IMG/VR virus record: IMGVR_UViG_3300044984_002785
Direction: 5' to 3' (one strand)
Source of the DNA: a virus
Taxonomy: Duplodnaviria > Heunggongvirae > Uroviricota > Caudoviricetes > Demerecviridae
DNA length: 64,000 bases
Shown here: positions 1-64,000 of the stretch, one piece after another
How positions within the stretch are numbered: position 1 is the stretch's first letter
How the letters are laid out: every line of letters begins with the position of its first letter
Position numbers and translations under genes: made by a program
Notes under the pieces: generated by a model
The model's input: only the letters and a program-made list of their open reading frames with translations
Told to the model about the DNA's origin: nothing
The model's database searches: none

Positions 1-650
1 CAAGCTGTTGCGGTTAACAGGATGAGCAAGCCAAATTTGGGTAAGTAAAGTTTGTGTTAGTTTTGGTAAGTGTGCAATTTCAGTGTCGGATATTCCCGTT
101 AAACTCCAAGTTGTATGAGGATTTTTCATTTGACCAGCTTTAACACCACTTCTTTGTGTTAAGCCTTGTGTTCGTATTTCTAGTAGTCTCTGTGACCCTA
201 AAGCGTCCAAATCAGGGCAAGTTACTGTAACTGCTTCTAACAATCGTGGCTCTAAAACATAGTCCAAGTTTTCAACACCACGCCATGACTCATAGTCTAC
301 ACCTTGCATACGCTTAAACCCCGCTAGAATCAGTGGGGTAAGTACAGCATACTCTGGAATTGCTACTTGCTTGGTTAATAAACACGTGCGTGGAATTCTA
401 CTCAATCTCCACATTGCCTGAGCTTCTAAGCTAGATTCACAGTTGTGCTTTAGGGTCGCTTTGACATCTATAACACCAGCACTTTTTACTAGAGTCCATG
501 AGCCGAAGCCCGCCACAAGTTGGGGCAAAAGCCACGATCCCATGCGGTTGAGCGAATTCTTTGTGGCAAAAGCTTCCAACTCAGTTTCCGTCATTACAGC
601 AATGTCACGAAGTGGTAGTTCTTGTAAGTGTAATTTCTTTAGTGTTAACA
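1..650 (-). CDS. hypothetical protein, partial (continues beyond window start); ATG at 650-648
   Basis: Manual minus-strand translation from ATG 650 (MLTLKKLHLQELPLRDIAVMTETELEAF...) reads open to position 1; not in ORF track because it is edge-truncated. Confidence 0.4.
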
Positions 651-885
651 TATATTTTAAACGTAGTTTCCCAATGGCTTGTAGACTAGCCTACTTTGAT
701 GCGTGTTGACCCTAAATCTACCCAAATTCTAGTGTGTTACTGGATCCCCGTAAGTCGCGAGCTCCTCCCAGCACACTAGATTTGAGTGATTGTAGGCAAC
801 TCACTCAAAGTGTCTAGTCTTAAACTTTATCAATTTATACTAAATTATATCACATCAAGCAAATAGTTGGCAAGACAATTTTTCC

Positions 886-1233
886 TTAGGAGATCAAGGC
901 TAGCATTTTCGTTTTGATCTGATTTTGATGTTTTTGTAAATCAAAATATTGGCAGTGTTCTAGAGCTGCCACAATTGCCAGGAAATCTTCTAGTTCTGAA
1001 ATTAGTTCTTGTTGATTAGTAGTGGTTCTATCAGGGTGATGGTTATTGTCACCGAATCTGCGAACTTTGCTGACTGCTTGGATAACTTCAGCGGATTCTT
1101 CTTGTAGTTTGTCTAGCAACCACTGAGTGATCTGTTCTCGGGCTGAGGTAGCCCGTTTAACTTGATTTACTGCTGGAATTGGTGGTGCTTGAAATTGCTT
1201 GACGGTGTAGTTTTCTGGGAGTTTAAAGTTCAT
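886..1233 (-). CDS. MazG-like all-alpha nucleotide pyrophosphohydrolase (tentative)
   Basis: 115 aa; EESAEVIQAVSKVRRFGDNNHHP...ELISELEDFLAIVAAL resembles the MazG/HisE EExxE...RfG...EL.D motif layout. Confidence 0.4.
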   Translation of the reverse strand: MNFKLPENYTVKQFQAPPIPAVNQVKRATSAREQITQWLLDKLQEESAEVIQAVSKVRRFGDNNHHPDRTTTNQQELISELEDFLAIVAALEHCQYFDLQKHQNQIKTKMLALIS

Positions 1234-1541
1234 GTTAGTGTTAGGTCTAAGTATTTAAAAAGAGTTAATGTACTAGAATCATAAGTTTGATTGTCAATGA
1301 TGATTTCACGGCTTTGGTTACCATAGTCAGTTTCAAACTGCCAATACTCTAGCCAATCCATGTTGTCCGACCCTAAAATGTCCAAGACTAGCTTTTTATA
1401 ATTTTTTTGCACTGGGTCTTGAAGACCAAATACTTGGTTTTCTTCGCACAACAGCTTGAAAGCTTCATGCACTTTGTGTGTGTAACATTCTTGTACTTGT
1501 TGACTTTGAATGTAGTCGTATGCTATTTGGTGTTTATTCAT
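1230..1541 (-). CDS. hypothetical protein
   Basis: 103-aa ORF, 4-nt overlap with downstream gene, in co-directional minus-strand block. Confidence 0.45.
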   Translation of the reverse strand: MNKHQIAYDYIQSQQVQECYTHKVHEAFKLLCEENQVFGLQDPVQKNYKKLVLDILGSDNMDWLEYWQFETDYGNQSREIIIDNQTYDSSTLTLFKYLDLTLT

Positions 1542-1716
1542 TGTAGTTTAGGGTCTGGTTTTGTTCATCAAAAACACAATCTGTGTCTGTGATTGTGACT
1601 TCAAGATCATAGTGTAAGATTTCATAGTCTGTGAAACTGTGGTCAGGACCATAAACTCTGAACATAAATGTGTTCATGGTTCTGATCAAGAAGCCTTTAG
1701 TACCTGTGGCTGTCAT
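1534..1716 (-). CDS. hypothetical protein
   Basis: 60-aa ORF, overlapping start/stop with neighbours. Confidence 0.35.
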   Translation of the reverse strand: MTATGTKGFLIRTMNTFMFRVYGPDHSFTDYEILHYDLEVTITDTDCVFDEQNQTLNYNE

Positions 1717-1874
1717 GCTTCACCTACAGTTACGGCAGCTTCCAGCATTGCTATTAGCTTAAACACAGCGTCAGCGTTCATTGTCAGCGTGGTTGACCCT
1801 AAAGTTAAAGTAACTTCATCGTTGACAGTTACTCCAACTTCAAACGCTTTAGGGTCGTGATTAAATAACTGCAT
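1713..1874 (-). CDS. small hypothetical protein (53 aa)
   Basis: Manual translation MQLFNHDPKAFEVGVTVNDEVTLTLGSTTLTMNADAVFKLIAMLEAAVTVGEA; below ORF-track size cut-off; plus-strand ORF 1639-1860 judged antisense artefact. Confidence 0.3.
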   Translation of the reverse strand: MQLFNHDPKAFEVGVTVNDEVTLTLGSTTLTMNADAVFKLIAMLEAAVTVGEA

Positions 1875-2034
1875 AAATTTATCAAACATTTTAGTCCTTG
1901 ATTTTATTGTACTAGATTAACTGTCATTTCAGAGATCTTTCCCATCATGACCATGGCTGCTAGACTTATGAAAAACACAGTCAGAACACCATACACCATG
2001 ATGACTAGACTTTTAACAAGAGTCTTGAGGAACT

Positions 2035-2274
2035 TCATCCTAGCCCACTAACATTGAAGTGATTGCGTACATTGTCAATGACTCGTGAAATTATACCATC
2101 TACCATGGCTTTGTCGTATGTGGTATACGTTATTGAGCGGCAGTCTGTGGCTAGAATTGCCAGCACACACTCACCTATGGTTTGTGTTACTAGTGTGTTG
2201 GGGTTAGTTTGTTTAACACCCATGCAGTCTTCTTGACTTTGTGAGATTAGTTGTTGTATTTTGGTCATTACCAT
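2035..2274 (-). CDS. hypothetical protein
   Basis: 79-aa ORF in minus-strand operon-like array. Confidence 0.4.
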   Translation of the reverse strand: MVMTKIQQLISQSQEDCMGVKQTNPNTLVTQTIGECVLAILATDCRSITYTTYDKAMVDGIISRVIDNVRNHFNVSGLG

Positions 2275-2564
2275 CCTCCTTGTGCGTGGCCTAAACAGTA
2301 GCTGTAAACTTTTTCTGGGTTCTGTTCAAATTCTTGGTTGGGTGTTTGCATATCGAATGCTTTATTTTTTGAGTCCCACCATGTATTAGCTAACTCGCGG
2401 CCTACCATGCTAATAATCAAAACTTCACTGCGTTTTCTGAGTATTTGGTTGCGTTCCTGCCAATACTTGGCCTGAAGTTCTGGAACCTCTATAGTTGATT
2501 TTGTCATTGTTTGTCCTTTATATAAATATATTATAGCACAGACGGCAAAAAGCCACAAGTGCAT
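2268..2564 (-). CDS. hypothetical protein
   Basis: 98-aa ORF. Confidence 0.4.
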   Translation of the reverse strand: MHLWLFAVCAIIYLYKGQTMTKSTIEVPELQAKYWQERNQILRKRSEVLIISMVGRELANTWWDSKNKAFDMQTPNQEFEQNPEKVYSYCLGHAQGGW

Positions 2565-2604
2565 TACTGCAAATGTGGCTTAATTTGTTGCAAAAAAGCA
2601 ACAT

Positions 2605-2799
2605 TTACCAGGATTCTACACCAGCGATTTCAATAGTAAATTTGCCTTGAACAGTATTGTGAATTACATCAACAGTTAGTGTAATACTAGTACCAATGCC
2701 ACTGCTGGTATCAATGTCAAGCAAAAACGCATCGTGTTCTGGAAATTTATTCATAACTTCAAGCATACGCTCTACGTCTGTTTTAAGAATGTAATTCAT
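2605..2799 (-). CDS. hypothetical protein
   Basis: 64-aa ORF. Confidence 0.35.
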   Translation of the reverse strand: MNYILKTDVERMLEVMNKFPEHDAFLLDIDTSSGIGTSITLTVDVIHNTVQGKFTIEIAGVESW

Positions 2800-3041
2800 G
2801 GTTTAGGGCCTACAGGAAAAGGCCAGTTGGCTCCATTGAACTCATCGTCTAGCTGATACTTGAGCTGTTGTTCTGTACTAGGTGCACAAGTGCAGTCTCG
2901 TCCTTGATTGCAATCTTGCGTACAGTAGTTTGTAGTGCCACGGATACTCTTATGTTTTAGTACGTATCCAAGCAAAACACTAATCATAGCTGCTACTGCA
3001 ATGAGTGTAACAATTTCTATAATAATCATAATCAATCCCAA
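2796..3041 (-). CDS. small membrane protein with Cys-rich C-terminal domain
   Basis: N-terminal hydrophobic helix MGLIMIIIEIVTLIAVAAMISVLLGYVL, then CTQDCNQGRDCTC. Confidence 0.4.
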   Translation of the reverse strand: MGLIMIIIEIVTLIAVAAMISVLLGYVLKHKSIRGTTNYCTQDCNQGRDCTCAPSTEQQLKYQLDDEFNGANWPFPVGPKP

Positions 3042-3694
3042 AGGCCCTCGTAGTATTTTCCGAATAAACGGAATCCGTTAGTAATACGTGCTTGCTCTAG
3101 TGCCATGCCTTCATAATCACATTGGTATGTGTCATTGGGGCCAGTGAACATTTCGTACATGGTTGGCTTACCAGCGTCATCCCAAGCACAGGGCTTAGTT
3201 TGCATGTCATGAATACCGCTACGGTACTTGTCTTGCCAACTATCATCACACTTGCAATGGAACGCAAAGATCATTTCATCAAGAACCCAGTCCCAACGCT
3301 TGAAGTGGTTCTCATCAGTGTCGTATTCGTTTTCTTTAGCTGGTGCTGCTGTAGACTTAAGGTGCTCAGGAACATCTGAGTCATCTACATTAGGCGCTCC
3401 ATGCTTGGCAGCTTGCAGCTGCTTGAGCATTGGCAGTGCGATTAGTGCAAGCGTTGAATCTAGTCCCCAAGTGTCATACTTGTCAATATGCACATACACT
3501 TGACGATGTTGCTTGCTGTGAATCCATTGACAAACTTTGGTAAGCCAGCTATCCGTTCCGTCACGGTTCTCGCTAAGCCAAGTGCCAAAATCATGCACAC
3601 GGTCATCTTTGTGCTTGTCCAACCAAAACAACAATTTTTCAGCAATCTGGTAAGGCCCAATCCAGTTGGTATACGGCCCGATTTTTACTTTCAT
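3032..3694 (-). CDS. hypothetical protein (220 aa)
   Basis: Long ORF with no recognisable motif. Confidence 0.5.
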   Translation of the reverse strand: MKVKIGPYTNWIGPYQIAEKLLFWLDKHKDDRVHDFGTWLSENRDGTDSWLTKVCQWIHSKQHRQVYVHIDKYDTWGLDSTLALIALPMLKQLQAAKHGAPNVDDSDVPEHLKSTAAPAKENEYDTDENHFKRWDWVLDEMIFAFHCKCDDSWQDKYRSGIHDMQTKPCAWDDAGKPTMYEMFTGPNDTYQCDYEGMALEQARITNGFRLFGKYYEGLWD

Positions 3695-4011
3695 TTGAAT
3701 AATTCCAATTGTTGGTTGACATAAGTGTGCAAGTTTTCACGGGCACGATCATAAACTTCTGATGGTTCTAACATTTCAGGATCTAGACCCTCAACTGCAC
3801 AGGCGTAGTCAAGCAGGGTTTCGTTGATATCGTTCCACATAGCCTTGGCACCTGCGTTAAAAGCTTGCTGCATCCAGTAATCACGATTTTCTTTGTTGTT
3901 GGCATTGCCATAACCAAACACAGTTGCACGATTCGACCCCAGCTCAGGGTATGGTTGTTCAAAGAACCATTTGATGAATTCACGATCTAGTGTAAAAGTT
4001 GGTTTTTTCAT
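3691..4011 (-). CDS. hypothetical protein
   Basis: 106-aa ORF. Confidence 0.45.
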   Translation of the reverse strand: MKKPTFTLDREFIKWFFEQPYPELGSNRATVFGYGNANNKENRDYWMQQAFNAGAKAMWNDINETLLDYACAVEGLDPEMLEPSEVYDRARENLHTYVNQQLELFK

Positions 4012-4013
4012 AG

Positions 4014-4259
4014 TTAAGCTCCAAAATGTTGTTCAATATCGTACATTGCTGTGGACATTGCTTCTTCCACATTCCACTCATCTTCAATAGCCTGATCCCT
4101 TGTCTTAGCTACAGTATCTCTACACTGCTTAACAATCAACTCGGCGAACTTTTTGACCTTATCATCGTTGATGACAGATTTAAAAAATGTAGGGTCATAA
4201 TATGTTTTATATTCAAACACTCCAGCCTGTTCGGCAAGTTCTTTAATTCGTTTGTTCAT
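4014..4259 (-). CDS. hypothetical protein, tandem paralogue A
   Basis: Shares MNKRIxELxEQAG...FAELIVxxC with neighbour 4263-4502. Confidence 0.5.
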   Translation of the reverse strand: MNKRIKELAEQAGVFEYKTYYDPTFFKSVINDDKVKKFAELIVKQCRDTVAKTRDQAIEDEWNVEEAMSTAMYDIEQHFGA

Positions 4260-4262
4260 TCT

Positions 4263-4502
4263 TCAACTCCGAAATGCTTTTTCAATTGGCTCGTAATACT
4301 CAACGCCAAACTTGGCTTTGATCCGTTGAATTTCTGGTCTTTGCATTGGTCCATCACCTACTGCATCCATACATTCCCGAACAATCAACTCGGCGAACCT
4401 TTCTACGTCTTTGCCAATAAGTGCTGCACTAAGTGCATTGCCGTCTTCATCAAAGTATCCACCACCAGCTTGTTCTAGTAGTTCTTGAATTCGTTTGTTC
4501 AT
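4263..4502 (-). CDS. hypothetical protein, tandem paralogue B
   Basis: MNKRIQELLEQAGG...FAELIVRECMD; paralogue of 4014-4259. Confidence 0.5.
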   Translation of the reverse strand: MNKRIQELLEQAGGGYFDEDGNALSAALIGKDVERFAELIVRECMDAVGDGPMQRPEIQRIKAKFGVEYYEPIEKAFRS

Positions 4503-4503
4503 T

Positions 4504-4710
4504 TTAATAAGCCCCTTCGCTGTTATCCATGGCTTTGGCCAAGTCAGGATAAAAACTACTAATTACTCTAATAAGGTCATGCTCAGTGCCGTGCTTTTGA
4601 GCATTGCGAATTGATTGATGCAAATCACTTATCAAGTTGTGATATTGAGGCCCATTAAGATAAACCCGTGCTTCTTCAACGGATTCACATTTGATTTTTA
4701 GTTCTATCAT
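4504..4710 (-). CDS. hypothetical protein
   Basis: 68-aa ORF. Confidence 0.4.
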   Translation of the reverse strand: MIELKIKCESVEEARVYLNGPQYHNLISDLHQSIRNAQKHGTEHDLIRVISSFYPDLAKAMDNSEGAY

Positions 4711-4802
4711 AGTTGTGTGTAAGTTAGTTTAGCAAGAAAACATATAGTTGATCTCTTAGCGAATAAATTATTATATAACAGTATTGCTAAAAGATCAAGA
4801 GT

Positions 4803-5186
4803 TTATTTTCGCATTGCCCTAATAAGGTTCTCTGTTAGATGACGAATAGCTTTTTTATATCCTTGAATACTAGCACGTTGTCCAGGCAACCAGTCGGGCC
4901 TCAATGAAAGTGCAAGTTCTTCATCTCGTGTAATTAAGATTGGTTTGGTTGTGCCATCTTTCCAACGAAGCTTTTCACAGTAAATGGTAACTGTTTTAAA
5001 CATACCTTGATCATATTCATAAGGCCGTTCTGGAGCATTAAGAAAAGTCGGGGGTACAACTGCTATTCTAGCAGCTCCTTGCTTTTCTAGTTGCTCAAGT
5101 AACCAAACAGGAAGATCAAGTATAGTAATAGGTTCTAAGTCATTAGTGTAAAGAACTACATTCATACGTCTTTTCTGATACTCCAT
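4803..5186 (-). CDS. hypothetical protein
   Basis: 127-aa ORF. Confidence 0.45.
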   Translation of the reverse strand: MEYQKRRMNVVLYTNDLEPITILDLPVWLLEQLEKQGAARIAVVPPTFLNAPERPYEYDQGMFKTVTIYCEKLRWKDGTTKPILITRDEELALSLRPDWLPGQRASIQGYKKAIRHLTENLIRAMRK

Positions 5187-5389
5187 GAACCTTCTTCATG
5201 CTCAGTCCATGTTAGTGTATCACCAACATTCCAGTTAAGTTCGTCTAAAAGTTCCTGCGGAAGCGGTAAAATTAGATCTTCACCATCTTCTTCTAAAATT
5301 GCAGTAAATTTAGTTTCTGCTGCTGCTTTTTTACTTGTAAAACCTACCATTGTGCTTCTCCTGCAATAAGTTTGCGATGTTGAACCCAA
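5162..5389 (-). CDS. hypothetical acidic protein
   Basis: 75-aa ORF overlapping neighbours. Confidence 0.35.
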   Translation of the reverse strand: MGSTSQTYCRRSTMVGFTSKKAAAETKFTAILEEDGEDLILPLPQELLDELNWNVGDTLTWTEHEEGSWSIRKDV

Positions 5390-6255
5390 CCTTTTAAATT
5401 ACCCGACCAAAGGGCTTTATTGCGATCAATGTGTGTAATACCTGGTTCCCATGCTCTATGATAATCATAACGCATTGGAGTAGCTTGGTGCTCTACAGGA
5501 CTCGCATGACAAGGCTGTGACTCAATTAATTGTCTGAAGATTTTTTCTGCTTTTTCAAAGCTATCATCGTTCTTGCGATACGACACTTGAGCACAACAGC
5601 TAGCGCTGATAATACGCGCTTGTTCCTCAGTAATATACTGATCTGCACTATCCAAATAATGCAAAATATTGCTATGATTATCCCTATAAGTGTTAACATA
5701 AGGTACATGCCACTCTCCATGAGTTAAATGTTGTGGCGTAGACTTATTATAGGCATCCCACATCTTCATTGCTAATTCGTGAATTTCAGGCTGAGCATCT
5801 GCATGAGCACGCAACCAAAAGAAATTCTTCCATTCTGTACCTGAGATAACCGTTTTCATGGTCATCCAAGGTTCTGTGACACGATTAACAATTTGTTTAT
5901 GTAAACTTGTTCGGTCACTCATTGCTTGTGCCCAGTGCAGGGCATCTTCCATGGCTCGTCGCCACATAACCTTAGCTTCAGTATATTCTTCGCCAGAAAG
6001 TTCTTCTTTGGCTTGCATACCTGGTTGGTTTTTACCCCAACTAACTGGCTCTGCTGGGCTTTTTCTAATATGCTCATGCATAGTCTTTACAGGAATAGCA
6101 CGACTACTAGCACTATTCTTGCTTAACATACGATGGGTATTGAGTTCCGCTAGAATAAATCTAGGATACTCAATCTCCATTGTAGTCATGCGTTCACCTT
6201 GTGGGTTAATTGAGTCAGCAATTATTTTAGCTGTAATTTTATCTTTTGCGATCAT
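5344..6255 (-). CDS. thyX: flavin-dependent thymidylate synthase ThyX
   Basis: 303 aa; ELNTHRMLSKNSASSRA matches the ThyX (R/x)HR-x7-S signature region; size typical. Confidence 0.6.
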   Translation of the reverse strand: MIAKDKITAKIIADSINPQGERMTTMEIEYPRFILAELNTHRMLSKNSASSRAIPVKTMHEHIRKSPAEPVSWGKNQPGMQAKEELSGEEYTEAKVMWRRAMEDALHWAQAMSDRTSLHKQIVNRVTEPWMTMKTVISGTEWKNFFWLRAHADAQPEIHELAMKMWDAYNKSTPQHLTHGEWHVPYVNTYRDNHSNILHYLDSADQYITEEQARIISASCCAQVSYRKNDDSFEKAEKIFRQLIESQPCHASPVEHQATPMRYDYHRAWEPGITHIDRNKALWSGNLKGWVQHRKLIAGEAQW

Positions 6256-7007
6256 ATTTCAATAGTTTTAAAAGGGTCAAAACCAACGCCATCATTTACA
6301 GCATTGTAGTATCCATGTGGATTTGCAACCACACGGGTATCTCCGAGGGTAATATCTGTTGCGTCATGAGTATGCCCAAACAACCAGGTAGTGTCAGTCA
6401 TTTCTGCAATGTAGCTACCAAGGTCATTAGCAAAGTAATCATTGATGAGGTCAGGGCCACGAAAACGTGGGGCAATACACTCACGTGCAGGAAGAAAGTG
6501 AGTTACAACCACAACTTTCTTTTTATCACGAGCTTCATAAGCATCTTTGATAAAGTCAATGTGCTGGTAGTAAGTTTTAGCACATACGTTGGTATCAAAA
6601 CTTTTAATGACTCTAAAGTCATTGATACCACGCTTAGCAGCGCTTTGGCTGAAGTAGTTATCACCAAAGTTAGTCCAAAGTGTACCACCAGTAAAAAGAA
6701 CTCCATCAATAGTAACTGAGCCAGGGTTCAAGAAGTGAACACCCTCAATCATAGCACATTTTTCTGCCATTTTTTCGTTAAATTGAACAAAGTCTCCACC
6801 ATAGTACTCGTGGTTACCGGCAATATAGATAATGTTAGGGAAACCTTGGTCTTTGAAAAACTTGATAACACTCATTGTGTTAGTAGAACCAGACGCAATA
6901 TCTCCAGCAAGCACAAGCACGTCTTCGCCACGATACTCAGCCATAGCATGAGTTTTGTACGGAAGTCTGAATTCTGTGTGTAGGTCTGATAGTAGTCTGA
7001 TTTTCAT
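6252..7007 (-). CDS. calcineurin-like metallophosphoesterase
   Basis: GDIASG...GNHEYY...GHTHD phosphoesterase motifs. Confidence 0.6.
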   Translation of the reverse strand: MKIRLLSDLHTEFRLPYKTHAMAEYRGEDVLVLAGDIASGSTNTMSVIKFFKDQGFPNIIYIAGNHEYYGGDFVQFNEKMAEKCAMIEGVHFLNPGSVTIDGVLFTGGTLWTNFGDNYFSQSAAKRGINDFRVIKSFDTNVCAKTYYQHIDFIKDAYEARDKKKVVVVTHFLPARECIAPRFRGPDLINDYFANDLGSYIAEMTDTTWLFGHTHDATDITLGDTRVVANPHGYYNAVNDGVGFDPFKTIEI

Positions 7008-7089
7008 GATATTTTCCTGAGTAATGACATATTATATCACAAAAGAAAAGGCACAACAAGCCTGTTTTTATGAGCTTGTTGTGCCTTAT

Positions 7090-7572
7090 TTAACCGTAGA
7101 ATATGTGGTTACCTATTCTAGCAGTGATAACTTTGGTCTTTGCCCATTTTGGTTTTACTTGTCTAGTGTGGAAGTAAATTGCAGTAAATTTTGGTTCATA
7201 AACTTGTTTACTTAAAACAGCAGTAGCTATTTTAAGCGCTGAACTCCAGGCTTTTTCGTCTGTGATCTTTTTATTTTTATTTTGTGTCCACGAGAATTGT
7301 TTATGTGCGTATACTACACCACAAACCGTGTTACTAAATAGTTTTGAGGCAACTCTGTTAACTGTAACCAAAGCAACAGCTATCTGCCCTTGAAAAGACT
7401 CACCCCTAGCTTCGTGGTATATATTTTTAGCTAAACAATTTATTTCTTGCTGTTTGGCAATAACCGATTGAGTTCTAGCTTTAGTAGCTATATCAATACT
7501 TGGAGTTATCAATAAGGCTGCTAAAATTGTGACTATTTTTAATGTTTTCATAACATCTCCATAAGGCAACAA
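7090..7572 (-). CDS. SleB-like cell-wall hydrolase (Hydrolase_2 family) with signal peptide
   Basis: N-terminal signal peptide; NCLAKNIYHEARGESFQGQIAVALVTVNRV matches SleB/CwlJ core. Confidence 0.5.
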   Translation of the reverse strand: MLPYGDVMKTLKIVTILAALLITPSIDIATKARTQSVIAKQQEINCLAKNIYHEARGESFQGQIAVALVTVNRVASKLFSNTVCGVVYAHKQFSWTQNKNKKITDEKAWSSALKIATAVLSKQVYEPKFTAIYFHTRQVKPKWAKTKVITARIGNHIFYG

Positions 7573-7579
7573 AATACTG

Positions 7580-7840
7580 TCAATCTACTTTTTTAGTTTC
7601 TTGATCTCTGATTTTATAAAATAACTCAAGTTGAGAATTAGCATCGTGTAATTGACGCATTAAGTTCTGAGTAATTTCAGCATTTTGTTCTATTTGTGCG
7701 GAAAGCTGCTGAATTATATTAGCAGCCTTAATACTTGTAGACGTAGGAGGCCTATTCACTTGGTAAGGTTCTCCTTCTGTATTTTGTGCTTGATAAGTTT
7801 CTCCCTGCTTAAGCATTTGTACAAACCAATTAATGTCCAT
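7580..7840 (-). CDS. hypothetical protein
   Basis: 86-aa ORF, last gene of minus block before strand switch at about 7.9 kb. Confidence 0.4.
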   Translation of the reverse strand: MDINWFVQMLKQGETYQAQNTEGEPYQVNRPPTSTSIKAANIIQQLSAQIEQNAEITQNLMRQLHDANSQLELFYKIRDQETKKVD

Positions 7841-8004
7841 ATTTTTCGTAAAAATTTGTTGTGGATTTTAATTATAAACTAATAAGCTCAAAAATACAAG
7901 ACAAAATTTTATAAAGCAAAACACAGAGCTGGCGCCAAACCATAAAAAACATTGTATTGAAAAAATTTTGCTGATAATATATAATTAATAAAACAAGGAG
8001 TACC

Positions 8005-8196
8005 ATGTCGCAAGTAACTTATACACGAGAACTAGAAGTATTAATAATAGAAACACTATTACCCATTTATTATAAGTATTATAATGAAAAAGGTATTAAA
8101 CCCAACAAATTAGATATTAATCTAGAGTTACTAAAACAAATTAAAACAAAAGCCGTTTTACCCGCGTTATTAAGACCAAAAGAAAAACAAATTTGA
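8005..8196 (+). CDS. hypothetical protein
   Basis: 63 aa; preceded by AAGGAG RBS at 7995. Confidence 0.4.
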   Translation: MSQVTYTRELEVLIIETLLPIYYKYYNEKGIKPNKLDINLELLKQIKTKAVLPALLRPKEKQI

Positions 8197-8221
8197 CAAA
8201 GATAGTTAAATAGCTTATAAT
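8193..8221 (+). promoter_or_regulatory. sigma70-type promoter TTGACA-N17-TATAAT
   Basis: TTGACA 8193-8198, 17-nt spacer, TATAAT 8216-8221 overlapping ATG 8220 (leaderless-like arrangement). Confidence 0.45.
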
Positions 8222-8801
8222 GAATACTCGACGACAATATAAACCTGGACCAAATCAAATTGCCAGATACAAAGCTAATACAATGTCAAAAACTAAAGAA
8301 CTCTTTTCCACAATAGAACACCGAACAGTATTTGGTACCCCTCATACTACTAATACTGATAACCCCATTGATTTTCCACAAGATGATGGTTACCCAACGC
8401 CTGAGCAGATTACAGCTATGGCTGAAGAAATTATGATTCGTGGTGCAAAAAAACTATCAGACATAACTAAGTCTGCTGGTACAGCACTTAAATTTGACCA
8501 AGATAAATTACCGCTACATTTGCTTTCAACGGAAGCTATGAATCAAACAGCAGCAGTGCTGGCATTCGGCGCACAAAAATACGCAGAACATAACTGGCGT
8601 AAAGGATTTGCCTGGAGCAGACCCTTAAGCGCAGCAATGCGTCATATTACCGCTTTTAACGCAGGTGAAGATACTGACCCCGAATCGGGACTAAGTCACC
8701 TGGCCCATGCAGCTTGCTGCATTATGTTTCTCCTTGAATTCGAGAAAACTCACCAAGACCTAGATGATAGATATAAACCAGCTGTACCCAGTATTAGCTA
8801 A
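8220..8801 (+). CDS. dATP/dGTP pyrophosphohydrolase-domain (DUF5664-like) protein
   Basis: KFDQDKLPLHLLSTEAMNQTAAVLAFGAQKYAEHNWRKG matches the conserved KYDxGKxxxxLLPxxAL...GAxKYxxxNW core of this phage domain. Confidence 0.45.
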   Translation: MNTRRQYKPGPNQIARYKANTMSKTKELFSTIEHRTVFGTPHTTNTDNPIDFPQDDGYPTPEQITAMAEEIMIRGAKKLSDITKSAGTALKFDQDKLPLHLLSTEAMNQTAAVLAFGAQKYAEHNWRKGFAWSRPLSAAMRHITAFNAGEDTDPESGLSHLAHAACCIMFLLEFEKTHQDLDDRYKPAVPSIS

Positions 8802-8997
8802 AAAATTAGTTAATACCAGAAATACTTTAACAGAAGTGTGTTTAGAACACGATATTGATATACAAGATATTGATATTGATATGCTTGAGACTTTTATAGA
8901 TCAATGTTCTCATTGTAATATTTGGTCTACCAGACTTGTCGCAGACTTAGACGATAATCCCATATGTCCTATATGTGTAAAACTAACTGGATTATAA
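8764..8997 (+). CDS. small Cys-rich (zinc-ribbon-like) protein
   Basis: CSHCN...CPICV paired Cys motifs. Confidence 0.35.
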   Translation: MIDINQLYPVLAKKLVNTRNTLTEVCLEHDIDIQDIDIDMLETFIDQCSHCNIWSTRLVADLDDNPICPICVKLTGL

Positions 8998-10215
8998 ATG
9001 CAAGAATATTTTTTAGCTGAAGAACTAAAAAACTTATACAAAGAAGCAATATACACTTTGCCAGAAAAAGGTATATTTGCACACATTGGAAGCATAGATA
9101 ATGCTTACTTGAGTTATCTAGAACAACAAATAAAAGTAGCAAACTCTGAACAGTTAATAGTAACTGACATAGAGTCCTTTGACAATAATACTGTAAGTTT
9201 TATATATGTAAATATACAAGACACCAATTACGAAATAATCTTAGATAAAATATCAAAATGTTTGTCTAAGGTAATCCCTAGTGGTATTATTGCAGGAAAT
9301 AACTTTAACAGAGACACTAACCCAGCACTATGCAGAGCTGTAGAAACTTTGTTTCCAGAAGCAGAAGTACGTAATAATACCTGGATATTTAGAACAGCTA
9401 AACAAGGGGTGTTTACTTACAGCACTGACGATAGTTTAAACATACTATACAACAGAACTAAACAAATAGCAGAAACACTAATTATTACCGTTCCTAATAA
9501 TAAGAATAGCTTAATGTGTGCTACAAGGGCAATGGATAGCTGTATAGCACTAGGCCAGCCTAATCCCAGTATTTTTTGGGGATACGATGGCACGGACAAA
9601 AAACTAATTAAAACTCCTGAACATTTAAAGCATAGCGATACTATGCAGTTATTAAAAGTAATGGACACAACTCTTAGTATAACAGAAGTATCTTGTTTAC
9701 TAAGTCATATTGCTGCGTGGATTCATTGCGTAAAGATTAATCAACCAATAGTAATTTTAGAACACGATTCTATTATGCTAAAGCCCTTTACTTATTTATT
9801 AGTAAACAATACGTTAGAGTATCTTGGGCATGTTGGTGAACTTGCCAAAGAAATAAACATAGCTGATGTTGAGGAAATGCAAAACTATCTAAAAAGTGGG
9901 CAATATACTCATAAACCTGCTGCAAGGTATTTAAACATACCTCTTACACAGATGGTAAATGTTAATTATTTATTAATATTAGGCTTGCATAACTACGCAA
10001 TCGACCCTATAATGGCACGAAAGTTAGTTAGTTATGTTATAAAGTATGGTCTAGTAAATCCAGCTGATGCTATAATTGAGCAACACGATTTTACTTTAGT
10101 ACAAACAGGAACATATGCAGTTCAGTCTCCAGATGCTGAATCAACTAGTACTATAGATATTGATAAAGCTGGTAATAGAAAGTATACTTATGCCATACCT
10201 GGAGTAGCTACATGA
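8998..10215 (+). CDS. glycosyltransferase family 25-like protein (paralogue 1)
   Basis: EVSCLLSHIAAWIHCVKINQPIVILEHDSIML resembles the GT25 GCxLSHxxxW...ILEDD block (DxD degenerate to EHD). Confidence 0.4.
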   Translation: MQEYFLAEELKNLYKEAIYTLPEKGIFAHIGSIDNAYLSYLEQQIKVANSEQLIVTDIESFDNNTVSFIYVNIQDTNYEIILDKISKCLSKVIPSGIIAGNNFNRDTNPALCRAVETLFPEAEVRNNTWIFRTAKQGVFTYSTDDSLNILYNRTKQIAETLIITVPNNKNSLMCATRAMDSCIALGQPNPSIFWGYDGTDKKLIKTPEHLKHSDTMQLLKVMDTTLSITEVSCLLSHIAAWIHCVKINQPIVILEHDSIMLKPFTYLLVNNTLEYLGHVGELAKEINIADVEEMQNYLKSGQYTHKPAARYLNIPLTQMVNVNYLLILGLHNYAIDPIMARKLVSYVIKYGLVNPADAIIEQHDFTLVQTGTYAVQSPDAESTSTIDIDKAGNRKYTYAIPGVAT

Positions 10216-10862
10216 ATACTTTATTAACAAATATAGTTGACATCACAGACCCTTTAGCTAACAATGACGTAAATAAGTTCAATACCACAGGCTTAAAATT
10301 AGCTGTCGGTTGGAATCACGAAGTAAAAGAAATCGTGGTAATATCTGATCAAATACCAGAAAATTTAGAAAACACATTAATTGATATTTTTAAACAAAAA
10401 TATAGTATTACAGTATTTCCTCAATTTACTGCCAGTTGGGATGCCACAACAGCTACTAATATTATTGATACATATCCAGATTCTCATGTGGATACAAGTT
10501 TTATCAATAGCATAAAAAACATGAATCATGGGTTAAGTAGCAAAGCCATTTGCAGAGTGCTGTCCCATGCTTTAGTTTGGGATTACTGTGTAAAAGCAGA
10601 ACATCCAGTTATTATAATGGAAGCAGGAAGTATTTTAACTAACACTCTGGAAGTACATATACCAAGAAATAGTATTATTAATCTTAGTAATAGTGTTTTA
10701 AATACTGTAAACGTAAATTGGAATAGTTTTCAAGGCATAGATTGTTACAGTGTTGATCAATTTGTATCCAGACAACTATTAAATCATTTATACAAGCAAG
10801 GCATACGAGATAGCCTTAGTAAAATGATACGAGATGATTTATTTTGTATTTGCGAAATATAA
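10212..10862 (+). CDS. glycosyltransferase family 25-like protein (paralogue 2)
   Basis: CRVLSHALVWDYCVKAEHPVIIMEAGSIL aligns with the paralogue 1 block; 4-nt overlap with upstream gene. Confidence 0.4.
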   Translation: MNTLLTNIVDITDPLANNDVNKFNTTGLKLAVGWNHEVKEIVVISDQIPENLENTLIDIFKQKYSITVFPQFTASWDATTATNIIDTYPDSHVDTSFINSIKNMNHGLSSKAICRVLSHALVWDYCVKAEHPVIIMEAGSILTNTLEVHIPRNSIINLSNSVLNTVNVNWNSFQGIDCYSVDQFVSRQLLNHLYKQGIRDSLSKMIRDDLFCICEI

Positions 10863-10864
10863 AC

Positions 10865-10893
10865 TTGATTCTGTAGTTTATTTCTTGTATAAT
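10865..10893 (+). promoter_or_regulatory. sigma70-type promoter TTGATT-N17-TATAAT
   Basis: Hexamers with exact 17-nt spacing 21 nt upstream of ATG 10914. Confidence 0.45.
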
Positions 10894-10913
10894 AGATAAA
10901 TCAAAAGGAAACT

Positions 10914-11405
10914 ATGCCTTACTCTAACAGCCCCCTAAATAAACCCAAAATGAACGAACACTTTAATATTGGCTTTGCCCAAGGTACAAAAAATGACGCA
11001 ATCTTTCGCACTAACGCTCCTTACTCCAACCCTTATCAAGGCGATCGCCCTCGTTGGCTTTTTGTCTGTAGTGCTGGCCTCCTGCGCAGCCCAACCGGTG
11101 CCGCTTTAGCCATTGAGCACGGTATCAATGCCCGTAGTTGTGGAAGCAACTTTAATTATGCACTAATCCCTTGCTCGGCTAATTTGATTAACTGGGCCGA
11201 AAAGATTGTGTTTGTTAATCCAGACAATCAACACCAACTAGAAGACAATTTTGTTGGTATGTTTGATCTACTACAGCAAATTGAAGCTAAAGAAATTGTG
11301 CTCAACATCGAAGATAACTACGAGTACATGGATCCACAACTAGTCAAGTTGTTTAATGAACAGCTATTTCAACCCTACGGCCCTGTAACTAAAGGTTTCC
11401 ATTGA
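10914..11405 (+). CDS. low-molecular-weight protein-tyrosine-phosphatase-like (CX5R) protein
   Basis: RWLFVCSAGLLRSPTGAA matches LMW-PTP P-loop V-C-x-G-N-x-C-R-S-P (CX5R). Confidence 0.5.
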   Translation: MPYSNSPLNKPKMNEHFNIGFAQGTKNDAIFRTNAPYSNPYQGDRPRWLFVCSAGLLRSPTGAALAIEHGINARSCGSNFNYALIPCSANLINWAEKIVFVNPDNQHQLEDNFVGMFDLLQQIEAKEIVLNIEDNYEYMDPQLVKLFNEQLFQPYGPVTKGFH

Positions 11406-11626
11406 AATATACTACTATTTACCACAAAGCAGTAATAGTGCCAGAAGGTACTTCAAATCCTCTATTTGGCCCTGAAACAGCTACTTACGTTGAGTTAGTA
11501 GACGAAGGTGGTGGGCAGTTTATTGAGTTAGTTCAGTATGACCATCTTCACACAGAACAAAAGCTGCGTATTGAGTTCACAGAGTTTGAACACATCTGCG
11601 AAGTAATCGCGACTCTACGCGGCTAA
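11402..11626 (+). CDS. hypothetical protein
   Basis: 74-aa ORF. Confidence 0.4.
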   Translation: MKYTTIYHKAVIVPEGTSNPLFGPETATYVELVDEGGGQFIELVQYDHLHTEQKLRIEFTEFEHICEVIATLRG

Positions 11627-11632
11627 TAACAC

Positions 11633-11708
11633 TCTGGCGTTCGTATAATGGATAATACAGCGATCTTCTAAGTCGTGAATATGGGTTCGATTCCTGTACG
11701 CCGGACCA
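11633..11708 (+). tRNA. tRNA-Arg(TCT)
   Basis: Acceptor CTGGCGT/ACGCCGG, anticodon stem GCGAT/GTCGT, loop CTTCTAA, T-loop TTCGATT, ACCA end; T-stem weak. Confidence 0.5.
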
Positions 11709-11774
11709 TTACAAATATTGACTTGTACTATCAGCCTTATTGATATATAATATAGCCTAATTAGGAGAAATAAT

Positions 11775-12098
11775 ATGTCACAATACACACCAGACCGTTG
11801 GGTCGTCTTAGAACTTATAAGTCCCAAACAAACTATTCGCAAAGTATTTGCTGGATGGTATGGTGGGTACTTAGGCAGCGACAGCTGGAAACTGAATTCA
11901 GGAATCACCGACATTCGTGAACAAGATGACTTGTTTGAGTTTGATGGTTATAGCGGAAGCACGTACTTTTGCCACCGTAATAGCTACGGCATGAGTGGCT
12001 ATATGCACTCAGTGTTGACTAGTTGGCTTAACCAAGCCGAGGCTAGCGGTAATGTTCAAATCAATATAATTGAACTTGAAGATATTGTGGCTTTGTGA
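11775..12098 (+). CDS. hypothetical protein
   Basis: 107-aa ORF preceded by TTGACT -35 (11718-11723) with -10 candidates TGATAT (11741-11746) or TATAAT (11747-11752); spacing ambiguous. Confidence 0.45.
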   Translation: MSQYTPDRWVVLELISPKQTIRKVFAGWYGGYLGSDSWKLNSGITDIREQDDLFEFDGYSGSTYFCHRNSYGMSGYMHSVLTSWLNQAEASGNVQINIIELEDIVAL

Positions 12099-12125
12099 TA
12101 TAATATAGACTGATTTGGAGATATT

Positions 12126-12326
12126 ATGGCAGGCTATTCACGCGATTTTTTAATTGATGCTTTTATGTCACGTTACATTCATTGTCAACTAATTACAGTT
12201 GAGCAGCTTGTACACATGGAACAAATGGCAAACGATCTGTTTGATCGAGTTGGTCGCGATAGCTTCCGTACTTATGCTAGCTTAGATGCTGATGCAATTC
12301 GAGTCTATAAAAACAGTATTGACTGA
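12126..12326 (+). CDS. hypothetical protein
   Basis: 66-aa ORF preceded by TATAAT at 12109-12114 with upstream TG at 12106-12107. Confidence 0.4.
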   Translation: MAGYSRDFLIDAFMSRYIHCQLITVEQLVHMEQMANDLFDRVGRDSFRTYASLDADAIRVYKNSID

Positions 12327-12375
12327 TCGTGGCTATTACTGTATAATTAGTTCTTTAAACAAAGTTCCCAGGGAT

Positions 12376-12770
12376 GGGAGAAGATCAGACCAACTACCCG
12401 AGTAACCCTCTGTGGCGAAATATTGTAGCGGTGGCGTAACAACTGACTGAACTAGGCTGTCGCCTTGACCTAGTTCCCATAATTTAATGCTCAGTCGATA
12501 AATTAATAACGGCTGGTCAGTTCTAGATAAGCTCCAGCGGGGTAGTAAGTTGTTGCAACAGCTTACGTTGAGCATTAAATTATGGGAGAGTAGTACGTGG
12601 CGGAATTCGTTCAACTAAGTGCACTCAATCTGATATTTCTAGACTATAGTTCGGACTCTGTGACCTACAGCAATTGGTACATTCCGGTGAATCTAGACCC
12701 TAAATTCGAACACAGGGAAACATATCAGGAAATTTTAGTTATGGTGGTTCGACTCCACCCTCTCCTACCA
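12376..12770 (+). ncRNA. tRNA-like / tmRNA-like structured RNA candidate (3' T-arm + acceptor + ACCA)
   Basis: 12743-12770 GGTGG-TTCGACT-CCACC + CTCTCCT-A-CCA; candidate 5' partners GGGAGAA (12376) and GGGAGAG (12584); 18-bp long-range helix 12476-12493/12569-12586; TAATAA double stop at 12504-12509; 640-nt ORF-free island. Confidence 0.4.
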
Positions 12771-12925
12771 TATTTAAGCATCCTGGCGTGGCCAGCGGTA
12801 ATAAGACTGTGGCTCCGGTGAATGTCCACCTTATTATGTCGCAGCAACAGGTTGTTTAAATATGGTTGCAGCAGACAGGGGTCTAGAACTCTGAATCGAC
12901 TAGGAATAGGTCAGCGACTACCGGT

Positions 12926-13294
12926 ATGTTCCGACCGGCAACCATAATAAATTTTAGGATAAATATGAATACAAAGCATACCCCAGATCACTGGACAATG
13001 TTCAGTTACAGCAATACTGGTACTGATGTAACTTATAAAATTTTGGCATCTTGGGACGACCTTCAGTTTGAGGGTGGCGTAATTTATCAAATCAGCGAAT
13101 CAATTACTAATATTGAAGAAACTGCTCTTAGCTTTATTGTAACAGATAGTTCTCAGGACGTTTTTACTTGCGAAAAAAGCAAGTATGGTTTCACTGAAAT
13201 TACTACGAATATTTTTAACAATATGGTTCAGGCTGAAAGCCAGATTCATCAATGGATGTTAAACGTACCTTTTACAGATATTCATTCCAGTTAA
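12926..13294 (+). CDS. hypothetical protein
   Basis: 122-aa ORF (alternative start at 12965). Confidence 0.45.
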   Translation: MFRPATIINFRINMNTKHTPDHWTMFSYSNTGTDVTYKILASWDDLQFEGGVIYQISESITNIEETALSFIVTDSSQDVFTCEKSKYGFTEITTNIFNNMVQAESQIHQWMLNVPFTDIHSS

Positions 13295-13312
13295 ACATCA
13301 GATAATATAAAC

Positions 13313-13341
13313 TTGATTTTGTTCTATAATTGTTGTATAAT
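13313..13341 (+). promoter_or_regulatory. sigma70-type promoter TTGATT-N17-TATAAT
   Basis: Exact 17-nt spacer, 22 nt upstream of ATG 13364. Confidence 0.45.
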
Positions 13342-13363
13342 TAATACTTAACACACAATAACT

Positions 13364-14362
13364 ATGCACACATTTAATCAAGAAATTAATAGAGTTGGTT
13401 TTGCCTGCAAGATACAAAAATCTCCTGGCGTAGCTGACCCTAAACTTAATACAAAAGCAACTACAATTACATGGCTAAATAAGCAATCCAAAGATGTAGC
13501 TGTAGCTCGTCTTTGGGACTTAATGCGTCATAATATTGATGCGTTGCGTAATCAAATCGTATGGGTAGGCAGTCGAGACTCTAAGCTAAGAATGTTTCGT
13601 ATTACCAGTGATCTTTTGACTGCCTACACTCACGACGACTGGATGTGGTTTTATTTTGAACCAGACGTTCTGCGTTTTTTAGAAACCAATTTAAGTAAAA
13701 TTGGTGAATTAGCCCGCAGCCTTGATGTGCGTTTATCGTTTCATCCAGGTCAATTCTGCGTTTTAGCGAGTGAACATGATGTTATCGTTGATAGGAGTAT
13801 TCTTGAGTTTGAGTACCATTGTGACCTTATCAGATATATGGGTTATGGTAAGCAATTTCAAGACTTTAAGTGCAATGTACATATCGGAGGTAAACGAGGA
13901 CCTCTTGGGATTCAAACTGCATTAAAAAAGCTGAGTCCAGAAGCTAGAAATTGTTTGACTATTGAAAATGCCGAGTTTACTTGGGGACTAGATGCTAGTC
14001 TGGAGTTAGCCAAAGACTGTGCCTTAGTATTAGATATTCATCATAACTGGATTAATACTGGTGAGTACATTGAGCCTAGTGATTCAAAGTTTCAAAAAGT
14101 TATTGATAGTTGGCGAGGCGTTAGGCCTGTTATACACTATTCCGTATCACGTGAAGATGTGCTAGTAGACCATGATCCTCTAACAAAACCTGACTTTAAA
14201 TTACTTAAATCTACAGGTTATACATCAGCTAAGCTCCGTGCTCACAGTGACTACTACTGGAATCAACCAGTAAATACTTGGGCCTTGACATTTAGTCCTT
14301 ATGCTGATATAATGTGTGAATCAAAAGAAAAAAACTTGGCTGTTGACGATTTTTTAATTTAA
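13364..14362 (+). CDS. UvdE-like / xylose-isomerase-like TIM-barrel endonuclease (tentative)
   Basis: 332 aa; LRMFRITSDLLTAY parallels UvdE IKLFRISSEIFPFA; size fits UV-damage endonuclease / AP-endonuclease family 2. Confidence 0.35.
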   Translation: MHTFNQEINRVGFACKIQKSPGVADPKLNTKATTITWLNKQSKDVAVARLWDLMRHNIDALRNQIVWVGSRDSKLRMFRITSDLLTAYTHDDWMWFYFEPDVLRFLETNLSKIGELARSLDVRLSFHPGQFCVLASEHDVIVDRSILEFEYHCDLIRYMGYGKQFQDFKCNVHIGGKRGPLGIQTALKKLSPEARNCLTIENAEFTWGLDASLELAKDCALVLDIHHNWINTGEYIEPSDSKFQKVIDSWRGVRPVIHYSVSREDVLVDHDPLTKPDFKLLKSTGYTSAKLRAHSDYYWNQPVNTWALTFSPYADIMCESKEKNLAVDDFLI

Positions 14363-14424
14363 TTGTTGCGATTCCGACAACCGCATCGGATAAGATTTGT
14401 TAGTTTGCTTCCCTAAACTAATAT

Positions 14425-14498
14425 CTCGGTGTAGTGAAATGGCATCACTCGTGCTTTGGGAGCATGGAGCGCAAGTTCGATTCTTGCCATCGAGACCA
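14425..14498 (+). tRNA. tRNA-Pro(TGG)
   Basis: Acceptor CTCGGTG/CATCGAG, D-stem GTGA/TCAC, anticodon loop TTTGGGA, T-arm GCAAG-TTCGATT-CTTGC, ACCA. Confidence 0.7.
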
Positions 14499-14687
14499 TT
14501 TTAATTTGTATGTTGCTAGATTCCGGTTCAGTCGCGGAGCTTTATGTACTTGAGACATGATACACCTAGGAAGGTATCGTGGTATGGTATGAGTCTTGGA
14601 ACAGGTCTGTGTCATGAACAGAATAAGCCAAGACCACAGCCTTAGCGGGTTGGGTAGTAAACAGCATACAAACTAAAATGAAATTAT

Positions 14688-14771
14688 GCGTTGGTGGTGG
14701 AATGGTATACACGCTGGTCTTAGAAGCCAGTGCCGAAAGGATTGAGAGTTCGAGTCTCTCTCGACGCACCA
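14688..14771 (+). tRNA. tRNA-Leu(TAG), class II
   Basis: Acceptor GCGTTGG/TCGACGC, anticodon loop CTTAGAA, long variable arm, T-arm GAGAG-TTCGAGT-CTCTC, ACCA. Confidence 0.7.
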
Positions 14772-14776
14772 TATTA

Positions 14777-14852
14777 GGGGAATTAGCTCAGCTGGGAGAG
14801 CGGCTGCTTTGCAAGCAGTAGGTCAACGGTTCGATCCCGTTATTCTCCACCA
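14777..14852 (+). tRNA. tRNA-Ala(TGC)
   Basis: GGGGAAT...TAGCTCAGCTGGGAGAGC D-arm, anticodon loop TTGCAAG, T-arm AACGG-TTCGATC-CCGTT, ACCA. Confidence 0.75.
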
Positions 14853-15110
14853 AATCAAAAAAGGATATTATGAAATATCAGTTTATTAAAGCAAGTTGGT
14901 TTAGTGGTACTCCATTTATTTGGAACGCAGTACAATCAAGCAATAATACACAGGCTAGAATTTTTAGATTCGGCCCTATCTTACTCAGAGTAGAAAAATG
15001 AAAACACCCAAACCTAGGAATCACGTTGTTTTAGCTTTAATGAAGCGAAATGGTAGTGGTTCACATCAAAAAAGCCACAAACAGCTTCGTGGCAAATGGA
15101 AGCGTAGCCT

Positions 15111-15185
15111 GGACGTATAACTTAGCGGCTAAAGTAACTGGCTTTTAACCAGTAAATCAGAGTTCGATTCTCTGTGCGTCCACCA
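15111..15185 (+). tRNA. tRNA-Lys(TTT)
   Basis: Acceptor GGACGTA/TGCGTCC, anticodon stem ACTGG/CCAGT, loop CTTTTAA, T-arm CAGAG-TTCGATT-CTCTG, ACCA. Confidence 0.75.
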
Positions 15186-15304
15186 TATTTGAGCATATTA
15201 ACAGATGGCGTTCAACCACTTGTTTAATCCTTGCAAGGCAACACGTTTACGGGAACAAAGTACAAGTTCCAAAAGTGGATGTTAGTATGCTCAAATATGG
15301 TCAT

Positions 15305-15396
15305 AGCTCTATAGTTTAATGGTAAAACGGCGGATTTATATCCCGTAAGCAACAGATAATTGGTTCATCTGGGTTCGAGTCCCGGTGGAGCTACCA
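15305..15396 (+). tRNA. atypical tRNA, probable anticodon TAT (Ile) with 22-nt extra region
   Basis: Acceptor AGCTCTA/TGGAGCT, D-stem GTTT/AAAC, anticodon loop TTTATAT (U33, A37), T-arm CTGGG-TTCGAGT-CCCGG, ACCA; variable region 22 nt and may pair (CAGAT...ATCTG). Confidence 0.4.
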
Positions 15397-15400
15397 ATAC

Positions 15401-15487
15401 GGAAGATGTGCTGCAAGGTGCGGCAGGAGTTTGCTAAACTCTCGTTCAGAAATGGGCTGACAGGTTCGATTCCTGTATCTTCCGCCA
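15401..15487 (+). tRNA. tRNA-Ser(GCT), class II
   Basis: Acceptor GGAAGAT/ATCTTCC, anticodon GGAGT-TTGCTAA-ACTCT, long variable arm, T-arm ACAGG-TTCGATT-CCTGT, GCCA. Confidence 0.75.
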
Positions 15488-15505
15488 AATAACAAAAGGA
15501 TTATT

Positions 15506-15730
15506 ATGCCTTGTATGAAATGCGCTAATGGTAAGTATAAATATGGTGAACATGGAAAATGTGTTTACGATACTCTAGCTGCGTGCAAACGTGCCGCTGC
15601 AGCAATACATATTCATGAACCAGGCCCACATGGGCCTATTCCTAGTACTGAACCAGCTAAAACAGCGGCAGCAATGTCACCTTGGCACGATTCTAGTTGT
15701 AAATGCTCTAAGTGCTTAAAGAAATCTTAG
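15506..15730 (+). CDS. small Cys-rich protein embedded in tRNA array
   Basis: 74 aa with 8 Cys (CMKC...CKCSKC); RBS-like AAAGGA upstream. Confidence 0.45.
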   Translation: MPCMKCANGKYKYGEHGKCVYDTLAACKRAAAAIHIHEPGPHGPIPSTEPAKTAAAMSPWHDSSCKCSKCLKKS

Positions 15731-15732
15731 GT

Positions 15733-15806
15733 GTGGCTATAGTGTAATGGTTAGCACCCGAGATTGTGATTCTTTTAGTCTGAGTTCGATCCTCAGTAGT
15801 CACCCC
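15733..15806 (+). tRNA. tRNA-His(GTG)
   Basis: Acceptor GTGGCTA/TAGTCAC, D-stem GTGT/GCAC, anticodon loop TTGTGAT, T-arm CTGAG-TTCGATC-CTCAG; no encoded G-1, 3' end CC-T. Confidence 0.6.
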
Positions 15807-16068
15807 TAAGATATTTTTACACTTGAAAAAATTAACCGAATCTAGTATAATTATGAATCAAATACAAGTTTTATTAGATAAAGAAGCAGAATTAGGTAAT
15901 AGACGTTATTACATATTACAACAGATTAAAGCACAGCGGGGTACACAGCCACCGCATTGTTGGGGAATGGACGACTGTTCAACCCTAACGCTTAGTCAGT
16001 GTCCTTGGCGTATAGATTGTGGCGAACATGAGTCACAAGTTTACCAAGAACAATTATCATTATTTTAA

Positions 16069-16144
16069 GCCGCGATAGCTCATCAGGTAGAGCAGCAGAC
16101 TGAAAATCTGTGTGTGGCTGGTTCGAGTCCAGTTCGCGGTACCA
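16069..16144 (+). tRNA. tRNA-Phe(GAA)
   Basis: GCCGCGATAGCTCATCAGGTAGAGCA, anticodon loop CTGAAAA, T-loop TTCGAGT, acceptor 3' TCGCGGT-A-CCA. Confidence 0.75.
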
Positions 16145-16149
16145 AATAC

Positions 16150-16224
16150 GCGCTTGTAGCTCAGAGGAAGAGCATTCGCTTGATAAGCGAAAGGCCGACA
16201 TTTCGAAATTGTCCAAGCGTACCA
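16150..16224 (+). tRNA. tRNA-Ile(GAT)
   Basis: GCGCTTGTAGCTCAGAGGAAGAGCA, anticodon TTCGC-TTGATAA-GCGAA, acceptor 3' CAAGCGT-A-CCA. Confidence 0.7.
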
Positions 16225-16305
16225 GTAACTATCTAGATACTCTAATTCTAGTAACTCTGCGAATCGGGTTAGAATTCGCACAACACACAACACAGGAGAC
16301 TACTA

Positions 16306-16538
16306 TGTCCAACAAATCCCCTTTTGAAATTCGTCTTGAAATCCTCAAGATGACCGCAGAACTTATGAAATCTGAGTATGAATCCAATATGGAATTCATT
16401 ACTGAAATGCAAGAAAATCTAGCTGACAAAGGGTTAAACACCCAGGCTATGATTGAAAAATTTATGCCAAAACCATTTAGTTTTGATGAAATGCTGGCAA
16501 AGTCCAAGCAGTTCTATGAGTTTGTAAATGCTAAGTGA
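16306..16538 (+). CDS. hypothetical protein (77 aa)
   Basis: ORF track 16110-16538 trimmed to first ATG downstream of tRNA-Ile (MSNKSPFEIRLEIL...). Confidence 0.45.
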
Positions 16539-16728
16539 GTTAATGCAGCGTGTACAGGAAGTATTCAAGCCTTACACGATGGACGACTTTATGAATGACG
16601 GTTGCCCACAAGATCATGCAGATGTTCAAAGACTTGAACTTGTCTGGCAGTCTTACCAAAACCGAAAACTTTTCAATACCTGTTACTAAATTTTACGCTC
16701 AAAGGGAAACCTTTGGGCGTTTTGGCCT

Positions 16729-17250
16729 ATGCAACTAAATTATAATGAATATGCAGACAAAATAGATTTAAAATATTCTATTATTCAAGGTTTGCTGGTA
16801 GAAGATGTATCAGGTGTGCTGACTGTGTCTACTGATTTTAAACCAAATACTATTTATTTAAATAAGTATAATAGAACAGCAGCTATCATAGTAGCTGAAA
16901 AAGAATATATAGGAAGACCGTATATTCTTAAAAAGTCGGACTGTATTAAATTAGTCAATGAGTGGCTAGATGACAGACTAAATACCGACTACGTAAAAAG
17001 ATACAAAGAAACTGACAATAGACAGTTTAAAAGATATTACGCCGAAGGTGTAAAGTACGCATATTTAGATAATGGATTTACAGAAGTTGTTGATCAATCT
17101 ATGAATGTAGGAGACGTATTATTATATACTACTAATCTTCATGTTGCAGTGTATGTAGGTAATAATACAATTTTACATCATTTGCCGCGTAAACTATCTT
17201 GTTATGATACTTTAGATAGTGCAAGTATACTAGGAGTATATAGACCATGA
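16729..17250 (+). CDS. NlpC/P60-family peptidase-like protein
   Basis: KKSDCIKLVNEWL (catalytic Cys context) and GDVLLYTTNLHVAVYVGNNTILHH (His context) in NlpC/P60 order. Confidence 0.45.
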   Translation: MQLNYNEYADKIDLKYSIIQGLLVEDVSGVLTVSTDFKPNTIYLNKYNRTAAIIVAEKEYIGRPYILKKSDCIKLVNEWLDDRLNTDYVKRYKETDNRQFKRYYAEGVKYAYLDNGFTEVVDQSMNVGDVLLYTTNLHVAVYVGNNTILHHLPRKLSCYDTLDSASILGVYRP

Positions 17251-25717: not shown

Positions 25718-25721
25718 TTTA

Positions 25722-26318
25722 TTGAAGGAATTTATGACAAAAACAAGTATTCTAGACCCTAAGCTGTTTCAAACAGACAAGTATTCAAATAACTTCACAA
25801 AATCAGTTGCACACATTCATGAATTTTATCTAACTGGTGAAATTGGTGATGCTGAAGAATACATTGAGTGGTTTGATATTATCCGTAATGCCAGTGCAGT
25901 AGACAGTATTCGCATTTACATTAACAGTCCGGGTGGTGATCTTTTTACTACCTTACAGTTTTTACGTGTTATGTCAGATACTGAAGCCACAGTAACTACT
26001 AGTGTTGAAGGCGCTTGTATGAGTGCTGCAACCATGATCTTTTTACATGGTCATACACAAGAAGTAACCCCCCACAGCCTGTTCATGTTTCACGACTATT
26101 CGTCTGGTACATTTGGTAAAGGCGGTGAACAATATGACCAGATTCAGTTTGAGCGTGGTTGGTCTCGTAAGTTTTTAACAGAAGTCTACACAGGTTTCTT
26201 AACTGATGCCGAAATTGAGTCAATGATGCACAACAAAGACATTTGGATGGACTCAGAAGAAGTTGTTAAGCGTTTAACCGTATTACATAAGGCTCGCGAA
26301 GCCGAAGCCAAAGAATAA
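25722..26318 (+). CDS. ClpP-family (S14) serine protease-like protein
   Basis: YINSPGGDLF, GACMSAATMIF (Ser context), SLFMFHDY (His context) in ClpP order; AAGGA RBS 25711; begins 5 nt after the tmRNA locus. Confidence 0.5.
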   Translation: MKEFMTKTSILDPKLFQTDKYSNNFTKSVAHIHEFYLTGEIGDAEEYIEWFDIIRNASAVDSIRIYINSPGGDLFTTLQFLRVMSDTEATVTTSVEGACMSAATMIFLHGHTQEVTPHSLFMFHDYSSGTFGKGGEQYDQIQFERGWSRKFLTEVYTGFLTDAEIESMMHNKDIWMDSEEVVKRLTVLHKAREAEAKE

Positions 26319-26437
26319 ATATCGCGGGGATTCAGGGTATCAGTAAGTCTCATAAGCTCAACTGTGGTCGTTTCGAATACACCCCCCGCAACCAATAACA
26401 CGGCTAAACCCTCTGCGTGAGTACGGTTTAGTTTTCA

Positions 26438-26529
26438 GGAAAGTAATGCAGCGGGGTTGGTCCTGCGACCAGCCTTGAAAACTGGGTTCTCTTAACAGGG
26501 ATGGGGTTCGACTCCTCTGCTTTCCGCCA
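26438..26529 (+). tRNA. tRNA-Ser(TGA), class II
   Basis: Acceptor GGAAAGT/GCTTTCC, anticodon loop CTTGAAA, long variable arm, T-loop TTCGACT, G-CCA. Confidence 0.6.
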
Positions 26530-26596
26530 TAAGTAAGTCTATTGATAACAACGAGCTAATACGCGTTAAAGTGCTTGTAACTTAGTAGGCTTTCTT

Positions 26597-26911
26597 ATGG
26601 CTATTTCATTTTCAAAACTAAAATCACCCTTGCTAGGCATGACTGACAATATACTGGTCGGCAAACTAGCTGGATGCCGCGTATGCGACGTTATTCCCGA
26701 TCACTACGAATATTTGATTTGGGCAGATAAACAAGGTTTGTTAAAATTTCAAGCAATTGTTGTTGAAACTATTGCAGAACACGCTGGATTTAAGTCGCAG
26801 CAGCAATATTACACAGAAGAAGTAGAGCCTTTTATTACTAAAGAGCCTAAATTACGAGAAACCAACGAACCTCCTTATTTAGACGACTACTTTGATGATA
26901 TACCATTTTAA
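26597..26911 (+). CDS. hypothetical protein
   Basis: 104-aa ORF; stop abuts tRNA-Gly. Confidence 0.45.
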   Translation: MAISFSKLKSPLLGMTDNILVGKLAGCRVCDVIPDHYEYLIWADKQGLLKFQAIVVETIAEHAGFKSQQQYYTEEVEPFITKEPKLRETNEPPYLDDYFDDIPF

Positions 26912-26912
26912 T

Positions 26913-26988
26913 GCGTGCTTAGCTCAGTTGGTAGAGCACTTCGTTGCCAACGAAGATGTCGCAGGTTCGAACCCTGTAGCCCGCACCA
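26913..26988 (+). tRNA. tRNA-Gly(GCC)
   Basis: GCGTGCTTAGCTCAGTTGGTAGAGCA, anticodon CTTCG-TTGCCAA-CGAAG, T-arm GCAGG-TTCGAAC-CCTGT, acceptor 3' AGCCCGC-A-CCA. Confidence 0.7.
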
Positions 26989-27021
26989 CTTTTTAACCCG
27001 CGCCAAACATACAAAAACACA

Positions 27022-27228
27022 ATGTATAAAATATACTACTCAGACGAACATGATAACGCTAGTGCGTATAATGTTAGTGAACTAAAGACTGCACTATCGG
27101 CTGTGGAAGCCTTACGTCAGGTAGGGTATAAGTATGTAACCTTGGTTAGTGATTATGCCGACATGGTTGGTAAGCCTGGCGTAAAAGCCGCAGGTACAGA
27201 GTGCATCCCACAAATGTTGAATCCTTAA
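27022..27228 (+). CDS. hypothetical protein
   Basis: 68-aa ORF. Confidence 0.4.
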   Translation: MYKIYYSDEHDNASAYNVSELKTALSAVEALRQVGYKYVTLVSDYADMVGKPGVKAAGTECIPQMLNP

Positions 27229-27236
27229 ATCTACAC

Positions 27237-27265
27237 TTGACCCTAAGCTGAATCTTTGATATAAT
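27237..27265 (+). promoter_or_regulatory. sigma70-type promoter TTGACC-N17-TATAAT
   Basis: Contains the recurrent TTGACCCTAA motif; immediately upstream of ORF 27267. Confidence 0.4.
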
Positions 27266-27266
27266 T

Positions 27267-27497
27267 ATGTCTATGAAACACAAATTCAATATCAAACCAC
27301 TTAGTCCAGAAATGAACACGCCACGAGCCACTACCCGACCACCAAGTCGCGTAACTGCTGGTGGAAGTACGGCTTTAAAAGAGATTCCAGTATATACCGG
27401 TACAGAAATGATCGGTATTTCAATTATTCACAAGAGCTGCTTGCAGCCAGTATTCAGTCGCGAAGCTGCCGTTGATGCAGCTAGTATGCGACGTTAA
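27267..27497 (+). CDS. hypothetical protein
   Basis: 76-aa ORF. Confidence 0.4.
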   Translation: MSMKHKFNIKPLSPEMNTPRATTRPPSRVTAGGSTALKEIPVYTGTEMIGISIIHKSCLQPVFSREAAVDAASMRR

Positions 27498-27500
27498 TTT

Positions 27501-27574
27501 GCAGGGTTGGTATAGTGGCTGTGCTCTAGCCTTCCAAGCTAGTGAGGCGAGTTCGATCCTCGCACCCTGCTCCA
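27501..27574 (+). tRNA. tRNA-Gly(TCC)
   Basis: Acceptor GCAGGGT/ACCCTGC (perfect), anticodon CTAGC-CTTCCAA-GCTAG, T-arm GGCGA-GTTCGATC-CTCGC, T-CCA. Confidence 0.75.
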
Positions 27575-27575
27575 T

Positions 27576-27650
27576 GCATCCTTAGCTCAGAGGTAGAGCG
27601 GCTGCTTTACACGCAGCGGGTCGGCAGTTCGAAACTGTCAGGATGTACCA
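27576..27650 (+). tRNA. tRNA-Val(TAC)
   Basis: GCATCCTTAGCTCAGAGGTAGAGCG, anticodon GCTGC-TTTACAC-GCAGC, T-arm GGCAG-TTCGAAA-CTGTC, acceptor 3' AGGATGT-A-CCA. Confidence 0.75.
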
Positions 27651-27739
27651 AACACAACCGCTAAGGATATGAGTACCTGCGCAGGATCGTCCAGGGGATG
27701 CGGCACTTAGGGTTACCCTTGACCCTAAACTATTTAAAC

Positions 27740-27783
27740 TTGACACAAATCCCCGAATAGAGTATAATAACTACTATTCGGGG
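27740..27783 (+). promoter_or_regulatory. consensus sigma70 promoter TTGACA-N17-TATAAT overlapped by 11-bp palindrome (operator-like)
   Basis: TTGACA 27740-27745, TATAAT 27763-27768; TCCCCGAATAG (27750-27760) and CTATTCGGGGA (27774-27784) flank the -10 element. Confidence 0.55.
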
Positions 27784-27794
27784 ATTATTACATT

Positions 27795-28349
27795 ATGGCA
27801 AACATTTTTTTCGCATCAGACCACCATTTCCATCATAAAAATATTCTTGGTTTTAAGAATAGTGACGATACTCCATTACGAGTATTTGATGATGTTGACC
27901 ACATGAATGAACACATGGTTTACTGCCACAACCGTGTAGTAAAACCCACCGACAAAGTTTATTTTATAGGCGACGTATCTATGAGTCGCAATGCCAAGGG
28001 TCTAGAAATTCTTGGGCGCATGAATGGCGAAAAGGTCTTGATCAAAGGCAATCATGATCTAGCTAACGCTAATCAATATTTACAGTATTTCAAAGATATT
28101 CGTGGTAGTCATCAATTTGATGGAATGATTCTAACACATATTCCAATTCATCCTGAGAGTCTAGCACGTTGGGGATTGAATGTACATGGCCACTTACACA
28201 ATAATACTGTAATGCTTCGTGGGTTTGCAGATAAGCCTGTTGAACCTGACTCTAGGTATTTTAATGTGTCTATGGAAAGAATTAATTTTACTCCTATCTC
28301 CCTAGAGGAAGTTAAAAAGTATGTTAGATTGCCTGATTCTAGGAGATAG
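27795..28349 (+). CDS. metallophosphoesterase / Ser-Thr phosphatase-like protein
   Basis: ASDHHFHH, YFIGDVSMS, IKGNHD phosphoesterase motifs. Confidence 0.5.
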   Translation: MANIFFASDHHFHHKNILGFKNSDDTPLRVFDDVDHMNEHMVYCHNRVVKPTDKVYFIGDVSMSRNAKGLEILGRMNGEKVLIKGNHDLANANQYLQYFKDIRGSHQFDGMILTHIPIHPESLARWGLNVHGHLHNNTVMLRGFADKPVEPDSRYFNVSMERINFTPISLEEVKKYVRLPDSRR

Positions 28350-28716
28350 TATTGCACAAGGTATTGCTCAGCATCGTCCTGAGTGTGCCCTATATGCACG
28401 TCAAGGTATAACCAGCTATAATTGGAATAAAAGGTATCTAGGCTTAGGCCTAGATGCTAAACATACTATTATTAGTCTAGGAAGCAATGACGATTGGTGG
28501 GCTGAAAAGACTTCCAAGGAACTTACAGACATACGCTCAAATTTAAGTGGACATGTAACATGGATTCTTCCTGCTAATAAATCAAATAGTCGAACCGCTG
28601 TACGAGCCGTAGCTAAAACATTTAATGACCTAGTTTTAGAAATACCCGAAACCATACAAGATAAGGTTCATCCTAGTGCACGAGCATACCGTACACTAGC
28701 AAATCAAACGCGCTGA
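28321..28716 (+). CDS. SGNH/GDSL-family hydrolase
   Basis: ILGDSIAQG (block I GDS) and SLGSNDDWW (block III) motifs. Confidence 0.5.
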   Translation: MLDCLILGDSIAQGIAQHRPECALYARQGITSYNWNKRYLGLGLDAKHTIISLGSNDDWWAEKTSKELTDIRSNLSGHVTWILPANKSNSRTAVRAVAKTFNDLVLEIPETIQDKVHPSARAYRTLANQTR

Positions 28717-28784
28717 TAGCTTAATGGTAAAGCGTCCGACTCATAATCGGTTGAGTCTAGGTTCAATTCCTAGTCAGCGCACCA
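28710..28784 (+). tRNA. tRNA with CAT anticodon (Met or lysidine-Ile)
   Basis: Acceptor GCGCTGA/TCAGCGC (perfect), D-arm GCTT-AATGGTA-AAGC, anticodon loop CTCATAA, T-arm CTAGG-TTCAATT-CCTAG, ACCA; overlaps the last codons of the upstream CDS. Confidence 0.65.
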
Positions 28785-28828
28785 CTTATCCCAGCTTAGG
28801 CTGGGATTTTTGTTTCAAAAATATTTTC

Positions 28829-28857
28829 TTGAACTAAAGAGCTATTTTTGATATAAT
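28829..28857 (+). promoter_or_regulatory. sigma70-type promoter TTGAAC-N17-TATAAT
   Basis: Exact 17-nt spacing upstream of gene 28894. Confidence 0.45.
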
Positions 28858-28893
28858 ATAAATTCTACAACAAAACTTTACAAAGAAAACAAC

Positions 28894-29256
28894 ATGAAAA
28901 TTTATTTTTCCCAAGTACCCGACAGTGACATTGATACTTACGGCGATGAAGGGCTGCTTGGCCCAAACAAAGCTGGCGAGTTTTTCTATAATTCTGTAGA
29001 GTTTGGAACTAACCCAGGCGGCACAGAAGAAGTATCTATTGCAGATGGTTGCAATCGTTATATGCCAATTTCCATAGAGAATCTCCCAGAACTTATTAGT
29101 GCCCTGACAGTAATCTATAATACAAAAACACAAATGGATCTCTTGCAACAAGTTACAGCCATTGCAGAAAGCGATGCGGAAGGTTATGTAAATGAAGACC
29201 GAGTCTACTTTGACAAAGAATCCGTTCAGGATATTGTTAACTCAATTAGATACTGA
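28894..29256 (+). CDS. hypothetical acidic protein
   Basis: 120-aa ORF. Confidence 0.45.
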   Translation: MKIYFSQVPDSDIDTYGDEGLLGPNKAGEFFYNSVEFGTNPGGTEEVSIADGCNRYMPISIENLPELISALTVIYNTKTQMDLLQQVTAIAESDAEGYVNEDRVYFDKESVQDIVNSIRY

Positions 29257-29440
29257 AAAATGGCAAATTGTTACTCTTAAGTTTTTATCTACAGTTACTG
29301 ATCTTATAAACAAAGATAAAGAACTAATACTAACTTATGGAGAAGCCTTTAAGGTTCTAGAATTTCTTGCGGAAGCACAGGTTATAGAGCTAGAGTCGGT
29401 TGAAAATACCGACATATTTAAAATTAGAAAGAAGTTCTGA
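29192..29440 (+). CDS. hypothetical protein
   Basis: 82-aa ORF overlapping the upstream gene by 65 nt. Confidence 0.3.
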   Translation: MKTESTLTKNPFRILLTQLDTEKWQIVTLKFLSTVTDLINKDKELILTYGEAFKVLEFLAEAQVIELESVENTDIFKIRKKF

Positions 29441-29443
29441 AAC

Positions 29444-29821
29444 GTGGCAACAAAAAATAAAGCAGCAGCTAGTACCAATAGTACCGGTAAGGCAGAAGCT
29501 AATCGAAAAATTAAATTGTTAAAACTGCTGAAACAACAGCCTAACAATGAGCAGATTAAAGATGCCTTAACAAATATTAAGTATCGTCGTAAAAAGCCTA
29601 AAACCCAAGAATGGTCAAAAACAGCTATCCGACTAGCAAAGCTATTCAAACAATTCTCAGGCAGAGCAGATCGAGAACTGTTTAGTAGTAATCCTAAAAT
29701 TCAAAGCGCGGCCCTATCCAGACAAGTTCAAAGAACGGGATTTAAATTGCCAGAAGGCAAAGTAAGTTTCTTGCTTGGTGCGCGTGCTCATGATAAGTAT
29801 GGAAAACTAGTATGGGTTTGA
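29444..29821 (+). CDS. hypothetical basic Lys-rich protein
   Basis: 125 aa, KK/RRK-rich. Confidence 0.45.
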   Translation: MATKNKAAASTNSTGKAEANRKIKLLKLLKQQPNNEQIKDALTNIKYRRKKPKTQEWSKTAIRLAKLFKQFSGRADRELFSSNPKIQSAALSRQVQRTGFKLPEGKVSFLLGARAHDKYGKLVWV

Positions 29822-30072
29822 TAGAATACTATGTGCTTTTTGCATTAAGTACTTCTATTACTGCGTGTTATTTGTGGTTTTGGCCACTACTACAAAAAGC
29901 TAAATCACAAAATATAATCAATAGCTTTACAGAAAATCCTAAACTAAGTACAGTGATCTATGTCATCATTAGTACATTGGTTGCTCCCATTTTAATTCTA
30001 CCCTTACTGTCTAGTACACTAGCGGAAAAATTTGAGCTTGGATTAAGTAAAGAGATATTAAAACAAGAATAA
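29812..30072 (+). CDS. small membrane protein
   Basis: Two hydrophobic segments. Confidence 0.4.
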   Translation: MGLIEYYVLFALSTSITACYLWFWPLLQKAKSQNIINSFTENPKLSTVIYVIISTLVAPILILPLLSSTLAEKFELGLSKEILKQE

Positions 30073-30083
30073 AAATTATTTAT

Positions 30084-30112
30084 TTGAATATATTACTAAA
30101 ACGCTTTATAAT
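30084..30112 (+). promoter_or_regulatory. sigma70-type promoter TTGAAT-N17-TATAAT
   Basis: Upstream of gene 30143. Confidence 0.4.
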
Positions 30113-30142
30113 ATATACTTAATCAATTAGAAAAGACATACT

Positions 30143-30415
30143 ATGAAACTTCTGGAATTTAAATACACTAAAGCTGACGGCTCTGTTTCTGACCGAGCAC
30201 TTATTGAACTGGTTACTCCTTGTCAATTTGTCGAAGGTATTGATGTTACCCAAATGCCTGAAGATGATTTTGTCTTGTTTGCTAATGAGATTCGTGAATT
30301 GAAAAATGCACAACATCAAGCAACTATGGAATTACTAGTCAAACATGACTTAAAACACAACTATCGCCGTTTTAGTCCAGACAAAATGTCTGGTATTAAT
30401 GCAGAATACGTTTAA
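30143..30415 (+). CDS. hypothetical protein
   Basis: 90-aa ORF. Confidence 0.45.
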   Translation: MKLLEFKYTKADGSVSDRALIELVTPCQFVEGIDVTQMPEDDFVLFANEIRELKNAQHQATMELLVKHDLKHNYRRFSPDKMSGINAEYV

Positions 30416-30439
30416 TTAAAAACACTTAAAGGAAAAAAT

Positions 30440-30799
30440 ATGGCAAGCACTTGGACAGATGATCTAAAAACTAAAGTTATTGAAATGTATGAAGGAGCAG
30501 GCCCTACGCCTGAATCTAGTACTGAAATCATCAAAGATATTGCAGAAGAAATTGAAATGTCGCCTAACGGCGTTCGTATGGTACTGGTTCAAGCCGGAGT
30601 GTACGTAAAGAAAGAGGCAGGGGCTGCTCCTGGTAAAGCTAAAACACCAGCGGCTGGCGACAAGCCTGCTCGAGTTAGCAAAGAATCAGCTATTGGTGAC
30701 TTGCGTCAAGCATTGCTTGATGCCAACAAACCAGTTGACGAAGACATTTTGAGTAAATTGACAGGCAAAGCCGCAGTTTACTTTTTGTCGGTACTCTAA
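30440..30799 (+). CDS. hypothetical protein
   Basis: 119 aa; AAAGGAAAA RBS. Confidence 0.5.
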   Translation: MASTWTDDLKTKVIEMYEGAGPTPESSTEIIKDIAEEIEMSPNGVRMVLVQAGVYVKKEAGAAPGKAKTPAAGDKPARVSKESAIGDLRQALLDANKPVDEDILSKLTGKAAVYFLSVL

Positions 30800-30802
30800 T
30801 TC

Positions 30803-30835
30803 AAGGCGGCCCAGTGCCGCCTTTTCTTTTAAGGA
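30803..30835 (+). terminator. rho-independent terminator
   Basis: AAGGCGGC-ccagt-GCCGCCTT followed by TTCTTTT. Confidence 0.7.
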
Positions 30836-30841
30836 TTTAAT

Positions 30842-31468
30842 ATGGCAACGAAAAAACGAAGTGAATTGGAAACCGAACTGATGACTCCGGCCAATATTAG
30901 CCGAGTAATTCGTTTGCTAGAGCCAACAGAAGAAGGCGTTAAGCCTATTACTAAAAAAGATGCTTGCCAGATTCTTGGTATGGCATATAATACTACACGG
31001 CTCGGTACTATTATTGAAGATTTTAAAAAGTCTCAAGCACGTGACGCAGAGCGTCGTGCTGCACTACGCGGTAAGCCTGCTACACAGGAAGATGTAGTTT
31101 ATATCATCTCAGAATACTTAAATGGTGAAACAGTAGACTATATATCAAAACGAACTTATCGTAGCCCAACTTTTATCAAACGTGTTCTGGAAGATAATGC
31201 TGTACCTATTCGTGTGCCGGGTGCAACTTACTTTAAACCTCAACTAGTTCCAGAAGGTGCAGTTCGTGATCGGTTTAAAATTGATGAAGTAGTTTACAGT
31301 GCTCGTTATGATAGTTTAGCTCGTATTGATACTGAGACTAAGACTGAAAAGTATGGTTACATTTACCGTGTATGGCTTATGTCTGATAAGTGGCTACAAG
31401 CCGCTAATCAAGAAGCCTATGAGTTAGCATCGCTAGAGCACCTTCGCGAAATAGGAGTACGAATTTGA
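30842..31468 (+). CDS. hypothetical protein
   Basis: 208-aa ORF. Confidence 0.5.
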   Translation: MATKKRSELETELMTPANISRVIRLLEPTEEGVKPITKKDACQILGMAYNTTRLGTIIEDFKKSQARDAERRAALRGKPATQEDVVYIISEYLNGETVDYISKRTYRSPTFIKRVLEDNAVPIRVPGATYFKPQLVPEGAVRDRFKIDEVVYSARYDSLARIDTETKTEKYGYIYRVWLMSDKWLQAANQEAYELASLEHLREIGVRI

Positions 31469-31622
31469 TACAAAGTATATTTATACTAATACTTTTAAGT
31501 GCCGTACTATACCTAGGTTACCGACTAATAAAAGAATTTAAACCTTTTAAACTAATTTTTACAGTGTTAGCATTCTTTAGCTTAGCACTACTTATTTTAA
31601 CCACAATTACCTTACTATTCTA

Positions 31623-32423
31623 ATGAACAAATTTTTCAAAATCTCTGCTATTGTTGCCGCCCTTATGCTAGCAACTGGTTGTACCCGTATTGAAACGGGT
31701 GAAGTTGGTGTACGAGTTGGCTTTGATAAACAAGTTCAAAGTGGTGAACTCCTACCGGGTTCGTTTAATCAAACCTTGGTAGGTACAGTACTTACCTTTC
31801 CTGTTAAAGATGTAAACGTAGTCTTGGAGAATATGACTCCTGTGGCTGCCGATAATTCTACTATGAAAGACTTTGATGCTGTAGTTGTTTACAATATCAA
31901 CCCTGCACAGGTTGCTGAACTGTATGCTACTAAGAACAAGAGTTTCCATGCTGAAAGTAAAAGTGGTGATACTCTTGTGATGTACAACTACATTGTTCAA
32001 ACTGCTCGTAATGCTATCTATAAGGCCGCACGAAAGTACGAAGCATTAGACATGGCTGACAAGCGTAATGACATGGAAAAGTTCATTCAAGACGAGATTA
32101 CCCGTAACATGACCGAAGAAAAACTAGATGGTGCAATTACTGTCAGCCAAGTGATGATTCGTAATGTTGTGCCCAGCGATACAGTTGTTGAAAGTGCCAA
32201 TGCCCTAGTTCGTAGCAAAAACGAGCTAAAGCAAAAAGAAGTTGAAGTTAAGACTGCTGAAGCTGAAAGTCGCCGTATGGCAGCACTGGCTAATAACAGT
32301 GGCAGTTCAATTGCCTTTATGCAAGCACAAGCCATGTTGAATATCTCTGAAGGTATCAAAAATGGCAAAGTTCAGACCATTGTTGTTCCTAGTAACTTCA
32401 ATGCACTGATGATGCCCAAGTAA
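31623..32423 (+). CDS. lipoprotein with SPFH/band-7-like domain (tentative)
   Basis: Lipobox LATGC after signal peptide; FDAVVVYNINP resembles SPFH VDAVVYYRVxDP. Confidence 0.4.
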   Translation: MNKFFKISAIVAALMLATGCTRIETGEVGVRVGFDKQVQSGELLPGSFNQTLVGTVLTFPVKDVNVVLENMTPVAADNSTMKDFDAVVVYNINPAQVAELYATKNKSFHAESKSGDTLVMYNYIVQTARNAIYKAARKYEALDMADKRNDMEKFIQDEITRNMTEEKLDGAITVSQVMIRNVVPSDTVVESANALVRSKNELKQKEVEVKTAEAESRRMAALANNSGSSIAFMQAQAMLNISEGIKNGKVQTIVVPSNFNALMMPK

Positions 32424-32424
32424 T

Positions 32425-32685
32425 ATGAAACATTGGCTATTTGCAGAGCCTATTGGCAAAACAAGTGAGCCTGTGTGGATGGTATACTCTGAGGATGCTA
32501 TTATTGCCGAGTACTGGGATACTTGGCATCGTCAGGGTATAGCCTACAACAAAGCACATGGGCTTGATGTTAATAATAACATTACTGCACACAACTGTAT
32601 ACAGGACTGGATTGTAGTGCATTGGGCTGTTGAAGCAACACCAGAAAACCTACTTAAAATTATATCTGCGCCAAAAGGTCAATAA
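32425..32685 (+). CDS. hypothetical protein
   Basis: 86-aa ORF. Confidence 0.4.
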   Translation: MKHWLFAEPIGKTSEPVWMVYSEDAIIAEYWDTWHRQGIAYNKAHGLDVNNNITAHNCIQDWIVVHWAVEATPENLLKIISAPKGQ

Positions 32686-32687
32686 TT

Positions 32688-32966
32688 ATGGATGAGAATA
32701 TACAATATAGTAAGATCATTGATGAAAACATGGAAAAAGGTTTTCAGATTCGTCTTGCAGTAAATGACTTCCGAGATGTTACTTATATTCAACTCCGTAA
32801 GTTCTTTTTAAGTTATGAGGGCGAGTGGGTTCCTAGTCGTGAAGGTGTATCAATTCCTGCTAGTACTGAAAATATCTATGCTATACTAGATGGATTGTTT
32901 GAAATTTGTAGTATAGCAGAAGGTACTGAAATTATTGAACATTACGCAAAGCGTTTAAAATCCTAA
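32688..32966 (+). CDS. hypothetical protein
   Basis: 92-aa ORF. Confidence 0.4.
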   Translation: MDENIQYSKIIDENMEKGFQIRLAVNDFRDVTYIQLRKFFLSYEGEWVPSREGVSIPASTENIYAILDGLFEICSIAEGTEIIEHYAKRLKS

Positions 32967-33003
32967 CTTGTATCTAAGACCCTAAAGTGTTATAATAATC
33001 TTT

Positions 33004-33954
33004 ATGAACAAAATCACACAATTCTTAGACTCAGCTTCAGCCGCATATTATGCTGGTAGCCCTTTTATCACTGACGTTCAGTTTGATAAATTGGCTGACT
33101 CAGTAGGTTATTATGCTGTTGGTGCTAAACAAAATTCCAAAACTCAGAAACATCTTTATCAGATGTACTCACTACAAAAATTCTATGAAGATGAAGGCAC
33201 TAAGCCTCTTCAAGGAATTCGAGGTATTGCCACTAGTATTAAGCTGGATGGCGCAGCTCTCAGCTTACTTTATGTTGATGGTAATCTTGTTCGAGCTCTC
33301 ACCCGTGGTGATGGCACAGAAGGTCAGATTGTAACAGATAAGTTTATTGGTAACCCAATAGTTCCACAAACAGTACCTTTTCAAGGTGTTTACCAAATTA
33401 CTGGTGAGATTGTTGCTCCACTTAATATTGAAAATTCCCGTAACTATGCAGCAGGTTCACTAAACTTAAAAGACCCCCAAGAGTTTCATCAACGTGCGCT
33501 AACTTTCTTTGCTTATGGAGTTCAACCTACTCTGCATGACACATTTAATGCAGATTTAAACGCACTTCGTCTAGCTGGTTTCGGTGTTATCAATGAACCA
33601 GACTTGGACAAAATCTTTCCTTGCGATGGCGTAGTATTCCGTGTTAATGACAATGCCCAGTTCTACGAAATGGGCTACACAGCTAAACATCCTCGTGGTG
33701 CTTATGCTAAAAAAGAACGAGCACAGCACGTTGAAACAAAACTATTAGGAGTTGAGTGGCAAGTTGGCAAATCAGGTAAAGTATCCCCAGTTGGTATTCT
33801 AGAACCTGTTTACATCGGTGATGCTCTCATCAGCCGAGCAACACTCAATAATCCAGGATTTATTGAAATGCTAGACCTACAAATTGGTGATACTGTAGCC
33901 ATTATCAGAGCCGGTGAGATTATTCCTTGTATTTTACATAAAGTGGATGCTTAA
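33004..33954 (+). CDS. ligA: NAD-dependent DNA ligase, N-terminal part (adenylation + OB domains)
   Basis: KLDGAALSLLYVDGNLVRALTRGDGTEGQIVT matches the LigA KxDG adenylation motif; the gene stops before the Zn/HhH/BRCT domains. Confidence 0.6.
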   Translation: MNKITQFLDSASAAYYAGSPFITDVQFDKLADSVGYYAVGAKQNSKTQKHLYQMYSLQKFYEDEGTKPLQGIRGIATSIKLDGAALSLLYVDGNLVRALTRGDGTEGQIVTDKFIGNPIVPQTVPFQGVYQITGEIVAPLNIENSRNYAAGSLNLKDPQEFHQRALTFFAYGVQPTLHDTFNADLNALRLAGFGVINEPDLDKIFPCDGVVFRVNDNAQFYEMGYTAKHPRGAYAKKERAQHVETKLLGVEWQVGKSGKVSPVGILEPVYIGDALISRATLNNPGFIEMLDLQIGDTVAIIRAGEIIPCILHKVDA

Positions 33955-33971
33955 GCAGTAAAAATTTACAC

Positions 33972-34000
33972 TTGTCAAAGAGCACTCAATCAGTTATAAT
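33972..34000 (+). promoter_or_regulatory. sigma70-type promoter TTGTCA-N17-TATAAT inside the split ligase
   Basis: Lies in the 71-nt gap between the two ligase ORFs. Confidence 0.45.
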
Positions 34001-34025
34001 ATAGTCTACAAAGTGATAAAACAAC

Positions 34026-34793
34026 ATGAAGATCGAAATCCCAACAACCTGCCCCTGCTGTGCATACAAATTAGAATTGGTCAATGATCAACTATTTTGT
34101 CGCAATACAGCTTGCGGTGCTCAGCTTACAAAAAAAGTTGAACACTTCTGCAAGACTCTAGGCATCAAAGGTATGGGGCCTCGCTCAGTTGAAAAACTTG
34201 ACTTACAAGATCTAACCGAGTTATTTTATCTTGACTTAGATACTGTTACCGAAGCATTGGGTAGTGAAAAAACTGCCACAAAACTGCTTGATGAAATCGA
34301 ACGAGCTAAGACAGTAGATTTAGCTACAGTTTTGGCTAGTTTCAGTATAACACTTGTAGGCGCTACAGCATCACAAAAGATTTGTAGCGTAGTAGATCAT
34401 ATTGATGAAATCTCTTATGATACTTGTAAACAAGCAGGTCTAGGCGATAAAGTTACAGAAAACTTAGTTGGCTGGTTACAGACAGATTTCCCTGATTTAA
34501 AAGAGTTTTTGCCGTTCTCTTTTAAGTCCAATAGAAATTCCATAACAAATAGTAACAATAATTCAAAGACTATTTGTATCACTGGAAAGCTATCTTCATT
34601 CAAAACTAAATCAGAAGCCTACAAAGCTCTAGAAGAGGCAGGTTTCAAAGTTACGGAAACAGTAACTAAAGCCACTGATATATTAGTTGATGAAGAAGAT
34701 AGAGCTAGTACAAAACGCAAAAAAGCCGAATCCCTCGGAATACCTATAATCACAAACTTAAAAACTTTCTTGAAAGAAACAAAAAATGACTGA
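34026..34793 (+). CDS. ligA: NAD-dependent DNA ligase, C-terminal part (Zn-finger, HhH, BRCT)
   Basis: CPCCAYKLELVNDQLFCRNTACGAQ Zn-finger, TLGIKGMGPRSVEKL HhH, C-terminal BRCT-like ICITGKLSS...ATDILV. Confidence 0.55.
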   Translation: MKIEIPTTCPCCAYKLELVNDQLFCRNTACGAQLTKKVEHFCKTLGIKGMGPRSVEKLDLQDLTELFYLDLDTVTEALGSEKTATKLLDEIERAKTVDLATVLASFSITLVGATASQKICSVVDHIDEISYDTCKQAGLGDKVTENLVGWLQTDFPDLKEFLPFSFKSNRNSITNSNNNSKTICITGKLSSFKTKSEAYKALEEAGFKVTETVTKATDILVDEEDRASTKRKKAESLGIPIITNLKTFLKETKND

Positions 34794-35535
34794 AAAAGCC
34801 ACTAAAAAATGGTCCGACGAAGCAGTTGACCAACTGATGAATATTGTTGGTAACAAAAGCCCCATTAGCGTAGAAGCCGTTGAACGTGCTGCTGAAATGT
34901 TGGGTTTCACTACTCGCTCTGTTGCTAGCAAACTTCGTCAACTAGACCGTGAAGTTGCTTCACTTGCACAAGCTAAAGTTAGCGCATTTACTCCAGAAGA
35001 AGGCGCAGACCTTACAGAGTTCGTTAATGCAAATGCAGGAAATCTAACCTACAAACAAATCGCAGAAAATTTTGCAGACGCTAAATTCACTGCTAAACAA
35101 ATTCAAGGTAAGTTGCTTGCTCTTGAATTAACTGGTTCAGTAAAGCCTGCTGAAAAAGTTGAAATTGCACGCACTTACAGTGATTCAGAAGAAGCCAAAT
35201 TTATTAAAATGGCTGAGTCTGGTAGTTTCATTGAAGATATTGCCAATGCTTTGAACAAAACTGTGGCTAGTGTACGTGGTAAGGCATTGAGCCTAACACG
35301 TAAGGGTCAAATTAGCAAGATTCCAGCACAGCGTGAAAGCCATGCTAAAGAATCTGTTGATCCAGTTACTGCTCTTGGTGCAGCTATTGCAACTATGACT
35401 GTTGCTGAAATTGCTGCTTCTGTTGATAAAACAGAGCGTGGTCTACGTACTTTGCTTACACGTCGTGGTATCAAAGTTGCTGACTATGACGGTGCAGCTA
35501 AAAAAGCTAAAGCAGAAGCTAAAGCCGCTGCTTAA
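34786..35535 (+). CDS. hypothetical protein with internal repeats
   Basis: 249 aa with repeated RSVASKLRQL / ASVRGKALSL / RGLRTLLTRRG segments. Confidence 0.45.
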   Translation: MTEKATKKWSDEAVDQLMNIVGNKSPISVEAVERAAEMLGFTTRSVASKLRQLDREVASLAQAKVSAFTPEEGADLTEFVNANAGNLTYKQIAENFADAKFTAKQIQGKLLALELTGSVKPAEKVEIARTYSDSEEAKFIKMAESGSFIEDIANALNKTVASVRGKALSLTRKGQISKIPAQRESHAKESVDPVTALGAAIATMTVAEIAASVDKTERGLRTLLTRRGIKVADYDGAAKKAKAEAKAAA

Positions 35536-35555
35536 TTAGCAATTATTGCCAATCA

Positions 35556-35590
35556 GCCTGGGAGTTTCATAAAGCTCCCAGGCTTTTTCT
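35556..35590 (+). terminator. rho-independent terminator
   Basis: AGCCTGGGAG-loop-CTCCCAGGCT (10 bp) + TTTTTCT. Confidence 0.7.
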
Positions 35591-35608
35591 GTTTAAGGAG
35601 TCTAAAGT

Positions 35609-35908
35609 ATGAAAGTAACAATTACATACCACGACAATGAGTCGTTTACGATGGAAGAAGTCGTTAAACAGGCTACACACAATTATGGAAAAGCTGCACA
35701 AGTAGATATTACACCAGAATCTACTATGGCATATGACCACATCTATTTTGGATTACAGCAGTTGATAACTCATGAACAACTGAGTTTGCTGTATGACAGT
35801 GGTGCAAGCTATCAACAAGACATTAAAAAACTACGCAACGAAGTAATGTATAAAATTACTGAAATCGTTGACCAAGTTATTATTGATAATGAATCGAAAG
35901 TAGGGTAA
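35609..35908 (+). CDS. hypothetical protein
   Basis: 99-aa ORF with AAGGAG RBS. Confidence 0.45.
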   Translation: MKVTITYHDNESFTMEEVVKQATHNYGKAAQVDITPESTMAYDHIYFGLQQLITHEQLSLLYDSGASYQQDIKKLRNEVMYKITEIVDQVIIDNESKVG

Positions 35909-35910
35909 TC

Positions 35911-37302
35911 TTGGATACTAGTGCAGTAGTCTTAAACAAATTATTAACTGAGCGTAACCTAGATATCTGGGCAAAGCTAAAGTTAGTATTTTTAGACCCT
36001 GCGTACTCTTCCTTGTATAGCGTCGTTAATAAGTACTACGAGAAGTACAATGCTATACCGTCATTTGACGATCTTGAGCTAACCTTAAGGGAGGGTCCGG
36101 CGTCTAAAACACTGGCAACTCTCCGGTTAACCGAGGTGCCTGACGTTTCCGCAGAAGTAGCATTGGATGCTTTAATAGACCAATATACTCAGAACGAAAC
36201 GGTAAAATTATTAGATAAGTTCGTAGATAAATTACCACTCTACGACACAAATGAAATAAAAGAAAATTTAGCCACAATTGCGCTAACTATTGAAGAAAAA
36301 ACACATACATCAGAAAAAGTGTTTACTATGGCTGACATGATGATGTTCAGCCGTCCGGAAGATTTGGAAAAAGAACGTGTTTACCTTGGTCTTAACAATA
36401 GTTTTGACAGTGTTCTTGGTGGGGTTGCTCGCCAGGAACTCATACTCATTGGGGGTAAGCGGGGATCTGGTAAATCTATTGCTAGTAGCAATCTTTTTAT
36501 TAATCAATATGAATCTGGTAATTCTAGTATTTACTTTAGTATTGAAATGACAGCTAAGGAAACGATGGAGCGTAACCTTAGTATTTTAGCAAATGTTAAT
36601 CTCCAGAACTTAAAACAACATAAACTAACAGATGAAGAACTGCTACGAGTGGTTAAAGCCCGTGCAGAAATGTTTTTAGATAGTCAAGACTTAGTATCAG
36701 AATTTCTAAGACACCGTGACCAGTTTAAATTTGAAGAAATGCTAGTGCGTAGTTGTAGTCTCAAGCCAGATAATCAAATGATTATTGTTGACGACCGCGA
36801 CCTGACCCTAAGTTCAATCGACTTGCATATTGGCAAAGCCAAAGCTAAGTTTGGTGATAAACTAAAACTAGTAGTAGTTGATTATTTGAATCAGATTGTC
36901 TTAGAAGGAAATGATCAGTATGATTGGAAGCCACAGATTGAAGTGTCCAAAAAGCTTAAGAACCTTGCCCGTAAGTATGAAATCGTTATGGTTTCTCCGT
37001 ATCAAATTGATAAAGACGGTGAAGCCCGCTTTGCGAAAGGTATTCTTGATGCAGCCGACATTGCTCTTACTATGGAAGCCCATGACAAAGAGACAAATGC
37101 AATTAGCTTTGAGACCACGAAGATACGTGGCGGTAGAGAAATGGCATTCACTTGTCCGATTGACTGGGATACCTTACGCATCAGTCCACAATCGGTTGAT
37201 AAGCCAGCAGCTAAAGAACCAATTAAAAAGGCTGGCAAAGCGCAAGAAAAACTAGATAAAGCTAAAGAACAAGAACCCGCAACAGACTTACCTTGGAATT
37301 AA
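35911..37302 (+). CDS. DnaB-like replicative DNA helicase
   Basis: Walker A GGKRGSGKS, FSIEMT (H1a), Walker B VVVDYLNQI; 463 aa. Confidence 0.6.
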   Translation: MDTSAVVLNKLLTERNLDIWAKLKLVFLDPAYSSLYSVVNKYYEKYNAIPSFDDLELTLREGPASKTLATLRLTEVPDVSAEVALDALIDQYTQNETVKLLDKFVDKLPLYDTNEIKENLATIALTIEEKTHTSEKVFTMADMMMFSRPEDLEKERVYLGLNNSFDSVLGGVARQELILIGGKRGSGKSIASSNLFINQYESGNSSIYFSIEMTAKETMERNLSILANVNLQNLKQHKLTDEELLRVVKARAEMFLDSQDLVSEFLRHRDQFKFEEMLVRSCSLKPDNQMIIVDDRDLTLSSIDLHIGKAKAKFGDKLKLVVVDYLNQIVLEGNDQYDWKPQIEVSKKLKNLARKYEIVMVSPYQIDKDGEARFAKGILDAADIALTMEAHDKETNAISFETTKIRGGREMAFTCPIDWDTLRISPQSVDKPAAKEPIKKAGKAQEKLDKAKEQEPATDLPWN

Positions 37303-37303
37303 A

Positions 37304-38158
37304 ATGAGTGACCCAGTACTAGAACTAATACAAAAGAATGACTTACAATTCTCGGTATCGGGGCGCGATTATTTAATCAAATGTTTAAGCCCAGAACATG
37401 AGGATTCAAACCCTAGCTTTAGGGTGGATAAAGTTACAGGTGTTGCACACTGCTTTAGTTGCGGCTTTAAAACAAACTTATTTAAATATTATGGAGTATT
37501 TACTAACCCAGTACCTATGAAGATTTTAGCTTTAAAAGAAAAGCTAAATGAATTAAAGAATTTTGGATTAGATTTAGAACTTCCTCATGGGTACACCCCT
37601 TGGACAAAACAGTTCCGGGGTGTGTCACCAGCAACCCTTAAGCATTTTGGTGCTTTTTATACTAATCAATTAGAAAAGCTACAAGACCGAATTATTTTTC
37701 CAGTAAAAGATATTACTGGACGAACAGTAGTTTATGTAGGCAGACATACTTTAAGTAACGGAAATCCAAGGTATATTAATTACCCTAGTGGTGTACAAAT
37801 GCCAATATTTCCTAGTCATCTTTCAGCTGGGTATACTTCCGCAGTTTTAGTAGAAGGTATATTTGATATGCTAAATCTTTATGACAAAGGTTTAGAAAAC
37901 GTAGTGTGCTGTTTTGGTACTAATACTTTACAAAATAATACTGCTTCTAAACTATTGCCGCTTAAAGCTCAAGGTGTAACCCACATATATATAATGTTTG
38001 ATGGGGATGAGGCAGGTCAAAAAGCTGCTAAAATAATGAAGCCTTTGATTGAAGATTGTGGTTTTATAGTAGAGATTGTTAGCTTGCCCGACGGTATGGA
38101 TCCAGGCGAATTATCTAGTGAAGATGTAGAATCCACAATTGAGTATATAAATAAATGA
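37304..38158 (+). CDS. DnaG-like DNA primase (zinc ribbon + TOPRIM)
   Basis: CFSCGFK zinc ribbon; TOPRIM VEGIFD and YIMFDGDEAGQKAA. Confidence 0.55.
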   Translation: MSDPVLELIQKNDLQFSVSGRDYLIKCLSPEHEDSNPSFRVDKVTGVAHCFSCGFKTNLFKYYGVFTNPVPMKILALKEKLNELKNFGLDLELPHGYTPWTKQFRGVSPATLKHFGAFYTNQLEKLQDRIIFPVKDITGRTVVYVGRHTLSNGNPRYINYPSGVQMPIFPSHLSAGYTSAVLVEGIFDMLNLYDKGLENVVCCFGTNTLQNNTASKLLPLKAQGVTHIYIMFDGDEAGQKAAKIMKPLIEDCGFIVEIVSLPDGMDPGELSSEDVESTIEYINK

Positions 38159-38358
38159 ACTTGACAGACAAGCAAAAACTTGATATAATACTTGAAGCGT
38201 TGCACATTATAGGAAGCTATGAAGTGTGTGATTGTGGATGCCCCTATAACCGAAAAGCCAGGATTGCAGGTAAACCTGCTCATACTTGGTACATTGCCAA
38301 TGAAGCATTAAAAGCTATTGGCGAGGAAATAAAAATATATGAAAATTGCCGTGATTGA
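38155..38358 (+). CDS. hypothetical Cys-containing small protein
   Basis: 67-aa ORF (CDCGCPYN). Confidence 0.35.
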   Translation: MNLTDKQKLDIILEALHIIGSYEVCDCGCPYNRKARIAGKPAHTWYIANEALKAIGEEIKIYENCRD

Positions 38359-40618
38359 TAAAGCACCTAATCGTACTCGTTATTCAGATTATTTTGAATT
38401 TGAGTATGATCATTATCATATGAGTTCTATTCCTATCACCAAACTTTTGAAAAAGGATGTTGATCTTGAAGTAGATCTTGAACCGTATGATTATATTATT
38501 CTTGTAGGTGCTGAAGCCGCCAAAGAATATGCTAAGATTACTAGTGTTACCAATATGGCTGGTCAGCTTGTAGCAGATAAGTTTATTGCTATTAGTAATC
38601 CAGCAATGTTGAGTTTTAAACCAGAAGGTAAACCAGACTTTCAGCGTGCTTGTGATAAGATTCACAAGTATATCAATGGTCAGTTAAAGCCAACTATAGT
38701 AGGTGATTTTGCTGGAATTAATGATACTGCTGAAGCAAAACGCTTTTTACGCGAAATCTTAGACAATGCTCAAGGCTACGTGGCTTGGGATACTGAAACA
38801 ACTTGTTTGTATCCACGAGATGGGTATGTATTAGGCGTATCCCTGAGTTATAAGTCTAAGCATGGTAGGTATATCCTAACCGATTGCTTAGACGATGTAT
38901 GTTTAAGCTTAATGCAAAAAATTGCTAAAGAGTTTTATAGTGTATTTCATAACATGAAATTTGACTTTAAGATGATTAAATACCATCTTGATATTGATTT
39001 CCCTCGTGATCGAGTACACGATACTATGGTTATGCATTATGTACTAGACGAAACTGACAGTCACGGACTTAAACCACTAGCATTAAAATACACCGATTAT
39101 GGTGATTATGATTCAGAGCTAGACGATTTTAAAAAGGCATACTGTGCAGCTAATGGTATGTTACAAGATGATTTTACTTATGACCTCATTCCGTTCAATA
39201 CTATTAGTACTTACGCTTCGATTGATACAGCCGTTACCTTTGACTTATTCCATAAGTTCTGGCCACTTGTTCAAGCAAATGCCAAATTACGCAAGGTATA
39301 TGAGGAAATCCTAATTCCAGGTACATTGTTCCTAATGGATATGGAGGAAGTCGGTATCCCTATTAGTCGTGAGCGAATGGCCGCAGCCAATAAATACTTG
39401 GATGAGCAAATTGCAGAAGCTAAAGAAGCTGTATATGGATTTGAAGCTGTTAAACAGTTTGAAAAAGATACCGGTAAAATCTTTAACCCTAACTCGGTAA
39501 CTCAGTTACGAGTAGTGCTGTTTGATTACTTGGGTTTAAATCCTACAGGAAAAAAGACAGCAACAGGTGCAATTTCTACTGATGCAGAAGTACTTGAGCA
39601 ACTTTCAGAAGAACACCCATTACCTGCCGCTATTTTAAAAGTGCGTCAGCTAACTAAGATTCAAAATACTTATATTGCTAAAATATTACCAGAATTAGAC
39701 AAAGATGGAAGAATTCGCACAAACTTTAACCTTATTTTTACCACATCTGGGAGGCTATCTAGCTCAGGCAAGTTTAATGCTCAACAGATTCCACGAGATA
39801 ATCCGATTATCAAAGGATGCTTGGTTGCTCCAGCTGGATACAAAATAGTTTCTCAGGATTTGACAACAGCAGAAATGTATTATGCAGCTGTGTTATCAGG
39901 AGATAAGAATCTCCAAGAAGTATTTAGTTCGGGTGGTGACTTTCACTCAACTATTGCTAAAATGGTATTTAACTTACCAGGACCTGTTGAAGAAGTTAAA
40001 AAGAAGTTTGGTTCTATGAGGCAATCTGCCAAAGCTATTAGTTTTGGTATTTTATACGGTTCGGGTGCTAAAAAAGTATCTGAAACTGTTACAAAAGCTA
40101 CTGGCGAACCTTATGATATTGAGCAGGCTCGCGAAGATATTAAGGCTTACTTTACAAAGTTCAATAAGTTGAAAAAGTGGTTAGATGAACGTAAAACGTT
40201 TATTCAAGCAAATGGATATACATATTCATTTTTTGGTCGTAAACGTCGATTGCCCAACGTGTTTAGTTCTGATAAAGGGATCGCAGCTCACGAAGTTCGT
40301 AGTGGAATCAACGCTGAAGTACAGAGTCTTGCCAGCGATGTTAACTTGCTGGGCGCTATGCGAACAGCAACAGAAATTAAAGAAAAAGAAGTAGATGCAA
40401 AAATCTTCATGCTTGTTCATGACTCGATTGTGGCGCTTGTAAAAGACGAAGATGTGGTGAAATACTGCGAGATCCTCAAGCGTAATACTCAACATAGTTG
40501 GGGCTGTGAAATCCCTAACGCACCTATTGGTGTAGATCAAGATATTGGAGAAGATTATAGCTTTGGACACTTCGACGAAGTTTACGGCGTTACAGGCGAT
40601 AACATGGCCCGTCTTTAA
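38339..40618 (+). CDS. family A DNA polymerase with 3'-5' exonuclease domain
   Basis: Exo I VAWDTETT; motif B RQSAKAISFGILYGSG; motif C LVHDS; 759 aa. Confidence 0.7.
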   Translation: MKIAVIDKAPNRTRYSDYFEFEYDHYHMSSIPITKLLKKDVDLEVDLEPYDYIILVGAEAAKEYAKITSVTNMAGQLVADKFIAISNPAMLSFKPEGKPDFQRACDKIHKYINGQLKPTIVGDFAGINDTAEAKRFLREILDNAQGYVAWDTETTCLYPRDGYVLGVSLSYKSKHGRYILTDCLDDVCLSLMQKIAKEFYSVFHNMKFDFKMIKYHLDIDFPRDRVHDTMVMHYVLDETDSHGLKPLALKYTDYGDYDSELDDFKKAYCAANGMLQDDFTYDLIPFNTISTYASIDTAVTFDLFHKFWPLVQANAKLRKVYEEILIPGTLFLMDMEEVGIPISRERMAAANKYLDEQIAEAKEAVYGFEAVKQFEKDTGKIFNPNSVTQLRVVLFDYLGLNPTGKKTATGAISTDAEVLEQLSEEHPLPAAILKVRQLTKIQNTYIAKILPELDKDGRIRTNFNLIFTTSGRLSSSGKFNAQQIPRDNPIIKGCLVAPAGYKIVSQDLTTAEMYYAAVLSGDKNLQEVFSSGGDFHSTIAKMVFNLPGPVEEVKKKFGSMRQSAKAISFGILYGSGAKKVSETVTKATGEPYDIEQAREDIKAYFTKFNKLKKWLDERKTFIQANGYTYSFFGRKRRLPNVFSSDKGIAAHEVRSGINAEVQSLASDVNLLGAMRTATEIKEKEVDAKIFMLVHDSIVALVKDEDVVKYCEILKRNTQHSWGCEIPNAPIGVDQDIGEDYSFGHFDEVYGVTGDNMARL

Positions 40619-41117
40619 ATTAAGTGAAAAACCACCAAACCAGCACAATGGTTTGGTGTGGTTTCATACAGAATACATAGACGAAAGTAATGATACTAGC
40701 CTTACTATTAAGATAGTAGACGATAAAAACTTATTACAAAAAACATTGGGACTACGTAGACTTGTTCTACAAAAAGACCCTAAAGTAAAATTACATAAAA
40801 TATCAGTTGCAATATATTTTTTTGCTGATTTAATAAAACTTGCAAAAACCACTACGTGGTTTATTGATAACGCAGGCAAAGTATTTCAGTGGAAAAAATA
40901 TACACGCGCCAAACTAACAACAAAGAAGATCAAAAATGTTTTTCCTGCTGATGCTTATGGTTGTGTGCTAGAATTAGTGGGAGTATCGCATAGATTTAAA
41001 GCTATGACCCGACCCAGGGATGAACAAGTTTATGCCAGAGTATTACAAATAGGCATAGCATATATTTTTTATGGTTATTGTGAAACTCACAAACCAGATA
41101 GTTGGAGAATGGTATGA
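40545..41117 (+). CDS. hypothetical protein (start uncertain; overlaps polymerase 3' end)
   Basis: 190-aa ORF in a different frame to the polymerase C-terminus. Confidence 0.3.
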   Translation: MEKIIALDTSTKFTALQAITWPVFKLSEKPPNQHNGLVWFHTEYIDESNDTSLTIKIVDDKNLLQKTLGLRRLVLQKDPKVKLHKISVAIYFFADLIKLAKTTTWFIDNAGKVFQWKKYTRAKLTTKKIKNVFPADAYGCVLELVGVSHRFKAMTRPRDEQVYARVLQIGIAYIFYGYCETHKPDSWRMV

Positions 41118-41165
41118 ATGAAGAAATTGCCAATACGTTTGAATTGAAAGTTGTGGAGATTTGAT

Positions 41166-41327
41166 ATGAGTGCCCAACCATATGTCAGAGATGTTACATT
41201 TAAGTGCGAAAATTTAACATTGTTTGAAGGTTTATTTCTGAAATCTGTTGTAGAAGCCTTTCAAAAAGGTAAAGAAGTGAAAATTGAAACTGATGAAGAA
41301 TTTGAAAAGAGAATAAAACATGAATGA
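41166..41327 (+). CDS. small hypothetical protein (53 aa)
   Basis: Manual translation MSAQPYVRDVTFKCENLTLFEGLF...; below ORF-track cut-off. Confidence 0.25.
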   Translation: MSAQPYVRDVTFKCENLTLFEGLFLKSVVEAFQKGKEVKIETDEEFEKRIKHE

Positions 41328-41446
41328 AGGAGATCGAGCAGGTGTCTGGGCTATTGTATATTTATTACTAATGGGTGCAGCAGTGTACTTTACAATGTTT
41401 ATGCTTATTTTAAATTTTGTTAGACAACTGTTTTGGAATAACTGAT
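41321..41446 (+). CDS. small membrane protein (41 aa)
   Basis: MNEGDRAGVWAIVYLLLMGAAVYFTMFMLILNF...; ATGA overlap with the downstream helicase gene. Confidence 0.25.
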
Positions 41447-42740
41447 GCCAAAAGCAGTAATATCAAACCGAATATACTTGGATAATCCGGGCGTAGAGCA
41501 TACTAAAGTTATAATAAAAGAATTAACTTATAAGATTAAAAAAGATACTGGAAATAAGAAGTTTGCTACTATTGAAACTATCAAGAACTACAAAGTATTA
41601 CCAAAAGGTATTTTATCAATCCCGCAAGGGCGTTTAGATTTAGTCCCAGAAAACTATGAAATAATTGATAAACGCATAATAGAAGCAATACCTTTTCCAG
41701 ACCCTAAGTTTCCACTAAGACCAGAACAGCAAGTAGTATATGACCCCATTGAAGATACTTGTTTTATCAACGCCCTTGTTGGGTGGGGCAAGACATTCAC
41801 CGCTTTACACTTGGCTCACAAATTTGGACAAAAAACGCTGGTCATCACACATACAGCTGCACTTCGAGACCAGTGGTGCGAAGAAATCGAACTCTTATTT
41901 GGGTGCAAACCCGGAGTTATTGGTGGTGGACGAATGGACTACGAAGACCAATTTATCACAGTTGCCAATATTCAAACCCTTGTTAAGTGTGCAGGAGGTT
42001 TGTCTAAAGAGTTTGGGACTATTATCTTGGACGAAGCCCACCACTGTCCTGCCACTACATTTGCACAAACAGTGGACATTTTCCATGCCCGCTACCGCAT
42101 TGCACTTAGCGGGACGATGGTTAGGAAAGACGGCAAACATATCGTATTCAGGGACTATTTCGGGTCGCACGTAGTTAAGCCACCACAGTCAAATACTATG
42201 ACACCTATGGTGCACATAGTTAAGTCAGGGATTACATTAAAGCCAAATGCTACTTGGGTTGAGAAAATAAACGATCTTTTAGAGTCTGAAAAATATAGGT
42301 TATTTATTTCCGATATTGCTAAAATGCATATCGAACAAGGTCACTCGGTTTTAGTTATAGCAGACCGAGTTGAATTTCTACATAAAGTTAAGGAATACAT
42401 TGGTGAAGATTGCGCGGTTGTTACAGGCAACACAGAGTTTGAAGAACGTCAACTCATTAAACAACAAGTACTCTCAGGAGAAAAAAGAGCCATTGCAGGT
42501 TCTAGGCAAATCTTCTCAGAAGGCATTTCTATTAACTCGCTCTCCTGTGTTATCTTAGCAGTGCCTATGTCTAACGATAGTTTACTAGAACAGATTGTTG
42601 GACGTATTCAACGAATATTCGAAGGGAAATTAAATCCTTTAGTTGTAGATATTAATTTTGCTGGATACGCCGATAAAAAACAAAATAACGATAGGCTTGG
42701 CCTTTATATCCGTAAAGGCTGGCAAATAACTACCGTATAA
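41445..42740 (+). CDS. superfamily 2 DEAH-box DNA helicase
   Basis: Motif I ALVGWGKT, motif II ILDEAHH. Confidence 0.6.
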   Translation: MPKAVISNRIYLDNPGVEHTKVIIKELTYKIKKDTGNKKFATIETIKNYKVLPKGILSIPQGRLDLVPENYEIIDKRIIEAIPFPDPKFPLRPEQQVVYDPIEDTCFINALVGWGKTFTALHLAHKFGQKTLVITHTAALRDQWCEEIELLFGCKPGVIGGGRMDYEDQFITVANIQTLVKCAGGLSKEFGTIILDEAHHCPATTFAQTVDIFHARYRIALSGTMVRKDGKHIVFRDYFGSHVVKPPQSNTMTPMVHIVKSGITLKPNATWVEKINDLLESEKYRLFISDIAKMHIEQGHSVLVIADRVEFLHKVKEYIGEDCAVVTGNTEFEERQLIKQQVLSGEKRAIAGSRQIFSEGISINSLSCVILAVPMSNDSLLEQIVGRIQRIFEGKLNPLVVDINFAGYADKKQNNDRLGLYIRKGWQITTV

Positions 42741-42750
42741 AAATTTTAAC

Positions 42751-42779
42751 TTGCCCTAGGCTTGTTAAACTGATATAAT
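42751..42779 (+). promoter_or_regulatory. sigma70-type promoter TTGCCC-N17-TATAAT
   Basis: Upstream of gene 42799. Confidence 0.4.
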
Positions 42780-42798
42780 ATAGATTAAGTTCACGAAT

Positions 42799-43182
42799 AT
42801 GATATTTTTCTTTAATCTTTCAATACTAGAAGCGGAAACAGAATGTAATCCCAAACTAATGATTGAAAAACTCAGGCTGTTTTATAGTAAAAAACATATG
42901 CCTAAAAATGGTTACTCAAAAATAAAACCCATTCGTAATTTAACAGGAAATAGTTATATAATCAACCCTGCAAGTTTTTTTGCAGATGATATAACTGATA
43001 TAATTTATAGATCACAATATATACAATTAGCTGGCAGAAGAGATTACAGTTTATACAAACTTTTCAATGAAAAGCACCTAGATTTATCTTATTTCAAGGA
43101 TATTGACTCAGACAAACTAAAAACTAATCCACTAATCACTATAACACAAAACAAAATACACTTCAAGTACGAGGAAATTTAA
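42799..43182 (+). CDS. hypothetical protein
   Basis: 127-aa ORF. Confidence 0.4.
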   Translation: MIFFFNLSILEAETECNPKLMIEKLRLFYSKKHMPKNGYSKIKPIRNLTGNSYIINPASFFADDITDIIYRSQYIQLAGRRDYSLYKLFNEKHLDLSYFKDIDSDKLKTNPLITITQNKIHFKYEEI

Positions 43183-43184
43183 AA

Positions 43185-43829
43185 ATGGCAATTAGCTTCA
43201 AAAATACAAAAGGCAAAGCACAATCAAACAAAGTCGAATCTTATGAATATAAGGACGGCGAAAATACAGTACGTTTAGTTGGCGGAGTTTTACCGCGCTA
43301 TATTTACTGGCTCAAAGGGTCTAATAACAAAGATATTCCTGTGGAATGTTTGGCATTTAGTCGTGATAAAGAGAAGTTTGATAATCTACAAAGAGACCAT
43401 GTTCCGGATTTCTTCCCCGAACTAAAGTGCAGCTGGTCATATACAGTTAACTGTATCGACCCAAAAGACGGCAAAGTTAAAGCTCTAAACTTAAAGAAAA
43501 AATTATTTGAGCAAATCTTAACTGCCGCAGAAGATCTTGGTGATCCAACAGATGCAGATACTGGCTGGGATGTTGTTTTCAAGCGAGTTAAAACAGGCCC
43601 ACTAGCTTATAACGTCGAATATCAACTGCAAGTATTGCGTTGTAAAACTCGCGTTTTATCAGAAGCAGAACGTGATTTAATTACTGCTGCTAAATCTATT
43701 GATGAAAAGTATGTTCGTCCTTCAGAAGAAGAAGTTCTAGCATTGCTAACAAAAATTACTACAAATAGTGATGAAAGCGATGAGTCTAGTTCTGAAGCGG
43801 AACGCGAAGCCGTTAAAGACTTAGGTTAA
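43185..43829 (+). CDS. single-stranded DNA-binding protein-like (tentative)
   Basis: Acidic C-terminal tail DESDESSSEAEREAVKDLG typical of phage SSBs; Cys/His cluster mid-protein. Confidence 0.3.
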   Translation: MAISFKNTKGKAQSNKVESYEYKDGENTVRLVGGVLPRYIYWLKGSNNKDIPVECLAFSRDKEKFDNLQRDHVPDFFPELKCSWSYTVNCIDPKDGKVKALNLKKKLFEQILTAAEDLGDPTDADTGWDVVFKRVKTGPLAYNVEYQLQVLRCKTRVLSEAERDLITAAKSIDEKYVRPSEEEVLALLTKITTNSDESDESSSEAEREAVKDLG

Positions 43830-43835
43830 AACTTT

Positions 43836-43872
43836 AGCCCGCAAAATTAAACACTTTGCGGGCTATTTTGTC
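43836..43872 (+). terminator. rho-independent terminator
   Basis: TAGCCCGCAAA-loop-TTTGCGGGCTA (11 bp) + TTTTG. Confidence 0.7.
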
Positions 43873-43880
43873 TATAAAAT

Positions 43881-44849
43881 ATGAAAATACTATTCACAGC
43901 CGATATACACATAAAATTAGGTCAAAAAAATGTGCCAGTAGATTGGGCCAAAAACAGATTTCAGATGTTTTGCGATCAGTTTGCTGAAATGCAAGATTCA
44001 GCCGATATAGTTATTATTGGTGGAGATATATTTGATCGACTACCAACTATGGATGAAGTTGAACTATATTTTGACTTTGTGGGTTCTTTTAAGAAACCCA
44101 CAATGCTATATCCAGGTAACCATGAAATGCTTAAGAAAGATACTACTTTCTTAACCAATCTTAAAAAAGCCACTCATCGTTTAAATCCATTAGTTAGAGT
44201 TATAGATGACTATAATAGTGATATTCCAGATATTGATATTATACCCTACAATAAACTAAAAGATTATGAGAAACACGGCTATAACTTTACCGGGCGTATT
44301 TTATGTACCCATGTACGCGGAGAAATTCCTCCGCACGTTAAGCCAGAAGTAGATTTAGATATATTTAGCCGTTGGGACATTGTACTAGCAGGTGATCTAC
44401 ATAGCTATGAGAACTCCCAGCTTAATATTTTGTATCCGGGCAGCCCATACACTACTAGCTTTCATAGACAGCGAGTAGACACAGGTGCTATTATTATTGA
44501 TGTTGATACACTAGAATATGAGTGGAAAAAGTTTAATCTCCCACAGTTAATTAAAAAGACAATTACAGCTGAAGAAGCTAGTACTTTGGCTAATGCAACA
44601 ATCTTCGATCATACTATCTATGAGGTTGAAGGCGATATGCAAGAATTAGGGGAACTAGCTGATTCTGAATTAATAGCTACAAAAGTGCTTAAACGAGATA
44701 CAGATTCAGCATTAATGTTAGATGCCGAAATGACTTTGGTTGAGGAAGTTAAAGAATATTTAACTTATATTCTGGAATTACCAGACCAGACTGTAGATAC
44801 CGTTTTAAAGGAAATGCAAAATTATGCAGAAAAAATTGAAAGCTACTAA
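43881..44849 (+). CDS. SbcD/Mre11-like nuclease
   Basis: ADIHIKLG, IIGGDIFD, YPGNHE metallophosphoesterase motifs; immediately upstream of the SbcC-like gene. Confidence 0.6.
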   Translation: MKILFTADIHIKLGQKNVPVDWAKNRFQMFCDQFAEMQDSADIVIIGGDIFDRLPTMDEVELYFDFVGSFKKPTMLYPGNHEMLKKDTTFLTNLKKATHRLNPLVRVIDDYNSDIPDIDIIPYNKLKDYEKHGYNFTGRILCTHVRGEIPPHVKPEVDLDIFSRWDIVLAGDLHSYENSQLNILYPGSPYTTSFHRQRVDTGAIIIDVDTLEYEWKKFNLPQLIKKTITAEEASTLANATIFDHTIYEVEGDMQELGELADSELIATKVLKRDTDSALMLDAEMTLVEEVKEYLTYILELPDQTVDTVLKEMQNYAEKIESY

Positions 44850-45102
44850 TGCTGAAGTATGGTCACAGACTAATTGCCCAGCCTGTTCAGAAGCCAAACG
44901 ACTACTAGAATTTCATCAAATCAAATATGGTGAAAAGATGTTAGGCATTAACGGCTACTCAAAAAAAGACTTGATTGAAAAAGTACCTAATGCACGCAGT
45001 GTTCCTCAGATTTTTCTAGATGGAAAACATATTGGCGGATTATTAGAATTAAAAAGAGAATTAGCAGAATATGATAACTATAAAAAAGCTGAGTTGGAGT
45101 AA
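44824..45102 (+). CDS. glutaredoxin/NrdH-like redoxin
   Basis: CPACSEAKRLL active-site CxxC and downstream SVPQIFLDGKHIGG. Confidence 0.5.
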   Translation: MQKKLKATNAEVWSQTNCPACSEAKRLLEFHQIKYGEKMLGINGYSKKDLIEKVPNARSVPQIFLDGKHIGGLLELKRELAEYDNYKKAELE

Positions 45103-46909
45103 TGCTTTTAGTTACGGAAAAGATAATACAATTAATTTTGTTTCAGCACCACTAACACAACTTGTTGGTAAAAATGGGCATGGAAAAAGTTCTATTGCTC
45201 TTATTCTTGAAGAAGTTTTATTTAATAAAAATTCCAAAGCAATTAAAAAAGCAGATATTTTAAACCGTTATGTAAAAGATAAAACTTATAATATCGAACT
45301 AGATTTTGAACGCGATGGTACAGAGTATCAAATTAAAACTAGTAGAAGCAGTAGTCAGGTAGTTAAGCTATTTAAAGATAGTGTTGAGATATCGGGGCAT
45401 ACAGCTACTGCTACCTATAAAATGATTGAAGATATATTAGGTTTTGATCACAAAACATTTAGTCAAATCGTTTATCAAAGTAATGCCAGTAGTTTAGAGT
45501 TTTTAACTGCACCAGATACAGCCAGAAAAAAGTTCTTAATTGAAATATTAAGTTTAGGTAAGTATACTAAAGCACAGGAAGTATTCAAAGAAATATCTCA
45601 AGAATTATCTAAAGATATTTCAGTAGTACAATCACAAGTAAATACTGTAAACAGTTGGTTAGAAAAATACTCTAAAATGGACTTATCGCATAAAGAATAT
45701 TGCGAAGTTCCACTAATTGACGATAGTTTGGTTACAGAAACAGCAGATTTAGATACTCAAATACGTGGGTTAGAATCTACGAATAAAAAGATTACTCAAA
45801 ATAATACCTATAAACAGATTCAATCTAAGATTAAATTATTTCCTTTGCCAGAAACACCAACGGATAATGTTAGTAAACTAAATCCGGAAGTTAAGCAACT
45901 AAGCACAAACTCAATTGAATTAAATAAATCCGTAAAAGATTCAGATGCTTTTATTAAAAAAATAGGTTCATTACAAGGTACTTGCCCTACTTGTTTGCAA
46001 TCTATTGATGAGGAAAAGATCGCTACACTTATAGTAGAACAACAAGATATTAAAGCAGATGCCTTAGCAAAAATAAATGTTATTAGTACAAGACTTAAAG
46101 AAGTCGAGCTACTTAGACAAGAGTTTAATACTAAAACTAGTATATGGGAATCTGCCAGTAAATCAAGAGACGAATGGGAAAAATACCATCAGCTAATAAA
46201 TACCGATTTACAAGAAGATTTATTAGACAAAAATGAGTTGGACTCTAAATTTACTGCTTTGCAAGTTGCATTGAGTAATCTTAGAACTAGCATTACTCAA
46301 GCTGAAAAACACAATATAGTAGCTAGTGCGCACAATGCTAAAGTAGATACTATTAGCAGTCAGCTAGCAGAAATGAATGTAGAACTAGAAACTTATAGTT
46401 TTAAGCTACATGAGTTATCTGAAAAAATGTCTATAATTAATGTCTTGACCAAAACATTTTCTACTACAGGCTTAGTAGCTTATAAAATAGAATGTTTGGT
46501 AAAAGATTTGGAAGAAATCACTAATAAGTATTTAATTGATTTATCTGACGGCAGATTTCAGATTGGATTTAAAATATCTGCTAGTGATAAATTAAACGTA
46601 ATTATCACAGATAATGGCAAAGATATAGAAATTTTAGCCTTATCGGGTGGTGAAAAAGCCAGAGTTAACGTAGCAACACTATTAGCTATTAGAAAATTAA
46701 TGCAAACATTAAGTTCTAGTAGGATTAATTTACTGATTCTAGACGAAACAGTTGAAACGCTTGACACTGATGGTAAAGAACGATTAGTAGAGGTACTACT
46801 TCGTGAAGAATATTTAAATACTTTTCTAGTTTCTCACGGGTTTACGCATCCATTACTAGAAAAAGTCAATGTTGTAAAGCGTAATAATCTATCTAAAATA
46901 GAAGGATAA
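45071..46909 (+). CDS. SbcC/Rad50-like ATPase
   Basis: Walker A GKNGHGKSS, coiled-coil middle with CPTC zinc hook, signature LSGGEKARV, Walker B LLILDE. Confidence 0.6.
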   Translation: MITIKKLSWSNAFSYGKDNTINFVSAPLTQLVGKNGHGKSSIALILEEVLFNKNSKAIKKADILNRYVKDKTYNIELDFERDGTEYQIKTSRSSSQVVKLFKDSVEISGHTATATYKMIEDILGFDHKTFSQIVYQSNASSLEFLTAPDTARKKFLIEILSLGKYTKAQEVFKEISQELSKDISVVQSQVNTVNSWLEKYSKMDLSHKEYCEVPLIDDSLVTETADLDTQIRGLESTNKKITQNNTYKQIQSKIKLFPLPETPTDNVSKLNPEVKQLSTNSIELNKSVKDSDAFIKKIGSLQGTCPTCLQSIDEEKIATLIVEQQDIKADALAKINVISTRLKEVELLRQEFNTKTSIWESASKSRDEWEKYHQLINTDLQEDLLDKNELDSKFTALQVALSNLRTSITQAEKHNIVASAHNAKVDTISSQLAEMNVELETYSFKLHELSEKMSIINVLTKTFSTTGLVAYKIECLVKDLEEITNKYLIDLSDGRFQIGFKISASDKLNVIITDNGKDIEILALSGGEKARVNVATLLAIRKLMQTLSSSRINLLILDETVETLDTDGKERLVEVLLREEYLNTFLVSHGFTHPLLEKVNVVKRNNLSKIEG

Positions 46910-46910
46910 T

Positions 46911-47225
46911 ATGATTAAAATTGAGAAATTAAAAGACGGAGCAAAGGTTTTTATTACTAGAGATGGCACTAAATGTGAAATTTATATTAACCAGCTAATT
47001 ACTCCTAGTGAGTTTAATACTATTGAAATTGAGGGCGGAAGCTGCATTTATAGTATTGATGAAAATGAAGTTAAAGAACTTGTAGGCCAAGCTAGGCAGC
47101 TTACACTAAATTTAACTGAAACAGTACAAGATGCAGTAGCAGTAGCAGACACAGTTAAAGTAGAAGTTGCGCCAGCAGTAGTTGCACCTACGGTTATTAT
47201 TAAGCCAACTAGAGCTAAAAAATAA
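46911..47225 (+). CDS. hypothetical protein
   Basis: 104-aa ORF. Confidence 0.4.
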   Translation: MIKIEKLKDGAKVFITRDGTKCEIYINQLITPSEFNTIEIEGGSCIYSIDENEVKELVGQARQLTLNLTETVQDAVAVADTVKVEVAPAVVAPTVIIKPTRAKK

Positions 47226-47677
47226 TGGTAGACAGTAGGGCAAAAGGGGCTCGTACTGAAACTTTAGTTAAAGAAGTTCTTAAAAAACATACTGGATTGG
47301 GTTGGGAGAGGGTGCCGGGTTCCGGCGCCCTTGACCCTAAACATCAGTTAAAGGCAGATTTATATGTGCCTGGTAGAACTAATCTGTATGCTCTAGAAGT
47401 AAAAGGTTACGCTGAAGATCATATCTCAAGTGCTTTATTAACAGGTAAAAATCCTCAGCTAATAGAGTTCTGGAAACAGTCAGTACGTCAAGGACAGCAG
47501 GTTAATAAAAAACCACTGTTAGCATTTAAATTTGATAGATCAAAGATATTTGTTGCGTTTCTAGAAATGCCTACAGCTAGTTATAGATATATGTTTGTGT
47601 CCATTGATGCTCATGAGTTCTATATAGCATTACTAGAAGACTGGTTACTCAATGAGCAACCTAAATTTGTCACTTGA
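47225..47677 (+). CDS. Hjc-like Holliday-junction resolvase / PD-(D/E)XK nuclease
   Basis: KGARTETLVKEVLKKH...KADLYV...YALEVKG follows the archaeal Hjc E...D...EVK motif order. Confidence 0.45.
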   Translation: MVDSRAKGARTETLVKEVLKKHTGLGWERVPGSGALDPKHQLKADLYVPGRTNLYALEVKGYAEDHISSALLTGKNPQLIEFWKQSVRQGQQVNKKPLLAFKFDRSKIFVAFLEMPTASYRYMFVSIDAHEFYIALLEDWLLNEQPKFVT

Positions 47678-47702
47678 CATACGATGTAATTTACACTATA
47701 AT
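47674..47702 (+). promoter_or_regulatory. sigma70-type promoter TTGACA-N17-TATAAT
   Basis: Consensus hexamers upstream of the FEN gene, embedded in the 3' end of the resolvase gene. Confidence 0.45.
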
Positions 47703-47733
47703 ACATACTTACAGTTAAAATATTATTTAAAAA

Positions 47734-48578
47734 TGAGCAAAAGTTTCCAACAAGTATCACAAGCAGAGAATACCTTAATGGTAGTAGATGCCCTTAATTT
47801 AGCCTTTCGATACAAGCACAGTGGTGCTACAGATTTTGCTAAAGATTACATCCGTACGATAGATAGTCTTAAAAAATCATATAAAGCTTCTCACGTAATT
47901 ATTGCATGCGATCAAGGTTCAAGTAGCTACCGTAAAGCGATTTATCCAGAATATAAACAAAATCGTAAAGATAAGCAAGAGCAGCAAACAGATGCAGAAC
48001 GTGCAGCTTTTGAAATTTTCTTTGAAGATTTCTTGGCTACAATTAAAGCTATTGAAGAAACTACTAGCTATCCAGTATTAAAGTTTCAAGGCGTAGAAGC
48101 AGACGATATTGCCGCATATATTGTAAGCCAAAAATCTAAATTAAGTACTGATGACATTTGGCTGATTAGTTCAGATAGAGATTGGGATTTGCTTGTGCAG
48201 CCAGGTGTTAGTCGTTTTAGTTATGTTACTCGTAAAGAAGTAACCGTTGATAACTGGAACGACCACTACGATTTTAATCCAGAAGACTATATTAGTATTA
48301 AGTGTCTTATGGGAGACAGTGGTGATAATGTAGTAGGTGTTGATAAAGTCGGGCCTAAACGTGCACTTGAACTAGTACAGCAATATGGCACTGCTTACGA
48401 TATTGCTGCTAGTATTCCACTGCCAGGAAAATATGTTTATATTCAAAACTTAAACAAGTGTAAAGACTTGTTGTTATTAAACTATCAGCTAATGGATTTG
48501 GTCACATATAGTGAGGAAGCCATTGGTGTCAACAATGTTGAAACAATTAACGAAACCTTAGAAATTTATTTAAAATGA
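47734..48578 (+). CDS. 5'-3' exonuclease / flap endonuclease (RNase H-like)
   Basis: LMVVDALNLAFRY N-terminal motif; start set at ATG 47734 rather than ORF-track 47652, which overlaps the resolvase. Confidence 0.55.
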
Positions 48579-49054
48579 ATAACCAATACGTAATTCATGG
48601 CACTTACGATACCAATACAATGACACGCCGCAGTTATCCTAAGGTTCAGTGTCAAGTACAGCCAGGTGCTAGACTACCAGAACGTGCTCATCCCACAGAT
48701 GCTGGTGCAGATTTATTTGCACTTGAAAATTATACTATCAATCCTGGAGAACAAAAACTTGTTGATACCGGTATAGCGGTAAAAATTCCTGACAACTTCG
48801 TTGGGCTTATTTACAACAGGAGTTCGCAAGGGAAAAAAGGCATTACAATCCCACACTCAGTTGGAGTCATTGATTCTGATTATCGTGGAAATTTAAAAGT
48901 TTTGCTAAAAAATATTTCGGACGACACTTACACTATTCAGGTGGGTGACCGAATCGCACAACTTGTCATCCAGCCAGTCCAGTTAGTGGATTTTGTAGAT
49001 AGCTGGAATGACACACAACGTGGAACCGGCGGATTTGGTTCCACAGGACAATAA
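48575..49054 (+). CDS. dut: dUTPase
   Basis: GLIYNRSSQGKKGI (motif 3) and GVIDSDYRGNLKVLL (motif 4). Confidence 0.6.
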   Translation: MNNQYVIHGTYDTNTMTRRSYPKVQCQVQPGARLPERAHPTDAGADLFALENYTINPGEQKLVDTGIAVKIPDNFVGLIYNRSSQGKKGITIPHSVGVIDSDYRGNLKVLLKNISDDTYTIQVGDRIAQLVIQPVQLVDFVDSWNDTQRGTGGFGSTGQ

Positions 49055-51038
49055 ACAAGAAAGATTATTAATGACAGCAGTAAGTACAAGAGCACAAGTA
49101 ATCACACGTCGAACGTATAATAGACCAACTTCAGACGACGGAAAACAATTTGAAACATGGCAAGAGACAGTTGCACGAGTTATAGACCACCAACAATGGT
49201 TGTGGGAACGGGCAGTCGGACGCGACTTAAATGACGTAGAATACGGAGAGCTTTATGATCTTGAGCAACTAATGCTAGATCGCAAAGTTTTAATGAGTGG
49301 ACGTACGCTTTGGCTAGGTGGTACAGATGTAGCTAAAACTCGTGAAGCATCGCAGTTTAATTGCAGTTTCACACACGTTGAAACAATCTATGACGTAGTT
49401 GACTGCCTATGGCTACTGCTACAAGGTTGCGGCGTTGGGTTCAAGCCAATCGTTGGTACATTAAACGGCTTCTCAAAACCAATTAAAAATATTCGTGTAG
49501 TACGAAGCACACGCACTGAAAAGGGCGGATTAGAGCATAATGTTGAAACATTTGATGCAGAAACTAAAACTTGGACTATTCAAGTTGGTGATTCAGCCGA
49601 AGCGTGGGCAAAGTCTATTGGCAAACTTATTGCTGGTAAGTACCCTGCTGAAACTCTTGTATTAGACTTTAGTCAATTACGCCCTGCGGGCGAAAGGTTA
49701 AAAGGATATGGTTGGATTAGTTCGGGTGATGCGGCTATCAGTACTGCTTATACTGCTATCGCCAATATCCTTAATGGACGGGCAGACAGTTTACTCACCA
49801 GAATGGACATTCTGGATATTGTTAACCATCTTGGTACCATTCTTAGTAGTCGCAGAAGTGCTGAGATTGCGCTATTCGACTATGACCAACCTGAATGGGA
49901 AGAATTTGCAGTAGCTAAAAAGGACTGGTGGGCGCATGGTAATGCGCACCGCACACAGTCAAATAACTCACTGGTATTTAAAAAGAAGCCTCTAAAATCA
50001 GACTTGGAAAAAATCTTTTCAATGATGGTTAAAGCAGGCGGTTCAGAGCCAGGATTTATCAATGAGGTCGAAGCTATCCGTCGCGCACCTTGGTTCAAAG
50101 GCGCTAATCCATGCGTTGAAATCTTACTAGGTAACAAATCATTCTGTAATCTTACAGAAACTGATATTGCCAAGTTCAAAGGCGATACGGCTGGATTACA
50201 TCAAGCTATTCGTTTAGCCGCTCGTGCTAACTATCGTCAAACTTGTGTTAACCTACAAGACGGTATTTTACAAGAATCTTGGCATTTAAACAACTATTTC
50301 TTGCGTTTATGTGGAGTTGGTTTAACAGGTATTGCAATGCGCCCCGATATGGGAAGCTATGATTATGAATACTTGAAGCGAACAGCTACTGGTGCAGCTA
50401 TTGGTATGGCTAACGAGTTAGGCTTGCCAGCACCTAAAAATGTAACCTGTATTAAGCCTAGTGGTACTTTGAGTAAAATCATGGATACAACTGAGGGTGT
50501 ACACAAACCGCTAGGCAAGTACATTTTCAACAATGTACAGTTTTCAAAGCATGACCCAGTTGTTGAAAAAATGCGCGACGCTGGGTATAGAGTATTTAAT
50601 CATCCTGTTGATGACAGCGGTGTATTGATTACATTCCCAGTAAAGTGGGATGAAGTGCAGTTTGATGAAGTCGATGGTAAAGAAGTTAATATAGAATCAG
50701 CTATTATTCAGCTAGAGCGCTATAAACTTCTACAAACTTCTTGGAATCAGCAAAATACTAGTGTAACTATTAGTTATGATCCTACTGAAGTACCTGGTAT
50801 TATCGACTGGTTACTATTAAACTGGGATTGCTATGTGGGCGTAAGTTTTATTTATCGCACAGACCCAACAAAAACAGCAAAAGATTTAGGTTATTTATAT
50901 CTTCCACAAGAAGTTGTAACCGAAGAAGACTACACTGCGTACGTAAAAGTACTATCAGAAGTAGATTTAAACAATACTAACAGCTTTGATGAAATATTAG
51001 ATGCTGAATGTGCCACGGGCGCTTGCCCAATTAAATAA
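49008..51038 (+). CDS. ribonucleotide reductase, class II-like (start may be ATG 49071)
   Basis: Active-site block FKGANPCVEILLGNKSFCNLTE (NxCxE and C-N-L); no C-terminal glycyl-radical motif. Confidence 0.45.
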   Translation: MTHNVEPADLVPQDNKQERLLMTAVSTRAQVITRRTYNRPTSDDGKQFETWQETVARVIDHQQWLWERAVGRDLNDVEYGELYDLEQLMLDRKVLMSGRTLWLGGTDVAKTREASQFNCSFTHVETIYDVVDCLWLLLQGCGVGFKPIVGTLNGFSKPIKNIRVVRSTRTEKGGLEHNVETFDAETKTWTIQVGDSAEAWAKSIGKLIAGKYPAETLVLDFSQLRPAGERLKGYGWISSGDAAISTAYTAIANILNGRADSLLTRMDILDIVNHLGTILSSRRSAEIALFDYDQPEWEEFAVAKKDWWAHGNAHRTQSNNSLVFKKKPLKSDLEKIFSMMVKAGGSEPGFINEVEAIRRAPWFKGANPCVEILLGNKSFCNLTETDIAKFKGDTAGLHQAIRLAARANYRQTCVNLQDGILQESWHLNNYFLRLCGVGLTGIAMRPDMGSYDYEYLKRTATGAAIGMANELGLPAPKNVTCIKPSGTLSKIMDTTEGVHKPLGKYIFNNVQFSKHDPVVEKMRDAGYRVFNHPVDDSGVLITFPVKWDEVQFDEVDGKEVNIESAIIQLERYKLLQTSWNQQNTSVTISYDPTEVPGIIDWLLLNWDCYVGVSFIYRTDPTKTAKDLGYLYLPQEVVTEEDYTAYVKVLSEVDLNNTNSFDEILDAECATGACPIK

Positions 51039-51048
51039 GTGATATAAC

Positions 51049-51246
51049 ATGAACGAACAAGAATTAAACCTTAACTTTACCTTTTCAATTCCAGAAATTA
51101 ATCTAATTCTGCAAGGTATTCAAGAATTGCCAGGCAGAATCTGCAACCCTTTGAGTGAAAAAATCAGAAATCAGGCTGATCCACAGGTAAAACAGTTTCA
51201 AGAAAGCATGCAAAATCAACAGGTAGAAGACGCTACCGTAGTTTAA
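51049..51246 (+). CDS. hypothetical protein
   Basis: 65-aa ORF. Confidence 0.4.
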   Translation: MNEQELNLNFTFSIPEINLILQGIQELPGRICNPLSEKIRNQADPQVKQFQESMQNQQVEDATVV

Positions 51247-51282
51247 GACTTCCGCAAAACAATATTTGCTCTAAGTAAAAAA

Positions 51283-51315
51283 GCCCTCTAAGAGAAATTT
51301 TAGAGGGCTTTTTTT
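51283..51315 (+). terminator. rho-independent terminator
   Basis: AAAAAGCCCTCTA-loop-TAGAGGGC + TTTTTTT. Confidence 0.75.
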
Positions 51316-51416
51316 CGTCCATTTTTTATAATCATTTAAATATGGTGGAACCATAATATATCGAGCAAAATTTCTTGATAACGTGCATTTTAACTCCGGG
51401 AGCCCTAAAAATTGGG

Positions 51417-51445
51417 TTGCCGTACATAGCAAAACGTTGTATAAT
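51417..51445 (+). promoter_or_regulatory. sigma70-type promoter TTGCCG-N17-TATAAT
   Basis: Upstream of the Gly-rich protein gene. Confidence 0.4.
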
Positions 51446-51521
51446 TATCCTAGTTCTTAGAATTTAAGAGCTGCGCGGTGATACGCAGTATCATAAACAT
51501 CCACTACAGGAATACTATACT

Positions 51522-52442
51522 ATGGATGATACAACGACTGGCGTACCTATTTCTACAGCAGCTGCTGAGGAAGCTATGGATGCGCTTAAAAAACAAGCTA
51601 GTTTTGCGGAAGATTATTACCGTAAGCTAGCAACTCAAGTTAAAGAAACTTTAAAGGAAACTAAAATGGCAGATATTATGACTCCAACAATCCCAATGAT
51701 GATGGGTGGCGGCGGCGGTGATGGTTTATTCGGTGGCGGAGCGGGTGGTGGCGGCTTAATTGGCGGTCTTATCCTAGGGAGCCTACTTCGCAATGGCGGA
51801 AATTTATTAGGTGGTGAAGGCGGAGCCGCTGCAGGTGCAGTTCTACGTAGCCCTCCAGAACAAGTGTCTGCAAATATGGCACTAATGGCAGCAATCGGCG
51901 CAGTCGACAAATCAGTCGCTGTAAGTACGTCTGCAATGGAAGCTTCACAAGCTACTCAAACTCTGGGTCTTACAACTCAATTGAATAACGTAGCATCATC
52001 TTTAGCTAGCCGTACTGATAACCTAAAAGATGTAGTTAACCAAAATGCTGTGGCCTTAATGCAAGGTCAAGCTGCGATTAACCAAAACATCATGGAAAAT
52101 CGTTATGAACTAAGCAAAGATATTAGTGCTGATGGTGAGAAGACCCGTGCGTTAATTGTACAACAGTACGAAATTAATCTACAACGTCAACTAGCTGATG
52201 CAAATGCACAGATCATTGAACTACGTGGTAACAATAATCTACAAGGCGCTGCTGCTGGTATTAATCTTACTAATACCAACAACATCAATCAGATGCAACA
52301 ACAACAACAGTCACAAGCTCAGTACGCTCAACTAGCACACTTAATCTATGGTCTAGGCCAAAACATTACTAATGGTGCTATCAACGTTGGTAGCGGAACA
52401 CAAACAGCTAACCCAACAAATACAAACACAAGTATTCGTTAA
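51522..52442 (+). CDS. Gly-rich / Gln-rich coiled-coil protein (virion-like)
   Basis: MMMGGGGGDGLFGGGAGGGGLIGGL..., poly-Q near the C-terminus; bounded by promoter and terminator. Confidence 0.5.
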   Translation: MDDTTTGVPISTAAAEEAMDALKKQASFAEDYYRKLATQVKETLKETKMADIMTPTIPMMMGGGGGDGLFGGGAGGGGLIGGLILGSLLRNGGNLLGGEGGAAAGAVLRSPPEQVSANMALMAAIGAVDKSVAVSTSAMEASQATQTLGLTTQLNNVASSLASRTDNLKDVVNQNAVALMQGQAAINQNIMENRYELSKDISADGEKTRALIVQQYEINLQRQLADANAQIIELRGNNNLQGAAAGINLTNTNNINQMQQQQQSQAQYAQLAHLIYGLGQNITNGAINVGSGTQTANPTNTNTSIR

Positions 52443-52452
52443 TTAGTACTAA

Positions 52453-52485
52453 GCCCCCAGACCACAAGTCGTGGGGGCTTTTTTA
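52453..52485 (+). terminator. rho-independent terminator
   Basis: GCCCCCA-loop-TGGGGGC + TTTTTT. Confidence 0.7.
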
Positions 52486-52497
52486 TAAGGAGTTGCT

Positions 52498-52950
52498 ATG
52501 CAACAACAACAACAACAGCAATTTATGCCGTTTGGTTGGTCTATGCCTCCGTATCTACCTATATTACCACCTATAGATGACTGTGACTTATTTATAAACA
52601 GTACAGTAATCGGACCACCAGGCCCTCCGGGCCCACCTGGCCCACCGGGTCCTCCAGGTCCCCCCGGAACACCTGGATTAGTTCCAACAATTACAGTTGA
52701 AGCTGATTATACTGCGGAACTCACAGATTACTTTATTGGTGTCATAACTAGTGCAGAGTTTACAATTACATTACCAAATGGACCTACCGGAACTGTGTTT
52801 ATCGTCAAAGACGTAAGTGGAACTGCTAGTACAAATCCAATTACAATTGTAAATACTGTAAATATTGACGGACAAGCAGGTGCTACAATTGACACCGACT
52901 TCGGGTCACTTACATTTGTTTATAGCAGTGGAGCTTGGAATATAGTATGA
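52498..52950 (+). CDS. collagen-like repeat protein, member of TNPITI...VYSGxxW paralogue family
   Basis: (GPP)n collagen triple-helix repeat then TNPITIVNT...GSLTFVYSSGAWNIV. Confidence 0.55.
   Translation: MQQQQQQQFMPFGWSMPPYLPILPPIDDCDLFINSTVIGPPGPPGPPGPPGPPGPPGTPGLVPTITVEADYTAELTDYFIGVITSAEFTITLPNGPTGTVFIVKDVSGTASTNPITIVNTVNIDGQAGATIDTDFGSLTFVYSSGAWNIV
52611..52678 (+). repeat. collagen-like GPP/GPPG codon repeat
   Basis: GGACCACCAGGCCCTCCGGGCCCACCTGGCCCACCGGGTCCTCCAGGTCCCCCCGGAACACCTGGA encodes GPPGPPGPPGPPGPPGPPGTPG. Confidence 0.8.
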
Positions 52951-53498
52951 GCTACAAAACACCCCTTGCTTCAAACACAGAATACGGAATAGTCCGAGCC
53001 GGAACCGGAGTAAATATTGTCAACGGTACCTTAAATGCCTCAACAGGCTTACTTAACTACGGATTCTTTACAGACGGTACTCAAACCAATCCGGTTGCAA
53101 ATGCTATTAATACAGCCACATTTACTAATACAGGCCCGACAAATGGAATTAGTATTGTTGCAGGAACGCAAATTACAGTGGTTAATGCTGGAACCTACAC
53201 TAAAATGTTTACACTAATTGTTAATAAAACCTCAGGCGGTACAAGCTCAATGAGTGTTTGGTTACGATTAAATGGAGCAGACGTTGCCGGTTCACGACAA
53301 GATCTAGAACTAACTAATACACTTTCACAAATATTTACTAGTGGTAACTACACACTAAATATACCTGCTGGTGGCAATATAGAAATGTGTTGGTCAAGTG
53401 CAGATACAACTGTACAACTAGCAGCACTTCCTGCAGCCGTAACACCTACGCGACCTACTGGTGATAGTATAAAAATCACGCTAACAAGGATTTCATAA
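52935..53498 (+). CDS. hypothetical virion-like protein
   Basis: 187 aa, Thr/Asn/Gly-rich; coupled to neighbours. Confidence 0.5.
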   Translation: MEYSMSYKTPLASNTEYGIVRAGTGVNIVNGTLNASTGLLNYGFFTDGTQTNPVANAINTATFTNTGPTNGISIVAGTQITVVNAGTYTKMFTLIVNKTSGGTSSMSVWLRLNGADVAGSRQDLELTNTLSQIFTSGNYTLNIPAGGNIEMCWSSADTTVQLAALPAAVTPTRPTGDSIKITLTRIS

Positions 53499-53806
53499 TG
53501 TCAGTAAATTTATCTACAAGAATTGTTAATACAACACCCTATACTATTGTAAATAATGACGACGTACTTTTTGTAAACGTTATTACTGGACCTGCTAGTA
53601 TAATACTACCTTCATCAGGCTCTGATGACTCAAAAAAACGTAGTTTTTATATCAAAGATTACTCAGGTACGTCACTAACAAATCCCATTACCATTACTGC
53701 GGCTGGAGGCAAAACCATTAACGGTGTTTCCTTTGCTATGCTAAATGGTGCATATAGTCATATACAAGTAGTATATGATGGAACAAACTGGATGACTATT
53801 GCTTAG
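53498..53806 (+). CDS. small protein, paralogue of 52498 and 53840
   Basis: TNPITITAAGGKTINGVS...SHIQVVYDGTNWMTIA. Confidence 0.5.
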   Translation: MSVNLSTRIVNTTPYTIVNNDDVLFVNVITGPASIILPSSGSDDSKKRSFYIKDYSGTSLTNPITITAAGGKTINGVSFAMLNGAYSHIQVVYDGTNWMTIA

Positions 53807-53839
53807 TCACCCCCAAACTTTTAATTCAAGGAAATAATT

Positions 53840-54241
53840 ATGTCATATACAAATAACCCTACCTCAGTCTTAGCCGGTGCAGGTATTACCATAACGCCAA
53901 CAACAGGTACTGGTGCTAATACAATTACAATTAGCACAGCAGGTCCAGAAATTTTGGGCGTACGCGTAGCAGTAGCCACACCAGTAACAGTGGTAGCAGC
54001 AACTGATGAAGTTGTAAGCGTCGAAGTACCTGGTCCGGTTGCCGTTGCAGTAAACTTACCTGCTGGTGTTACAGGTCAAGTCTTTTACATCAAAGACGGT
54101 CTTGGTCTAGCTGCCGTGGCTACCCCAATTACTATTACGCCAGCAGCTGGAACCGTTGATGGCGCTGCCACAGCCACAATTAATGTTCCATATGGTGCTC
54201 TTACATTAGTATATAGTGGCACAGAATGGAAGCTGCTATAA
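53840..54241 (+). CDS. small protein, paralogue of 52498 and 53498
   Basis: ATPITITPAAGTVDGAA...GALTLVYSGTEWKLL. Confidence 0.5.
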   Translation: MSYTNNPTSVLAGAGITITPTTGTGANTITISTAGPEILGVRVAVATPVTVVAATDEVVSVEVPGPVAVAVNLPAGVTGQVFYIKDGLGLAAVATPITITPAAGTVDGAATATINVPYGALTLVYSGTEWKLL

Positions 54242-54678
54242 TGGAAGAACTACAAGCGGCACTTAAACGTGCTTTTGCAACAACCTATGCATTTTTAGTT
54301 AAAGCTGAAAACTTTCATTGGAATGTAGTAGGTGCTAATTTTCAACAACATCACGAATTATTTGGTGATATTTATGATGAAGTAGACGACGAATTAGACG
54401 AGTTTGCTGAGCAACTTCGTGCATTTCGATGTTATGTACCCGCTAGTTTTACACAACTGCAGGAGCACTCAACTATTATGGATACACTAGAGTTATTACC
54501 GCCAATGGAAATGGTACGCACATTATACGTTGATAATGGAAAAATTCATATTGTATTACTAGACGCTTATGCACTAGCAGAGCGTGAAAGAGAACATGGA
54601 CTTAGTGCCTTTTTAAGTGAACGCATTGAAGAACATCGTAAACATGGTTGGAAATTATACTCAACCATGCAGCCATAA
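54226..54678 (+). CDS. Dps/ferritin-like protein
   Basis: FLVKAENFHWNVVGANFQQHHELFGDIYDEVDDELDEFAEQL matches the Dps HWNVxGxxF...H...D...E ferroxidase-site pattern. Confidence 0.5.
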   Translation: MEAAIMEELQAALKRAFATTYAFLVKAENFHWNVVGANFQQHHELFGDIYDEVDDELDEFAEQLRAFRCYVPASFTQLQEHSTIMDTLELLPPMEMVRTLYVDNGKIHIVLLDAYALAEREREHGLSAFLSERIEEHRKHGWKLYSTMQP

Positions 54679-54716
54679 AAAAAGCCCCACACTAGCAATA
54701 GTGTGGGGCTTTTTTC
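54677..54716. terminator. bidirectional rho-independent terminator between convergent genes
   Basis: A-run, GCCCCACACTA-gcaa-TAGTGTGGGGC, T-run. Confidence 0.75.
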
Positions 54717-55524
54717 AATTTCGATAAGCCATTATAATTTGTTTACACATTTTTGATCTCACAATGTCTTCGTCTAAGAATTCAATGACCTCAATACCGT
54801 CAATACCTTCTAATCGATCAACTGCATCTTCTAATCCGCTATTGGGAATATCTGACTGCTCAGTATCTCCAGAGAAAATCATTTTGCAGTTTTTACCAAT
54901 TCGTGATAAAAGCATTTTCATTTCTTCACGAGTACAGTTTTGAGCTTCATCAACTAGTACAATACAATCATCAAAAGTAGTGCCTCGTAAAAATCCTAGC
55001 GGAGTAGGGTCAATGTCTTTTGATTTTAAACAATAATCATAAAAACCTTTACCTAATGCTCGACTAAAAATAGCGTCAAAAGGCAGTAAGTATGGAGCAT
55101 ACTTTTCTTCTAGCGTACCTGGTAAAAATCCAAGTCCGCGACCTGTTTCAATATTGGGTCTGGTTAATATAACTTTATCTACACGTTTATGAAATAATTC
55201 ACTAGCAGCATAGCTGGCTGCAATAAAGGTTTTGCCTGTACCGGCACTCCCTATTCCGAATATAATATCATTGTGCTTGATAGCGTCTAAATACTCACCT
55301 TGTACGAAGTTTAGTGGTTGGACTTCTTTGAAAGTATAATTACGCTGAGGTTGGGGTTCGCTGTTTCCAGAATGTTTTTCTGTGCGCAGCCTAGATTTTT
55401 CGGCCTGTGACGGGCGATTATTAGACTTAGTTGCTGGAACTATGCGATGGGTTTTACCACTATTTCTTGCCATTGGCTTCCTTGTTGGTTTTGTAAAATC
55501 TCGGGCAACTGTTAATTTTACCAC
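54715..55524 (-). CDS. phoH: PhoH-like ATPase
   Basis: Walker A GIGSAGTGKTF, Walker B IVLVDEAQN, MIFSGDTEQSD. Confidence 0.65.
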   Translation of the reverse strand: MVKLTVARDFTKPTRKPMARNSGKTHRIVPATKSNNRPSQAEKSRLRTEKHSGNSEPQPQRNYTFKEVQPLNFVQGEYLDAIKHNDIIFGIGSAGTGKTFIAASYAASELFHKRVDKVILTRPNIETGRGLGFLPGTLEEKYAPYLLPFDAIFSRALGKGFYDYCLKSKDIDPTPLGFLRGTTFDDCIVLVDEAQNCTREEMKMLLSRIGKNCKMIFSGDTEQSDIPNSGLEDAVDRLEGIDGIEVIEFLDEDIVRSKMCKQIIMAYRN

Positions 55525-55551
55525 GAAATAAAATAACTGTCAATTGAAAAT

Positions 55552-55743
55552 TTATTTAGCCTTTTTTGTTGGAACAGGCGTTCCAACAAGCTTTTTATGT
55601 GTTTTTATTGTTTTACAAACCTGCTTGATCTTTTTAGTTTTAGCATCCGTTTGATTAACACATACACGACGTGTTTCTGCAGCAAAAACTGCGGAATTAT
55701 AACCAAAAGCTAACATTAGTATAATTATTATTAAAATTTTCAT
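55552..55743 (-). CDS. small secreted basic protein (63 aa)
   Basis: Internal ATG of ORF 55552-55968: MKILIIIILMLAFGYNSAVFA signal peptide; ATG overlaps the stop of the upstream holin-like gene. Confidence 0.4.
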   Translation of the reverse strand: MKILIIIILMLAFGYNSAVFAAETRRVCVNQTDAKTKKIKQVCKTIKTHKKLVGTPVPTKKAK

Positions 55744-56084
55744 TATAACTCCGGTTGTTGCGGTTGAGGAACTGGTTTGGTAATAGTTGGAGATATTGGT
55801 GCTGAAGGCGTAGATGCTACACCAGCTATTTTTTCTTGTCCACGACTCCAAGCAGCTACACCAAGCACAGCACCCATAGCCATATGAAACAGCCCAGCAC
55901 CTTGTAAGGTAATAGGCTGCCACTGTAGGGTAACAGAACCTTTGTCTAGTGCTTGTAATAAACTCCATAATACTGGAAATAACACAAAGTCACACGTACA
56001 CACAATCATGTACATTATTGCCATCATTGGGCGCCATTTTGAACTCATAAAATCTTGTTCTGAATTTAATTCGGTATTTTGCAT
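55743..56084 (-). CDS. holin-like membrane protein
   Basis: Two to three hydrophobic segments; adjacent to the lysis genes. Confidence 0.45.
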   Translation of the reverse strand: MQNTELNSEQDFMSSKWRPMMAIMYMIVCTCDFVLFPVLWSLLQALDKGSVTLQWQPITLQGAGLFHMAMGAVLGVAAWSRGQEKIAGVASTPSAPISPTITKPVPQPQQPEL

Positions 56085-56090
56085 AAAAGC

Positions 56091-56591
56091 CTATCTGCCA
56101 CAAGCATTTTTTATGTTGTTACAGTACTCTACCAATTCGATAGTGCCCCAAACAACACCTACGGCAGTTAATATAAGTAACCCAACTGCAAAGGTAGTTT
56201 CTACTGCTTCAGCTACTTTTTCTTTGTGTCTGATAGCAGCTTCTTTTTCTCGTCTGGTAGCATGGGCTGCATCAGCATCCATTGCCGCTGAACGTGCTTT
56301 GATCTTGTTCCAAACATCAATTTTACCTGTTGTCATAAACAATAATTGTAGATCGCGCTCAAATTTTGCTGCTTGGTCCAGTGCCATTTCGATCTCAATA
56401 GCTACGCCCATTGAAGATTTTTTACCAGTATTTTTTGCTTCTATCACAGCCTTAGTAGCTGTGCTTTTAGCGTCAAAATACTTGCCTAGTACCGGTCCCA
56501 AACTGGAAACGTCATCAACAGTTTTTGATACTTTTTTGATTAAAGCAACAGCGGCTTGTATGCCTGCGAGTGCCGTGATTGGGTCTATCAT
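56091..56591 (-). CDS. hypothetical protein (lysis-cassette associated)
   Basis: 166 aa; N-terminal amphipathic/hydrophobic region, coiled-coil middle. Confidence 0.45.
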   Translation of the reverse strand: MIDPITALAGIQAAVALIKKVSKTVDDVSSLGPVLGKYFDAKSTATKAVIEAKNTGKKSSMGVAIEIEMALDQAAKFERDLQLLFMTTGKIDVWNKIKARSAAMDADAAHATRREKEAAIRHKEKVAEAVETTFAVGLLILTAVGVVWGTIELVEYCNNIKNACGR

Positions 56592-56601
56592 ACTTATTCC
56601 T

Positions 56602-56826
56602 TTAGCTAGTTCTTCCTTCTGCCATACATATTTCTTTATGTAGTCTTTTTGAACAATCTTGTTTTTTCCAAGTTAAACAAACTACTTGTTTATTTAACAC
56701 ATCTTTGTTGTCCCATGCCCAACGAGTGCAAATCCATACTTCATATTTTTTTAATGAATCTGGTTTTTCAGCGCTAGTTGTAATAACAATACAGGATAAT
56801 ACTAAAGCAATAAATTTAATTATCAC
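56602..56826 (-). CDS. small secreted/lipoprotein-like protein with GTG start coupled to the endolysin stop
   Basis: GTGA overlap (GTG 56826-56824, endolysin TGA 56825-56823); signal peptide IIKFIALVLSC. Confidence 0.3.
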   Translation of the reverse strand: MIIKFIALVLSCIVITTSAEKPDSLKKYEVWICTRWAWDNKDVLNKQVVCLTWKKQDCSKRLHKEICMAEGRTS

Positions 56827-57491
56827 GCAGTTAAGACATTTAATGCGTGCTCGTAGTGCGCAATTCTGTCTTGTAGTCCGATAGTTCCACCATTTATCTT
56901 CTTTGTTAGTGTTAAAATATCTCCGGCATCTGCCCAAGTATTAAGATTGTTGGTTTCCCAGAACCAACAAGCACTTTGTACTGCACCTTCAAATGTTTCT
57001 AAGTATTCAGCGGCTGCCTCAACAGTAATTCCAAGCGATTCTGCAAACCAAGTATAGTTATCACGCCCTGTTAGTTGAATTAAACCCCGTCCACAAAAAC
57101 GGTATCCATCTCCGGTTTCAGGACCGCCATTACCCATACGATTAGAGTACACAACATTGGCAATCGCTTCTTGTTTGTTAGCTTGACTAGCATAGGCTTG
57201 GGCTATTTCATCTGTGGGAAAATACTTGGGAAATATTTTCCGTAGTGTAGCTGCTCTGTAGTTTAAATTTTCTTTGAGTACAGTAAAGTTAGCCGACTCG
57301 TGAGCACACTGAGCTATAAACGCTGCAATTCGTGCTGGAGTATTTATTTCATATTGTGGTAATAATTCCACTAATACTTTGTGCCACTGTTGCAAGTAAT
57401 TATTTTCTGGTAACAGGTGTGCTAATTCATCCAATGTCAATGTATGTGTCATTTTAAACTTTCGTGTATGACTTTTTGCTGATTGTACCAA
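56823..57491 (-). CDS. glycoside hydrolase family 19 (chitinase-like) endolysin
   Basis: FIAQCAHESANFTVLKENLNYRA and FCGRGLIQLTGRDNYTWF match GH19 catalytic blocks. Confidence 0.6.
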   Translation of the reverse strand: MVQSAKSHTRKFKMTHTLTLDELAHLLPENNYLQQWHKVLVELLPQYEINTPARIAAFIAQCAHESANFTVLKENLNYRAATLRKIFPKYFPTDEIAQAYASQANKQEAIANVVYSNRMGNGGPETGDGYRFCGRGLIQLTGRDNYTWFAESLGITVEAAAEYLETFEGAVQSACWFWETNNLNTWADAGDILTLTKKINGGTIGLQDRIAHYEHALNVLTA

Positions 57492-57709
57492 TCAATCCAA
57501 GCCTCTACTTTAGTGGCACATAAATAATATTCTGAGTAATTATGTGCAACGGTTTTTGCCACATCAGACAATTCAGGGGCTGGCTTTAATTTTTGCAATT
57601 TAGGGCAGGCAGATTGAATATGCTCTGGGGCACTTGGAAATTTTTGTGTAACAGGTACAGTTGTGGAGCATCCAGTTACTAGTAATAAACTTATCAATAG
57701 TATTTTCAT
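57449..57709 (-). CDS. outer-membrane lipoprotein, o-spanin candidate
   Basis: MKILLISLLLVTGC lipobox; short and Cys/Pro-containing; overlaps i-spanin stop and endolysin start. Confidence 0.5.
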   Translation of the reverse strand: MKILLISLLLVTGCSTTVPVTQKFPSAPEHIQSACPKLQKLKPAPELSDVAKTVAHNYSEYYLCATKVEAWIDWYNQQKVIHESLK

Positions 57710-58125
57710 TTTATAATTTCTGCGGCACTATCGTGTGCATTTATAAACTCAGAAGGTATCGTACAGCTATTATTAATTTTAATAACTTCTCTGTCAATAT
57801 ACTCAACAATGTTATCACCACGCTGTTTAATAATTTGAGTTTTAGTAACTACTTTTTCTTTTATTACTTCATTTACAATATTACTTTGTAAAGTTAGTTG
57901 CTGTACTTTAGTTTGTAACTCAGTAATTTTTTCTTGCCAAATACTTTCATTGTATTTAACTCCAAAAATAAAAATTATTGCTGCTACCAGTATACAACTA
58001 AAAGTTTTTAATATAATTGTAAGCGATGTTTTTGGAGCTAAATAAGTTAAGAAATAGCCGGATAAACCGGCTATTAATAATACCCAACTGAACCATTCTG
58101 GAATAAATCTTAAAATTGAAAACAT
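57706..58125 (-). CDS. i-spanin candidate (N-terminal TM + coiled coil)
   Basis: N-terminal TM SWVLLIAGLSGYFLTYLA then coiled-coil ITELQTKVQQLTLQSN; 4-nt overlap with the o-spanin candidate. Confidence 0.5.
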   Translation of the reverse strand: MFSILRFIPEWFSWVLLIAGLSGYFLTYLAPKTSLTIILKTFSCILVAAIIFIFGVKYNESIWQEKITELQTKVQQLTLQSNIVNEVIKEKVVTKTQIIKQRGDNIVEYIDREVIKINNSCTIPSEFINAHDSAAEIIK

Positions 58126-58155
58126 TATTTTTATTCCTTGAATAATTAATGTAAG

Positions 58156-58527
58156 TTAAGTTGCAGCAGCTGGTGCTGGGGGCACCGGTATTGCTGGTGC
58201 CCAAGGCAAGGACGGTTCTGCAACTGGCGTAATCTTATCTTGAATCTGTTTAGCGATTTGTGCATTAACGTGTTCTTCGTATCCACCAACTACTACAGCT
58301 TTAATCCATTGTAGTACTGTGGCTTCAGTAAGGTCTGCAAATGGTACAAAAGTACTATTTGCAGGCATGTTTGTCGATGTAAATGGAGTAGCTCCTGAAA
58401 ACGTACCCTCATTACCAGCCTCGTCGGTGCCAATCTTCTGCCAGTAAGTTTGCACGATAGCATTAGTATTAGTGCCCTCGTCTTTGACCTTAGCACCAGT
58501 TACTTTCCATGTGTATGTAATTGCCAT
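58156..58527 (-). CDS. small protein, paralogue pair member with Pro-rich LPWxPA..PPAP C-terminus
   Basis: FVPFADLTEATVLQWIK...LPWAPAIPVPPAPAAAT. Confidence 0.5.
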   Translation of the reverse strand: MAITYTWKVTGAKVKDEGTNTNAIVQTYWQKIGTDEAGNEGTFSGATPFTSTNMPANSTFVPFADLTEATVLQWIKAVVVGGYEEHVNAQIAKQIQDKITPVAEPSLPWAPAIPVPPAPAAAT

Positions 58528-58561
58528 TTTATTTTCTCCTAAAATATATGACTATGTTTAT

Positions 58562-58924
58562 TTAACCTGCAACTGGTGCAGGAGGTAGAGCATCTGGTGC
58601 CGGTTGCCACGGTAGTGGCGTAGTAACTAGCGTGGCAGCAGCAACTTGTTTATCTAACACATACTGAATGTGTGCTTTAATTGCAGACATTCTGTCTTCG
58701 TGTGTTTCAATCCATGTTGTAATGATCTCTGGTGTCAAACTAGCTAAAGGTATAAACCCTGCTTCTGTTGGATCTGGTACGATTGTGCTCTGGGGTAGCT
58801 CGAAGGTTTGTCCTTCTAGCTCCCCTTTTAGGGTCCAATCAATTTGTTTTACTGCGTCGGCAATTCCGTCAACAGTTGTTGTTTTGATACCATTGATAAC
58901 AATGGTAAACAATGCTTGTGGCAT
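58562..58924 (-). CDS. small protein, paralogue of 58156-58527
   Basis: FIPLASLTPEIITTWIE...LPWQPAPDALPPAPVAG; starts 3 nt after the tail-fibre stop. Confidence 0.5.
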   Translation of the reverse strand: MPQALFTIVINGIKTTTVDGIADAVKQIDWTLKGELEGQTFELPQSTIVPDPTEAGFIPLASLTPEIITTWIETHEDRMSAIKAHIQYVLDKQVAAATLVTTPLPWQPAPDALPPAPVAG

Positions 58925-58926
58925 AT

Positions 58927-61900
58927 TTATCCTTCTATTAATTGTGCTACCAAAATTTCAAGTTTGGTGATACGAGACTCTTGCGAATCAATTATTGTTT
59001 GTTGGTCTTTAATTGCTTCAATTAATAAACCAACCATGTTACCATACGCTACAGAATACATTGAATCTTCTGAGCCTTCAACCGCTTCAGGTAGAACCTT
59101 AAGAACATCCTGAGCAATTACACCGGTCTGACGCTTGCCATTCTCTTTACGAGTGTATGTAACACCGGTTATCTGCTTGACTTTATCGATGGCGTCGGTA
59201 ATTACTTCAATGTCTTCTTTCAATCTAATGTCAGAAGATGCAGTAATATTACCACCCGCTATAATAGATCCAGCGACCTTCAACGATGTTCCTGTTGTGT
59301 TTGGATCTAAGTAGTACGCAGTGTCGTTGCTATCATAGAATGCAGCTGCATGTAGATCGCCGGAACCTCCTCCGCCATACATTGCGAATTCTTTCCAGGT
59401 ACTAGTTGTTGCTGCCCACTTACCGCGTGCCCAATATCTGTTATCTGTAGCGTTACTCGCACCAACCATCTGCCAGCCGTATGCAGTACTGCCGTTGGCG
59501 GCTGCTGCGTGAAGACCAGATTGAATGCCCTGTGCGTGAATATACCCACTGCCTTGTGGATGATCTGTGCTACTTCCCCAGCAGTCAAATCCACCAAATC
59601 CAAATTTCCAGTAAGTACCCCAAGTACCATCTCCTGTACCCCAACCCACTGTGTTAGTCCAATACTCTTGATCAGTTGTATTAGAACTACGACCAGGTGC
59701 TCTGTAGTGTACACTGAAACGTTGTTGAGCAGCGAATGTAAGTTTGTTTATATTACTTTCACCGTAAGCATCCAGATAGTACGCAGTGTTGTCACTGTCA
59801 TAAAATAATGGTGAACGCAACGAACCAGAATACACAGAGCCGCCTTCGGCACCACCTTGGGCCATTAGCACTAGTGGATGATTAGAGTATGTTCCGACCT
59901 TACCAACACCTTGACCGGTGTGAGAATACATAGTAGTAATTATACCATCACTATTGCTTTTAACATCCAACCTAGCGTGTGTTGATCCAGTAAGGTTTAA
60001 TCGAGCATTCCAACCACCATCGTTAGTCGCATTAACATCACCAACTGACAAATGTCTTAACCAAGAAGTACTTGCAAAATCACCATAATACGTGGTGTCG
60101 TTGTTGTCGTAGAAGATAGGTGCTCTAAAGCTGTTGCCTGCGTATCCAATTTCTGCAACTCGTACATGGTTATCACCGTCGCCGATTGACATTAGTTCAG
60201 TTTCACCACCGCCACTATCAGAAGTGCCACTTGGTGAATTATTGTAGAATCTAGTGCCCCTGTAATTATAGTGAGCTCCGATACGTATACCGGTGTGCAT
60301 GCCAATAATCAAATCTGGATATGGATTCGTCCAAGCACCACCGGCCTGTCCCATTGAGTAGTGATTTGCACTAAATGTGTTATTAGAATTACCACCTTCA
60401 CCAATCCAGGATATTTTCTGCAATGTAATAGGTGTAGTAGTACTTGAACCACGACCCGTTACACTCGCCAGTGTATCTGTCAATGAAGTTATCGCGTAAC
60501 TTGAAACGTTACTAGAATCCACTACAGTGCGCCATGCTTGCCATGTACCGCTGTTCTTACCACGAATAGCTATTTGACCTGAACGGTAATCACCGGCAAT
60601 CTGATGTTGCCATGCGCTACTGTACGCTTGCGAGTACAAACCTCCGTCGGTTGCGTTTCCAGAAAAGTTGGTTACGCCGCTGCTATAGTAAGAGATGCCG
60701 TTGCTTTCGATCGTATCGGCATTGACGGCTGAGTTGCTACCTGTATTGCGGAAGCCTACGCCATCAATCTGATCTGCACTGGTAGCAGTTGCGGCGTTAC
60801 CAGTAATATTTATACCCCAAGTACCAGATGCGTCACCTCCTGTGCGAGTAGGGACGTTTAGTGATGCTCGGAAACCGGTTGCGTTGTTCTTGCGGATGTA
60901 GTCGTCAGTAGACGAGTAGAAAATCGTGTCGCCAGTTGCTCCTGATACTCCGTGCGACATGTTGAAATATGAAGAAAAACCGTACCGGCGGTAGTCGTCA
61001 CCATTAGCATCTCGTAATACGATTTGGTTACCATTTGCAGCTGTTGCTGCAGTAGTTGTTGCGCTGTTGGCTTGGCTGGTTATCGTTGCCGCGTTACCGG
61101 TAATATTTATACCCCAAGTACCGCTAGCTCCGCCACCAGTTAGTGTTGGAGCATAAGAGTTGTAGTTATCTGTGCGAAGTGCTTCATTGTATTTCGCAGG
61201 TCTATATGCCGTAACAGTAGCCTGTACCGTTCCTGTAAGCGTTGTTTGATTCGTTATCGTAAATCTATCTGCATAGTTTCCGTCAAATTGTGTATAGCCA
61301 TTTACAACATTAAGAATATCTAGACCAGTATAGTTGCCTGCAGGAACTGCGACCCAAAGATTAAAAGCGCTGTCATATCCAAATCTAACGTCAATACTCG
61401 TAGTTGTAGAGTCCATAAGACTAGCTGTAGGAGTATACCAGAAGTTGCTGCCATAATTATAACCACTTACGCGAATATCATAGCTCTCATAGCCTTGATA
61501 CATTCTGATTGTAAACGATATCATCCAGCTATCTGCAGGCACGATGTTTATCTTGTAGTATCCAGTATTTCCAGCAGTTGTACTGTAGTGCACTCTTTGT
61601 TGAAATGCACTAGAGGGTTTCGAGTTTAGAGCTAAAGCGTTAGTGGCAGTCGCGGCGTTAGTGGCAGTTGTAGCAGTTGATGCATTACCAATAAAATTAC
61701 CACTATTATCAATATACGATACATCACTACCATTTCGTCTAAACTGAACTATTCTATCTGATGAACTATCCGATACAATATACCATCTGTTTGAGTGATA
61801 CTGAATCTTGCCCTCTGCGCCTGGATCTCCCGTCCATGTAGAAGTAGCAGCACTACGTATATCAGCGCTAGTTATTGTTACACCACCACTTAGTGTTACG

Positions 61901-64000: not shown

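Follow-up and report, generated by a model that had tools for sequence, protein, structure and literature searches.

Two unrelated modules or one functional trio?

Do three adjacent genes of a T5-like phage, two of them resembling glycosyltransferases and one a phosphatase, work together, or have they merely come to lie side by side? The window analyzed here is a 64,000-nucleotide stretch of DNA from such a phage, which is uncultured, and the three ORFs that a sequence-only reading had picked out on its + strand between positions 8998 and 11405 are indeed there:

8998-10215, + strand: ORF1, 405 aa
10212-10862, + strand: ORF2 ("GT25b"), 216 aa, overlapping ORF1 by 4 nt
10914-11405, + strand: ORF3, 163 aa

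The answer that we prefer, at a probability of roughly 0.55, is that two unrelated modules meet at this place, namely a mobile GT25 glycosylation cassette whose acceptor would be a fibre or another virion protein, and a phosphatase belonging to a nucleotide-metabolism block.

ORF1 and ORF2 are distant relatives within the GT25 family

A block common to both proteins (SCLLSHIAAWIHCVKINQPIVILEHD in ORF1, ICRVLSHALVWDYCVKAEHPVIIMEAG in ORF2) had been noticed from the letters alone, and the likeness behind it is real and far above chance. Pairwise BLASTP gave E=3e-10 at 24% identity, and comparison of the two family profiles by hhalign gave a probability of 99.4% with E=7e-22, so that on sequence comparison ORF1 and ORF2 are distant GT25 paralogues. 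The GT25 kinship proposed for them holds for both. Residues 198-355 of ORF1 match Pfam PF01755 at 46.7 bits (gathering score 24, E=4.4e-12), and this domain is present in 58/58 ORF1 homologues; ORF2 matches the same profile segment at 22 bits, which is under the gathering score of 24 (E=1.6e-4), and PF01755 is found in 4 of its 14 homologues. The AF2 model of ORF1 (pLDDT 88.6) has a beta-1,4-galactosyltransferase, 8xkd_B, as its top PDB fold match (E=1.9e-6), and the ORF1 profile matches 8xc8 at E=8e-5. Four features of ORF1 matter for what follows:

8998..9417, + strand: residues 1-140, decayed relic of a Methyltransf_24 domain (class I SAM methyltransferase), motifs lost and fold kept
9430..10215, + strand: residues 145-405, GT25-family GT-A glycosyltransferase domain ("GT25a"), L-E-H-D subfamily, assigned by Pfam and fold
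9760..9768, + strand: E255-H256-D257, variant of the GT25 E-D-D metal/nucleotide motif, invariant, at the end of predicted strand 251-255
10066..10068, + strand: D357, putative catalytic base, invariant, aligned to the Asp of KPIDE in 8xc8

The N-terminal part is best understood through homologues of ORF1 in which PF13578 is fused to PF01755. Where they have VEIGxWxGKST, ORF1 has AHIGSIDNAYL; in place of FIDGxHSY and GDD it has YVNIQDTNY and GNN, both the glycine-rich motif I and the acidic motifs being replaced, and some 55 residues are missing from it. ORF1 gave no match to Pfam PF13578 at E<=1; its N-terminus still has a recognisable Rossmann-like fold, which matches sugar O-methyltransferases. 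Judged by these lost motifs, the putative methyltransferase is dead.

The E-H-D motif of ORF1 is a fixed variant

It had been suggested that the DxD motif is degenerate in both proteins, and the two motifs were read correctly as EHD in ORF1 and EAG in ORF2; the verdict of degeneracy fits ORF2 and not ORF1. Because E-H-D is kept in 58/58 database homologues and in 48/49 GT25a genes from non-redundant viral loci, it is a variant that defines the subfamily and not a sign of decay. Like the GT25 family at large, ORF1 has the LSHxxxW helix, an acidic motif behind a hydrophobic strand and, farther downstream, a catalytic Asp ("PxD"/"DE"), and its GT-A fold is shared with bacterial LOS beta-1,4-galactosyltransferases (8xc8/8xkd) and with the catalytic GT2/CGT domain of GLT25D1/COLGALT1. 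It differs from known GT25 enzymes in its invariant E-H-D in place of E-D-D, in belonging to a subfamily that is almost virus-only, and in the fusion or adjacency of that subfamily to Methyltransf_24 and its linkage to sulfotransferases.

How the variant motif would work depends on the alignment. In GLT25D1, E435 and D437 bind Mn2+, D436 contacts the UDP ribose and D522 is the base (PMC12003778, PMC12987934); as D436A alone nearly abolishes the activity of that enzyme (PMC12987934), a His at the middle position is not trivially neutral. By the strand-end topology of the ORF1 model, both metal ligands, the Glu and the Asp of E-H-D, would be retained. HMMER and MAFFT align LEHD-S ungapped to LFEDD, with a register that is ambiguous by one residue; in this ungapped register the His and Asp of ORF1 fall on the canonical Glu and middle Asp, and a Ser/Ala falls on the essential last Asp, in which case the metal site could be altered or absent. 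D357 is the counterpart of the "DE" motif of GLT25D1 and of PID-E in 8xc8. As candidate metal ligands and the catalytic-base Asp are kept, ORF1 is probably an active, inverting transferase dependent on metal and nucleotide sugar.

ORF2 has the features expected of a non-catalytic partner

Both positions at which ORF1 would do its chemistry are changed in ORF2:

10620..10628, + strand: E137-A138-G139, the motif position of ORF2, Asp lost; E-[A/S]-G is invariant in 15 sequences
10818..10820, + strand: S203, the position of the catalytic-base Asp, which is lost; opposite D357 of ORF1

A Ser or Thr stands opposite D357 in BLASTP, hhalign and MAFFT alignments alike. More distant partner proteins carry EHD, END, EHN, ENN, ESS, EST or EAS at the motif position. 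ORF2 also ends short of the conserved C-terminal STI...R tail of GT25a; E137, H119, the HxPRNS block and RDD, on the other hand, are still in place and do not vary. From this residue pattern, ORF2 is probably a non-catalytic partner of ORF1, although it may have a non-canonical activity. Its most likely part in the proposed mechanism would be that of a structural or acceptor-binding partner, supporting ORF1 in the way in which the inactive GT domain supports the active one in the collagen galactosyltransferase GLT25D1. The second GT domain of that protein is catalytically inactive and contributes to its stability (PMC12003778, PMC12987934), and the predicted pairing of an active with an inactive unit is the point of likeness; here, in contrast, the presumably inactive unit is not a domain but a protein of its own, coupled to ORF1 in translation, and a GT25 paralogue instead of a different GT-A domain. 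The translational coupling is the one ground on which we infer that ORF1 and ORF2 form a complex.

Given a clearly decayed methyltransferase domain, two catalytic residues lost in ORF2 and, if the ungapped register is right, a missing last Asp in ORF1, one might take both GT25-like proteins for what is left of a decaying moron, catalytically dead and by now without function. Yet ORF1 shows 20 invariant columns over 38 sequences with identity down to 31%, E-H-D and D357 among them, ORF2 shows 39 over 15 sequences (itself and 14 homologues) with identity down to 43%, and the tightly coupled pair persists in several unrelated phage lineages. Neutral decay does not fit such invariance and persistence, and we consider this explanation very improbable.

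ORF3 belongs to a phage-rich family of predicted cysteine phosphatases

The third gene had been read as an LMW-PTP-like phosphatase on the strength of a CX5R motif, which is present (FVCSAGLLRSPT; C52-X5-R58-S59). Two of its features are relevant:

11067..11090, + strand: P-loop C52-S-A-G-L-L-R58-S59 (CX5R-S), behind strand 47-52 at the first strand-helix junction
11313..11315, + strand: D134, candidate general acid in an I-[E/P]-D-x-[Y/F] loop, at least 90% conserved in relatives

No match of ORF3 was found in Pfam, NCBIfam or PHROG, with nothing for PF01451 LMWPc at E<=1, and among 71 of its relatives LMWPc appears in 14, always sub-threshold (best E=0.005). The ORF3 family profile searched against the PDB, however, found LMW-PTP, YwlE and Ssu72 alone (best E=2.8e-4), and the top 50 PDB matches of the AF2 model (pLDDT 87.5, pTM 0.80) consisted throughout of Wzb, YwlE, LMW-PTP and ArsC proteins (best E=4.9e-5, TM ~0.5). 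Membership of the superfamily thus stands by profile-to-PDB search and fold, and the Pfam LMWPc family itself is not matched. Profile similarity, on whose absence the sequence-only reading would have given way, was found both to GT25 and to LMW-PTP.

Across 71 diverse relatives G55 does not vary, and C52, R58 and S59 are each conserved in 90% or more. What ORF3 has in common with LMW-PTPs (Wzb, MPtpA, the arginine phosphatase YwlE, Ssu72, LMW-PTP-type ArsC) is the fold, an N-terminal strand followed by the C-X5-R-S/T P-loop, and a candidate general-acid Asp some 80 residues downstream on a loop that aligns to the DP(Y) loop; a weak HMMER alignment sets D134 against DIPDPY of Vibrio Wzb (7dhd). 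It differs from them in a loop reading CSAGLLRS instead of CxGNxCRS, in an identity of 12-17%, and in a family that is abundant in phages and sits in nucleotide-metabolism clusters. This family has more than 726 homologues (JGI label "predicted protein tyrosine phosphatase"), with invariant residues of its own (N72, R74, G77, W94) and a conserved N-terminal APYxNPYQG element. By its modelled fold, then, ORF3 falls into the LMW-PTP superfamily as a predicted cysteine phosphatase; its family, rich in phage members, is a distinct one, and ORF3 is not a member of Pfam LMWPc.

The surroundings of ORF3 are those of a nucleotide-metabolism block:

8193..8221, + strand: sigma-70-like site TTGACA-17-TATAAT, 12/12 consensus positions, a consensus match only
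8283..8801, + strand: dATP/dGTP diphosphohydrolase (dGTPase), Pfam PF18909 E=2.7e-35, PHROG 801
8764..8997, + strand: ORF77, small Cys-rich protein (CSHC...CPIC), upstream border of the GT25 insertion
10865-10893, + strand: sigma-70-like site TTGATT-17-TATAAT, 5' of ORF3, 10/12 positions, a consensus match only

As the first site overlaps the listed ATG at 8220, the true start of the dGTPase gene is probably 8283; by its position this promoter-like site probably drives dGTPase, ORF77, ORF1 and ORF2. The dGTPase gene adjoins PTP-like genes in T5-like relatives and also in unrelated phages, where the neighbours of the ORF3 family are dGTPase, ThyX, a metallophosphoesterase and RNR. ORF3 is an ancestral member of the early block formed by the dATP/dGTP diphosphohydrolase, ORF77 and the phosphatase. 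Because the association with dNTP-metabolism genes is so constant, the role of the family would be quite unlike the one that the "tyrosine phosphatase" database label suggested; a very abundant and uncharacterised family of phage cysteine phosphatases is thereby set apart.

The glycosyltransferase pair was inserted beside the phosphatase gene

In about 40 syntenic T5-like relatives the gene order is the same, with ORF77 between dGTPase and a PTP-like (or UvdE) gene, and the phosphatase is present while the GT25 genes are absent; in L097, L107, L114 and L128 the PTP-like gene directly follows ORF77 on its 3' side. As the order in the relatives is unbroken by GT25 genes, the pair of the window is an insertion, placed between ORF77 and the phosphatase gene. 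Co-occurrence was counted within 10 kb in the best 80 loci of each family: a PTP-like gene was present in 0/80 GT25a viral loci, and a GT25 gene in 0/80 PTP-like loci, 160 independent viral loci in all. GT25a, GT25b and the phosphatase occur together only in the window's own narrow lineage.

The proposal of a functional trio, in which the phosphatase would join the two glycosyltransferases in controlling how glycan or capsule is made, perhaps through removal of phosphate from a Wzc-type tyrosine kinase, does have some points in its favour, as the three genes are adjacent on one strand, their order recurs in a 44.5-kb contig of one relative (dGTPase, GT25, 210 aa, 154 aa), and the fold of ORF3 is matched best by Wzb phosphatases. 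Identity in the fold matches, however, is 12-17%, and they take in YwlE, ArsC and eukaryotic LMW-PTPs just as well. Both census counts, the many relatives that have the phosphatase without the cassette, and the conserved neighbours of the phosphatase (dGTPase, ThyX, RNR) speak against a trio, as does the promoter that had been predicted between ORF2 and ORF3, which is recognised as the 10/12 sigma-70-like site listed above. Elements like TGTATAAT are also present in L110, L119 and L121, and in many relatives the PTP-like gene is coupled to UvdE and not to a promoter-like element. We found no evidence in support of Wzc-type dephosphorylation, and a working trio can be given very little credence; the GT25 pair and ORF3 are two unrelated modules that abut by chance. 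Adjacency in a single genome was misleading here, and the lesson for annotation is that an apparent operon can be an insertion junction.

The GT25 pair travels with tail fibre genes in unrelated phages

ORF1 and ORF2 together would be a mobile two-gene glycosylation cassette, and their adjacency and order are conserved across unrelated phages. GT25b lies directly 3' of GT25a in L004 (T4-like), L006/L007, L010-L018, L020 and L021, where the two genes are spaced by -13 to +1 nt; other GT25a loci have a second full GT25a copy at the partner position. The L-E-H-D subfamily was found in 365 viral contigs and in 2 of 185,579 species genomes, and one of these two cellular genomes probably owes it to a mis-binned viral contig. 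Among 45 non-redundant GT25a loci, a sulfotransferase accompanies the gene in 35, RCC1-repeat proteins in 32 and S74-type tail fibres in 14, and methyltransferases are further companions of the wider subfamily, whose RCC1-repeat neighbours are of giant size.

In one locus, L014, the GT25 pair is embedded in a fibre module, and each part of this module has a counterpart in the window at 49-80% identity. It speaks against a link to the fibre that the cassette of the window stands among the early genes, with some 48 kb between it and the fibre gene. The module parts are found as follows:

52498..54241, + strand: small fibre-like gene cluster, a 150-aa collagen-like protein with (GPP)7 and two more, with weak baseplate/fibre PHROG matches
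58927..63948, - strand: long tail fibre of 1673 aa that ends in an S74-type chaperone region, with matches to tail-fibre PHROGs

In L014, homologues of the cluster (49-80% identity) precede the GT25 pair at a distance of 3.4 kb on its upstream side, and the long fibre is 65% identical over 395 aa to a 2173-aa fibre of that locus, 1.7 kb from the pair. From this linkage the 1673-aa fibre is a candidate acceptor, and the proteins of the cluster are candidate acceptors or else co-travellers. Because the pair lies in tail-fibre modules of unrelated phages, we infer that the acceptor is part of the phage-host recognition surface; most likely it would be the phage's own fibre or another virion protein. 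Hydroxylysine, the known GT25 protein acceptor, does not apply, as Lys is absent from the collagen-like fibres that adjoin the pair.

Alternative substrates are less probable

It may be asked whether the pair instead acts early in infection on the host envelope and remodels one of its glycans (LPS/LOS core, O-antigen or capsule). The receptor of the phage's own fibres would thereby be masked, with superinfection exclusion as the outcome, or with progeny kept from sticking to debris; the T5 Llp protein masks the receptor FhuA in a like manner. Such a role is consistent with the strong, early-type promoter-like site in front of the cassette, with the characterised bacterial GT25 enzymes being LOS/LPS galactosyltransferases, and with a beta-1,4-galactosyltransferase as the best solved-structure match of ORF1, and linkage to fibre genes would be equally expected if the specificity of the enzyme must track the receptor glycan. 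Set against this are the near absence of the subfamily from cellular genomes, which is unusual for a host-borrowed gene acting on LPS, and the lack of lipid-carrier, flippase or Gtr-type membrane partners near the pair; to our knowledge, moreover, phage modifiers of O-antigen belong to temperate phages and to other GT families. Modification of host LPS or capsule is thus a possible role, and the less favoured one; we regard it as rather unlikely.

Much further from plausible is that the pair glycosylates a hydroxymethylated base of the phage's own DNA as a defence against restriction. DNA-base-glycosylating GT-A enzymes exist, and the neighbours here (dATP/dGTP diphosphohydrolase, ThyX, UvdE) would suit this idea, but the insertion explains these nucleotide-metabolism surroundings. 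The scanned ORFs of the window include no dCMP/dUMP hydroxymethylase, TET/JBP or DpdA-type gene, ThyX and dUTPase point to ordinary thymidine, and elsewhere the pair accompanies fibres, sulfotransferases and sugar-type methyltransferases, not DNA-modification genes.

Virion glycosylation by viral enzymes has precedents

Glycosylation of a virion protein, which we prefer, has parallels among viruses. The A064R protein of PBCV-1 is a virus-encoded GT+GT+methyltransferase that is expressed early and decorates virions, and mimivirus L230 combines a GT25-like domain with a lysyl hydroxylase and acts on viral collagen-like proteins (PMC9614988). The cassette proposed here resembles systems of the A064R type in having two GT units and a class I methyltransferase. 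It differs from them in that one GT unit and the methyltransferase are degenerate, and that it belongs to a T5-like phage of a bacterial host; the sulfotransferase and RCC1 partners of its relatives are missing from the window.

Giant viruses and mycobacteriophages have provided demonstrations of virion glycosylation, and phages of Gram-negative bacteria hardly any. For mycobacteriophages, Freeman and colleagues are said to have described glycosylated capsids and tails in 2023. A broader hypothesis, which we offer tentatively and hold to be doubtful as a whole, is that L-E-H-D GT25 enzymes are virus-specific machinery for the glycosylation of tail fibres and RCC1-propeller virion proteins, acting as heterodimers of GT25a and the pseudo-enzyme GT25b, and that in many aquatic phages, together with sulfotransferases and sugar methyltransferases, they would produce sulfated and methylated virion glycans. 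If true, this would mean a widespread and so far unrecognised glycosylation of virions in phages of Gram-negative bacteria, of which the T5-like phage would carry a stripped-down version. The L-E-H-D subfamily, present as it is in hundreds of viral contigs but almost no cellular genomes, and with a presumed pseudo-enzyme as its recurrent partner, offers a testable entry point to this question, and GT25 domains in general are common in giant viruses and in uncultured tailed phages.

The glycosyltransferase pair is an insertion beside a phage phosphatase gene

The adjacent reading frames described by the sequence-only reading are all present in the window, and so is the sequence block said to be shared by the first two:

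8998-10215, + strand: ORF1, the GT25a gene, 405 aa
10212-10862, + strand: ORF2, its GT25b paralogue, 216 aa, with a 4-nt overlap with ORF1
10865-10893, + strand: sigma-70-like site upstream of ORF3, by sequence consensus
10914-11405, + strand: ORF3, PTP-like phosphatase gene, 163 aa, with the C-X5-R string FVCSAGLLRSPT

ORF1 and ORF2 are indeed paralogues, as indicated by BLASTP (E=3e-10) and by hhalign comparison of their family profiles (probability 99.4%, E=7e-22). Their proposed membership of the GT25 family (PF01755) was borne out for ORF1, which scores 46.7 bits against a gathering score of 24, while ORF2 stays just under that score with 22 bits over the same profile segment. The CX5R motif of ORF3 and the promoter-like site before it were found as well; as a conserved element this promoter is not universal, the phosphatase gene being coupled to UvdE in many relatives.

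The suggestion that the three genes act together as one system did not survive a census of gene neighbourhoods with a reach of 10 kb. A PTP-like gene was found at none of the 80 viral GT25a loci, and GT25a or GT25b genes at none of the 80 PTP-like loci. The family guesses were sound; a three-gene system of the kind suggested does not exist as such. The region holds a virus-specific GT25 branch with an E-H-D motif, a fossil methyltransferase domain and a predicted pseudo-enzyme as its partner, inserted beside an uncharacterised family of phage cysteine phosphatases.

The window's gene order is common to about 40 T5-like relatives, all without GT25 genes: ThyX, a metallophosphatase and a SleB-like hydrolase lie on one strand, and the dATP/dGTP diphosphohydrolase gene, ORF77 (encoding a small Cys-rich protein), optionally UvdE, the phosphatase gene and ORF107 lie on the opposite one. 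Since in several of these relatives the phosphatase gene directly follows ORF77, the cassette formed by ORF1 and ORF2 is an insertion exactly between those two genes. The cassette-bearing lineage is narrow, being confirmed on one 44.5-kb contig and inferred for six others from contigs of matching length.

ORF1 joins a relic methyltransferase domain to a probably active glycosyltransferase

Database homologues of ORF1 are of two classes, being either short GT25-only proteins (about 270-290 aa) or Methyltransf_24-GT25 fusions (about 450-480 aa). ORF1 is intermediate between them in architecture, its first 140 residues aligning to the methyltransferase domain. There, AHIGSIDNAYL stands in place of the SAM-binding motif VEIGxWxGKST, YVNIQDTNY in place of FIDGxHSY and GNN in place of GDD, and about 55 residues are missing; because of these replacements and this loss, we regard the N-terminal domain as a decayed relic. 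In the AlphaFold model (pLDDT 88.6) its fold matches are sugar O-methyltransferases (MycF, SpnH, CalS11), and the best PDB match of the C-terminal domain is the GT25 beta-1,4-galactosyltransferase 8xkd_B (E=1.9e-6). Searched as a single sequence, ORF1 matched Ig domains in the PDB around 'C.A.G.P.P.I.W', which we judged to be chance.

The DxD motif of ORF1 had been considered degenerate. However, LEHD(S/A) is identical in 58 of 58 ORF1 homologues, down to 31% identity, and in 48 of 49 GT25a genes in a non-redundant set of viral loci, and so reads as a subfamily signature, not as degeneration. In the GT25 domain of GLT25D1, the human collagen galactosyltransferase, the motif is E-D-D, with Glu435 and Asp437 binding Mn2+ and Asp436 hydrogen-bonding the UDP ribose (PMC12003778); the catalytic base is Asp522 of a 'DE' motif (PMC12987934). 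E255-H256-D257 of ORF1 follows four hydrophobic residues at the end of a predicted strand (251-255), the position expected of a DxD motif. On one hand, this topology predicts that the two metal ligands are retained, with a single change, His for the Asp that contacts the ribose. On the other hand, HMMER and MAFFT place LEHD-S against LFEDD of the bacterial structure without gaps, which sets the register one residue off the topology reading. The putative catalytic base is clearer than the metal motif: the invariant D357 aligns to the Asp of KPIDE in 8xc8, a solved bacterial enzyme of this family. With this invariant, aligned Asp and with E-H-D at the apparent DxD site, ORF1 is probably an active enzyme whose metal or donor site may be modified.

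ORF2 bears the signature of a pseudo-enzyme

For ORF2, the claim of a degenerate motif stands. All 14 database homologues in this small family have E-(A/S)-G at the motif position, Ser or Thr lies opposite the base Asp in three independent alignments, and the protein ends short of the conserved C-terminal tail of GT25a. The catalytic residues are replaced, yet the family keeps 39 invariant columns among sequences down to 43% identity, which is the signature of a pseudo-enzyme retained for what would be a non-catalytic role. Distant partners of this type always keep the Glu, and their motif reads EHD, END, EHN, ENN, ESS, EST, EAS or EAG, variants that trace the path of loss. The arrangement is comparable to that of GLT25D1, where a GT domain without catalytic activity helps to keep the active one stable (PMC12003778, PMC12987934).

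The same arrangement, GT25a with a GT25b-type gene directly after it at a spacing of -13 to +1 nt, recurs in L004, which is a T4-like contig of 184 kb, in L006/L007, from an unrelated large phage, and in eleven IMG/VR loci. Two full GT25a copies stand in tandem in some other loci, and a separate Methyltransf_24 gene lies beside GT25a in about 36.

The pair most likely modifies a virion protein

Among 45 non-redundant GT25a loci, sulfotransferases were found nearby in 35, RCC1-repeat proteins (up to 2719 aa) in 32 and long tail fibres with an S74 chaperone in 14; the pair-bearing clade adjoins tail fibres in particular. In one viral locus, L014, the pair sits within a fibre module made up of the distal part of a long fibre, a collagen-like small protein and two further small proteins. 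All these components have window homologues (49-80% identity), and beyond them L014 and the window have almost nothing in common. The homologues of the L014 genes just upstream of its pair form a fibre-like cluster:

52498-52950, + strand: 150-aa protein that has poly-Q at its N-terminus, contains a collagen-like (GPP)7 run and shows, in its C-terminal domain, weak similarity to baseplate and fibre PHROGs
52935-53498, + strand: fibre-like cluster gene
53840-54241, + strand: fibre-like cluster gene

The LEHD-type GT25 subfamily is nearly virus-restricted, with 365 viral contigs versus 2 of 185,579 species genomes. The cellular matches, on a Bdellovibrio sp. HCB337 chromosome (L170, 6931-8645) and on an 'Acidimicrobiaceae' MAG contig (L171, 3466-9337), both keep an adjacent sulfotransferase; the latter, given its 35% GC, five sulfotransferase genes and tandem GT25a, is probably a mis-binned viral contig. 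A tblastn search of ORF1 against a 50,697-record phage collection returned only two uncultured marine-virus records, and this GT25 type was found in no isolated phage there.

We propose that ORF1 would act as an inverting glycosyltransferase, assisted by the inactive ORF2, on a component of the phage-host recognition surface. Remodelling of a host glycan is a serious rival explanation. The most likely acceptor, we infer, is a protein of the virion itself, either the fibre or another one, because the linkage to a fibre module, the virus-only distribution and viral precedents all favour it; the precedents are viral GT+GT+methyltransferase systems, PBCV-1 A064R and mimivirus L230, whose expression is early and whose targets are virion proteins (PMC9614988).

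In T4-like contigs, collagen-like (G-A/V-Q/P)n tail fibres ending in an S74 chaperone lie directly upstream of the pair (L004:7076-7969, L012:569-2266), with up to 31 triplets. A collagen-hydroxylysine acceptor was rejected, as position X of these repeats is Ala or Val, position Y is Gln or Pro, Lys is absent, and the window has no 2OG oxygenase. DNA glycosylation was rejected as unsupported: no hydroxymethylase, TET/JBP or DpdA genes were found among the window ORFs scanned, and the window encodes ThyX and dUTPase. A PADLOC scan for a defence or anti-defence role gave no meaningful match.

A recurrent order was seen in uncultured phages (IMG/VR L022-L089, e.g. L038:54-8213, L047:7653-9542), in which a giant RCC1-repeat protein (up to 2719 aa) is followed by a sulfotransferase, an LEHD-type GT25 and Methyltransf_24, often then by RNR genes. 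Our literature searches returned no account of this order; an apparent prasinovirus link between 'RCC1' and glycosyltransferases was discarded, 'RCC1' there denoting culture-collection strain numbers.

ORF3 probably represents a phosphatase family of its own

ORF3 had been taken for an LMW-PTP, which proved right at the level of the superfamily and not of the Pfam family. ORF3 matched nothing in Pfam, NCBIfam or PHROG, nor in a single-sequence PDB search, and 14 of 71 relatives match LMWPc, all below threshold. It has hundreds of metagenomic homologues, labelled by JGI 'predicted protein tyrosine phosphatase'. A profile of 71 diverse relatives retrieved from the PDB only LMW-PTP-superfamily chains (YwlE arginine phosphatase, E=2.8e-4, then LMW-PTPs and Ssu72), and the top 50 PDB matches of the AlphaFold model (pLDDT 87.5) all belong there too, at 12-17% identity and TM about 0.5. 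C52, R58, S59 and D134 are kept in at least 90% of relatives; no variation is seen at G55, N72, R74, G77 and W94. We therefore place ORF3 in a separate family within the LMW-PTP superfamily, as a cysteine phosphatase that is probably active.

By default its activity would be that of a phospho-amino-acid phosphatase. In unrelated phages, however, the gene lies beside dATP/dGTP pyrophosphohydrolase, thymidylate synthase, metallophosphoesterase, MazG and RNR genes, and this constant nucleotide-metabolism context suggests a different substrate. In some T5-like relatives the phosphatase gene is duplicated in tandem or near-tandem, which gives the block two PTP-like genes (L104, 8477 and 9920; L121, 9478 and 9983).

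Other features of the phage

The window comes from a tailed, uncultured phage. No similar record was found at the DNA level when the region was compared by megablast with 50,697 phage records. Judged by DNA polymerase, its closest cultured relatives belong to the T5-like phages of Vibrio, such as pVp-1, VPT02 and Thalassa, with an identity of only about 49%, and a close metagenomic relative has a Phage_T5_A2 domain gene. The window encodes family A DNA polymerase, DnaB-like helicase, primase, SbcCD, RNR, ThyX, dUTPase, NAD-ligase, a 1673-aa tail fibre, a tmRNA and 24 tRNA genes, the latter mixed with small ORFs at 11634-28784 (+); tRNA-Arg(TCT) begins 8 nt past a 74-aa ORF downstream of the phosphatase gene.

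The tmRNA, at 25262-25680 (+), is of the permuted two-piece kind, with the tag peptide ANDQTYALAA; in Rfam it scores 99.6 bits for beta_tmRNA (gathering score 84) and 108 bits for tmRNA_permuted. Its beta type hints at a betaproteobacterial host, which fits with the best cultured-phage matches of ORF3 (Variovorax, Acidovorax and Alcaligenes phages). Directly downstream lies a ClpP-like protease gene (25722-26318, +; PF00574, E=4.8e-12), and the two could be a phage-borne tagging-plus-degradation pair. The early/tRNA region also encodes an NlpC/P60 peptidase-like protein (16729-17250, +; E=4.5e-7) and an SPFH/Band-7 domain protein (31623-32423, +; E=1.3e-18).

At 8193-8221 (+) a perfect sigma-70 consensus, TTGACA-17-TATAAT, runs into the ORF of the dATP/dGTP diphosphohydrolase (8220-8801) and overlaps its first ATG. 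The protein probably starts at the Met at 8283, giving 172 aa; a relative's product has 167 aa.

What the first reader, a model, noticed from the sequence alone, without database searches (positions are those of the whole stretch)
11633..28784. About 27 tRNA genes in several clusters with atypical members, interleaved with RNA-biology genes
tRNAs read by eye: Arg(TCT), Pro, Leu(TAG), Ala, Lys, TAT-anticodon tRNA, Ser(GCT), His, Phe, Ile(GAT), Met, Trp, Tyr, Leu(TAA), Asn, Gln, Arg(ACG), Cys, Thr, Ser(TGA), Gly(GCC), Gly(TCC), Val and a second CAT tRNA. Oddities: the TAT-anticodon tRNA (15305-15396) has a 22-nt extra region that may form a stem; tRNA-Trp has a T1-T72 acceptor mismatch; tRNA-His lacks an encoded G-1; a T-arm-only remnant sits at 23125-23195. 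Small protein genes (Cys-rich 15506-15730; RNase-H-fold-like 23410-23877; tiny basic ORFs 14870-15121) are embedded between tRNAs. The set spans most amino acids, typical of large virulent phages compensating for codon-usage mismatch; Ro60 and tmRNA inside the array suggest wider tRNA-centric RNA manipulation.
Basis: seen in the sequence. Interest (0 to 1): 0.5.

Follow-up and report, generated by a model that had tools for sequence, protein, structure and literature searches.

The report
Phage tRNA island with Y-RNA genes

Summary
Window 11634-28784 carries 25 same-strand tRNA genes for 19 amino acids (Glu is missing), a permuted two-piece tmRNA followed by a ClpP-like gene, a Ro60 (TROVE+vWA) gene and a PF04308 RNase-H-like gene. 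The phage is T5-like. Twenty uncultured relatives share the island.

- tRNA(UAU) has a conserved extra arm.
- tRNA-Trp has U1.U72.
- tRNA-His has no encoded G-1.

- tRNA-Asp was missed. It has an unusual core: A8/U14 and A54/U58.
- Ser(UGA) is real, though default ARAGORN misses it.

The main new result concerns the "T-arm-only remnant". It is a conserved, covarying structured RNA of about 110 nt. It belongs to a family with a common frame: terminal stem, UAG(C/U)GA(A), helix, GUUACUUC, variable payload, helix, UUC(U/C).

- The window has three clear copies and probably a fourth, all within 1.4 kb of Ro60 on its strand.
- The same frame sits beside Ro60 genes in unrelated Xanthomonas, Microcystis, Caulobacter and crAss-like phages, and weakly in alphaproteobacterial MAGs.
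- Full-size relatives match Rfam YrlA below its threshold.

These are most likely Ro60-bound Y RNAs. An unclassified 180-nt structured RNA and an initiator-tRNA-like element also lie in the island.

Overall this is a new variant of known kinds, of moderate interest.

The parts
11634..11708 (+). tRNA-Arg(TCT)
   Evidence: ARAGORN; Rfam tRNA 49.7 bits.
14425..14498 (+). tRNA-Pro(TGG). A perfect-consensus sigma-70 promoter lies upstream at 14285-14313.
14499..14678 (+). Unclassified structured RNA of about 180 nt: a 17-bp closing stem and four hairpins.
   Evidence: Seven homologues give 53 pairs, 32 of them with compensatory changes. No Rfam hit at E<=10. No GenBank phage homologue.
14688..14852 (+). 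tRNA-Leu(TAG) at 14688-14771 and tRNA-Ala(TGC) at 14777-14852.
14998..15120 (+). 40-aa basic ORF, always placed just 5' of tRNA-Lys.
   Evidence: 75-90% identical in 11 relatives (L019 44%).
15111..15185 (+). tRNA-Lys(TTT)
   Evidence: 69 bits.
15305..15396 (+). tRNA(UAU) with a 22-nt extra arm: a short stem with a bulged G and a CAGAUAA loop. It has A73 and an A31.C39 mismatch.
   Evidence: 55 bits. Conserved in 9 relatives, with different arm stems but the same loop motif. A 93-nt homologue is annotated tRNA-Ile in Vibrio Thalassavirus phages. ATA codons behave as Ile codons.
15401..15487 (+). tRNA-Ser(GCT)
   Evidence: ARAGORN. In Rfam only the Sec model matches, at 34.9 bits. RF00005 gives about 55 bits in relatives.
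15733..15806 (+). tRNA-His(GTG) without an encoded G-1. Base -1 is T, C73 is present, and the 3' end reads CCC then T.
16069..16224 (+). tRNA-Phe(GAA) at 16069-16144 and tRNA-Ile(GAT) at 16150-16224. Relatives have Glu(TTC) between these two genes; the window does not.
20015..20089 (+). tRNA(CAT) number 1. A1-U72 is paired, so it is not an initiator.
20227..20460 (+). Probable large Y-like RNA (type D). It has a 12-20 bp terminal stem, UAGCGA, GUUACUUC, several hairpins, and AUUCU at the 3' side. It starts just after the promoter at 20189-20217.
   Evidence: Alifold on 4 homologues gives 63 pairs, 14 of them compensatory. Motif positions. Promoter. Model R2 does not find it.
20461..20565 (+). 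Y-like RNA (type B, diverged). It lies in the Ro60 5' leader and ends 15 nt before the start codon. It has a terminal stem, UAGUGAA, a helix GAAACAA/UUGUUUC, AUUACUUC, a T-loop hairpin, a second hairpin, and a GG-loop hairpin.
   Evidence: R2 42.4 bits, E 2.5e-7. The MFE fold gives exactly this layout. Relatives' copies are YrlA-like.
20581..21891 (+). Ro60 / TROVE + vWA protein, 436 aa.
   Evidence: Pfam TROVE 33.8 bits and vWA_Ro60 30.8 bits. phrog_850 at E 5e-41. Thermus phage phiLo Ro60 (9KOP/9L5Y) at E 3.5e-21.
21952..22050 (+). Mini Y-like RNA (type C). It has a 19-bp terminal stem, UGGUG, a helix GAUACAG/CUGUAUC, GUUACUUC and a small loop. It ends 4 nt before tRNA-Trp.
   Evidence: z-score -6.9. 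R2 77 bits. Family structure is 89% paired against 32-49% when slid.
22055..22128 (+). tRNA-Trp(CCA) with a U1.U72 mismatch.
   Evidence: The mismatch is shared only with L001; other relatives have A1-U72 or G1.U72.
22190..22282 (+). tRNA-Tyr(GTA), 93 nt, with a 5-bp D stem and a long variable region.
   Evidence: The same form occurs in L001 and L003.
22413..22499 (+). tRNA-Leu(TAA)
22587..22661 (+). tRNA-Asp(GTC) with an unusual core: A8, U14, C15, and T loop AUCGUUA (A54, U58).
   Evidence: ARAGORN only; no Rfam hit. The D arm and T loop are essentially unchanged in 14 relatives (one D-loop substitution, in L015), while the acceptor and anticodon stems show compensatory changes. The same tRNA is present, unannotated, in Ralstonia phage RSP15.
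23035..23109 (+). tRNA-Asn(GTT)
23115..23230 (+). It has a terminal stem, UAGCGAA, a helix, GUUACUUC, a T-arm mimic, and a hairpin with a UGG(A)U loop.
   Evidence: Alignment A1. 14 of 18 pairs are compensatory, and 97% of cells pair against 54% or less when slid. R1 116 bits. R2 46.8 bits.
23239..23401 (+). tRNA-Gln(TTG) at 23239-23313, with U1.U72, G73 and CCA, and tRNA-Arg(ACG) at 23325-23401.
23410..23877 (+). PF04308 'RNase H-like' protein of unknown function.
   Evidence: Pfam 62.3 bits. phrog_11311. 76-99% identical in 12 relatives.
24084..24239 (+). tRNA-Cys(GCA) at 24084-24158 and tRNA-Thr(TGT) at 24164-24239.
25262..25703 (+). Two-piece (permuted) tmRNA with tag ANDQTYALAA and G3.U70 in the acceptor stem.
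   Evidence: ARAGORN. Rfam RF04321 108 bits and RF01850 99.6 bits. Sequence.
25734..26318 (+). ClpP-like protease subunit, next to the tmRNA in the relatives where both lie in the fetched DNA (L019 excepted).
   Evidence: Pfam CLP_protease 46.6 bits. phrog_1827 at E 2e-59. Synteny.
26323..26394 (+). Initiator-tRNA-like element. It reads CGCGGGG...CCCCGCAACCA, with C1xA72, A73 and CCA, and has anticodon loop CUCAUAA. There is no normal D stem. The T arm is degenerate in the window.
   Evidence: Alignment of 10 copies, 9 of 18 pairs compensatory. ARAGORN calls it tRNA-Met only at an 80% threshold.
26438..26529 (+). tRNA-Ser(TGA) with A8, C31.A39 and U49.U65.
   Evidence: Rfam Sec model 35 bits. 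12 relatives show compensatory acceptor, anticodon and variable stems. ARAGORN calls it at a 90% threshold.
26913..26988 (+). tRNA-Gly(GCC)
27501..27650 (+). tRNA-Gly(TCC) at 27501-27574 and tRNA-Val(TAC) at 27576-27650.
28710..28807 (+). tRNA(CAT) number 2 at 28710-28784, followed by an intrinsic terminator at 28788-28807 that closes the island.
   Evidence: (73.7 bits).

Best explanation
**Identity.** The region is the early-region RNA island of an uncultured T5-like siphophage. The host is inferred to be a betaproteobacterium.

**Transcription and processing.** The island is read rightwards from several strong sigma-70 promoters. It is probably cut into its parts by the host's tRNA-processing enzymes (inferred).

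**Contents**
1. A near-complete minimal set of 25 tRNAs, one per codon box with U34 or G34. It suits the phage's A/U-ending codons and would keep translation going whatever happens to host tRNAs.
2. A two-piece tmRNA with a ClpP-like subunit next to it, for ribosome rescue and removal of tagged peptides.
3. A Ro60 protein with three or four cognate Y-RNA-like genes.

**Y-like RNA design.** All copies share one frame: a terminal stem; an internal loop carrying UAG(C/U)GA(A), which resembles the CGAA Ro60-binding motif; a covarying helix; the invariant GUUACUUC; and a variable payload.
- In relatives the payload can be a full permuted tRNA mimic (T arm, closed acceptor hairpin, D arm), which is YrlA-like.
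- In the window copy at 23115-23230 it is a T arm plus a GG-loop hairpin.
- In the window copy at 21952-22050 it is almost nothing.

**Proposed function, by analogy.** By analogy with Rsr/YrlA and with Thermus phage phiLo Ro60/Yrl, these RNAs most likely bind Ro60 through the frame. The payload would then recruit or block tRNA-binding enzymes or host exoribonucleases such as PNPase.

**Shown versus inferred.** Shown: the genes, the RNA structures, and their genomic linkage to Ro60. Inferred: Ro60 binding, RNA processing and biological role.
For: **tRNAs and tmRNA:**

**T5-like context:** PolA, DnaB, NAD-dependent ligase, SbcCD, RNR, ThyA and a long tail fibre. PolA is 49% identical to Vibrio T5-like phages.

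**Relatives:** twenty uncultured relatives were fetched; nineteen show tRNA arrays around Ro60 (none was called in L018) and most lay them out like the window; the tmRNA is next to ClpP wherever both lie in the fetched DNA, except L019.

**Ro60 identity:**

**Y-like RNA structures**
- Type A: 14 of 18 pairs compensatory; 97% paired against 54% or less when slid.
- Minis: 89% paired against 32-49% when slid; covariation score 0.67 against 0.15 or less.

**Linkage to Ro60**
- With filters off, the only significant R2 hits in the 64-kb window are at 20462, 21968 and 23122.
- In the whole 43-kb Xanthomonas phage genome, the only significant hits lie in the 680-nt gap just upstream of its Ro60.
- R2 also hits beside TROVE genes in crAss-like cr106_1, CcrColossus and L018, and weakly in Microcystis phage Mvi-JY20, which carries two GUUACUUC copies just downstream of its Ro60, and in alphaproteobacterial MAGs.
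- GUUACUUC copies on the + strand cluster around Ro60 in the T5-like loci (L018 has one, at the edge of the fetched DNA), mostly within about 2 kb.
- A T5-like tRNA region without Ro60 (Vibrio phage Gary) has no hits.

**YrlA likeness**
- L007 9867-9972 scores 35 bits, E 2e-6, over the full model length.
- Hits of 30-56 bits lie next to Ro60 in four other genomes.

**Published parallels**
- YrlA lies within 4 kb of Ro60 on the same strand and has a GNCGAA motif near its 5' end (PMC4201824).
- Phage phiLo Ro60 binds two upstream Yrl RNAs through a CGAA motif and engages PNPase (PMC12135203).

**Promoters and terminator:**. **Codon usage:**
Against: - No window copy reaches any Rfam threshold. 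Relatives' copies stay below the YrlA gathering score of 69.
- The most conserved motif, GUUACUUC, is not the published Ro60-binding motif. In several copies the CGAA-like motif reads UGAA or GUG.
- Ro60 binding, expression and RNA ends are untested.
- Ralstonia phage RsoM2USA has the closest GenBank Ro60 (54%), yet it shows no motif copy within 4 kb.
- The host is unknown, so no codon-usage comparison could be made.
Confidence: 0.75

Rival explanations
1. The island is simply a codon-compensation tRNA set of a large virulent phage. The T-arm element and similar pieces are decayed tRNA pseudogenes or spacer debris with no link to Ro60.
For: - The phage has GC3 of 0.28 and uses AUA, AGA, UUA and CUA heavily.
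- Arrays of this kind are usual in T5-like phages, for example about 20 tRNAs in Vibrio phage Gary.
- Relaxed ARAGORN calls 23106-23188 a defective tRNA.
Against: - The elements are conserved, with compensatory changes in helices that no tRNA has.
- They share a non-tRNA motif.
- They travel with Ro60 in unrelated phages that have no tRNA array.
- An intact Leu(AAG) gene sits beside the element in L001.
Confidence: 0.1
2. The tRNA set exists mainly as a counter-defence. It would replace host tRNAs that are cleaved or depleted during infection. On this view the odd members evolved to escape host tRNA-targeting nucleases or modification-dependent recognition. The odd members are the swapped-core Asp, the extra-arm Ile(UAU), the His without G-1, the A8 Ser(UGA) and the initiator-like element.
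For: - The set is near-complete, with one tRNA per codon box, rather than limited to rare codons.
- The odd features are conserved under purifying selection.
- The odd Asp is shared with an unrelated Ralstonia phage.
- From general knowledge, not tested here: phage tRNAs that resist host anticodon nucleases have been reported.
Against: - There is no direct evidence here.
- The anticodon loops of the odd tRNAs look ordinary.
- No host or defence system has been identified.
- This view is compatible with the best explanation rather than exclusive of it.
Confidence: 0.3
3. The extra-arm tRNA(UAU) is charged with leucine or serine by a synthetase that ignores the anticodon. AUA would then be recoded or read ambiguously, as proposed for nematode nev-tRNA(UAU).
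For: - It has a long variable arm, A73 and an A15/U48 pair.
- It lacks C4-G69 and C29-G41, which the phage's own Ile(GAT) has.
- The nematode precedent is PMC3333845.
Against: - In orthologue alignments ATA exchanges with ATT (35), ATC (8) and GTA (12). It rarely exchanges with TTA (7) or CTA (6), and no Ser codon is among the ten commonest partners.
- The D arm is class I type.
- GenBank homologues sit next to Ile(GAT) and are annotated as Ile.
Confidence: 0.08
4. The Y-like elements are cis-acting processing or regulatory structures of the Ro60 and tRNA transcripts, such as RNase entry sites, leaders or terminators. They are not free RNAs that partner with Ro60.
For: - Type B lies in the Ro60 leader, 15 nt from the start codon.
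- The mini element ends in a U-rich tract directly before tRNA-Trp.
- All copies lie in the same transcription direction.
Against: - The copy at 23115-23230 lies 1.2 kb away, between two tRNAs.
- Unrelated phages keep two to five tandem copies.
- The tRNA-mimic payloads match YrlA.
- A cis role and Ro60 binding are not mutually exclusive; autoregulation is possible.
Confidence: 0.15

Closest known systems
tRNA gene cluster of T5-like phages (Demerecviridae), e.g. Vibrio phage Gary (Thalassavirus)
   Same: - About 20-25 same-strand tRNA genes are interleaved with small ORFs in the early region.
- Both carry a 93-nt tRNA-Ile(UAU) whose extra arm has the same sequence, GCAACAGAUAAUUGG.
- Both have a T5-like replication module.
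   Different: - The fetched 12-kb tRNA region of Gary has no Ro60 and no Y-like RNAs, and ARAGORN finds no tmRNA there.
- PolA identity is only 49%, and there is no nucleotide-level similarity.
Salmonella/actinobacterial YrlA Y RNAs with Rsr (Rfam RF02553; Chen et al. 2014, PMC4201824)
   Same: - The genes lie beside Ro60 on the same strand.
- The 5' and 3' ends pair.
- A CGAA-like motif lies near the 5' end.
- There is a permuted tRNA mimic in the order T arm, closed acceptor hairpin, D arm. Relatives' type B copies align to the full model.
   Different: - Scores of 30-56 bits are below the gathering score of 69, and the window copies do not hit at all.
- There is an extra invariant GUUACUUC motif.
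- Each genome has several paralogues, including forms with a reduced tRNA-like domain or none.
Thermus phage phiLo Ro60 with Yrl1/Yrl2 (PMC12135203; PDB 9KOP, 9L5Y)
   Same: - It is the closest solved homologue of the window's Ro60 (E 3.5e-21).
- Two Y-like RNAs are encoded just upstream of Ro60.
- Each has a terminal stem and an internal bulge carrying CGAA.
   Different: - It is a different phage type.
- The paper does not mention a tRNA array or a GUUACUUC motif.
- Binding and PNPase engagement were shown there and are only inferred here.
Cluster C1 mycobacteriophages (Bxz1/ET08-like): tRNA array + tmRNA + Ro60 + YrlA
   Same: - They combine about 34 tRNAs with a tmRNA (PMC13097058, as listed).
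- They have a Ro60 orthologue with a YrlA-like RNA (PMC4201824).
   Different: - They are myoviruses of Actinobacteria with high-GC genomes.
- From general knowledge, their tmRNA is one-piece.
- Their Y RNA is a standard YrlA.
Two-piece tmRNA of Betaproteobacteria and of phages (Rfam RF01850/RF04321; OM43 methylophage, PMC9004378)
   Same: - The gene order is permuted.
- The acceptor stem has G3.U70.
- The tag ends in ALAA.
- The window's tmRNA scores above both gathering thresholds.
   Different: - It lies inside a T5-like tRNA island.
- It is followed by a ClpP-like gene in the relatives where both lie in the fetched DNA, L019 excepted.
Nematode nev-tRNA(UAU) (PMC3333845)
   Same: Both are tRNAs with a long variable arm and a UAU anticodon.
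   Different: - The nematode tRNA is eukaryotic and is charged with Leu in vitro.
- Here the D arm is class I type, and AUA codons behave as Ile codons.

Membership tests
Phage tRNA gene array (T5-like) | Many clustered, same-strand genes that pass tRNA cloverleaf or covariance tests. | tested here: met
   24 by ARAGORN and 21 by Rfam RF00005. A 25th, Ser-UGA, is supported by covariation.
Phage tRNA gene array (T5-like) | Phage context with a T5-type replication and tail module. | tested here: met
   PHROG hits to PolA, DnaB, NAD-dependent ligase, SbcCD, RNR, ThyA and long tail fibre. PolA is 49% identical to Vibrio T5-like phages.
Ro60 / Rsr (TROVE family) | A TROVE (HEAT-repeat ring) domain followed by a vWA domain. 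| tested here: met
   PF05731 33.8 bits (cut-off 23) and PF25045 30.8 bits (cut-off 27.7). phiLo Ro60 aligns over residues 40-432 at E 3.5e-21.
YrlA-type Y RNA (RF02553) | Encoded within about 4 kb of Ro60 on the same strand. | tested here: met
   All window copies lie within 1.4 kb of Ro60 on the + strand.
YrlA-type Y RNA (RF02553) | A terminal 5'/3' stem with a GNCGAA/CGAA motif near the 5' end. | tested here: inconclusive
   The terminal stem covaries. The motif reads UAGCGAA in types A and D, UAGUGAA in type B and UGGUG in type C.
YrlA-type Y RNA (RF02553) | A tRNA-like domain in the order T arm, closed acceptor hairpin, D arm. | tested here: inconclusive
   Clear in relatives' type B. In the window, type B has degenerate versions, type A has a T arm plus a GG hairpin only, and type C has none.
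YrlA-type Y RNA (RF02553) | Reaches the Rfam gathering score of 69 bits. | tested here: not met
   No window hit. Relatives score 30-56 bits.
YrlA-type Y RNA (RF02553) | Binds Ro60. | not testable with these tools
   Needs gel-shift or RIP experiments.
Two-piece (permuted) tmRNA | Acceptor piece placed before the coding piece, alanine identity pair G3.U70, a resume codon and a tag reading frame. | tested here: met
   ARAGORN reports it as permuted, with tag ANDQTYALAA. RF04321 108 bits (gathering score 47) and RF01850 99.6 bits (gathering score 84). G3.U70 was read.
tRNA-Ile (bacterial, AUA-reading) | UAU anticodon, A37, A73, and codon AUA used as Ile. | tested here: met
tRNA-Ile (bacterial, AUA-reading) | Class I body (4-5 nt variable loop) and the E. 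coli-type IleRS elements C4-G69 and C29-G41. | tested here: not met
   It has a 22-nt arm, U4-A69 and G29-C41. The identity elements themselves are taken from general knowledge.
Bacterial tRNA-His | A genome-encoded G-1 opposite C73. | tested here: not met
   Base -1 is T and C73 is present. Some relatives (L006-L009, L019) do encode G-1.
Bacterial initiator tRNA | C1xA72 mismatch, A73 and a CAU anticodon. | tested here: met
   26323-26394 and 9 relatives.
Bacterial initiator tRNA | Three consecutive G-C pairs closing the anticodon stem, and a normal D arm. | tested here: not met
   The stem is AGC/GCU plus GGC/GCC with an internal loop, and there is no clear D stem.

The most novel reading that the evidence does not exclude
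The frame R-G-Y-G-A ... GUUACUUC ... U-U-C-Y would define a widespread, so far undescribed subfamily of phage Y RNAs. In it, one Ro60-binding scaffold carries interchangeable payloads: none, a tRNA elbow, a full tRNA mimic, or a multi-hairpin domain of about 170 nt. Each phage encodes several of these, so one Ro60 could be directed to different targets.

On the same reading, the non-canonical tRNAs and the 180-nt RNA would form a coordinated phage kit for taking over or shielding translation from host RNA-targeting defences. The non-canonical tRNAs are the swapped-core Asp, the extra-arm Ile(UAU) and the armless initiator-like tRNA.
Probability: 0.3. Interest if true: 0.75.

Novelty: new variant of a known kind. 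Interest (0 to 1): 0.55.

Why it matters
**Y RNAs and annotation**
- Phage tRNA arrays, phage tmRNAs and phage Ro60/Y RNA pairs are each known already.
- Here they occur together in a T5-like lineage.
- The Y-like RNAs form a recognisable, modular family that current RNA libraries miss and that annotators mislabel as tRNAs. One example is the 'tRNA-Thr' upstream of Ro60 in Xanthomonas phage 10KY502B.
- A simple sequence frame for finding Ro60 partner RNAs in phages would make the unresolved role of viral Ro60 directly testable.

**Odd tRNAs**
- The conserved odd tRNAs are ready test cases for how much the tRNA core can change and still work.
- They can also test whether phages alter tRNAs to escape host enzymes.
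- The cases are Asp with the 8-14 and 54-58 tertiary pairs swapped, Ile(UAU) with an extra arm, and an initiator-like tRNA without a D stem.

Tried and rejected
**Searches that found nothing useful**
- A megablast of the island against GenBank phages matched only single tRNAs.
- Rfam searches for YrlA or Y_RNA in the window gave nothing. This covered the whole island at E<=1 and two small stretches at E<=10. The weak YrlA hit at 24113-24205 is just tRNA-Cys and tRNA-Thr.
- The 180-nt RNA has no Rfam match and no GenBank phage match.
- Relaxed ARAGORN at an 80% threshold produces many obvious false calls on both strands. It was used only to see how known elements score.

**Ideas tested and rejected**
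- The 459-aa ORF next to the extra-arm tRNA-Ile in Vibrio phage Gary is not a Ro60.
- The T-arm element is not a decayed Leu(AAG); L001 has both.
- AUA is not recoded to Leu or Ser by the extra-arm tRNA, according to the codon-substitution pattern.
- GUUACUUC counts alone are not significant in the window: 5 observed against 2.8 expected. The evidence is the motif's position, its strand and the surrounding structure.
- The promoter scan finds no more sites overall than chance. Only the perfect or near-perfect + strand sites are used, and only as context.

**Limits on some analyses**
- MAFFT did not align the divergent extra arms of tRNA(UAU) in register. No pair-count test was run on them, and the stems were read directly.
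- Type D could not be captured by model R2. Its 3' boundary rests on a four-sequence alifold.
- The host was not identified. The single genome-collection scan went to Ro60 relatives.

Full report
**1. The observation**

ARAGORN finds 24 tRNA genes and one permuted tmRNA in the window. All are on the + strand between 11634 and 28784. Rfam's tRNA model confirms 21 of them at 50-74 bits. The tmRNA passes both the permuted-tmRNA model (108 bits) and the betaproteobacterial two-piece model (99.6 bits).

Ser(GCT), Tyr and an extra locus at 26438-26529 match only the tRNA-Sec model, below threshold.
- Twelve relatives keep it, with compensatory changes in the acceptor, anticodon and variable stems.
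- ARAGORN calls it once its threshold is lowered to 90%.

The firm total is 25 tRNA genes for 19 amino acids.
- Glu is absent here but present in relatives.
- Gln runs 23239-23313 and does encode CCA.

**2. Context**

The rest of the window encodes a T5-type set: PolA, a DnaB-like helicase, split NAD-dependent ligase, SbcCD, ribonucleotide reductase, thymidylate synthase and a 1673-aa tail fibre.
- PolA is 49% identical to those of Vibrio T5-like phages.
- There is no nucleotide-level relative in GenBank.
- Using Ro60 as bait, twenty IMG/VR contigs were fetched, the longest about 100 kb. Their Ro60 proteins are 52-94% identical.
- Most of them lay the island out like the window. Ro60 lies between tRNA(CAT) and tRNA-Trp in L002-L014. 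The more distant L015-L019 order their tRNAs differently, and no tRNA was called in L018. A permuted tmRNA sits next to a ClpP-like gene wherever both lie in the fetched DNA, except in L019, where they are about 11 kb apart.
- Near-perfect sigma-70 promoters on the + strand and a strong terminator right after the last tRNA frame the island. The promoter count as a whole is no higher than chance.

**3. The atypical tRNAs**

*tRNA(UAU).* Its 22-nt extra region is real.
- Nine relatives have it.
- Four diverged versions (L006, L012, L019 and Vibrio phage Gary) build the arm from different base pairs but keep the loop (C/U)AGAU(A/U).
- A homologous 93-nt gene is annotated tRNA-Ile in 43 Vibrio T5-like (Thalassavirus-type) phage records.
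- It lacks C4-G69 and C29-G41, which the phage's own Ile(GAT) has. That raised the possibility of charging by LeuRS or SerRS, as in nematode nev-tRNA(UAU) (PMC3333845).
- In orthologue alignments, however, ATA exchanges with ATT, ATC and GTA. It rarely exchanges with Leu codons, and no Ser codon is among its ten commonest partners.
- AUA therefore means Ile, and the tRNA is most likely an Ile tRNA with an added arm.

*tRNA-Trp.* U1.U72 is a recent change shared only with L001. Other relatives have A1-U72 or G1.U72.

*tRNA-His.* It has T at -1, C73, and CCC-T at the 3' end, so G-1 is not encoded. Some relatives do encode it.

*tRNA-Asp.* This is the strangest member.
- It has A8 with U14, C15, and the T loop AUCGUUA (A54, U58). 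The two conserved reverse-Hoogsteen pairs therefore appear swapped.
- Apart from one D-loop substitution in L015, these features are the same in 14 relatives, while the acceptor and anticodon stems covary.
- The same tRNA sits unannotated in Ralstonia phage RSP15.
- Rfam does not see it.

*tRNA-Tyr.* It is 93 nt long, with a 5-bp D stem.

**4. The 'T-arm remnant' is a Y-RNA-like gene**

The element at 23115-23230 has homologues in 12 relatives.
- Its three helices (a closing helix, a T-arm mimic, and a hairpin with a UGG(A)U loop) are 97% paired. When the partners are slid, pairing falls to 54% or less.
- 14 of 18 pairs show compensatory change.
- In L003, L016 and L019 the same element lies directly upstream of Ro60.

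A covariance model of it (R1) also picked up weaker, full-length matches.
- These lie immediately upstream and downstream of Ro60 in nearly every relative.
- One lies upstream of the Ro60 gene of Xanthomonas phage 10KY502B, where GenBank annotates it as 'tRNA-Thr'.

Aligned, the upstream copies are permuted tRNA mimics. In order, each has:
- a helix and GUUACUUC;
- a short arm and a T arm;
- a closed acceptor-like hairpin;
- a canonical D arm, GUAGCUCAGUUGGUAGAGC;
- the closing helix.

This is the published YrlA layout (PMC4201824).
- One copy aligns to the whole Rfam YrlA model at 35 bits, E 2e-6.
- Copies beside Ro60 in the Xanthomonas phage, in CcrColossus and in two alphaproteobacterial MAGs score 30-56 bits.
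- All of these are below the gathering score of 69.

**5. The common frame**

Short copies of 58-75 nt lie downstream of Ro60. They keep only the following:
- a terminal stem;
- U(A/G)G(U/C)G;
- a 7-bp helix;
- GUUACUUC and a small loop;
- the return strand of the helix;
- UUC(C/U) and the closing strand of the terminal stem.

This structure is 89% paired against 32-49% when slid, with a covariation score of 0.67 against 0.15 or less.

A model of this frame (R2) gave these results:
- In the 64-kb window with filters off, it finds only three significant sites, at 20462, 21968 and 23122. All are within 1.4 kb of Ro60 on its strand.
- In the complete 43-kb Xanthomonas phage genome, the only significant hits lie in the gap upstream of Ro60.
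- It also hits beside TROVE genes in crAss-like phage cr106_1, Caulobacter phage CcrColossus and L018. It hits weakly in Microcystis phage Mvi-JY20 (E 0.098), which carries two GUUACUUC copies just downstream of its Ro60, and in alphaproteobacterial MAGs.
- A T5-like tRNA region without Ro60 has none.

The 5' motif UAG(C/U)GAA resembles two published motifs: the GNCGAA motif of YrlA, and the CGAA motif through which Thermus phage phiLo Ro60 binds its two upstream Yrl RNAs (PMC4201824, PMC12135203). phiLo Ro60 is also the closest solved homologue of this protein.

**6. Window copies**

- Type B (20461-20565) folds into a terminal stem, a helix, a T-loop hairpin, a second hairpin and a GG-loop hairpin.
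  - Its helix carries a compensated G-C to A-U change relative to L001.
  - It ends 15 nt before the Ro60 start codon, so a role in autoregulation is possible (inference).
- Type C (21952-22050) has a 19-bp terminal stem (z-score -6.9) and ends 4 nt before tRNA-Trp.
- Type A (23115-23230) lies between tRNA-Asn and tRNA-Gln.
- A probable fourth copy, type D (20227-20460), starts just after a promoter.
  - It carries UAGCGA, GUUACUUC and a 3' AUUCU inside a long terminal stem.
  - Model R2 does not capture it.

The tight packing against tRNAs suggests that the ends of these RNAs are made by tRNA-processing enzymes (inference).

**7. Mechanism**

The following are shown:
- the genes;
- the RNA secondary structures;
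- their linkage to Ro60 across unrelated phages.

The following are inferred from Rsr/YrlA and from phiLo:
- the frame binds Ro60;
- the payloads present tRNA-like surfaces to tRNA enzymes or exoribonucleases such as PNPase;
- the complex acts in RNA quality control or in hijacking host RNA decay.

The tRNA set has one U34 or G34 tRNA per codon box. It fits the phage's A/U-ending codons (GC3 0.28), and with Glu it would be a complete minimal decoder. It therefore fits both codon compensation and independence from host tRNAs. The conserved tmRNA-ClpP pair suggests that the phage supplies both the tagging RNA and a protease subunit (inference).

**8. Other structured RNAs in the island**

- 14499-14678 is an RNA of about 180 nt with a 17-bp closing stem and four hairpins.
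  - 32 of 53 pairs are compensatory across seven homologues.
  - It has no Rfam match and no GenBank phage match.
- 26323-26394 is an initiator-tRNA-like element.
  - It has the acceptor stem of E. coli tRNAfMet (C1xA72, A73, CCA) and the loop CUCAUAA.
  - It has no D stem and lacks the three G-C pairs.
  - It is conserved in nine relatives and degenerate in the window.
- Further closed-stem spacers lie at 15186-15298, 22283-22405, 22504-22580 and 22662-22875.

**9. Verdict**

The array is real and ordinary for a T5-like phage. The Ro60, tmRNA and tRNA combination has precedent in cluster C1 mycobacteriophages. The new elements are these:
- the modular, multi-copy Y-like RNA family that Rfam misses;
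- the conserved odd tRNAs;
- an unclassified 180-nt RNA.

I class the finding as a new variant of known kinds, with moderate interest.

Noticed in passing
window 14499-14678: A structured RNA of about 180 nt lies between tRNA-Pro and tRNA-Leu(TAG). 32 of 53 pairs are compensatory in seven homologues. It has no Rfam match and no GenBank phage match. Its class and function are unknown.
   Followed up: partly
window 26323-26394; L007 8969-9055 and 8 other loci: An initiator-tRNA-like element with the tRNAfMet acceptor stem (C1xA72, A73, CCA) and loop CUCAUAA. It has no D stem and an extended anticodon arm. In the window its T arm is degenerate and it sits after ClpP; in most relatives it sits upstream of tRNA(CAT) number 1.
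   Followed up: partly
window 22587-22661; L028 2495-2570 (Ralstonia phage RSP15): A tRNA-Asp with swapped tertiary pairs (A8/U14, A54/U58). It is conserved in the clade and is also present, unannotated, in an unrelated Ackermannviridae phage of Ralstonia. This hints at a betaproteobacterial host.
   Followed up: partly
L022 3768-3835 (Xanthomonas phage 10KY502B); L025 2173-2240 (CcrColossus): In the Xanthomonas phage the gene annotated 'tRNA-Thr' just upstream of the TROVE gene is a Y-like RNA. In CcrColossus the 'tRNA-Gln' upstream of the TROVE gene overlaps a weak YrlA match and may be one too. Y-like RNAs can be mislabelled as tRNAs in public records.
   Followed up: partly
L026 189-4526 (crAss-like phage cr106_1): An unrelated phage packs the same kinds of parts into about 4.5 kb: tRNA-Arg, an 88-nt tRNA-Ile(GAT) with a long extra arm, a tmRNA, a TROVE gene and two Y-like frames.
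   Followed up: no
window 15186-15298, 22283-22405, 22504-22580, 22662-22875: Other tRNA spacers fold into structures closed by long terminal stems, for example 18 bp at 15186-15298. Their homologues are mostly too similar to test covariation.
   Followed up: partly
window 8220-10862 and 5344-6255: A MazZ-like dATP/dGTP diphosphohydrolase domain (PF18909), two family-25 glycosyltransferase-like ORFs and a thymidylate synthase lie here. They may indicate a DNA base modification system.
   Followed up: no
window 14998-15120: A 40-aa, very basic ORF (MKTPKPRNHVVLALMKRNGSGSHQKSHKQLRGKWKRSLDV) is conserved at 75-90% in 11 relatives (44% in L019). It always lies directly 5' of tRNA-Lys and overlaps its start.
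   Followed up: partly
window 16729-19966: A block of ORFs, including an NlpC/P60-like protein, has weak counterparts almost only in L003. It replaces what relatives carry upstream of tRNA(CAT) number 1, which suggests a local gene replacement inside the island.
   Followed up: no
window 16144-16150: Glu(TTC) sits between Phe and Ile(GAT) in relatives L004 and L006-L009, and elsewhere in the array in several others. It is absent from the window's array, leaving the phage without a Glu tRNA.
   Followed up: yes

What the first reader, a model, noticed from the sequence alone, without database searches (positions are those of the whole stretch)
12327..12965. Second large tRNA-like / tmRNA-like structured RNA locus in a 640-nt ORF-free island
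12743-12770 reads GGTGG-TTCGACT-CCACC + CTCTCCT-A-CCA, a T-arm, acceptor 3' strand, discriminator and CCA. Complementary 5' strands exist at 12584 (GGGAGAG, perfect, giving a 187-nt RNA) and 12376 (GGGAGAA, 6/7, giving a 395-nt tmRNA-sized RNA). The island also holds an 18-bp perfect long-range helix (12476-12493/12569-12586), ATTCGAACACAGGG (12704-12717) resembling the tmRNA 5' GGAUUCGAC-GGG box, an in-frame TAATAA double stop (12504-12509) and further hairpins to 12960. Only artefactual overlapping ORFs map here. It could be a second tmRNA-like RNA, a YrlA-type tRNA mimic, or another tRNA-like regulatory RNA; the architecture is unresolved.
Basis: seen in the sequence. Interest (0 to 1): 0.7.

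Follow-up and report, generated by a model that had tools for sequence, protein, structure and literature searches.

The report
Self-pairing tRNA-shaped RNA in phage
The gap holds three conserved non-coding RNAs inside a phage's tRNA gene cluster; the central one looks like a tRNA whose anticodon arm is replaced by a domain with two self-complementary loops, so it probably sticks to copies of itself, which no catalogued tRNA mimic is known to do.

Summary
The T arm, acceptor 3' strand, A73 and CCA (12743-12770) pair with GGGAGAG at 12584, giving a 187-nt tRNA-shaped RNA. Relatives in uncultured T5-like phages support this: 27 distinct sequences, and on 18 aligned ones 97% of pair cells are paired and 32 of 41 pairs show compensatory changes. 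The alternative 395-nt closure at 12376 is not supported.

It is not a tmRNA: there is no G3:U70, no conserved tag frame and no Rfam or ARAGORN match. It is not a YrlA: the arm order is not permuted, and YrlA-like RNAs lie upstream of the phage Ro60 gene at about 20230-20565. It does not look like an intron-containing tRNA.

About 110 nt, forming a three-way junction, replace the anticodon arm. Two hexamers in it change between phages but stay palindromic. Site 1 reads GUGCAC, GCGCGC, GUCGAC, UCCGGA, GCCGGC or GCUAGC. Site 2 reads UUCGAA, UUGCAA or GUCGAC. I infer RNA-RNA self-association, as in the phage tRNA-island RNAs ROOL and GOLLD.

The island also carries a promoter, two other conserved pseudoknotted RNAs (A and C2) and two spacer hairpins. 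Biological function is unknown. I class it as a new variant of a known kind.

The parts
12319..12347 (+). Sigma-70-type promoter TTGACT-17 nt-TATAAT overlapping the stop of the upstream 66-aa ORF. The predicted transcription start is about 12354.
   Evidence: Promoter scan gives 11 of 12 matches. The same hexamers and the downstream TAGTTCTTTAAA are conserved in L012.
12366..12476 (+). Module A, a conserved pseudoknotted RNA. Elements: hairpin CCCA/UGGG 12367-12378; helix UCAG 12385-12388 with CUGA 12443-12446; a variable hairpin; GGCG 12433-12436 paired to CGCC 12461-12464 in the loop of hairpin GAACUAGG/CCUAGUUC 12449-12476. The 3' core is nearly invariant.
   Evidence: nhmmer hits in L003, L010, L014 (two copies), L035-L038, L025 and L087. 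On alignment A6, 98.7% of cells are paired and there is one compensatory change each in the UCAG/CUGA helix and in the pseudoknot. It directly follows tRNA-Tyr or tRNA-Glu in L003, L035 and L036.
12476..12586 (+). Spacer hairpin H. It has a perfect 18-bp stem, 12476-12493 with 12569-12586, and a non-conserved interior that includes TAATAA. Its 3' arm overlaps the first GGG of RNA B.
   Evidence: The arm sequence changes but stays complementary in L003. An analogous hairpin precedes B in L012.
12584..12770 (+). RNA B, the tRNA-shaped RNA of 187 nt:
- acceptor 12584-12590 with 12760-12766
- U8 A9
- D-like arm GUACG 12593-12597 with CGUUC 12608-12612; its loop contains GG
- P2a AACUAA 12613-12618 with UUAGUU 12735-12740
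- P2b CUGAUAU 12630-12636 with AUAUCAG 12722-12728
- P3 UCUAGA 12638-12643 with 12692-12697
- P3b hairpin 12663-12678 with conserved loop C-N-GCAA
- P4 CCCU 12698-12701 with AGGG 12714-12717
- T arm 12743-12759
- A73 at 12767 and CCA at 12768-12770
   Evidence: CM R1, built from relatives only, scores this stretch 73 bits, E 9e-15; ordinary tRNAs score 51 bits or less. On A5, 97% of 690 cells are paired, 32 of 41 pairs have compensatory changes, 0 of 500 shuffles reach this, and slid controls pair 28-46%. The L012 homologue passes the Rfam tRNA threshold at 35.6 bits as a tRNA with a 102-nt insertion.
12619..12624 (+). Self-complementary site 1, GUGCAC, in the internal loop between P2a and P2b of RNA B.
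   Evidence: All 27 distinct family sequences carry a perfect 6-nt palindrome at this place, in six versions: UCCGGA 11, GCCGGC 9, GUGCAC 2, GCGCGC 2, GCUAGC 2, GUCGAC 1. All three symmetric pairs covary.
12705..12710 (+).
   Evidence: UUCGAA in most sequences, UUGCAA in L016, L110 and L113, GUCGAC/GACGUC in L010.
12767..12866 (+). Spacer hairpin C1. The 14-bp base ACCAUAUUUAAGCA with UGUUUAAAUAUGGU includes the CCA end of B. The interior is conserved with L016.
   Evidence: The base helix covaries in L012 and L106 (AUUUUAG/CUAAAAU). The same type of hairpin follows tRNA-Lys (15182-15301, 22 bp) and tRNA-Tyr (22279-22407).
12864..12946 (+). Module C2, a conserved pseudoknotted RNA of about 83 nt:
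- closing stem GGUUG 12864-12868 with CAACC 12939-12943
- hairpin CAGGG/CUCUG 12876-12893 whose 8-nt loop holds the palindrome UCUAGA 12882-12887
- hairpin CCGG/CCGG 12921-12938
- pseudoknot GGAAUA 12903-12908 with UGUUCC 12927-12932
   Evidence: Homologues occur after B in L003, L004, L016, L021 and L106. On A7, 92.8% of cells are paired and 8 pairs have compensatory changes. The loop palindrome varies as UCUAGA, UGCGCA and GGUACC, and is imperfect in L021.
12955..12967 (+). Shine-Dalgarno AGGA and the ATG (12965) of the downstream 109-aa ORF. This marks the end of the non-coding island.

Best explanation
The island is a promoter-driven, non-coding stretch of a T5-like phage's tRNA operon. 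It carries three independent structured RNAs (A, B, C2) separated by spacer hairpins.

Shown: the central RNA B (12584-12770) has the top half of a tRNA, namely a 7-bp acceptor stem, a D arm with GG, a canonical T arm UUCGANU, A73 and an encoded CCA. About 110 nt forming a three-way junction (P2b/P3/P4) stand where the anticodon arm would be.

Inferred, step 1: like the neighbouring tRNAs, B is released from the precursor by RNase P at G12584 and by 3' trimming to CCA12770. The flanking long hairpins may act as processing sites.

Inferred, step 2: two orthogonal self-complementary hexamers, one in the P2a/P2b internal loop and one in the P4 apical loop, pair with the same sites on other B molecules. 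The mature RNA would then exist as a dimer or a higher oligomer (chain, ring or cage) that exposes tRNA-like acceptor/T-arm elbows.

B is not a decoder, not a tmRNA and not a Y RNA. Its cellular role is not established. The leading guesses are multivalent bait or scaffold for factors that recognise the tRNA elbow or acceptor end, and a ROOL/GOLLD-type assembly.
For: Structure:
- CM hit of 73 bits with a model built without the window.
- 97% of cells paired and 32 of 41 pairs compensatory across 18 sequences; shuffled and slid controls are far lower.
- The Rfam tRNA model accepts the L012 homologue as a tRNA with a 102-nt insertion.

Operon context:
- Consensus promoter at 12319-12347.
- 24 tRNAs and a tmRNA on the same strand.
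- Conserved position after the 66-aa ORF.
- Modules recur independently, A without B in L014 and L035 and B without A in L012.
- Spacer hairpins of the same type follow ordinary tRNAs.

Self-association:
- The hexamer at site 1 is a perfect palindrome in 27 of 27 distinct sequences, in six versions. Site 2 has three versions.
- On A5 all 105 symmetric cells are paired, 4 of 6 pairs are compensatory, and 0 of 500 shuffles reach this.
- Palindromic hexamers elsewhere in these RNAs run at 1.9%, against 1.6% expected.
- The two sites differ from each other in nearly every sequence, so each is homotypic.
- No second intramolecular copy that covaries was seen.

Precedent: the phage tRNA-island RNAs ROOL and GOLLD form RNA-only cages through kissing loops (PMC12286853), and manA forms a 60-mer.
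Against: - There are no expression, end-mapping or biochemical data. Transcription and processing are inferred.
- A 6-nt palindrome could instead be bound by a dimeric protein.
- Site 2 (UUCGAA/UUGCAA) keeps U1 and A5 and so could be a T-loop motif.
- Most palindrome variants come from a few lineages, so independent events are few: about 4-5 at site 1 and 2 at site 2.
- In the window the CM prefers pairing GUAC (12593-12596) with GUGC (12619-12622) as the D stem, which would bury half of site 1. That model breaks a pair in L010 and is contradicted by L231, which has a canonical D arm followed by CUAA-GCGCGC.
- P2a is weak (A-U, 3-4 bp) in the main subfamily.
- The island is absent from the two closest relatives by UvdE identity, L001 and L002, so it is dispensable.
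Confidence: 0.6

Rival explanations
1. B is a monomeric tRNA mimic or decoy. It uses its tRNA-like elbow and acceptor end to occupy a host or phage tRNA-binding factor, such as an anticodon nuclease or another tRNA-targeting defence, RNase P, the CCA-adding enzyme or a synthetase. The palindromes are protein-binding or tertiary-structure motifs, with site 2 as a T-loop, not RNA-RNA contacts.
For: Canonical T loop, D-loop GG, A73 and CCA are conserved. Site 2 keeps the U1/A5 of a T-loop in both UUCGAA and UUGCAA. From established knowledge: T5-like phages use their tRNA sets against tRNA-cleaving defences.
Against: L010 has GUCGAC/GACGUC at site 2, which is not a T-loop sequence. Site 1 changes sequence six ways while staying exactly self-complementary. 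That is expected for base pairing and unexpected for a sequence-specific protein site.
Confidence: 0.22
2. B is a Y RNA or a second partner or substrate of the phage-encoded Ro60 protein (20581-21891), as the reader's YrlA suggestion implies.
For: The window encodes a TROVE plus Ro60-vWA protein. B lies 3.5-8 kb upstream on the same strand in at least 10 Ro60-bearing relatives. Bacterial Y RNAs mimic tRNA (PMC4201824).
Against: - B has the tRNA strand order, not the permuted T, closed stem, D order.
- No GNCGAAN0-1G motif, apart from one chance match in L091.
- RNAs with the YrlA architecture sit directly upstream of Ro60 in the window and relatives.
- Ro60 occurs without B in L121, L122, L124 and L125. 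B occurs with no Ro60 within 10 kb downstream in L097.
Confidence: 0.06
3. B is a real decoding tRNA with a large intron or expansion that is removed or tolerated, for example supplying the tRNA-Glu that the window lacks.
For: The Rfam tRNA model accepts the L012 homologue. The window has no tRNA-Glu while relatives do. The conserved loop C-N-GCAA contains a GCA triplet followed by A.
Against: - No helix-loop with U33 and a 7-nt anticodon loop remains after removing the insert.
- The insert of 100-120 nt is too small for a group I intron, and no intron family matched at E up to 10.
- The insert is itself the most conserved and covarying part of the RNA.
- B coexists with tRNA-Glu in L016, L018 and L024 and with tRNA-Cys(GCA) in the window.
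Confidence: 0.05
4. B is a second tmRNA-like ribosome-rescue RNA.
For: Acceptor stem, T arm and ACCA end with a long helix replacing the anticodon stem, as in a tmRNA tRNA-like domain. The phage carries a tmRNA elsewhere.
Against: - 3:70 is G:C or A:U, never G:U.
- Frames opened at the conserved GCA give unrelated peptides, or no stop at all.
- ARAGORN and the Rfam tmRNA models give nothing here, even at E up to 10.
- The size is 165-190 nt.
Confidence: 0.03
5. The island is only an untranslated leader or processing region for the downstream genes, and the hairpins are incidental.
For: The promoter is upstream and there is no terminator before the next ORF. C2 ends 9 nt before the Shine-Dalgarno sequence.
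Against: Modules A, B and C2 recur in other genomes next to different neighbours. C2 is followed by a tRNA in L004 and by a promoter-like region in L016 and L106. A follows tRNAs in several loci. Covariation is extensive.
Confidence: 0.04

Closest known systems
ROOL and GOLLD RNAs (and manA): phage or prophage RNAs near tRNA islands that self-assemble
   Same: They are encoded in phage tRNA islands. They are highly structured with pseudoknots and have no known protein partner. Covarying intermolecular kissing loops build RNA-only homo-oligomers (PMC12286853; bioRxiv 10.64898/2026.07.01.735769). GOLLD sometimes carries a tRNA in its linker.
   Different: No Rfam match to any of them, even at E up to 10. 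B is 165-190 nt, against about 580-800 nt for ROOL and GOLLD. B's body is itself a tRNA-like fold with a CCA end. Oligomerisation here is inferred from palindromes, not observed.
tmRNA tRNA-like domain
   Same: Acceptor stem, T arm and ACCA 3' end, with the anticodon stem replaced by a long helix leading to a further domain. Probably an RNase P substrate.
   Different: No G3:U70, no tag reading frame and no tmRNA pseudoknots. B has a full D arm. The genuine permuted tmRNA is at 25262-25703.
YrlA-type bacterial or phage Y RNAs (Ro60 partners)
   Same: A non-coding tRNA mimic with conserved T and D arms in a genome that encodes Ro60.
   Different: In YrlA the arms are permuted (T arm, closed acceptor-like hairpin, D arm) inside a Ro-binding terminal stem, and the 3' end is not CCA (PMC4201824). 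B has tRNA order and an open acceptor stem. Separate YrlA-like RNAs lie next to Ro60.
Phage T4 RNAC and RNAD (species 1 and 2 stable RNAs)
   Same: Small stable RNAs encoded within a phage tRNA gene cluster, co-expressed with the tRNAs, with function still unknown (PMC9697503; tRNA-cluster location from my own knowledge).
   Different: No sequence relationship was tested or seen. T4 is an unrelated phage lineage. No self-complementary loops are known for them.
Retroviral dimerisation initiation site (HIV-1 DIS) and phi29 pRNA
   Same: A 6-nt self-complementary loop mediates RNA-RNA kissing; HIV-1 DIS uses GCGCGC or GUGCAC, the same hexamers as in the window's subfamily. In pRNA, covarying intermolecular loop pairing builds rings. 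Both points are from my own knowledge.
   Different: The resemblance is mechanistic only. The RNAs, contexts and functions are unrelated.

Membership tests
tRNA (Rfam RF00005 / ARAGORN) | Cloverleaf with acceptor, D and T arms detected by the family model | tested here: inconclusive
   The window copy is not called by ARAGORN or by Rfam, even at E up to 10. The L012 homologue scores 35.6 bits against a threshold of 29, but only by treating 102 nt as an insertion. Acceptor, D and T helices covary.
tRNA (Rfam RF00005 / ARAGORN) | 5-bp anticodon stem with a 7-nt loop, U33 and an anticodon | tested here: not met
   The position is occupied by P2a, an internal loop, P2b and a three-way junction. 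The only conserved loop, C-N-GCAA, lacks U33.
tmRNA | tRNA-like domain ending in ACCA | tested here: met
   A73 and CCA in all 20 sequences checked. One further metagenomic copy, L196, reads CUA.
tmRNA | G3:U70 alanine identity pair | tested here: not met
   3:70 is G:C in 9 and A:U in 9 of 18 aligned sequences, never G:U.
tmRNA | Conserved tag reading frame with resume codon and stop | tested here: not met
   Frames from the conserved GCA give unrelated peptides (AIGTFR*, ASTKVTVG*, ATA*) or no stop. ARAGORN finds no tmRNA here.
tmRNA | Match to the tmRNA covariance models | tested here: not met
   No tmRNA family hit in 12200-13100 at E up to 10. The same search finds the real tmRNA at 25262-25680.
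YrlA / bacterial Y RNA | Permuted tRNA-like domain: T arm, then a closed acceptor-like stem-loop, then the D arm | tested here: not met
   The order in B is acceptor 5' strand, D arm, insert, T arm, acceptor 3' strand. The definition is from PMC4201824.
YrlA / bacterial Y RNA | GNCGAAN0-1G motif near the 5' end (putative Ro60 site) | tested here: not met
   Regex search is negative in 19 of 20 family sequences, including the window.
YrlA / bacterial Y RNA | Encoded within about 4 kb of the Ro60 gene on the same strand | tested here: inconclusive
   Same strand, 8 kb upstream in the window and 3.5-6 kb in relatives. B and Ro60 also occur without each other. The slot next to Ro60 is filled by other RNAs.
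YrlA / bacterial Y RNA | Binding to Ro60/Rsr | not testable with these tools
   Needs immunoprecipitation.
ROOL / GOLLD / manA | Match to the family covariance model | tested here: not met
   No hit at the gathering threshold in the window or 12 related loci, or at E up to 10 in the island.
ROOL / GOLLD / manA | Location in phage tRNA islands | tested here: met
   PMC12286853.
ROOL / GOLLD / manA | RNA-only homo-oligomer held by covarying intermolecular kissing loops | tested here: inconclusive
   Two covarying self-complementary loops are present. Assembly itself is not testable with these tools.
Group I intron in a tRNA gene | Intron core of at least ~200 nt matching intron models and inserted in the anticodon loop | tested here: not met
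   The insert is 100-120 nt, no intron family matched at E up to 10, and no anticodon loop remains.

The most novel reading that the evidence does not exclude
RNA B is the monomer of a previously unseen class: a tRNA-bodied RNA that self-assembles through two orthogonal homotypic kissing contacts into a ring, cage or filament. The assembly would display many CCA-ended tRNA elbows. C2, and perhaps A, would be further small self-associating RNAs of the same phage tRNA array. That would extend the ROOL/GOLLD/manA principle of RNA-only quaternary structure in phage tRNA islands to sub-200-nt RNAs that are physically fused to a tRNA fold. It would also hint that these assemblies act on, or imitate, the tRNA pool.
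Probability: 0.3. Interest if true: 0.85.

Novelty: new variant of a known kind. Interest (0 to 1): 0.7.

Why it matters
Phage tRNA islands are known to host enigmatic structured RNAs. T4 RNAC and RNAD are still unexplained, and ROOL and GOLLD were only recently shown to be RNA-only cages.

This locus adds a compact (~170-190 nt), well-covarying family that joins a bona fide tRNA top half to a domain with two self-complementary loops. If the predicted self-association is real, it gives a small, tractable system for asking why phages build RNA assemblies next to their tRNAs. It would also be a natural example of multivalent tRNA mimicry. Possible relevance: tRNA-targeting defence and counter-defence, RNase P or CCA-enzyme recognition, and RNA nanostructure design.

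It also shows that tRNA and tmRNA finders and Rfam miss a recurrent class of tRNA-like genes in uncultured T5-like phages. The same genome carries Ro60 with YrlA-like RNAs and a tmRNA followed by a ClpP-like gene, so it is a rich RNA-biology toolkit.

Tried and rejected
1. Rfam at gathering thresholds (window and 12 relatives) and at E up to 10 (island). Only chance-level miRNA/snoRNA-type hits appeared. There was no tmRNA, Y RNA, intron, ribozyme, riboswitch, ROOL or GOLLD match.
2. ARAGORN on the window and 20 relatives gave no call at any B site.
3. blastn of the island and of the L007 homologue against 50,697 cultured phage records found no match. Cultured relatives are only distant: PolA is 49% identical to the Vibrio phage pVp-1 group, and the best Ro60 match is 54%, to Ralstonia phage RsoM2USA.
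4. The 395-nt closure at 12376 was rejected for lack of covariation.
5. I tested whether module A ends in CCA as a minihelix or TLS-like element. Rejected: CCCA becomes CCUA or CUCA in relatives.
6. attP-type partial tRNA copy. Rejected because the 5' strand covaries with the 3' strand, and no family member was found in the representative genomes of 185,579 species.
7. A tRNA-Glu replacement. Rejected because B coexists with tRNA-Glu.
8. An obligatory Ro60 partnership. Not supported.
9. The first MAFFT alignments of the central domain were poor, and one wrong minus-strand coordinate for L091 spoiled A2. I replaced them with a CM-based alignment.
10. Literature searches for a described tRNA-like self-pairing phage RNA found none. 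The unnamed candidates of Fremin et al. 2023 (PMC10690425) could include these motifs, and I could not check that.
Full report
CONTEXT. The window comes from an uncultured large phage. ARAGORN finds 24 tRNAs and a permuted tmRNA, all on the + strand between 11.6 and 28.8 kb, and Rfam agrees. The family-A DNA polymerase is closest, at 49% identity, to T5-like Vibrio phages of 110-130 kb. Related IMG/VR contigs are about 100 kb. The tmRNA matches the betaproteobacterial model, so a betaproteobacterial host is a reasonable inference. The finding lies between a 66-aa ORF ending at 12326 and a 109-aa ORF starting at 12965.

OBSERVATION. Neither ARAGORN nor Rfam, at gathering thresholds or at E up to 10, reports anything in 12200-13100 beyond four chance-level hits with E of 2.9-6.5. 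There is no blastn match in 50,697 cultured phage records. A near-consensus promoter, TTGACT-17-TATAAT, sits at 12319-12347 and is conserved in L012. The + strand folds better than shuffles (z -2.5) and better than the - strand. The 187-nt segment alone is unremarkable by energy (z -1.05). The case therefore rests on comparison with relatives.

RELATIVES AND MODULARITY.
- Using the neighbouring UvdE-like gene (Pfam E 1e-34) I fetched 80 related loci.
- nhmmer shows the island is a mosaic of separately conserved blocks: A (about 12366-12476), B (12584-12770) and C2 (12864-12946).
- B with or without the others sits downstream of the 66-aa ORF homologue in 15 of the 80 loci.
- A occurs without B (L014 with two copies, L035-L038). 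In L003, L035 and L036 it follows directly on tRNA-Tyr or tRNA-Glu.
- The two closest relatives by UvdE identity, L001 and L002, have no island at all.
The arm sequence of H differs between relatives but stays complementary.
- Hairpins of the C1 kind, whose base is ACCA-UAUUU... paired with ...AAAUA-UGGU, also follow tRNA-Lys (15182-15301, 22 bp) and tRNA-Tyr in this window, and tRNA-Lys in L016 and L003. I treat H and C1 as generic spacer and processing hairpins of the array. That is an inference.

RNA B IS A tRNA-SHAPED RNA.
- A pattern search for T arm, acceptor 3' strand, N and CCA with a complementary 5' strand 125-260 nt upstream recovered one such element per locus. Acceptor stems vary: GGGAGAG, GGGUCGG, AGGCCGG, GGAUCGG, GGGACGG and GGGCCGG, each with its matching 3' strand.
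- In most relatives the D arm is canonical (GCUU-AACAUGGUUA-AAGC). The L012 copy passes the Rfam tRNA threshold at 35.6 bits as a tRNA with a 102-nt insertion.
- I built a covariance model from seven relatives without the window. It scores family members at 95-207 bits, the window stretch 12584-12770 at 73 bits (E 9e-15), L010 at 45 bits, and ordinary tRNAs at 51 bits or less.
- On the CM alignment of 18 sequences, 97.0% of 690 pair cells are standard pairs and 32 of 41 pairs show changes on both sides. No shuffle out of 500 reaches this, and slid controls pair only 28-46%.
- All eight helices are supported: acceptor, D, P2b, P3, P3a, P3b, P4 and T.
- The alternative 5' strand at 12376 lies inside module A and does not follow the acceptor's changes.
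- A metagenome scan added ten more loci with members, giving six further distinct sequences. A scan of one genome for each of 185,579 species gave 90 pattern matches, none of them a family member. The family seems confined to phage and metagenome DNA.

WHAT REPLACES THE ANTICODON ARM. After the D arm come, in order:
- a short helix P2a (AACUAA/UUAGUU in the window, covarying to AACCAA/UUGGUU in L010);
- an internal loop;
- a 7-9-bp helix P2b;
- a three-way junction.
One arm of the junction (P3, P3a, P3b) ends in a hairpin with the conserved loop C-N-GCAA. The other arm (P4) is a 2-4-bp stem capped by a 12-15-nt loop. No 7-nt loop with U33 exists.

TWO SELF-COMPLEMENTARY SITES.
- Site 1. The hexamer in the P2a/P2b internal loop is a perfect Watson-Crick palindrome in all 27 distinct sequences, in six versions: UCCGGA (11), GCCGGC (9), GUGCAC (window and L010), GCGCGC (L231, L168), GCUAGC (L015, L156) and GUCGAC (L003).
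- Site 2. The centre of the P4 loop is also palindromic: UUCGAA in most, including window 12705-12710; UUGCAA in L016, L110 and L113; GUCGAC/GACGUC in L010.
- Treated as symmetric pairs on A5, 105 of 105 cells pair, 4 of 6 pairs show double changes, and 0 of 500 shuffles match.
- Elsewhere in these RNAs palindromic hexamers occur at 1.9%, against 1.6% expected.
- A 6-nt palindrome cannot fold on itself, and no covarying second copy exists in the same molecule.
- The simplest reading is intermolecular pairing of like sites, giving dimers or, with two orthogonal homotypic sites, chains, rings or cages.

Caveats on this reading:
- Independent events are few.
- Site 2 could be a T-loop.
- A dimeric protein could read a palindrome.
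- In the window the CM aligns GUAC/GUGC as the D stem, overlapping site 1. L231 contradicts that, because it has a canonical D arm followed by CUAA-GCGCGC-UCAAU. L010 also argues against it, since that pairing breaks there while my D hairpin and P2a each show a compensatory change.

MODULES A AND C2.
- A has an almost invariant core of about 50 nt with a pseudoknot, GGCG with CGCC. This changes to GGCA with UGCC in L010. The helix UCAG/CUGA changes to UCAA/UUGA in L014. On A6, 98.7% of cells are paired, but only two pairs covary.
- C2 is a closed multi-hairpin RNA of about 83 nt. It has a pseudoknot (GGAAUA/UGUUCC, covarying to GCAAUA/UGUUGC) and a hairpin whose 8-nt loop again carries a variable palindrome: UCUAGA, UGCGCA or GGUACC. 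On A7, 92.8% of cells are paired and 8 pairs are compensatory.
- Neither module matches Rfam.

NOT tmRNA, NOT YrlA, NOT AN INTRON-tRNA.
- tmRNA. 3:70 is never G:U. Frames from the conserved GCA are not conserved. There is no model hit.
- YrlA. By definition it has the T arm, a closed acceptor-like hairpin and the D arm in that order, plus a GNCGAA motif, near Ro60 (PMC4201824). B has neither feature.
- The window does encode a Ro60 orthologue: TROVE and Ro60-vWA domains at 20581-21891. The 350 nt upstream of it align across relatives into RNAs with exactly the YrlA order. In L116 these are GGUGG-UUCGAGU-CCACC, then a closed hairpin, then GCUC-AGUUGGUA-GAGC, closed by GAAACAG/CUGUUUC.
- B and Ro60 also occur without each other.
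- Intron-tRNA. The insert is too small for a group I intron and is itself the most constrained part of the RNA.

COMPARISON WITH KNOWN SYSTEMS.
- By kind, B resembles tRNA mimics (the tmRNA tRNA-like domain, YrlA) and the enigmatic RNAs of phage tRNA clusters. T4 RNAC and RNAD are still of unknown function (PMC9697503).
- By predicted behaviour, B resembles ROOL, GOLLD and manA. These are phage RNAs near tRNA islands that form RNA-only oligomers through covarying kissing loops (PMC12286853).
- B fails the membership tests of all of these families. I found no description of it in the searchable literature. I could not examine the anonymous candidates from the IMG/VR-wide screen (PMC10690425).

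VERDICT. It is a promoter-driven cassette of three conserved non-coding RNAs. The centre is a new tRNA-shaped RNA family predicted to self-associate. My confidences:
- 0.9 that B is a genuine tRNA-like structured RNA family;
- about 0.55 that it self-associates through the palindromes;
- low for any specific cellular role.
Novelty: new variant of a known kind. Interest: 0.7.

Noticed in passing
window 20581-21891 (+) and 20230-20565 (+): The phage encodes a Ro60/Rsr orthologue (Pfam TROVE 2.8e-8, vWA_Ro60 3.3e-7). It is directly preceded by one or two conserved RNAs with the YrlA arm order: T arm, closed hairpin, D arm, closed by GAAACAG/CUGUUUC. The window's own copy is degenerate, with a T arm of only about 3 bp. 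Own promoters (TTGTATAAT) lie at about 20125 and 20210.
   Followed up: partly
window 25262-25703 and 25722-26318: The permuted (betaproteobacterial-type) tmRNA with tag ANDQTYALAA is followed immediately by a ClpP-like protease gene (Pfam CLP_protease 4.8e-12). This suggests a phage-borne tagging and degradation pair.
   Followed up: no
window 15182-15301 and 22279-22407; L016 10555-10640: Long spacer hairpins between ordinary tRNAs have a base that pairs the upstream tRNA's ACCA-UAUUU with a downstream AAAUA-UGGU (22 bp after tRNA-Lys). They sequester the CCA end in the precursor and may be RNase III-type processing sites.
   Followed up: partly
window 15305-15396; L004 11922-12021; L039 7617-7717: An unusually long (92-nt) tRNA-Ile(UAU). 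At the same array position in two relatives ARAGORN-nt tRNAs with a four-base anticodon (tacc).
   Followed up: no
window 11600-28800: The window's 24 tRNAs include no tRNA-Glu. Relatives carry tRNA-Glu(UUC) between tRNA-Phe and tRNA-Ile(GAU) (e.g. L001 8487-8561). In the window those two tRNAs are only 5 nt apart.
   Followed up: no
L001 4994-5517; L002 5333-5619: The two closest relatives by UvdE identity (87% and 84%) lack the whole RNA island. There the 66-aa ORF abuts the next ORF or tRNA-Leu, so the island behaves as an accessory cassette.
   Followed up: partly
L014 8261-8415 and 8467-8572: Module A is tandemly duplicated in one relative. Its ~50-nt 3' core is invariant across phages whose neighbouring 66-aa ORF product is only about 50% identical to the window's, which suggests a constraint stronger than secondary structure, such as catalysis or ligand or protein binding.
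   Followed up: partly
window 11775-12098 and 12965-13294: The ORFs on either side of the p66-plus-island unit both begin M..(Y/H)TPD(R/H)W and are of similar size (107 and 109 aa). They may be distant paralogues. Neither has a Pfam or PHROG match.
   Followed up: no
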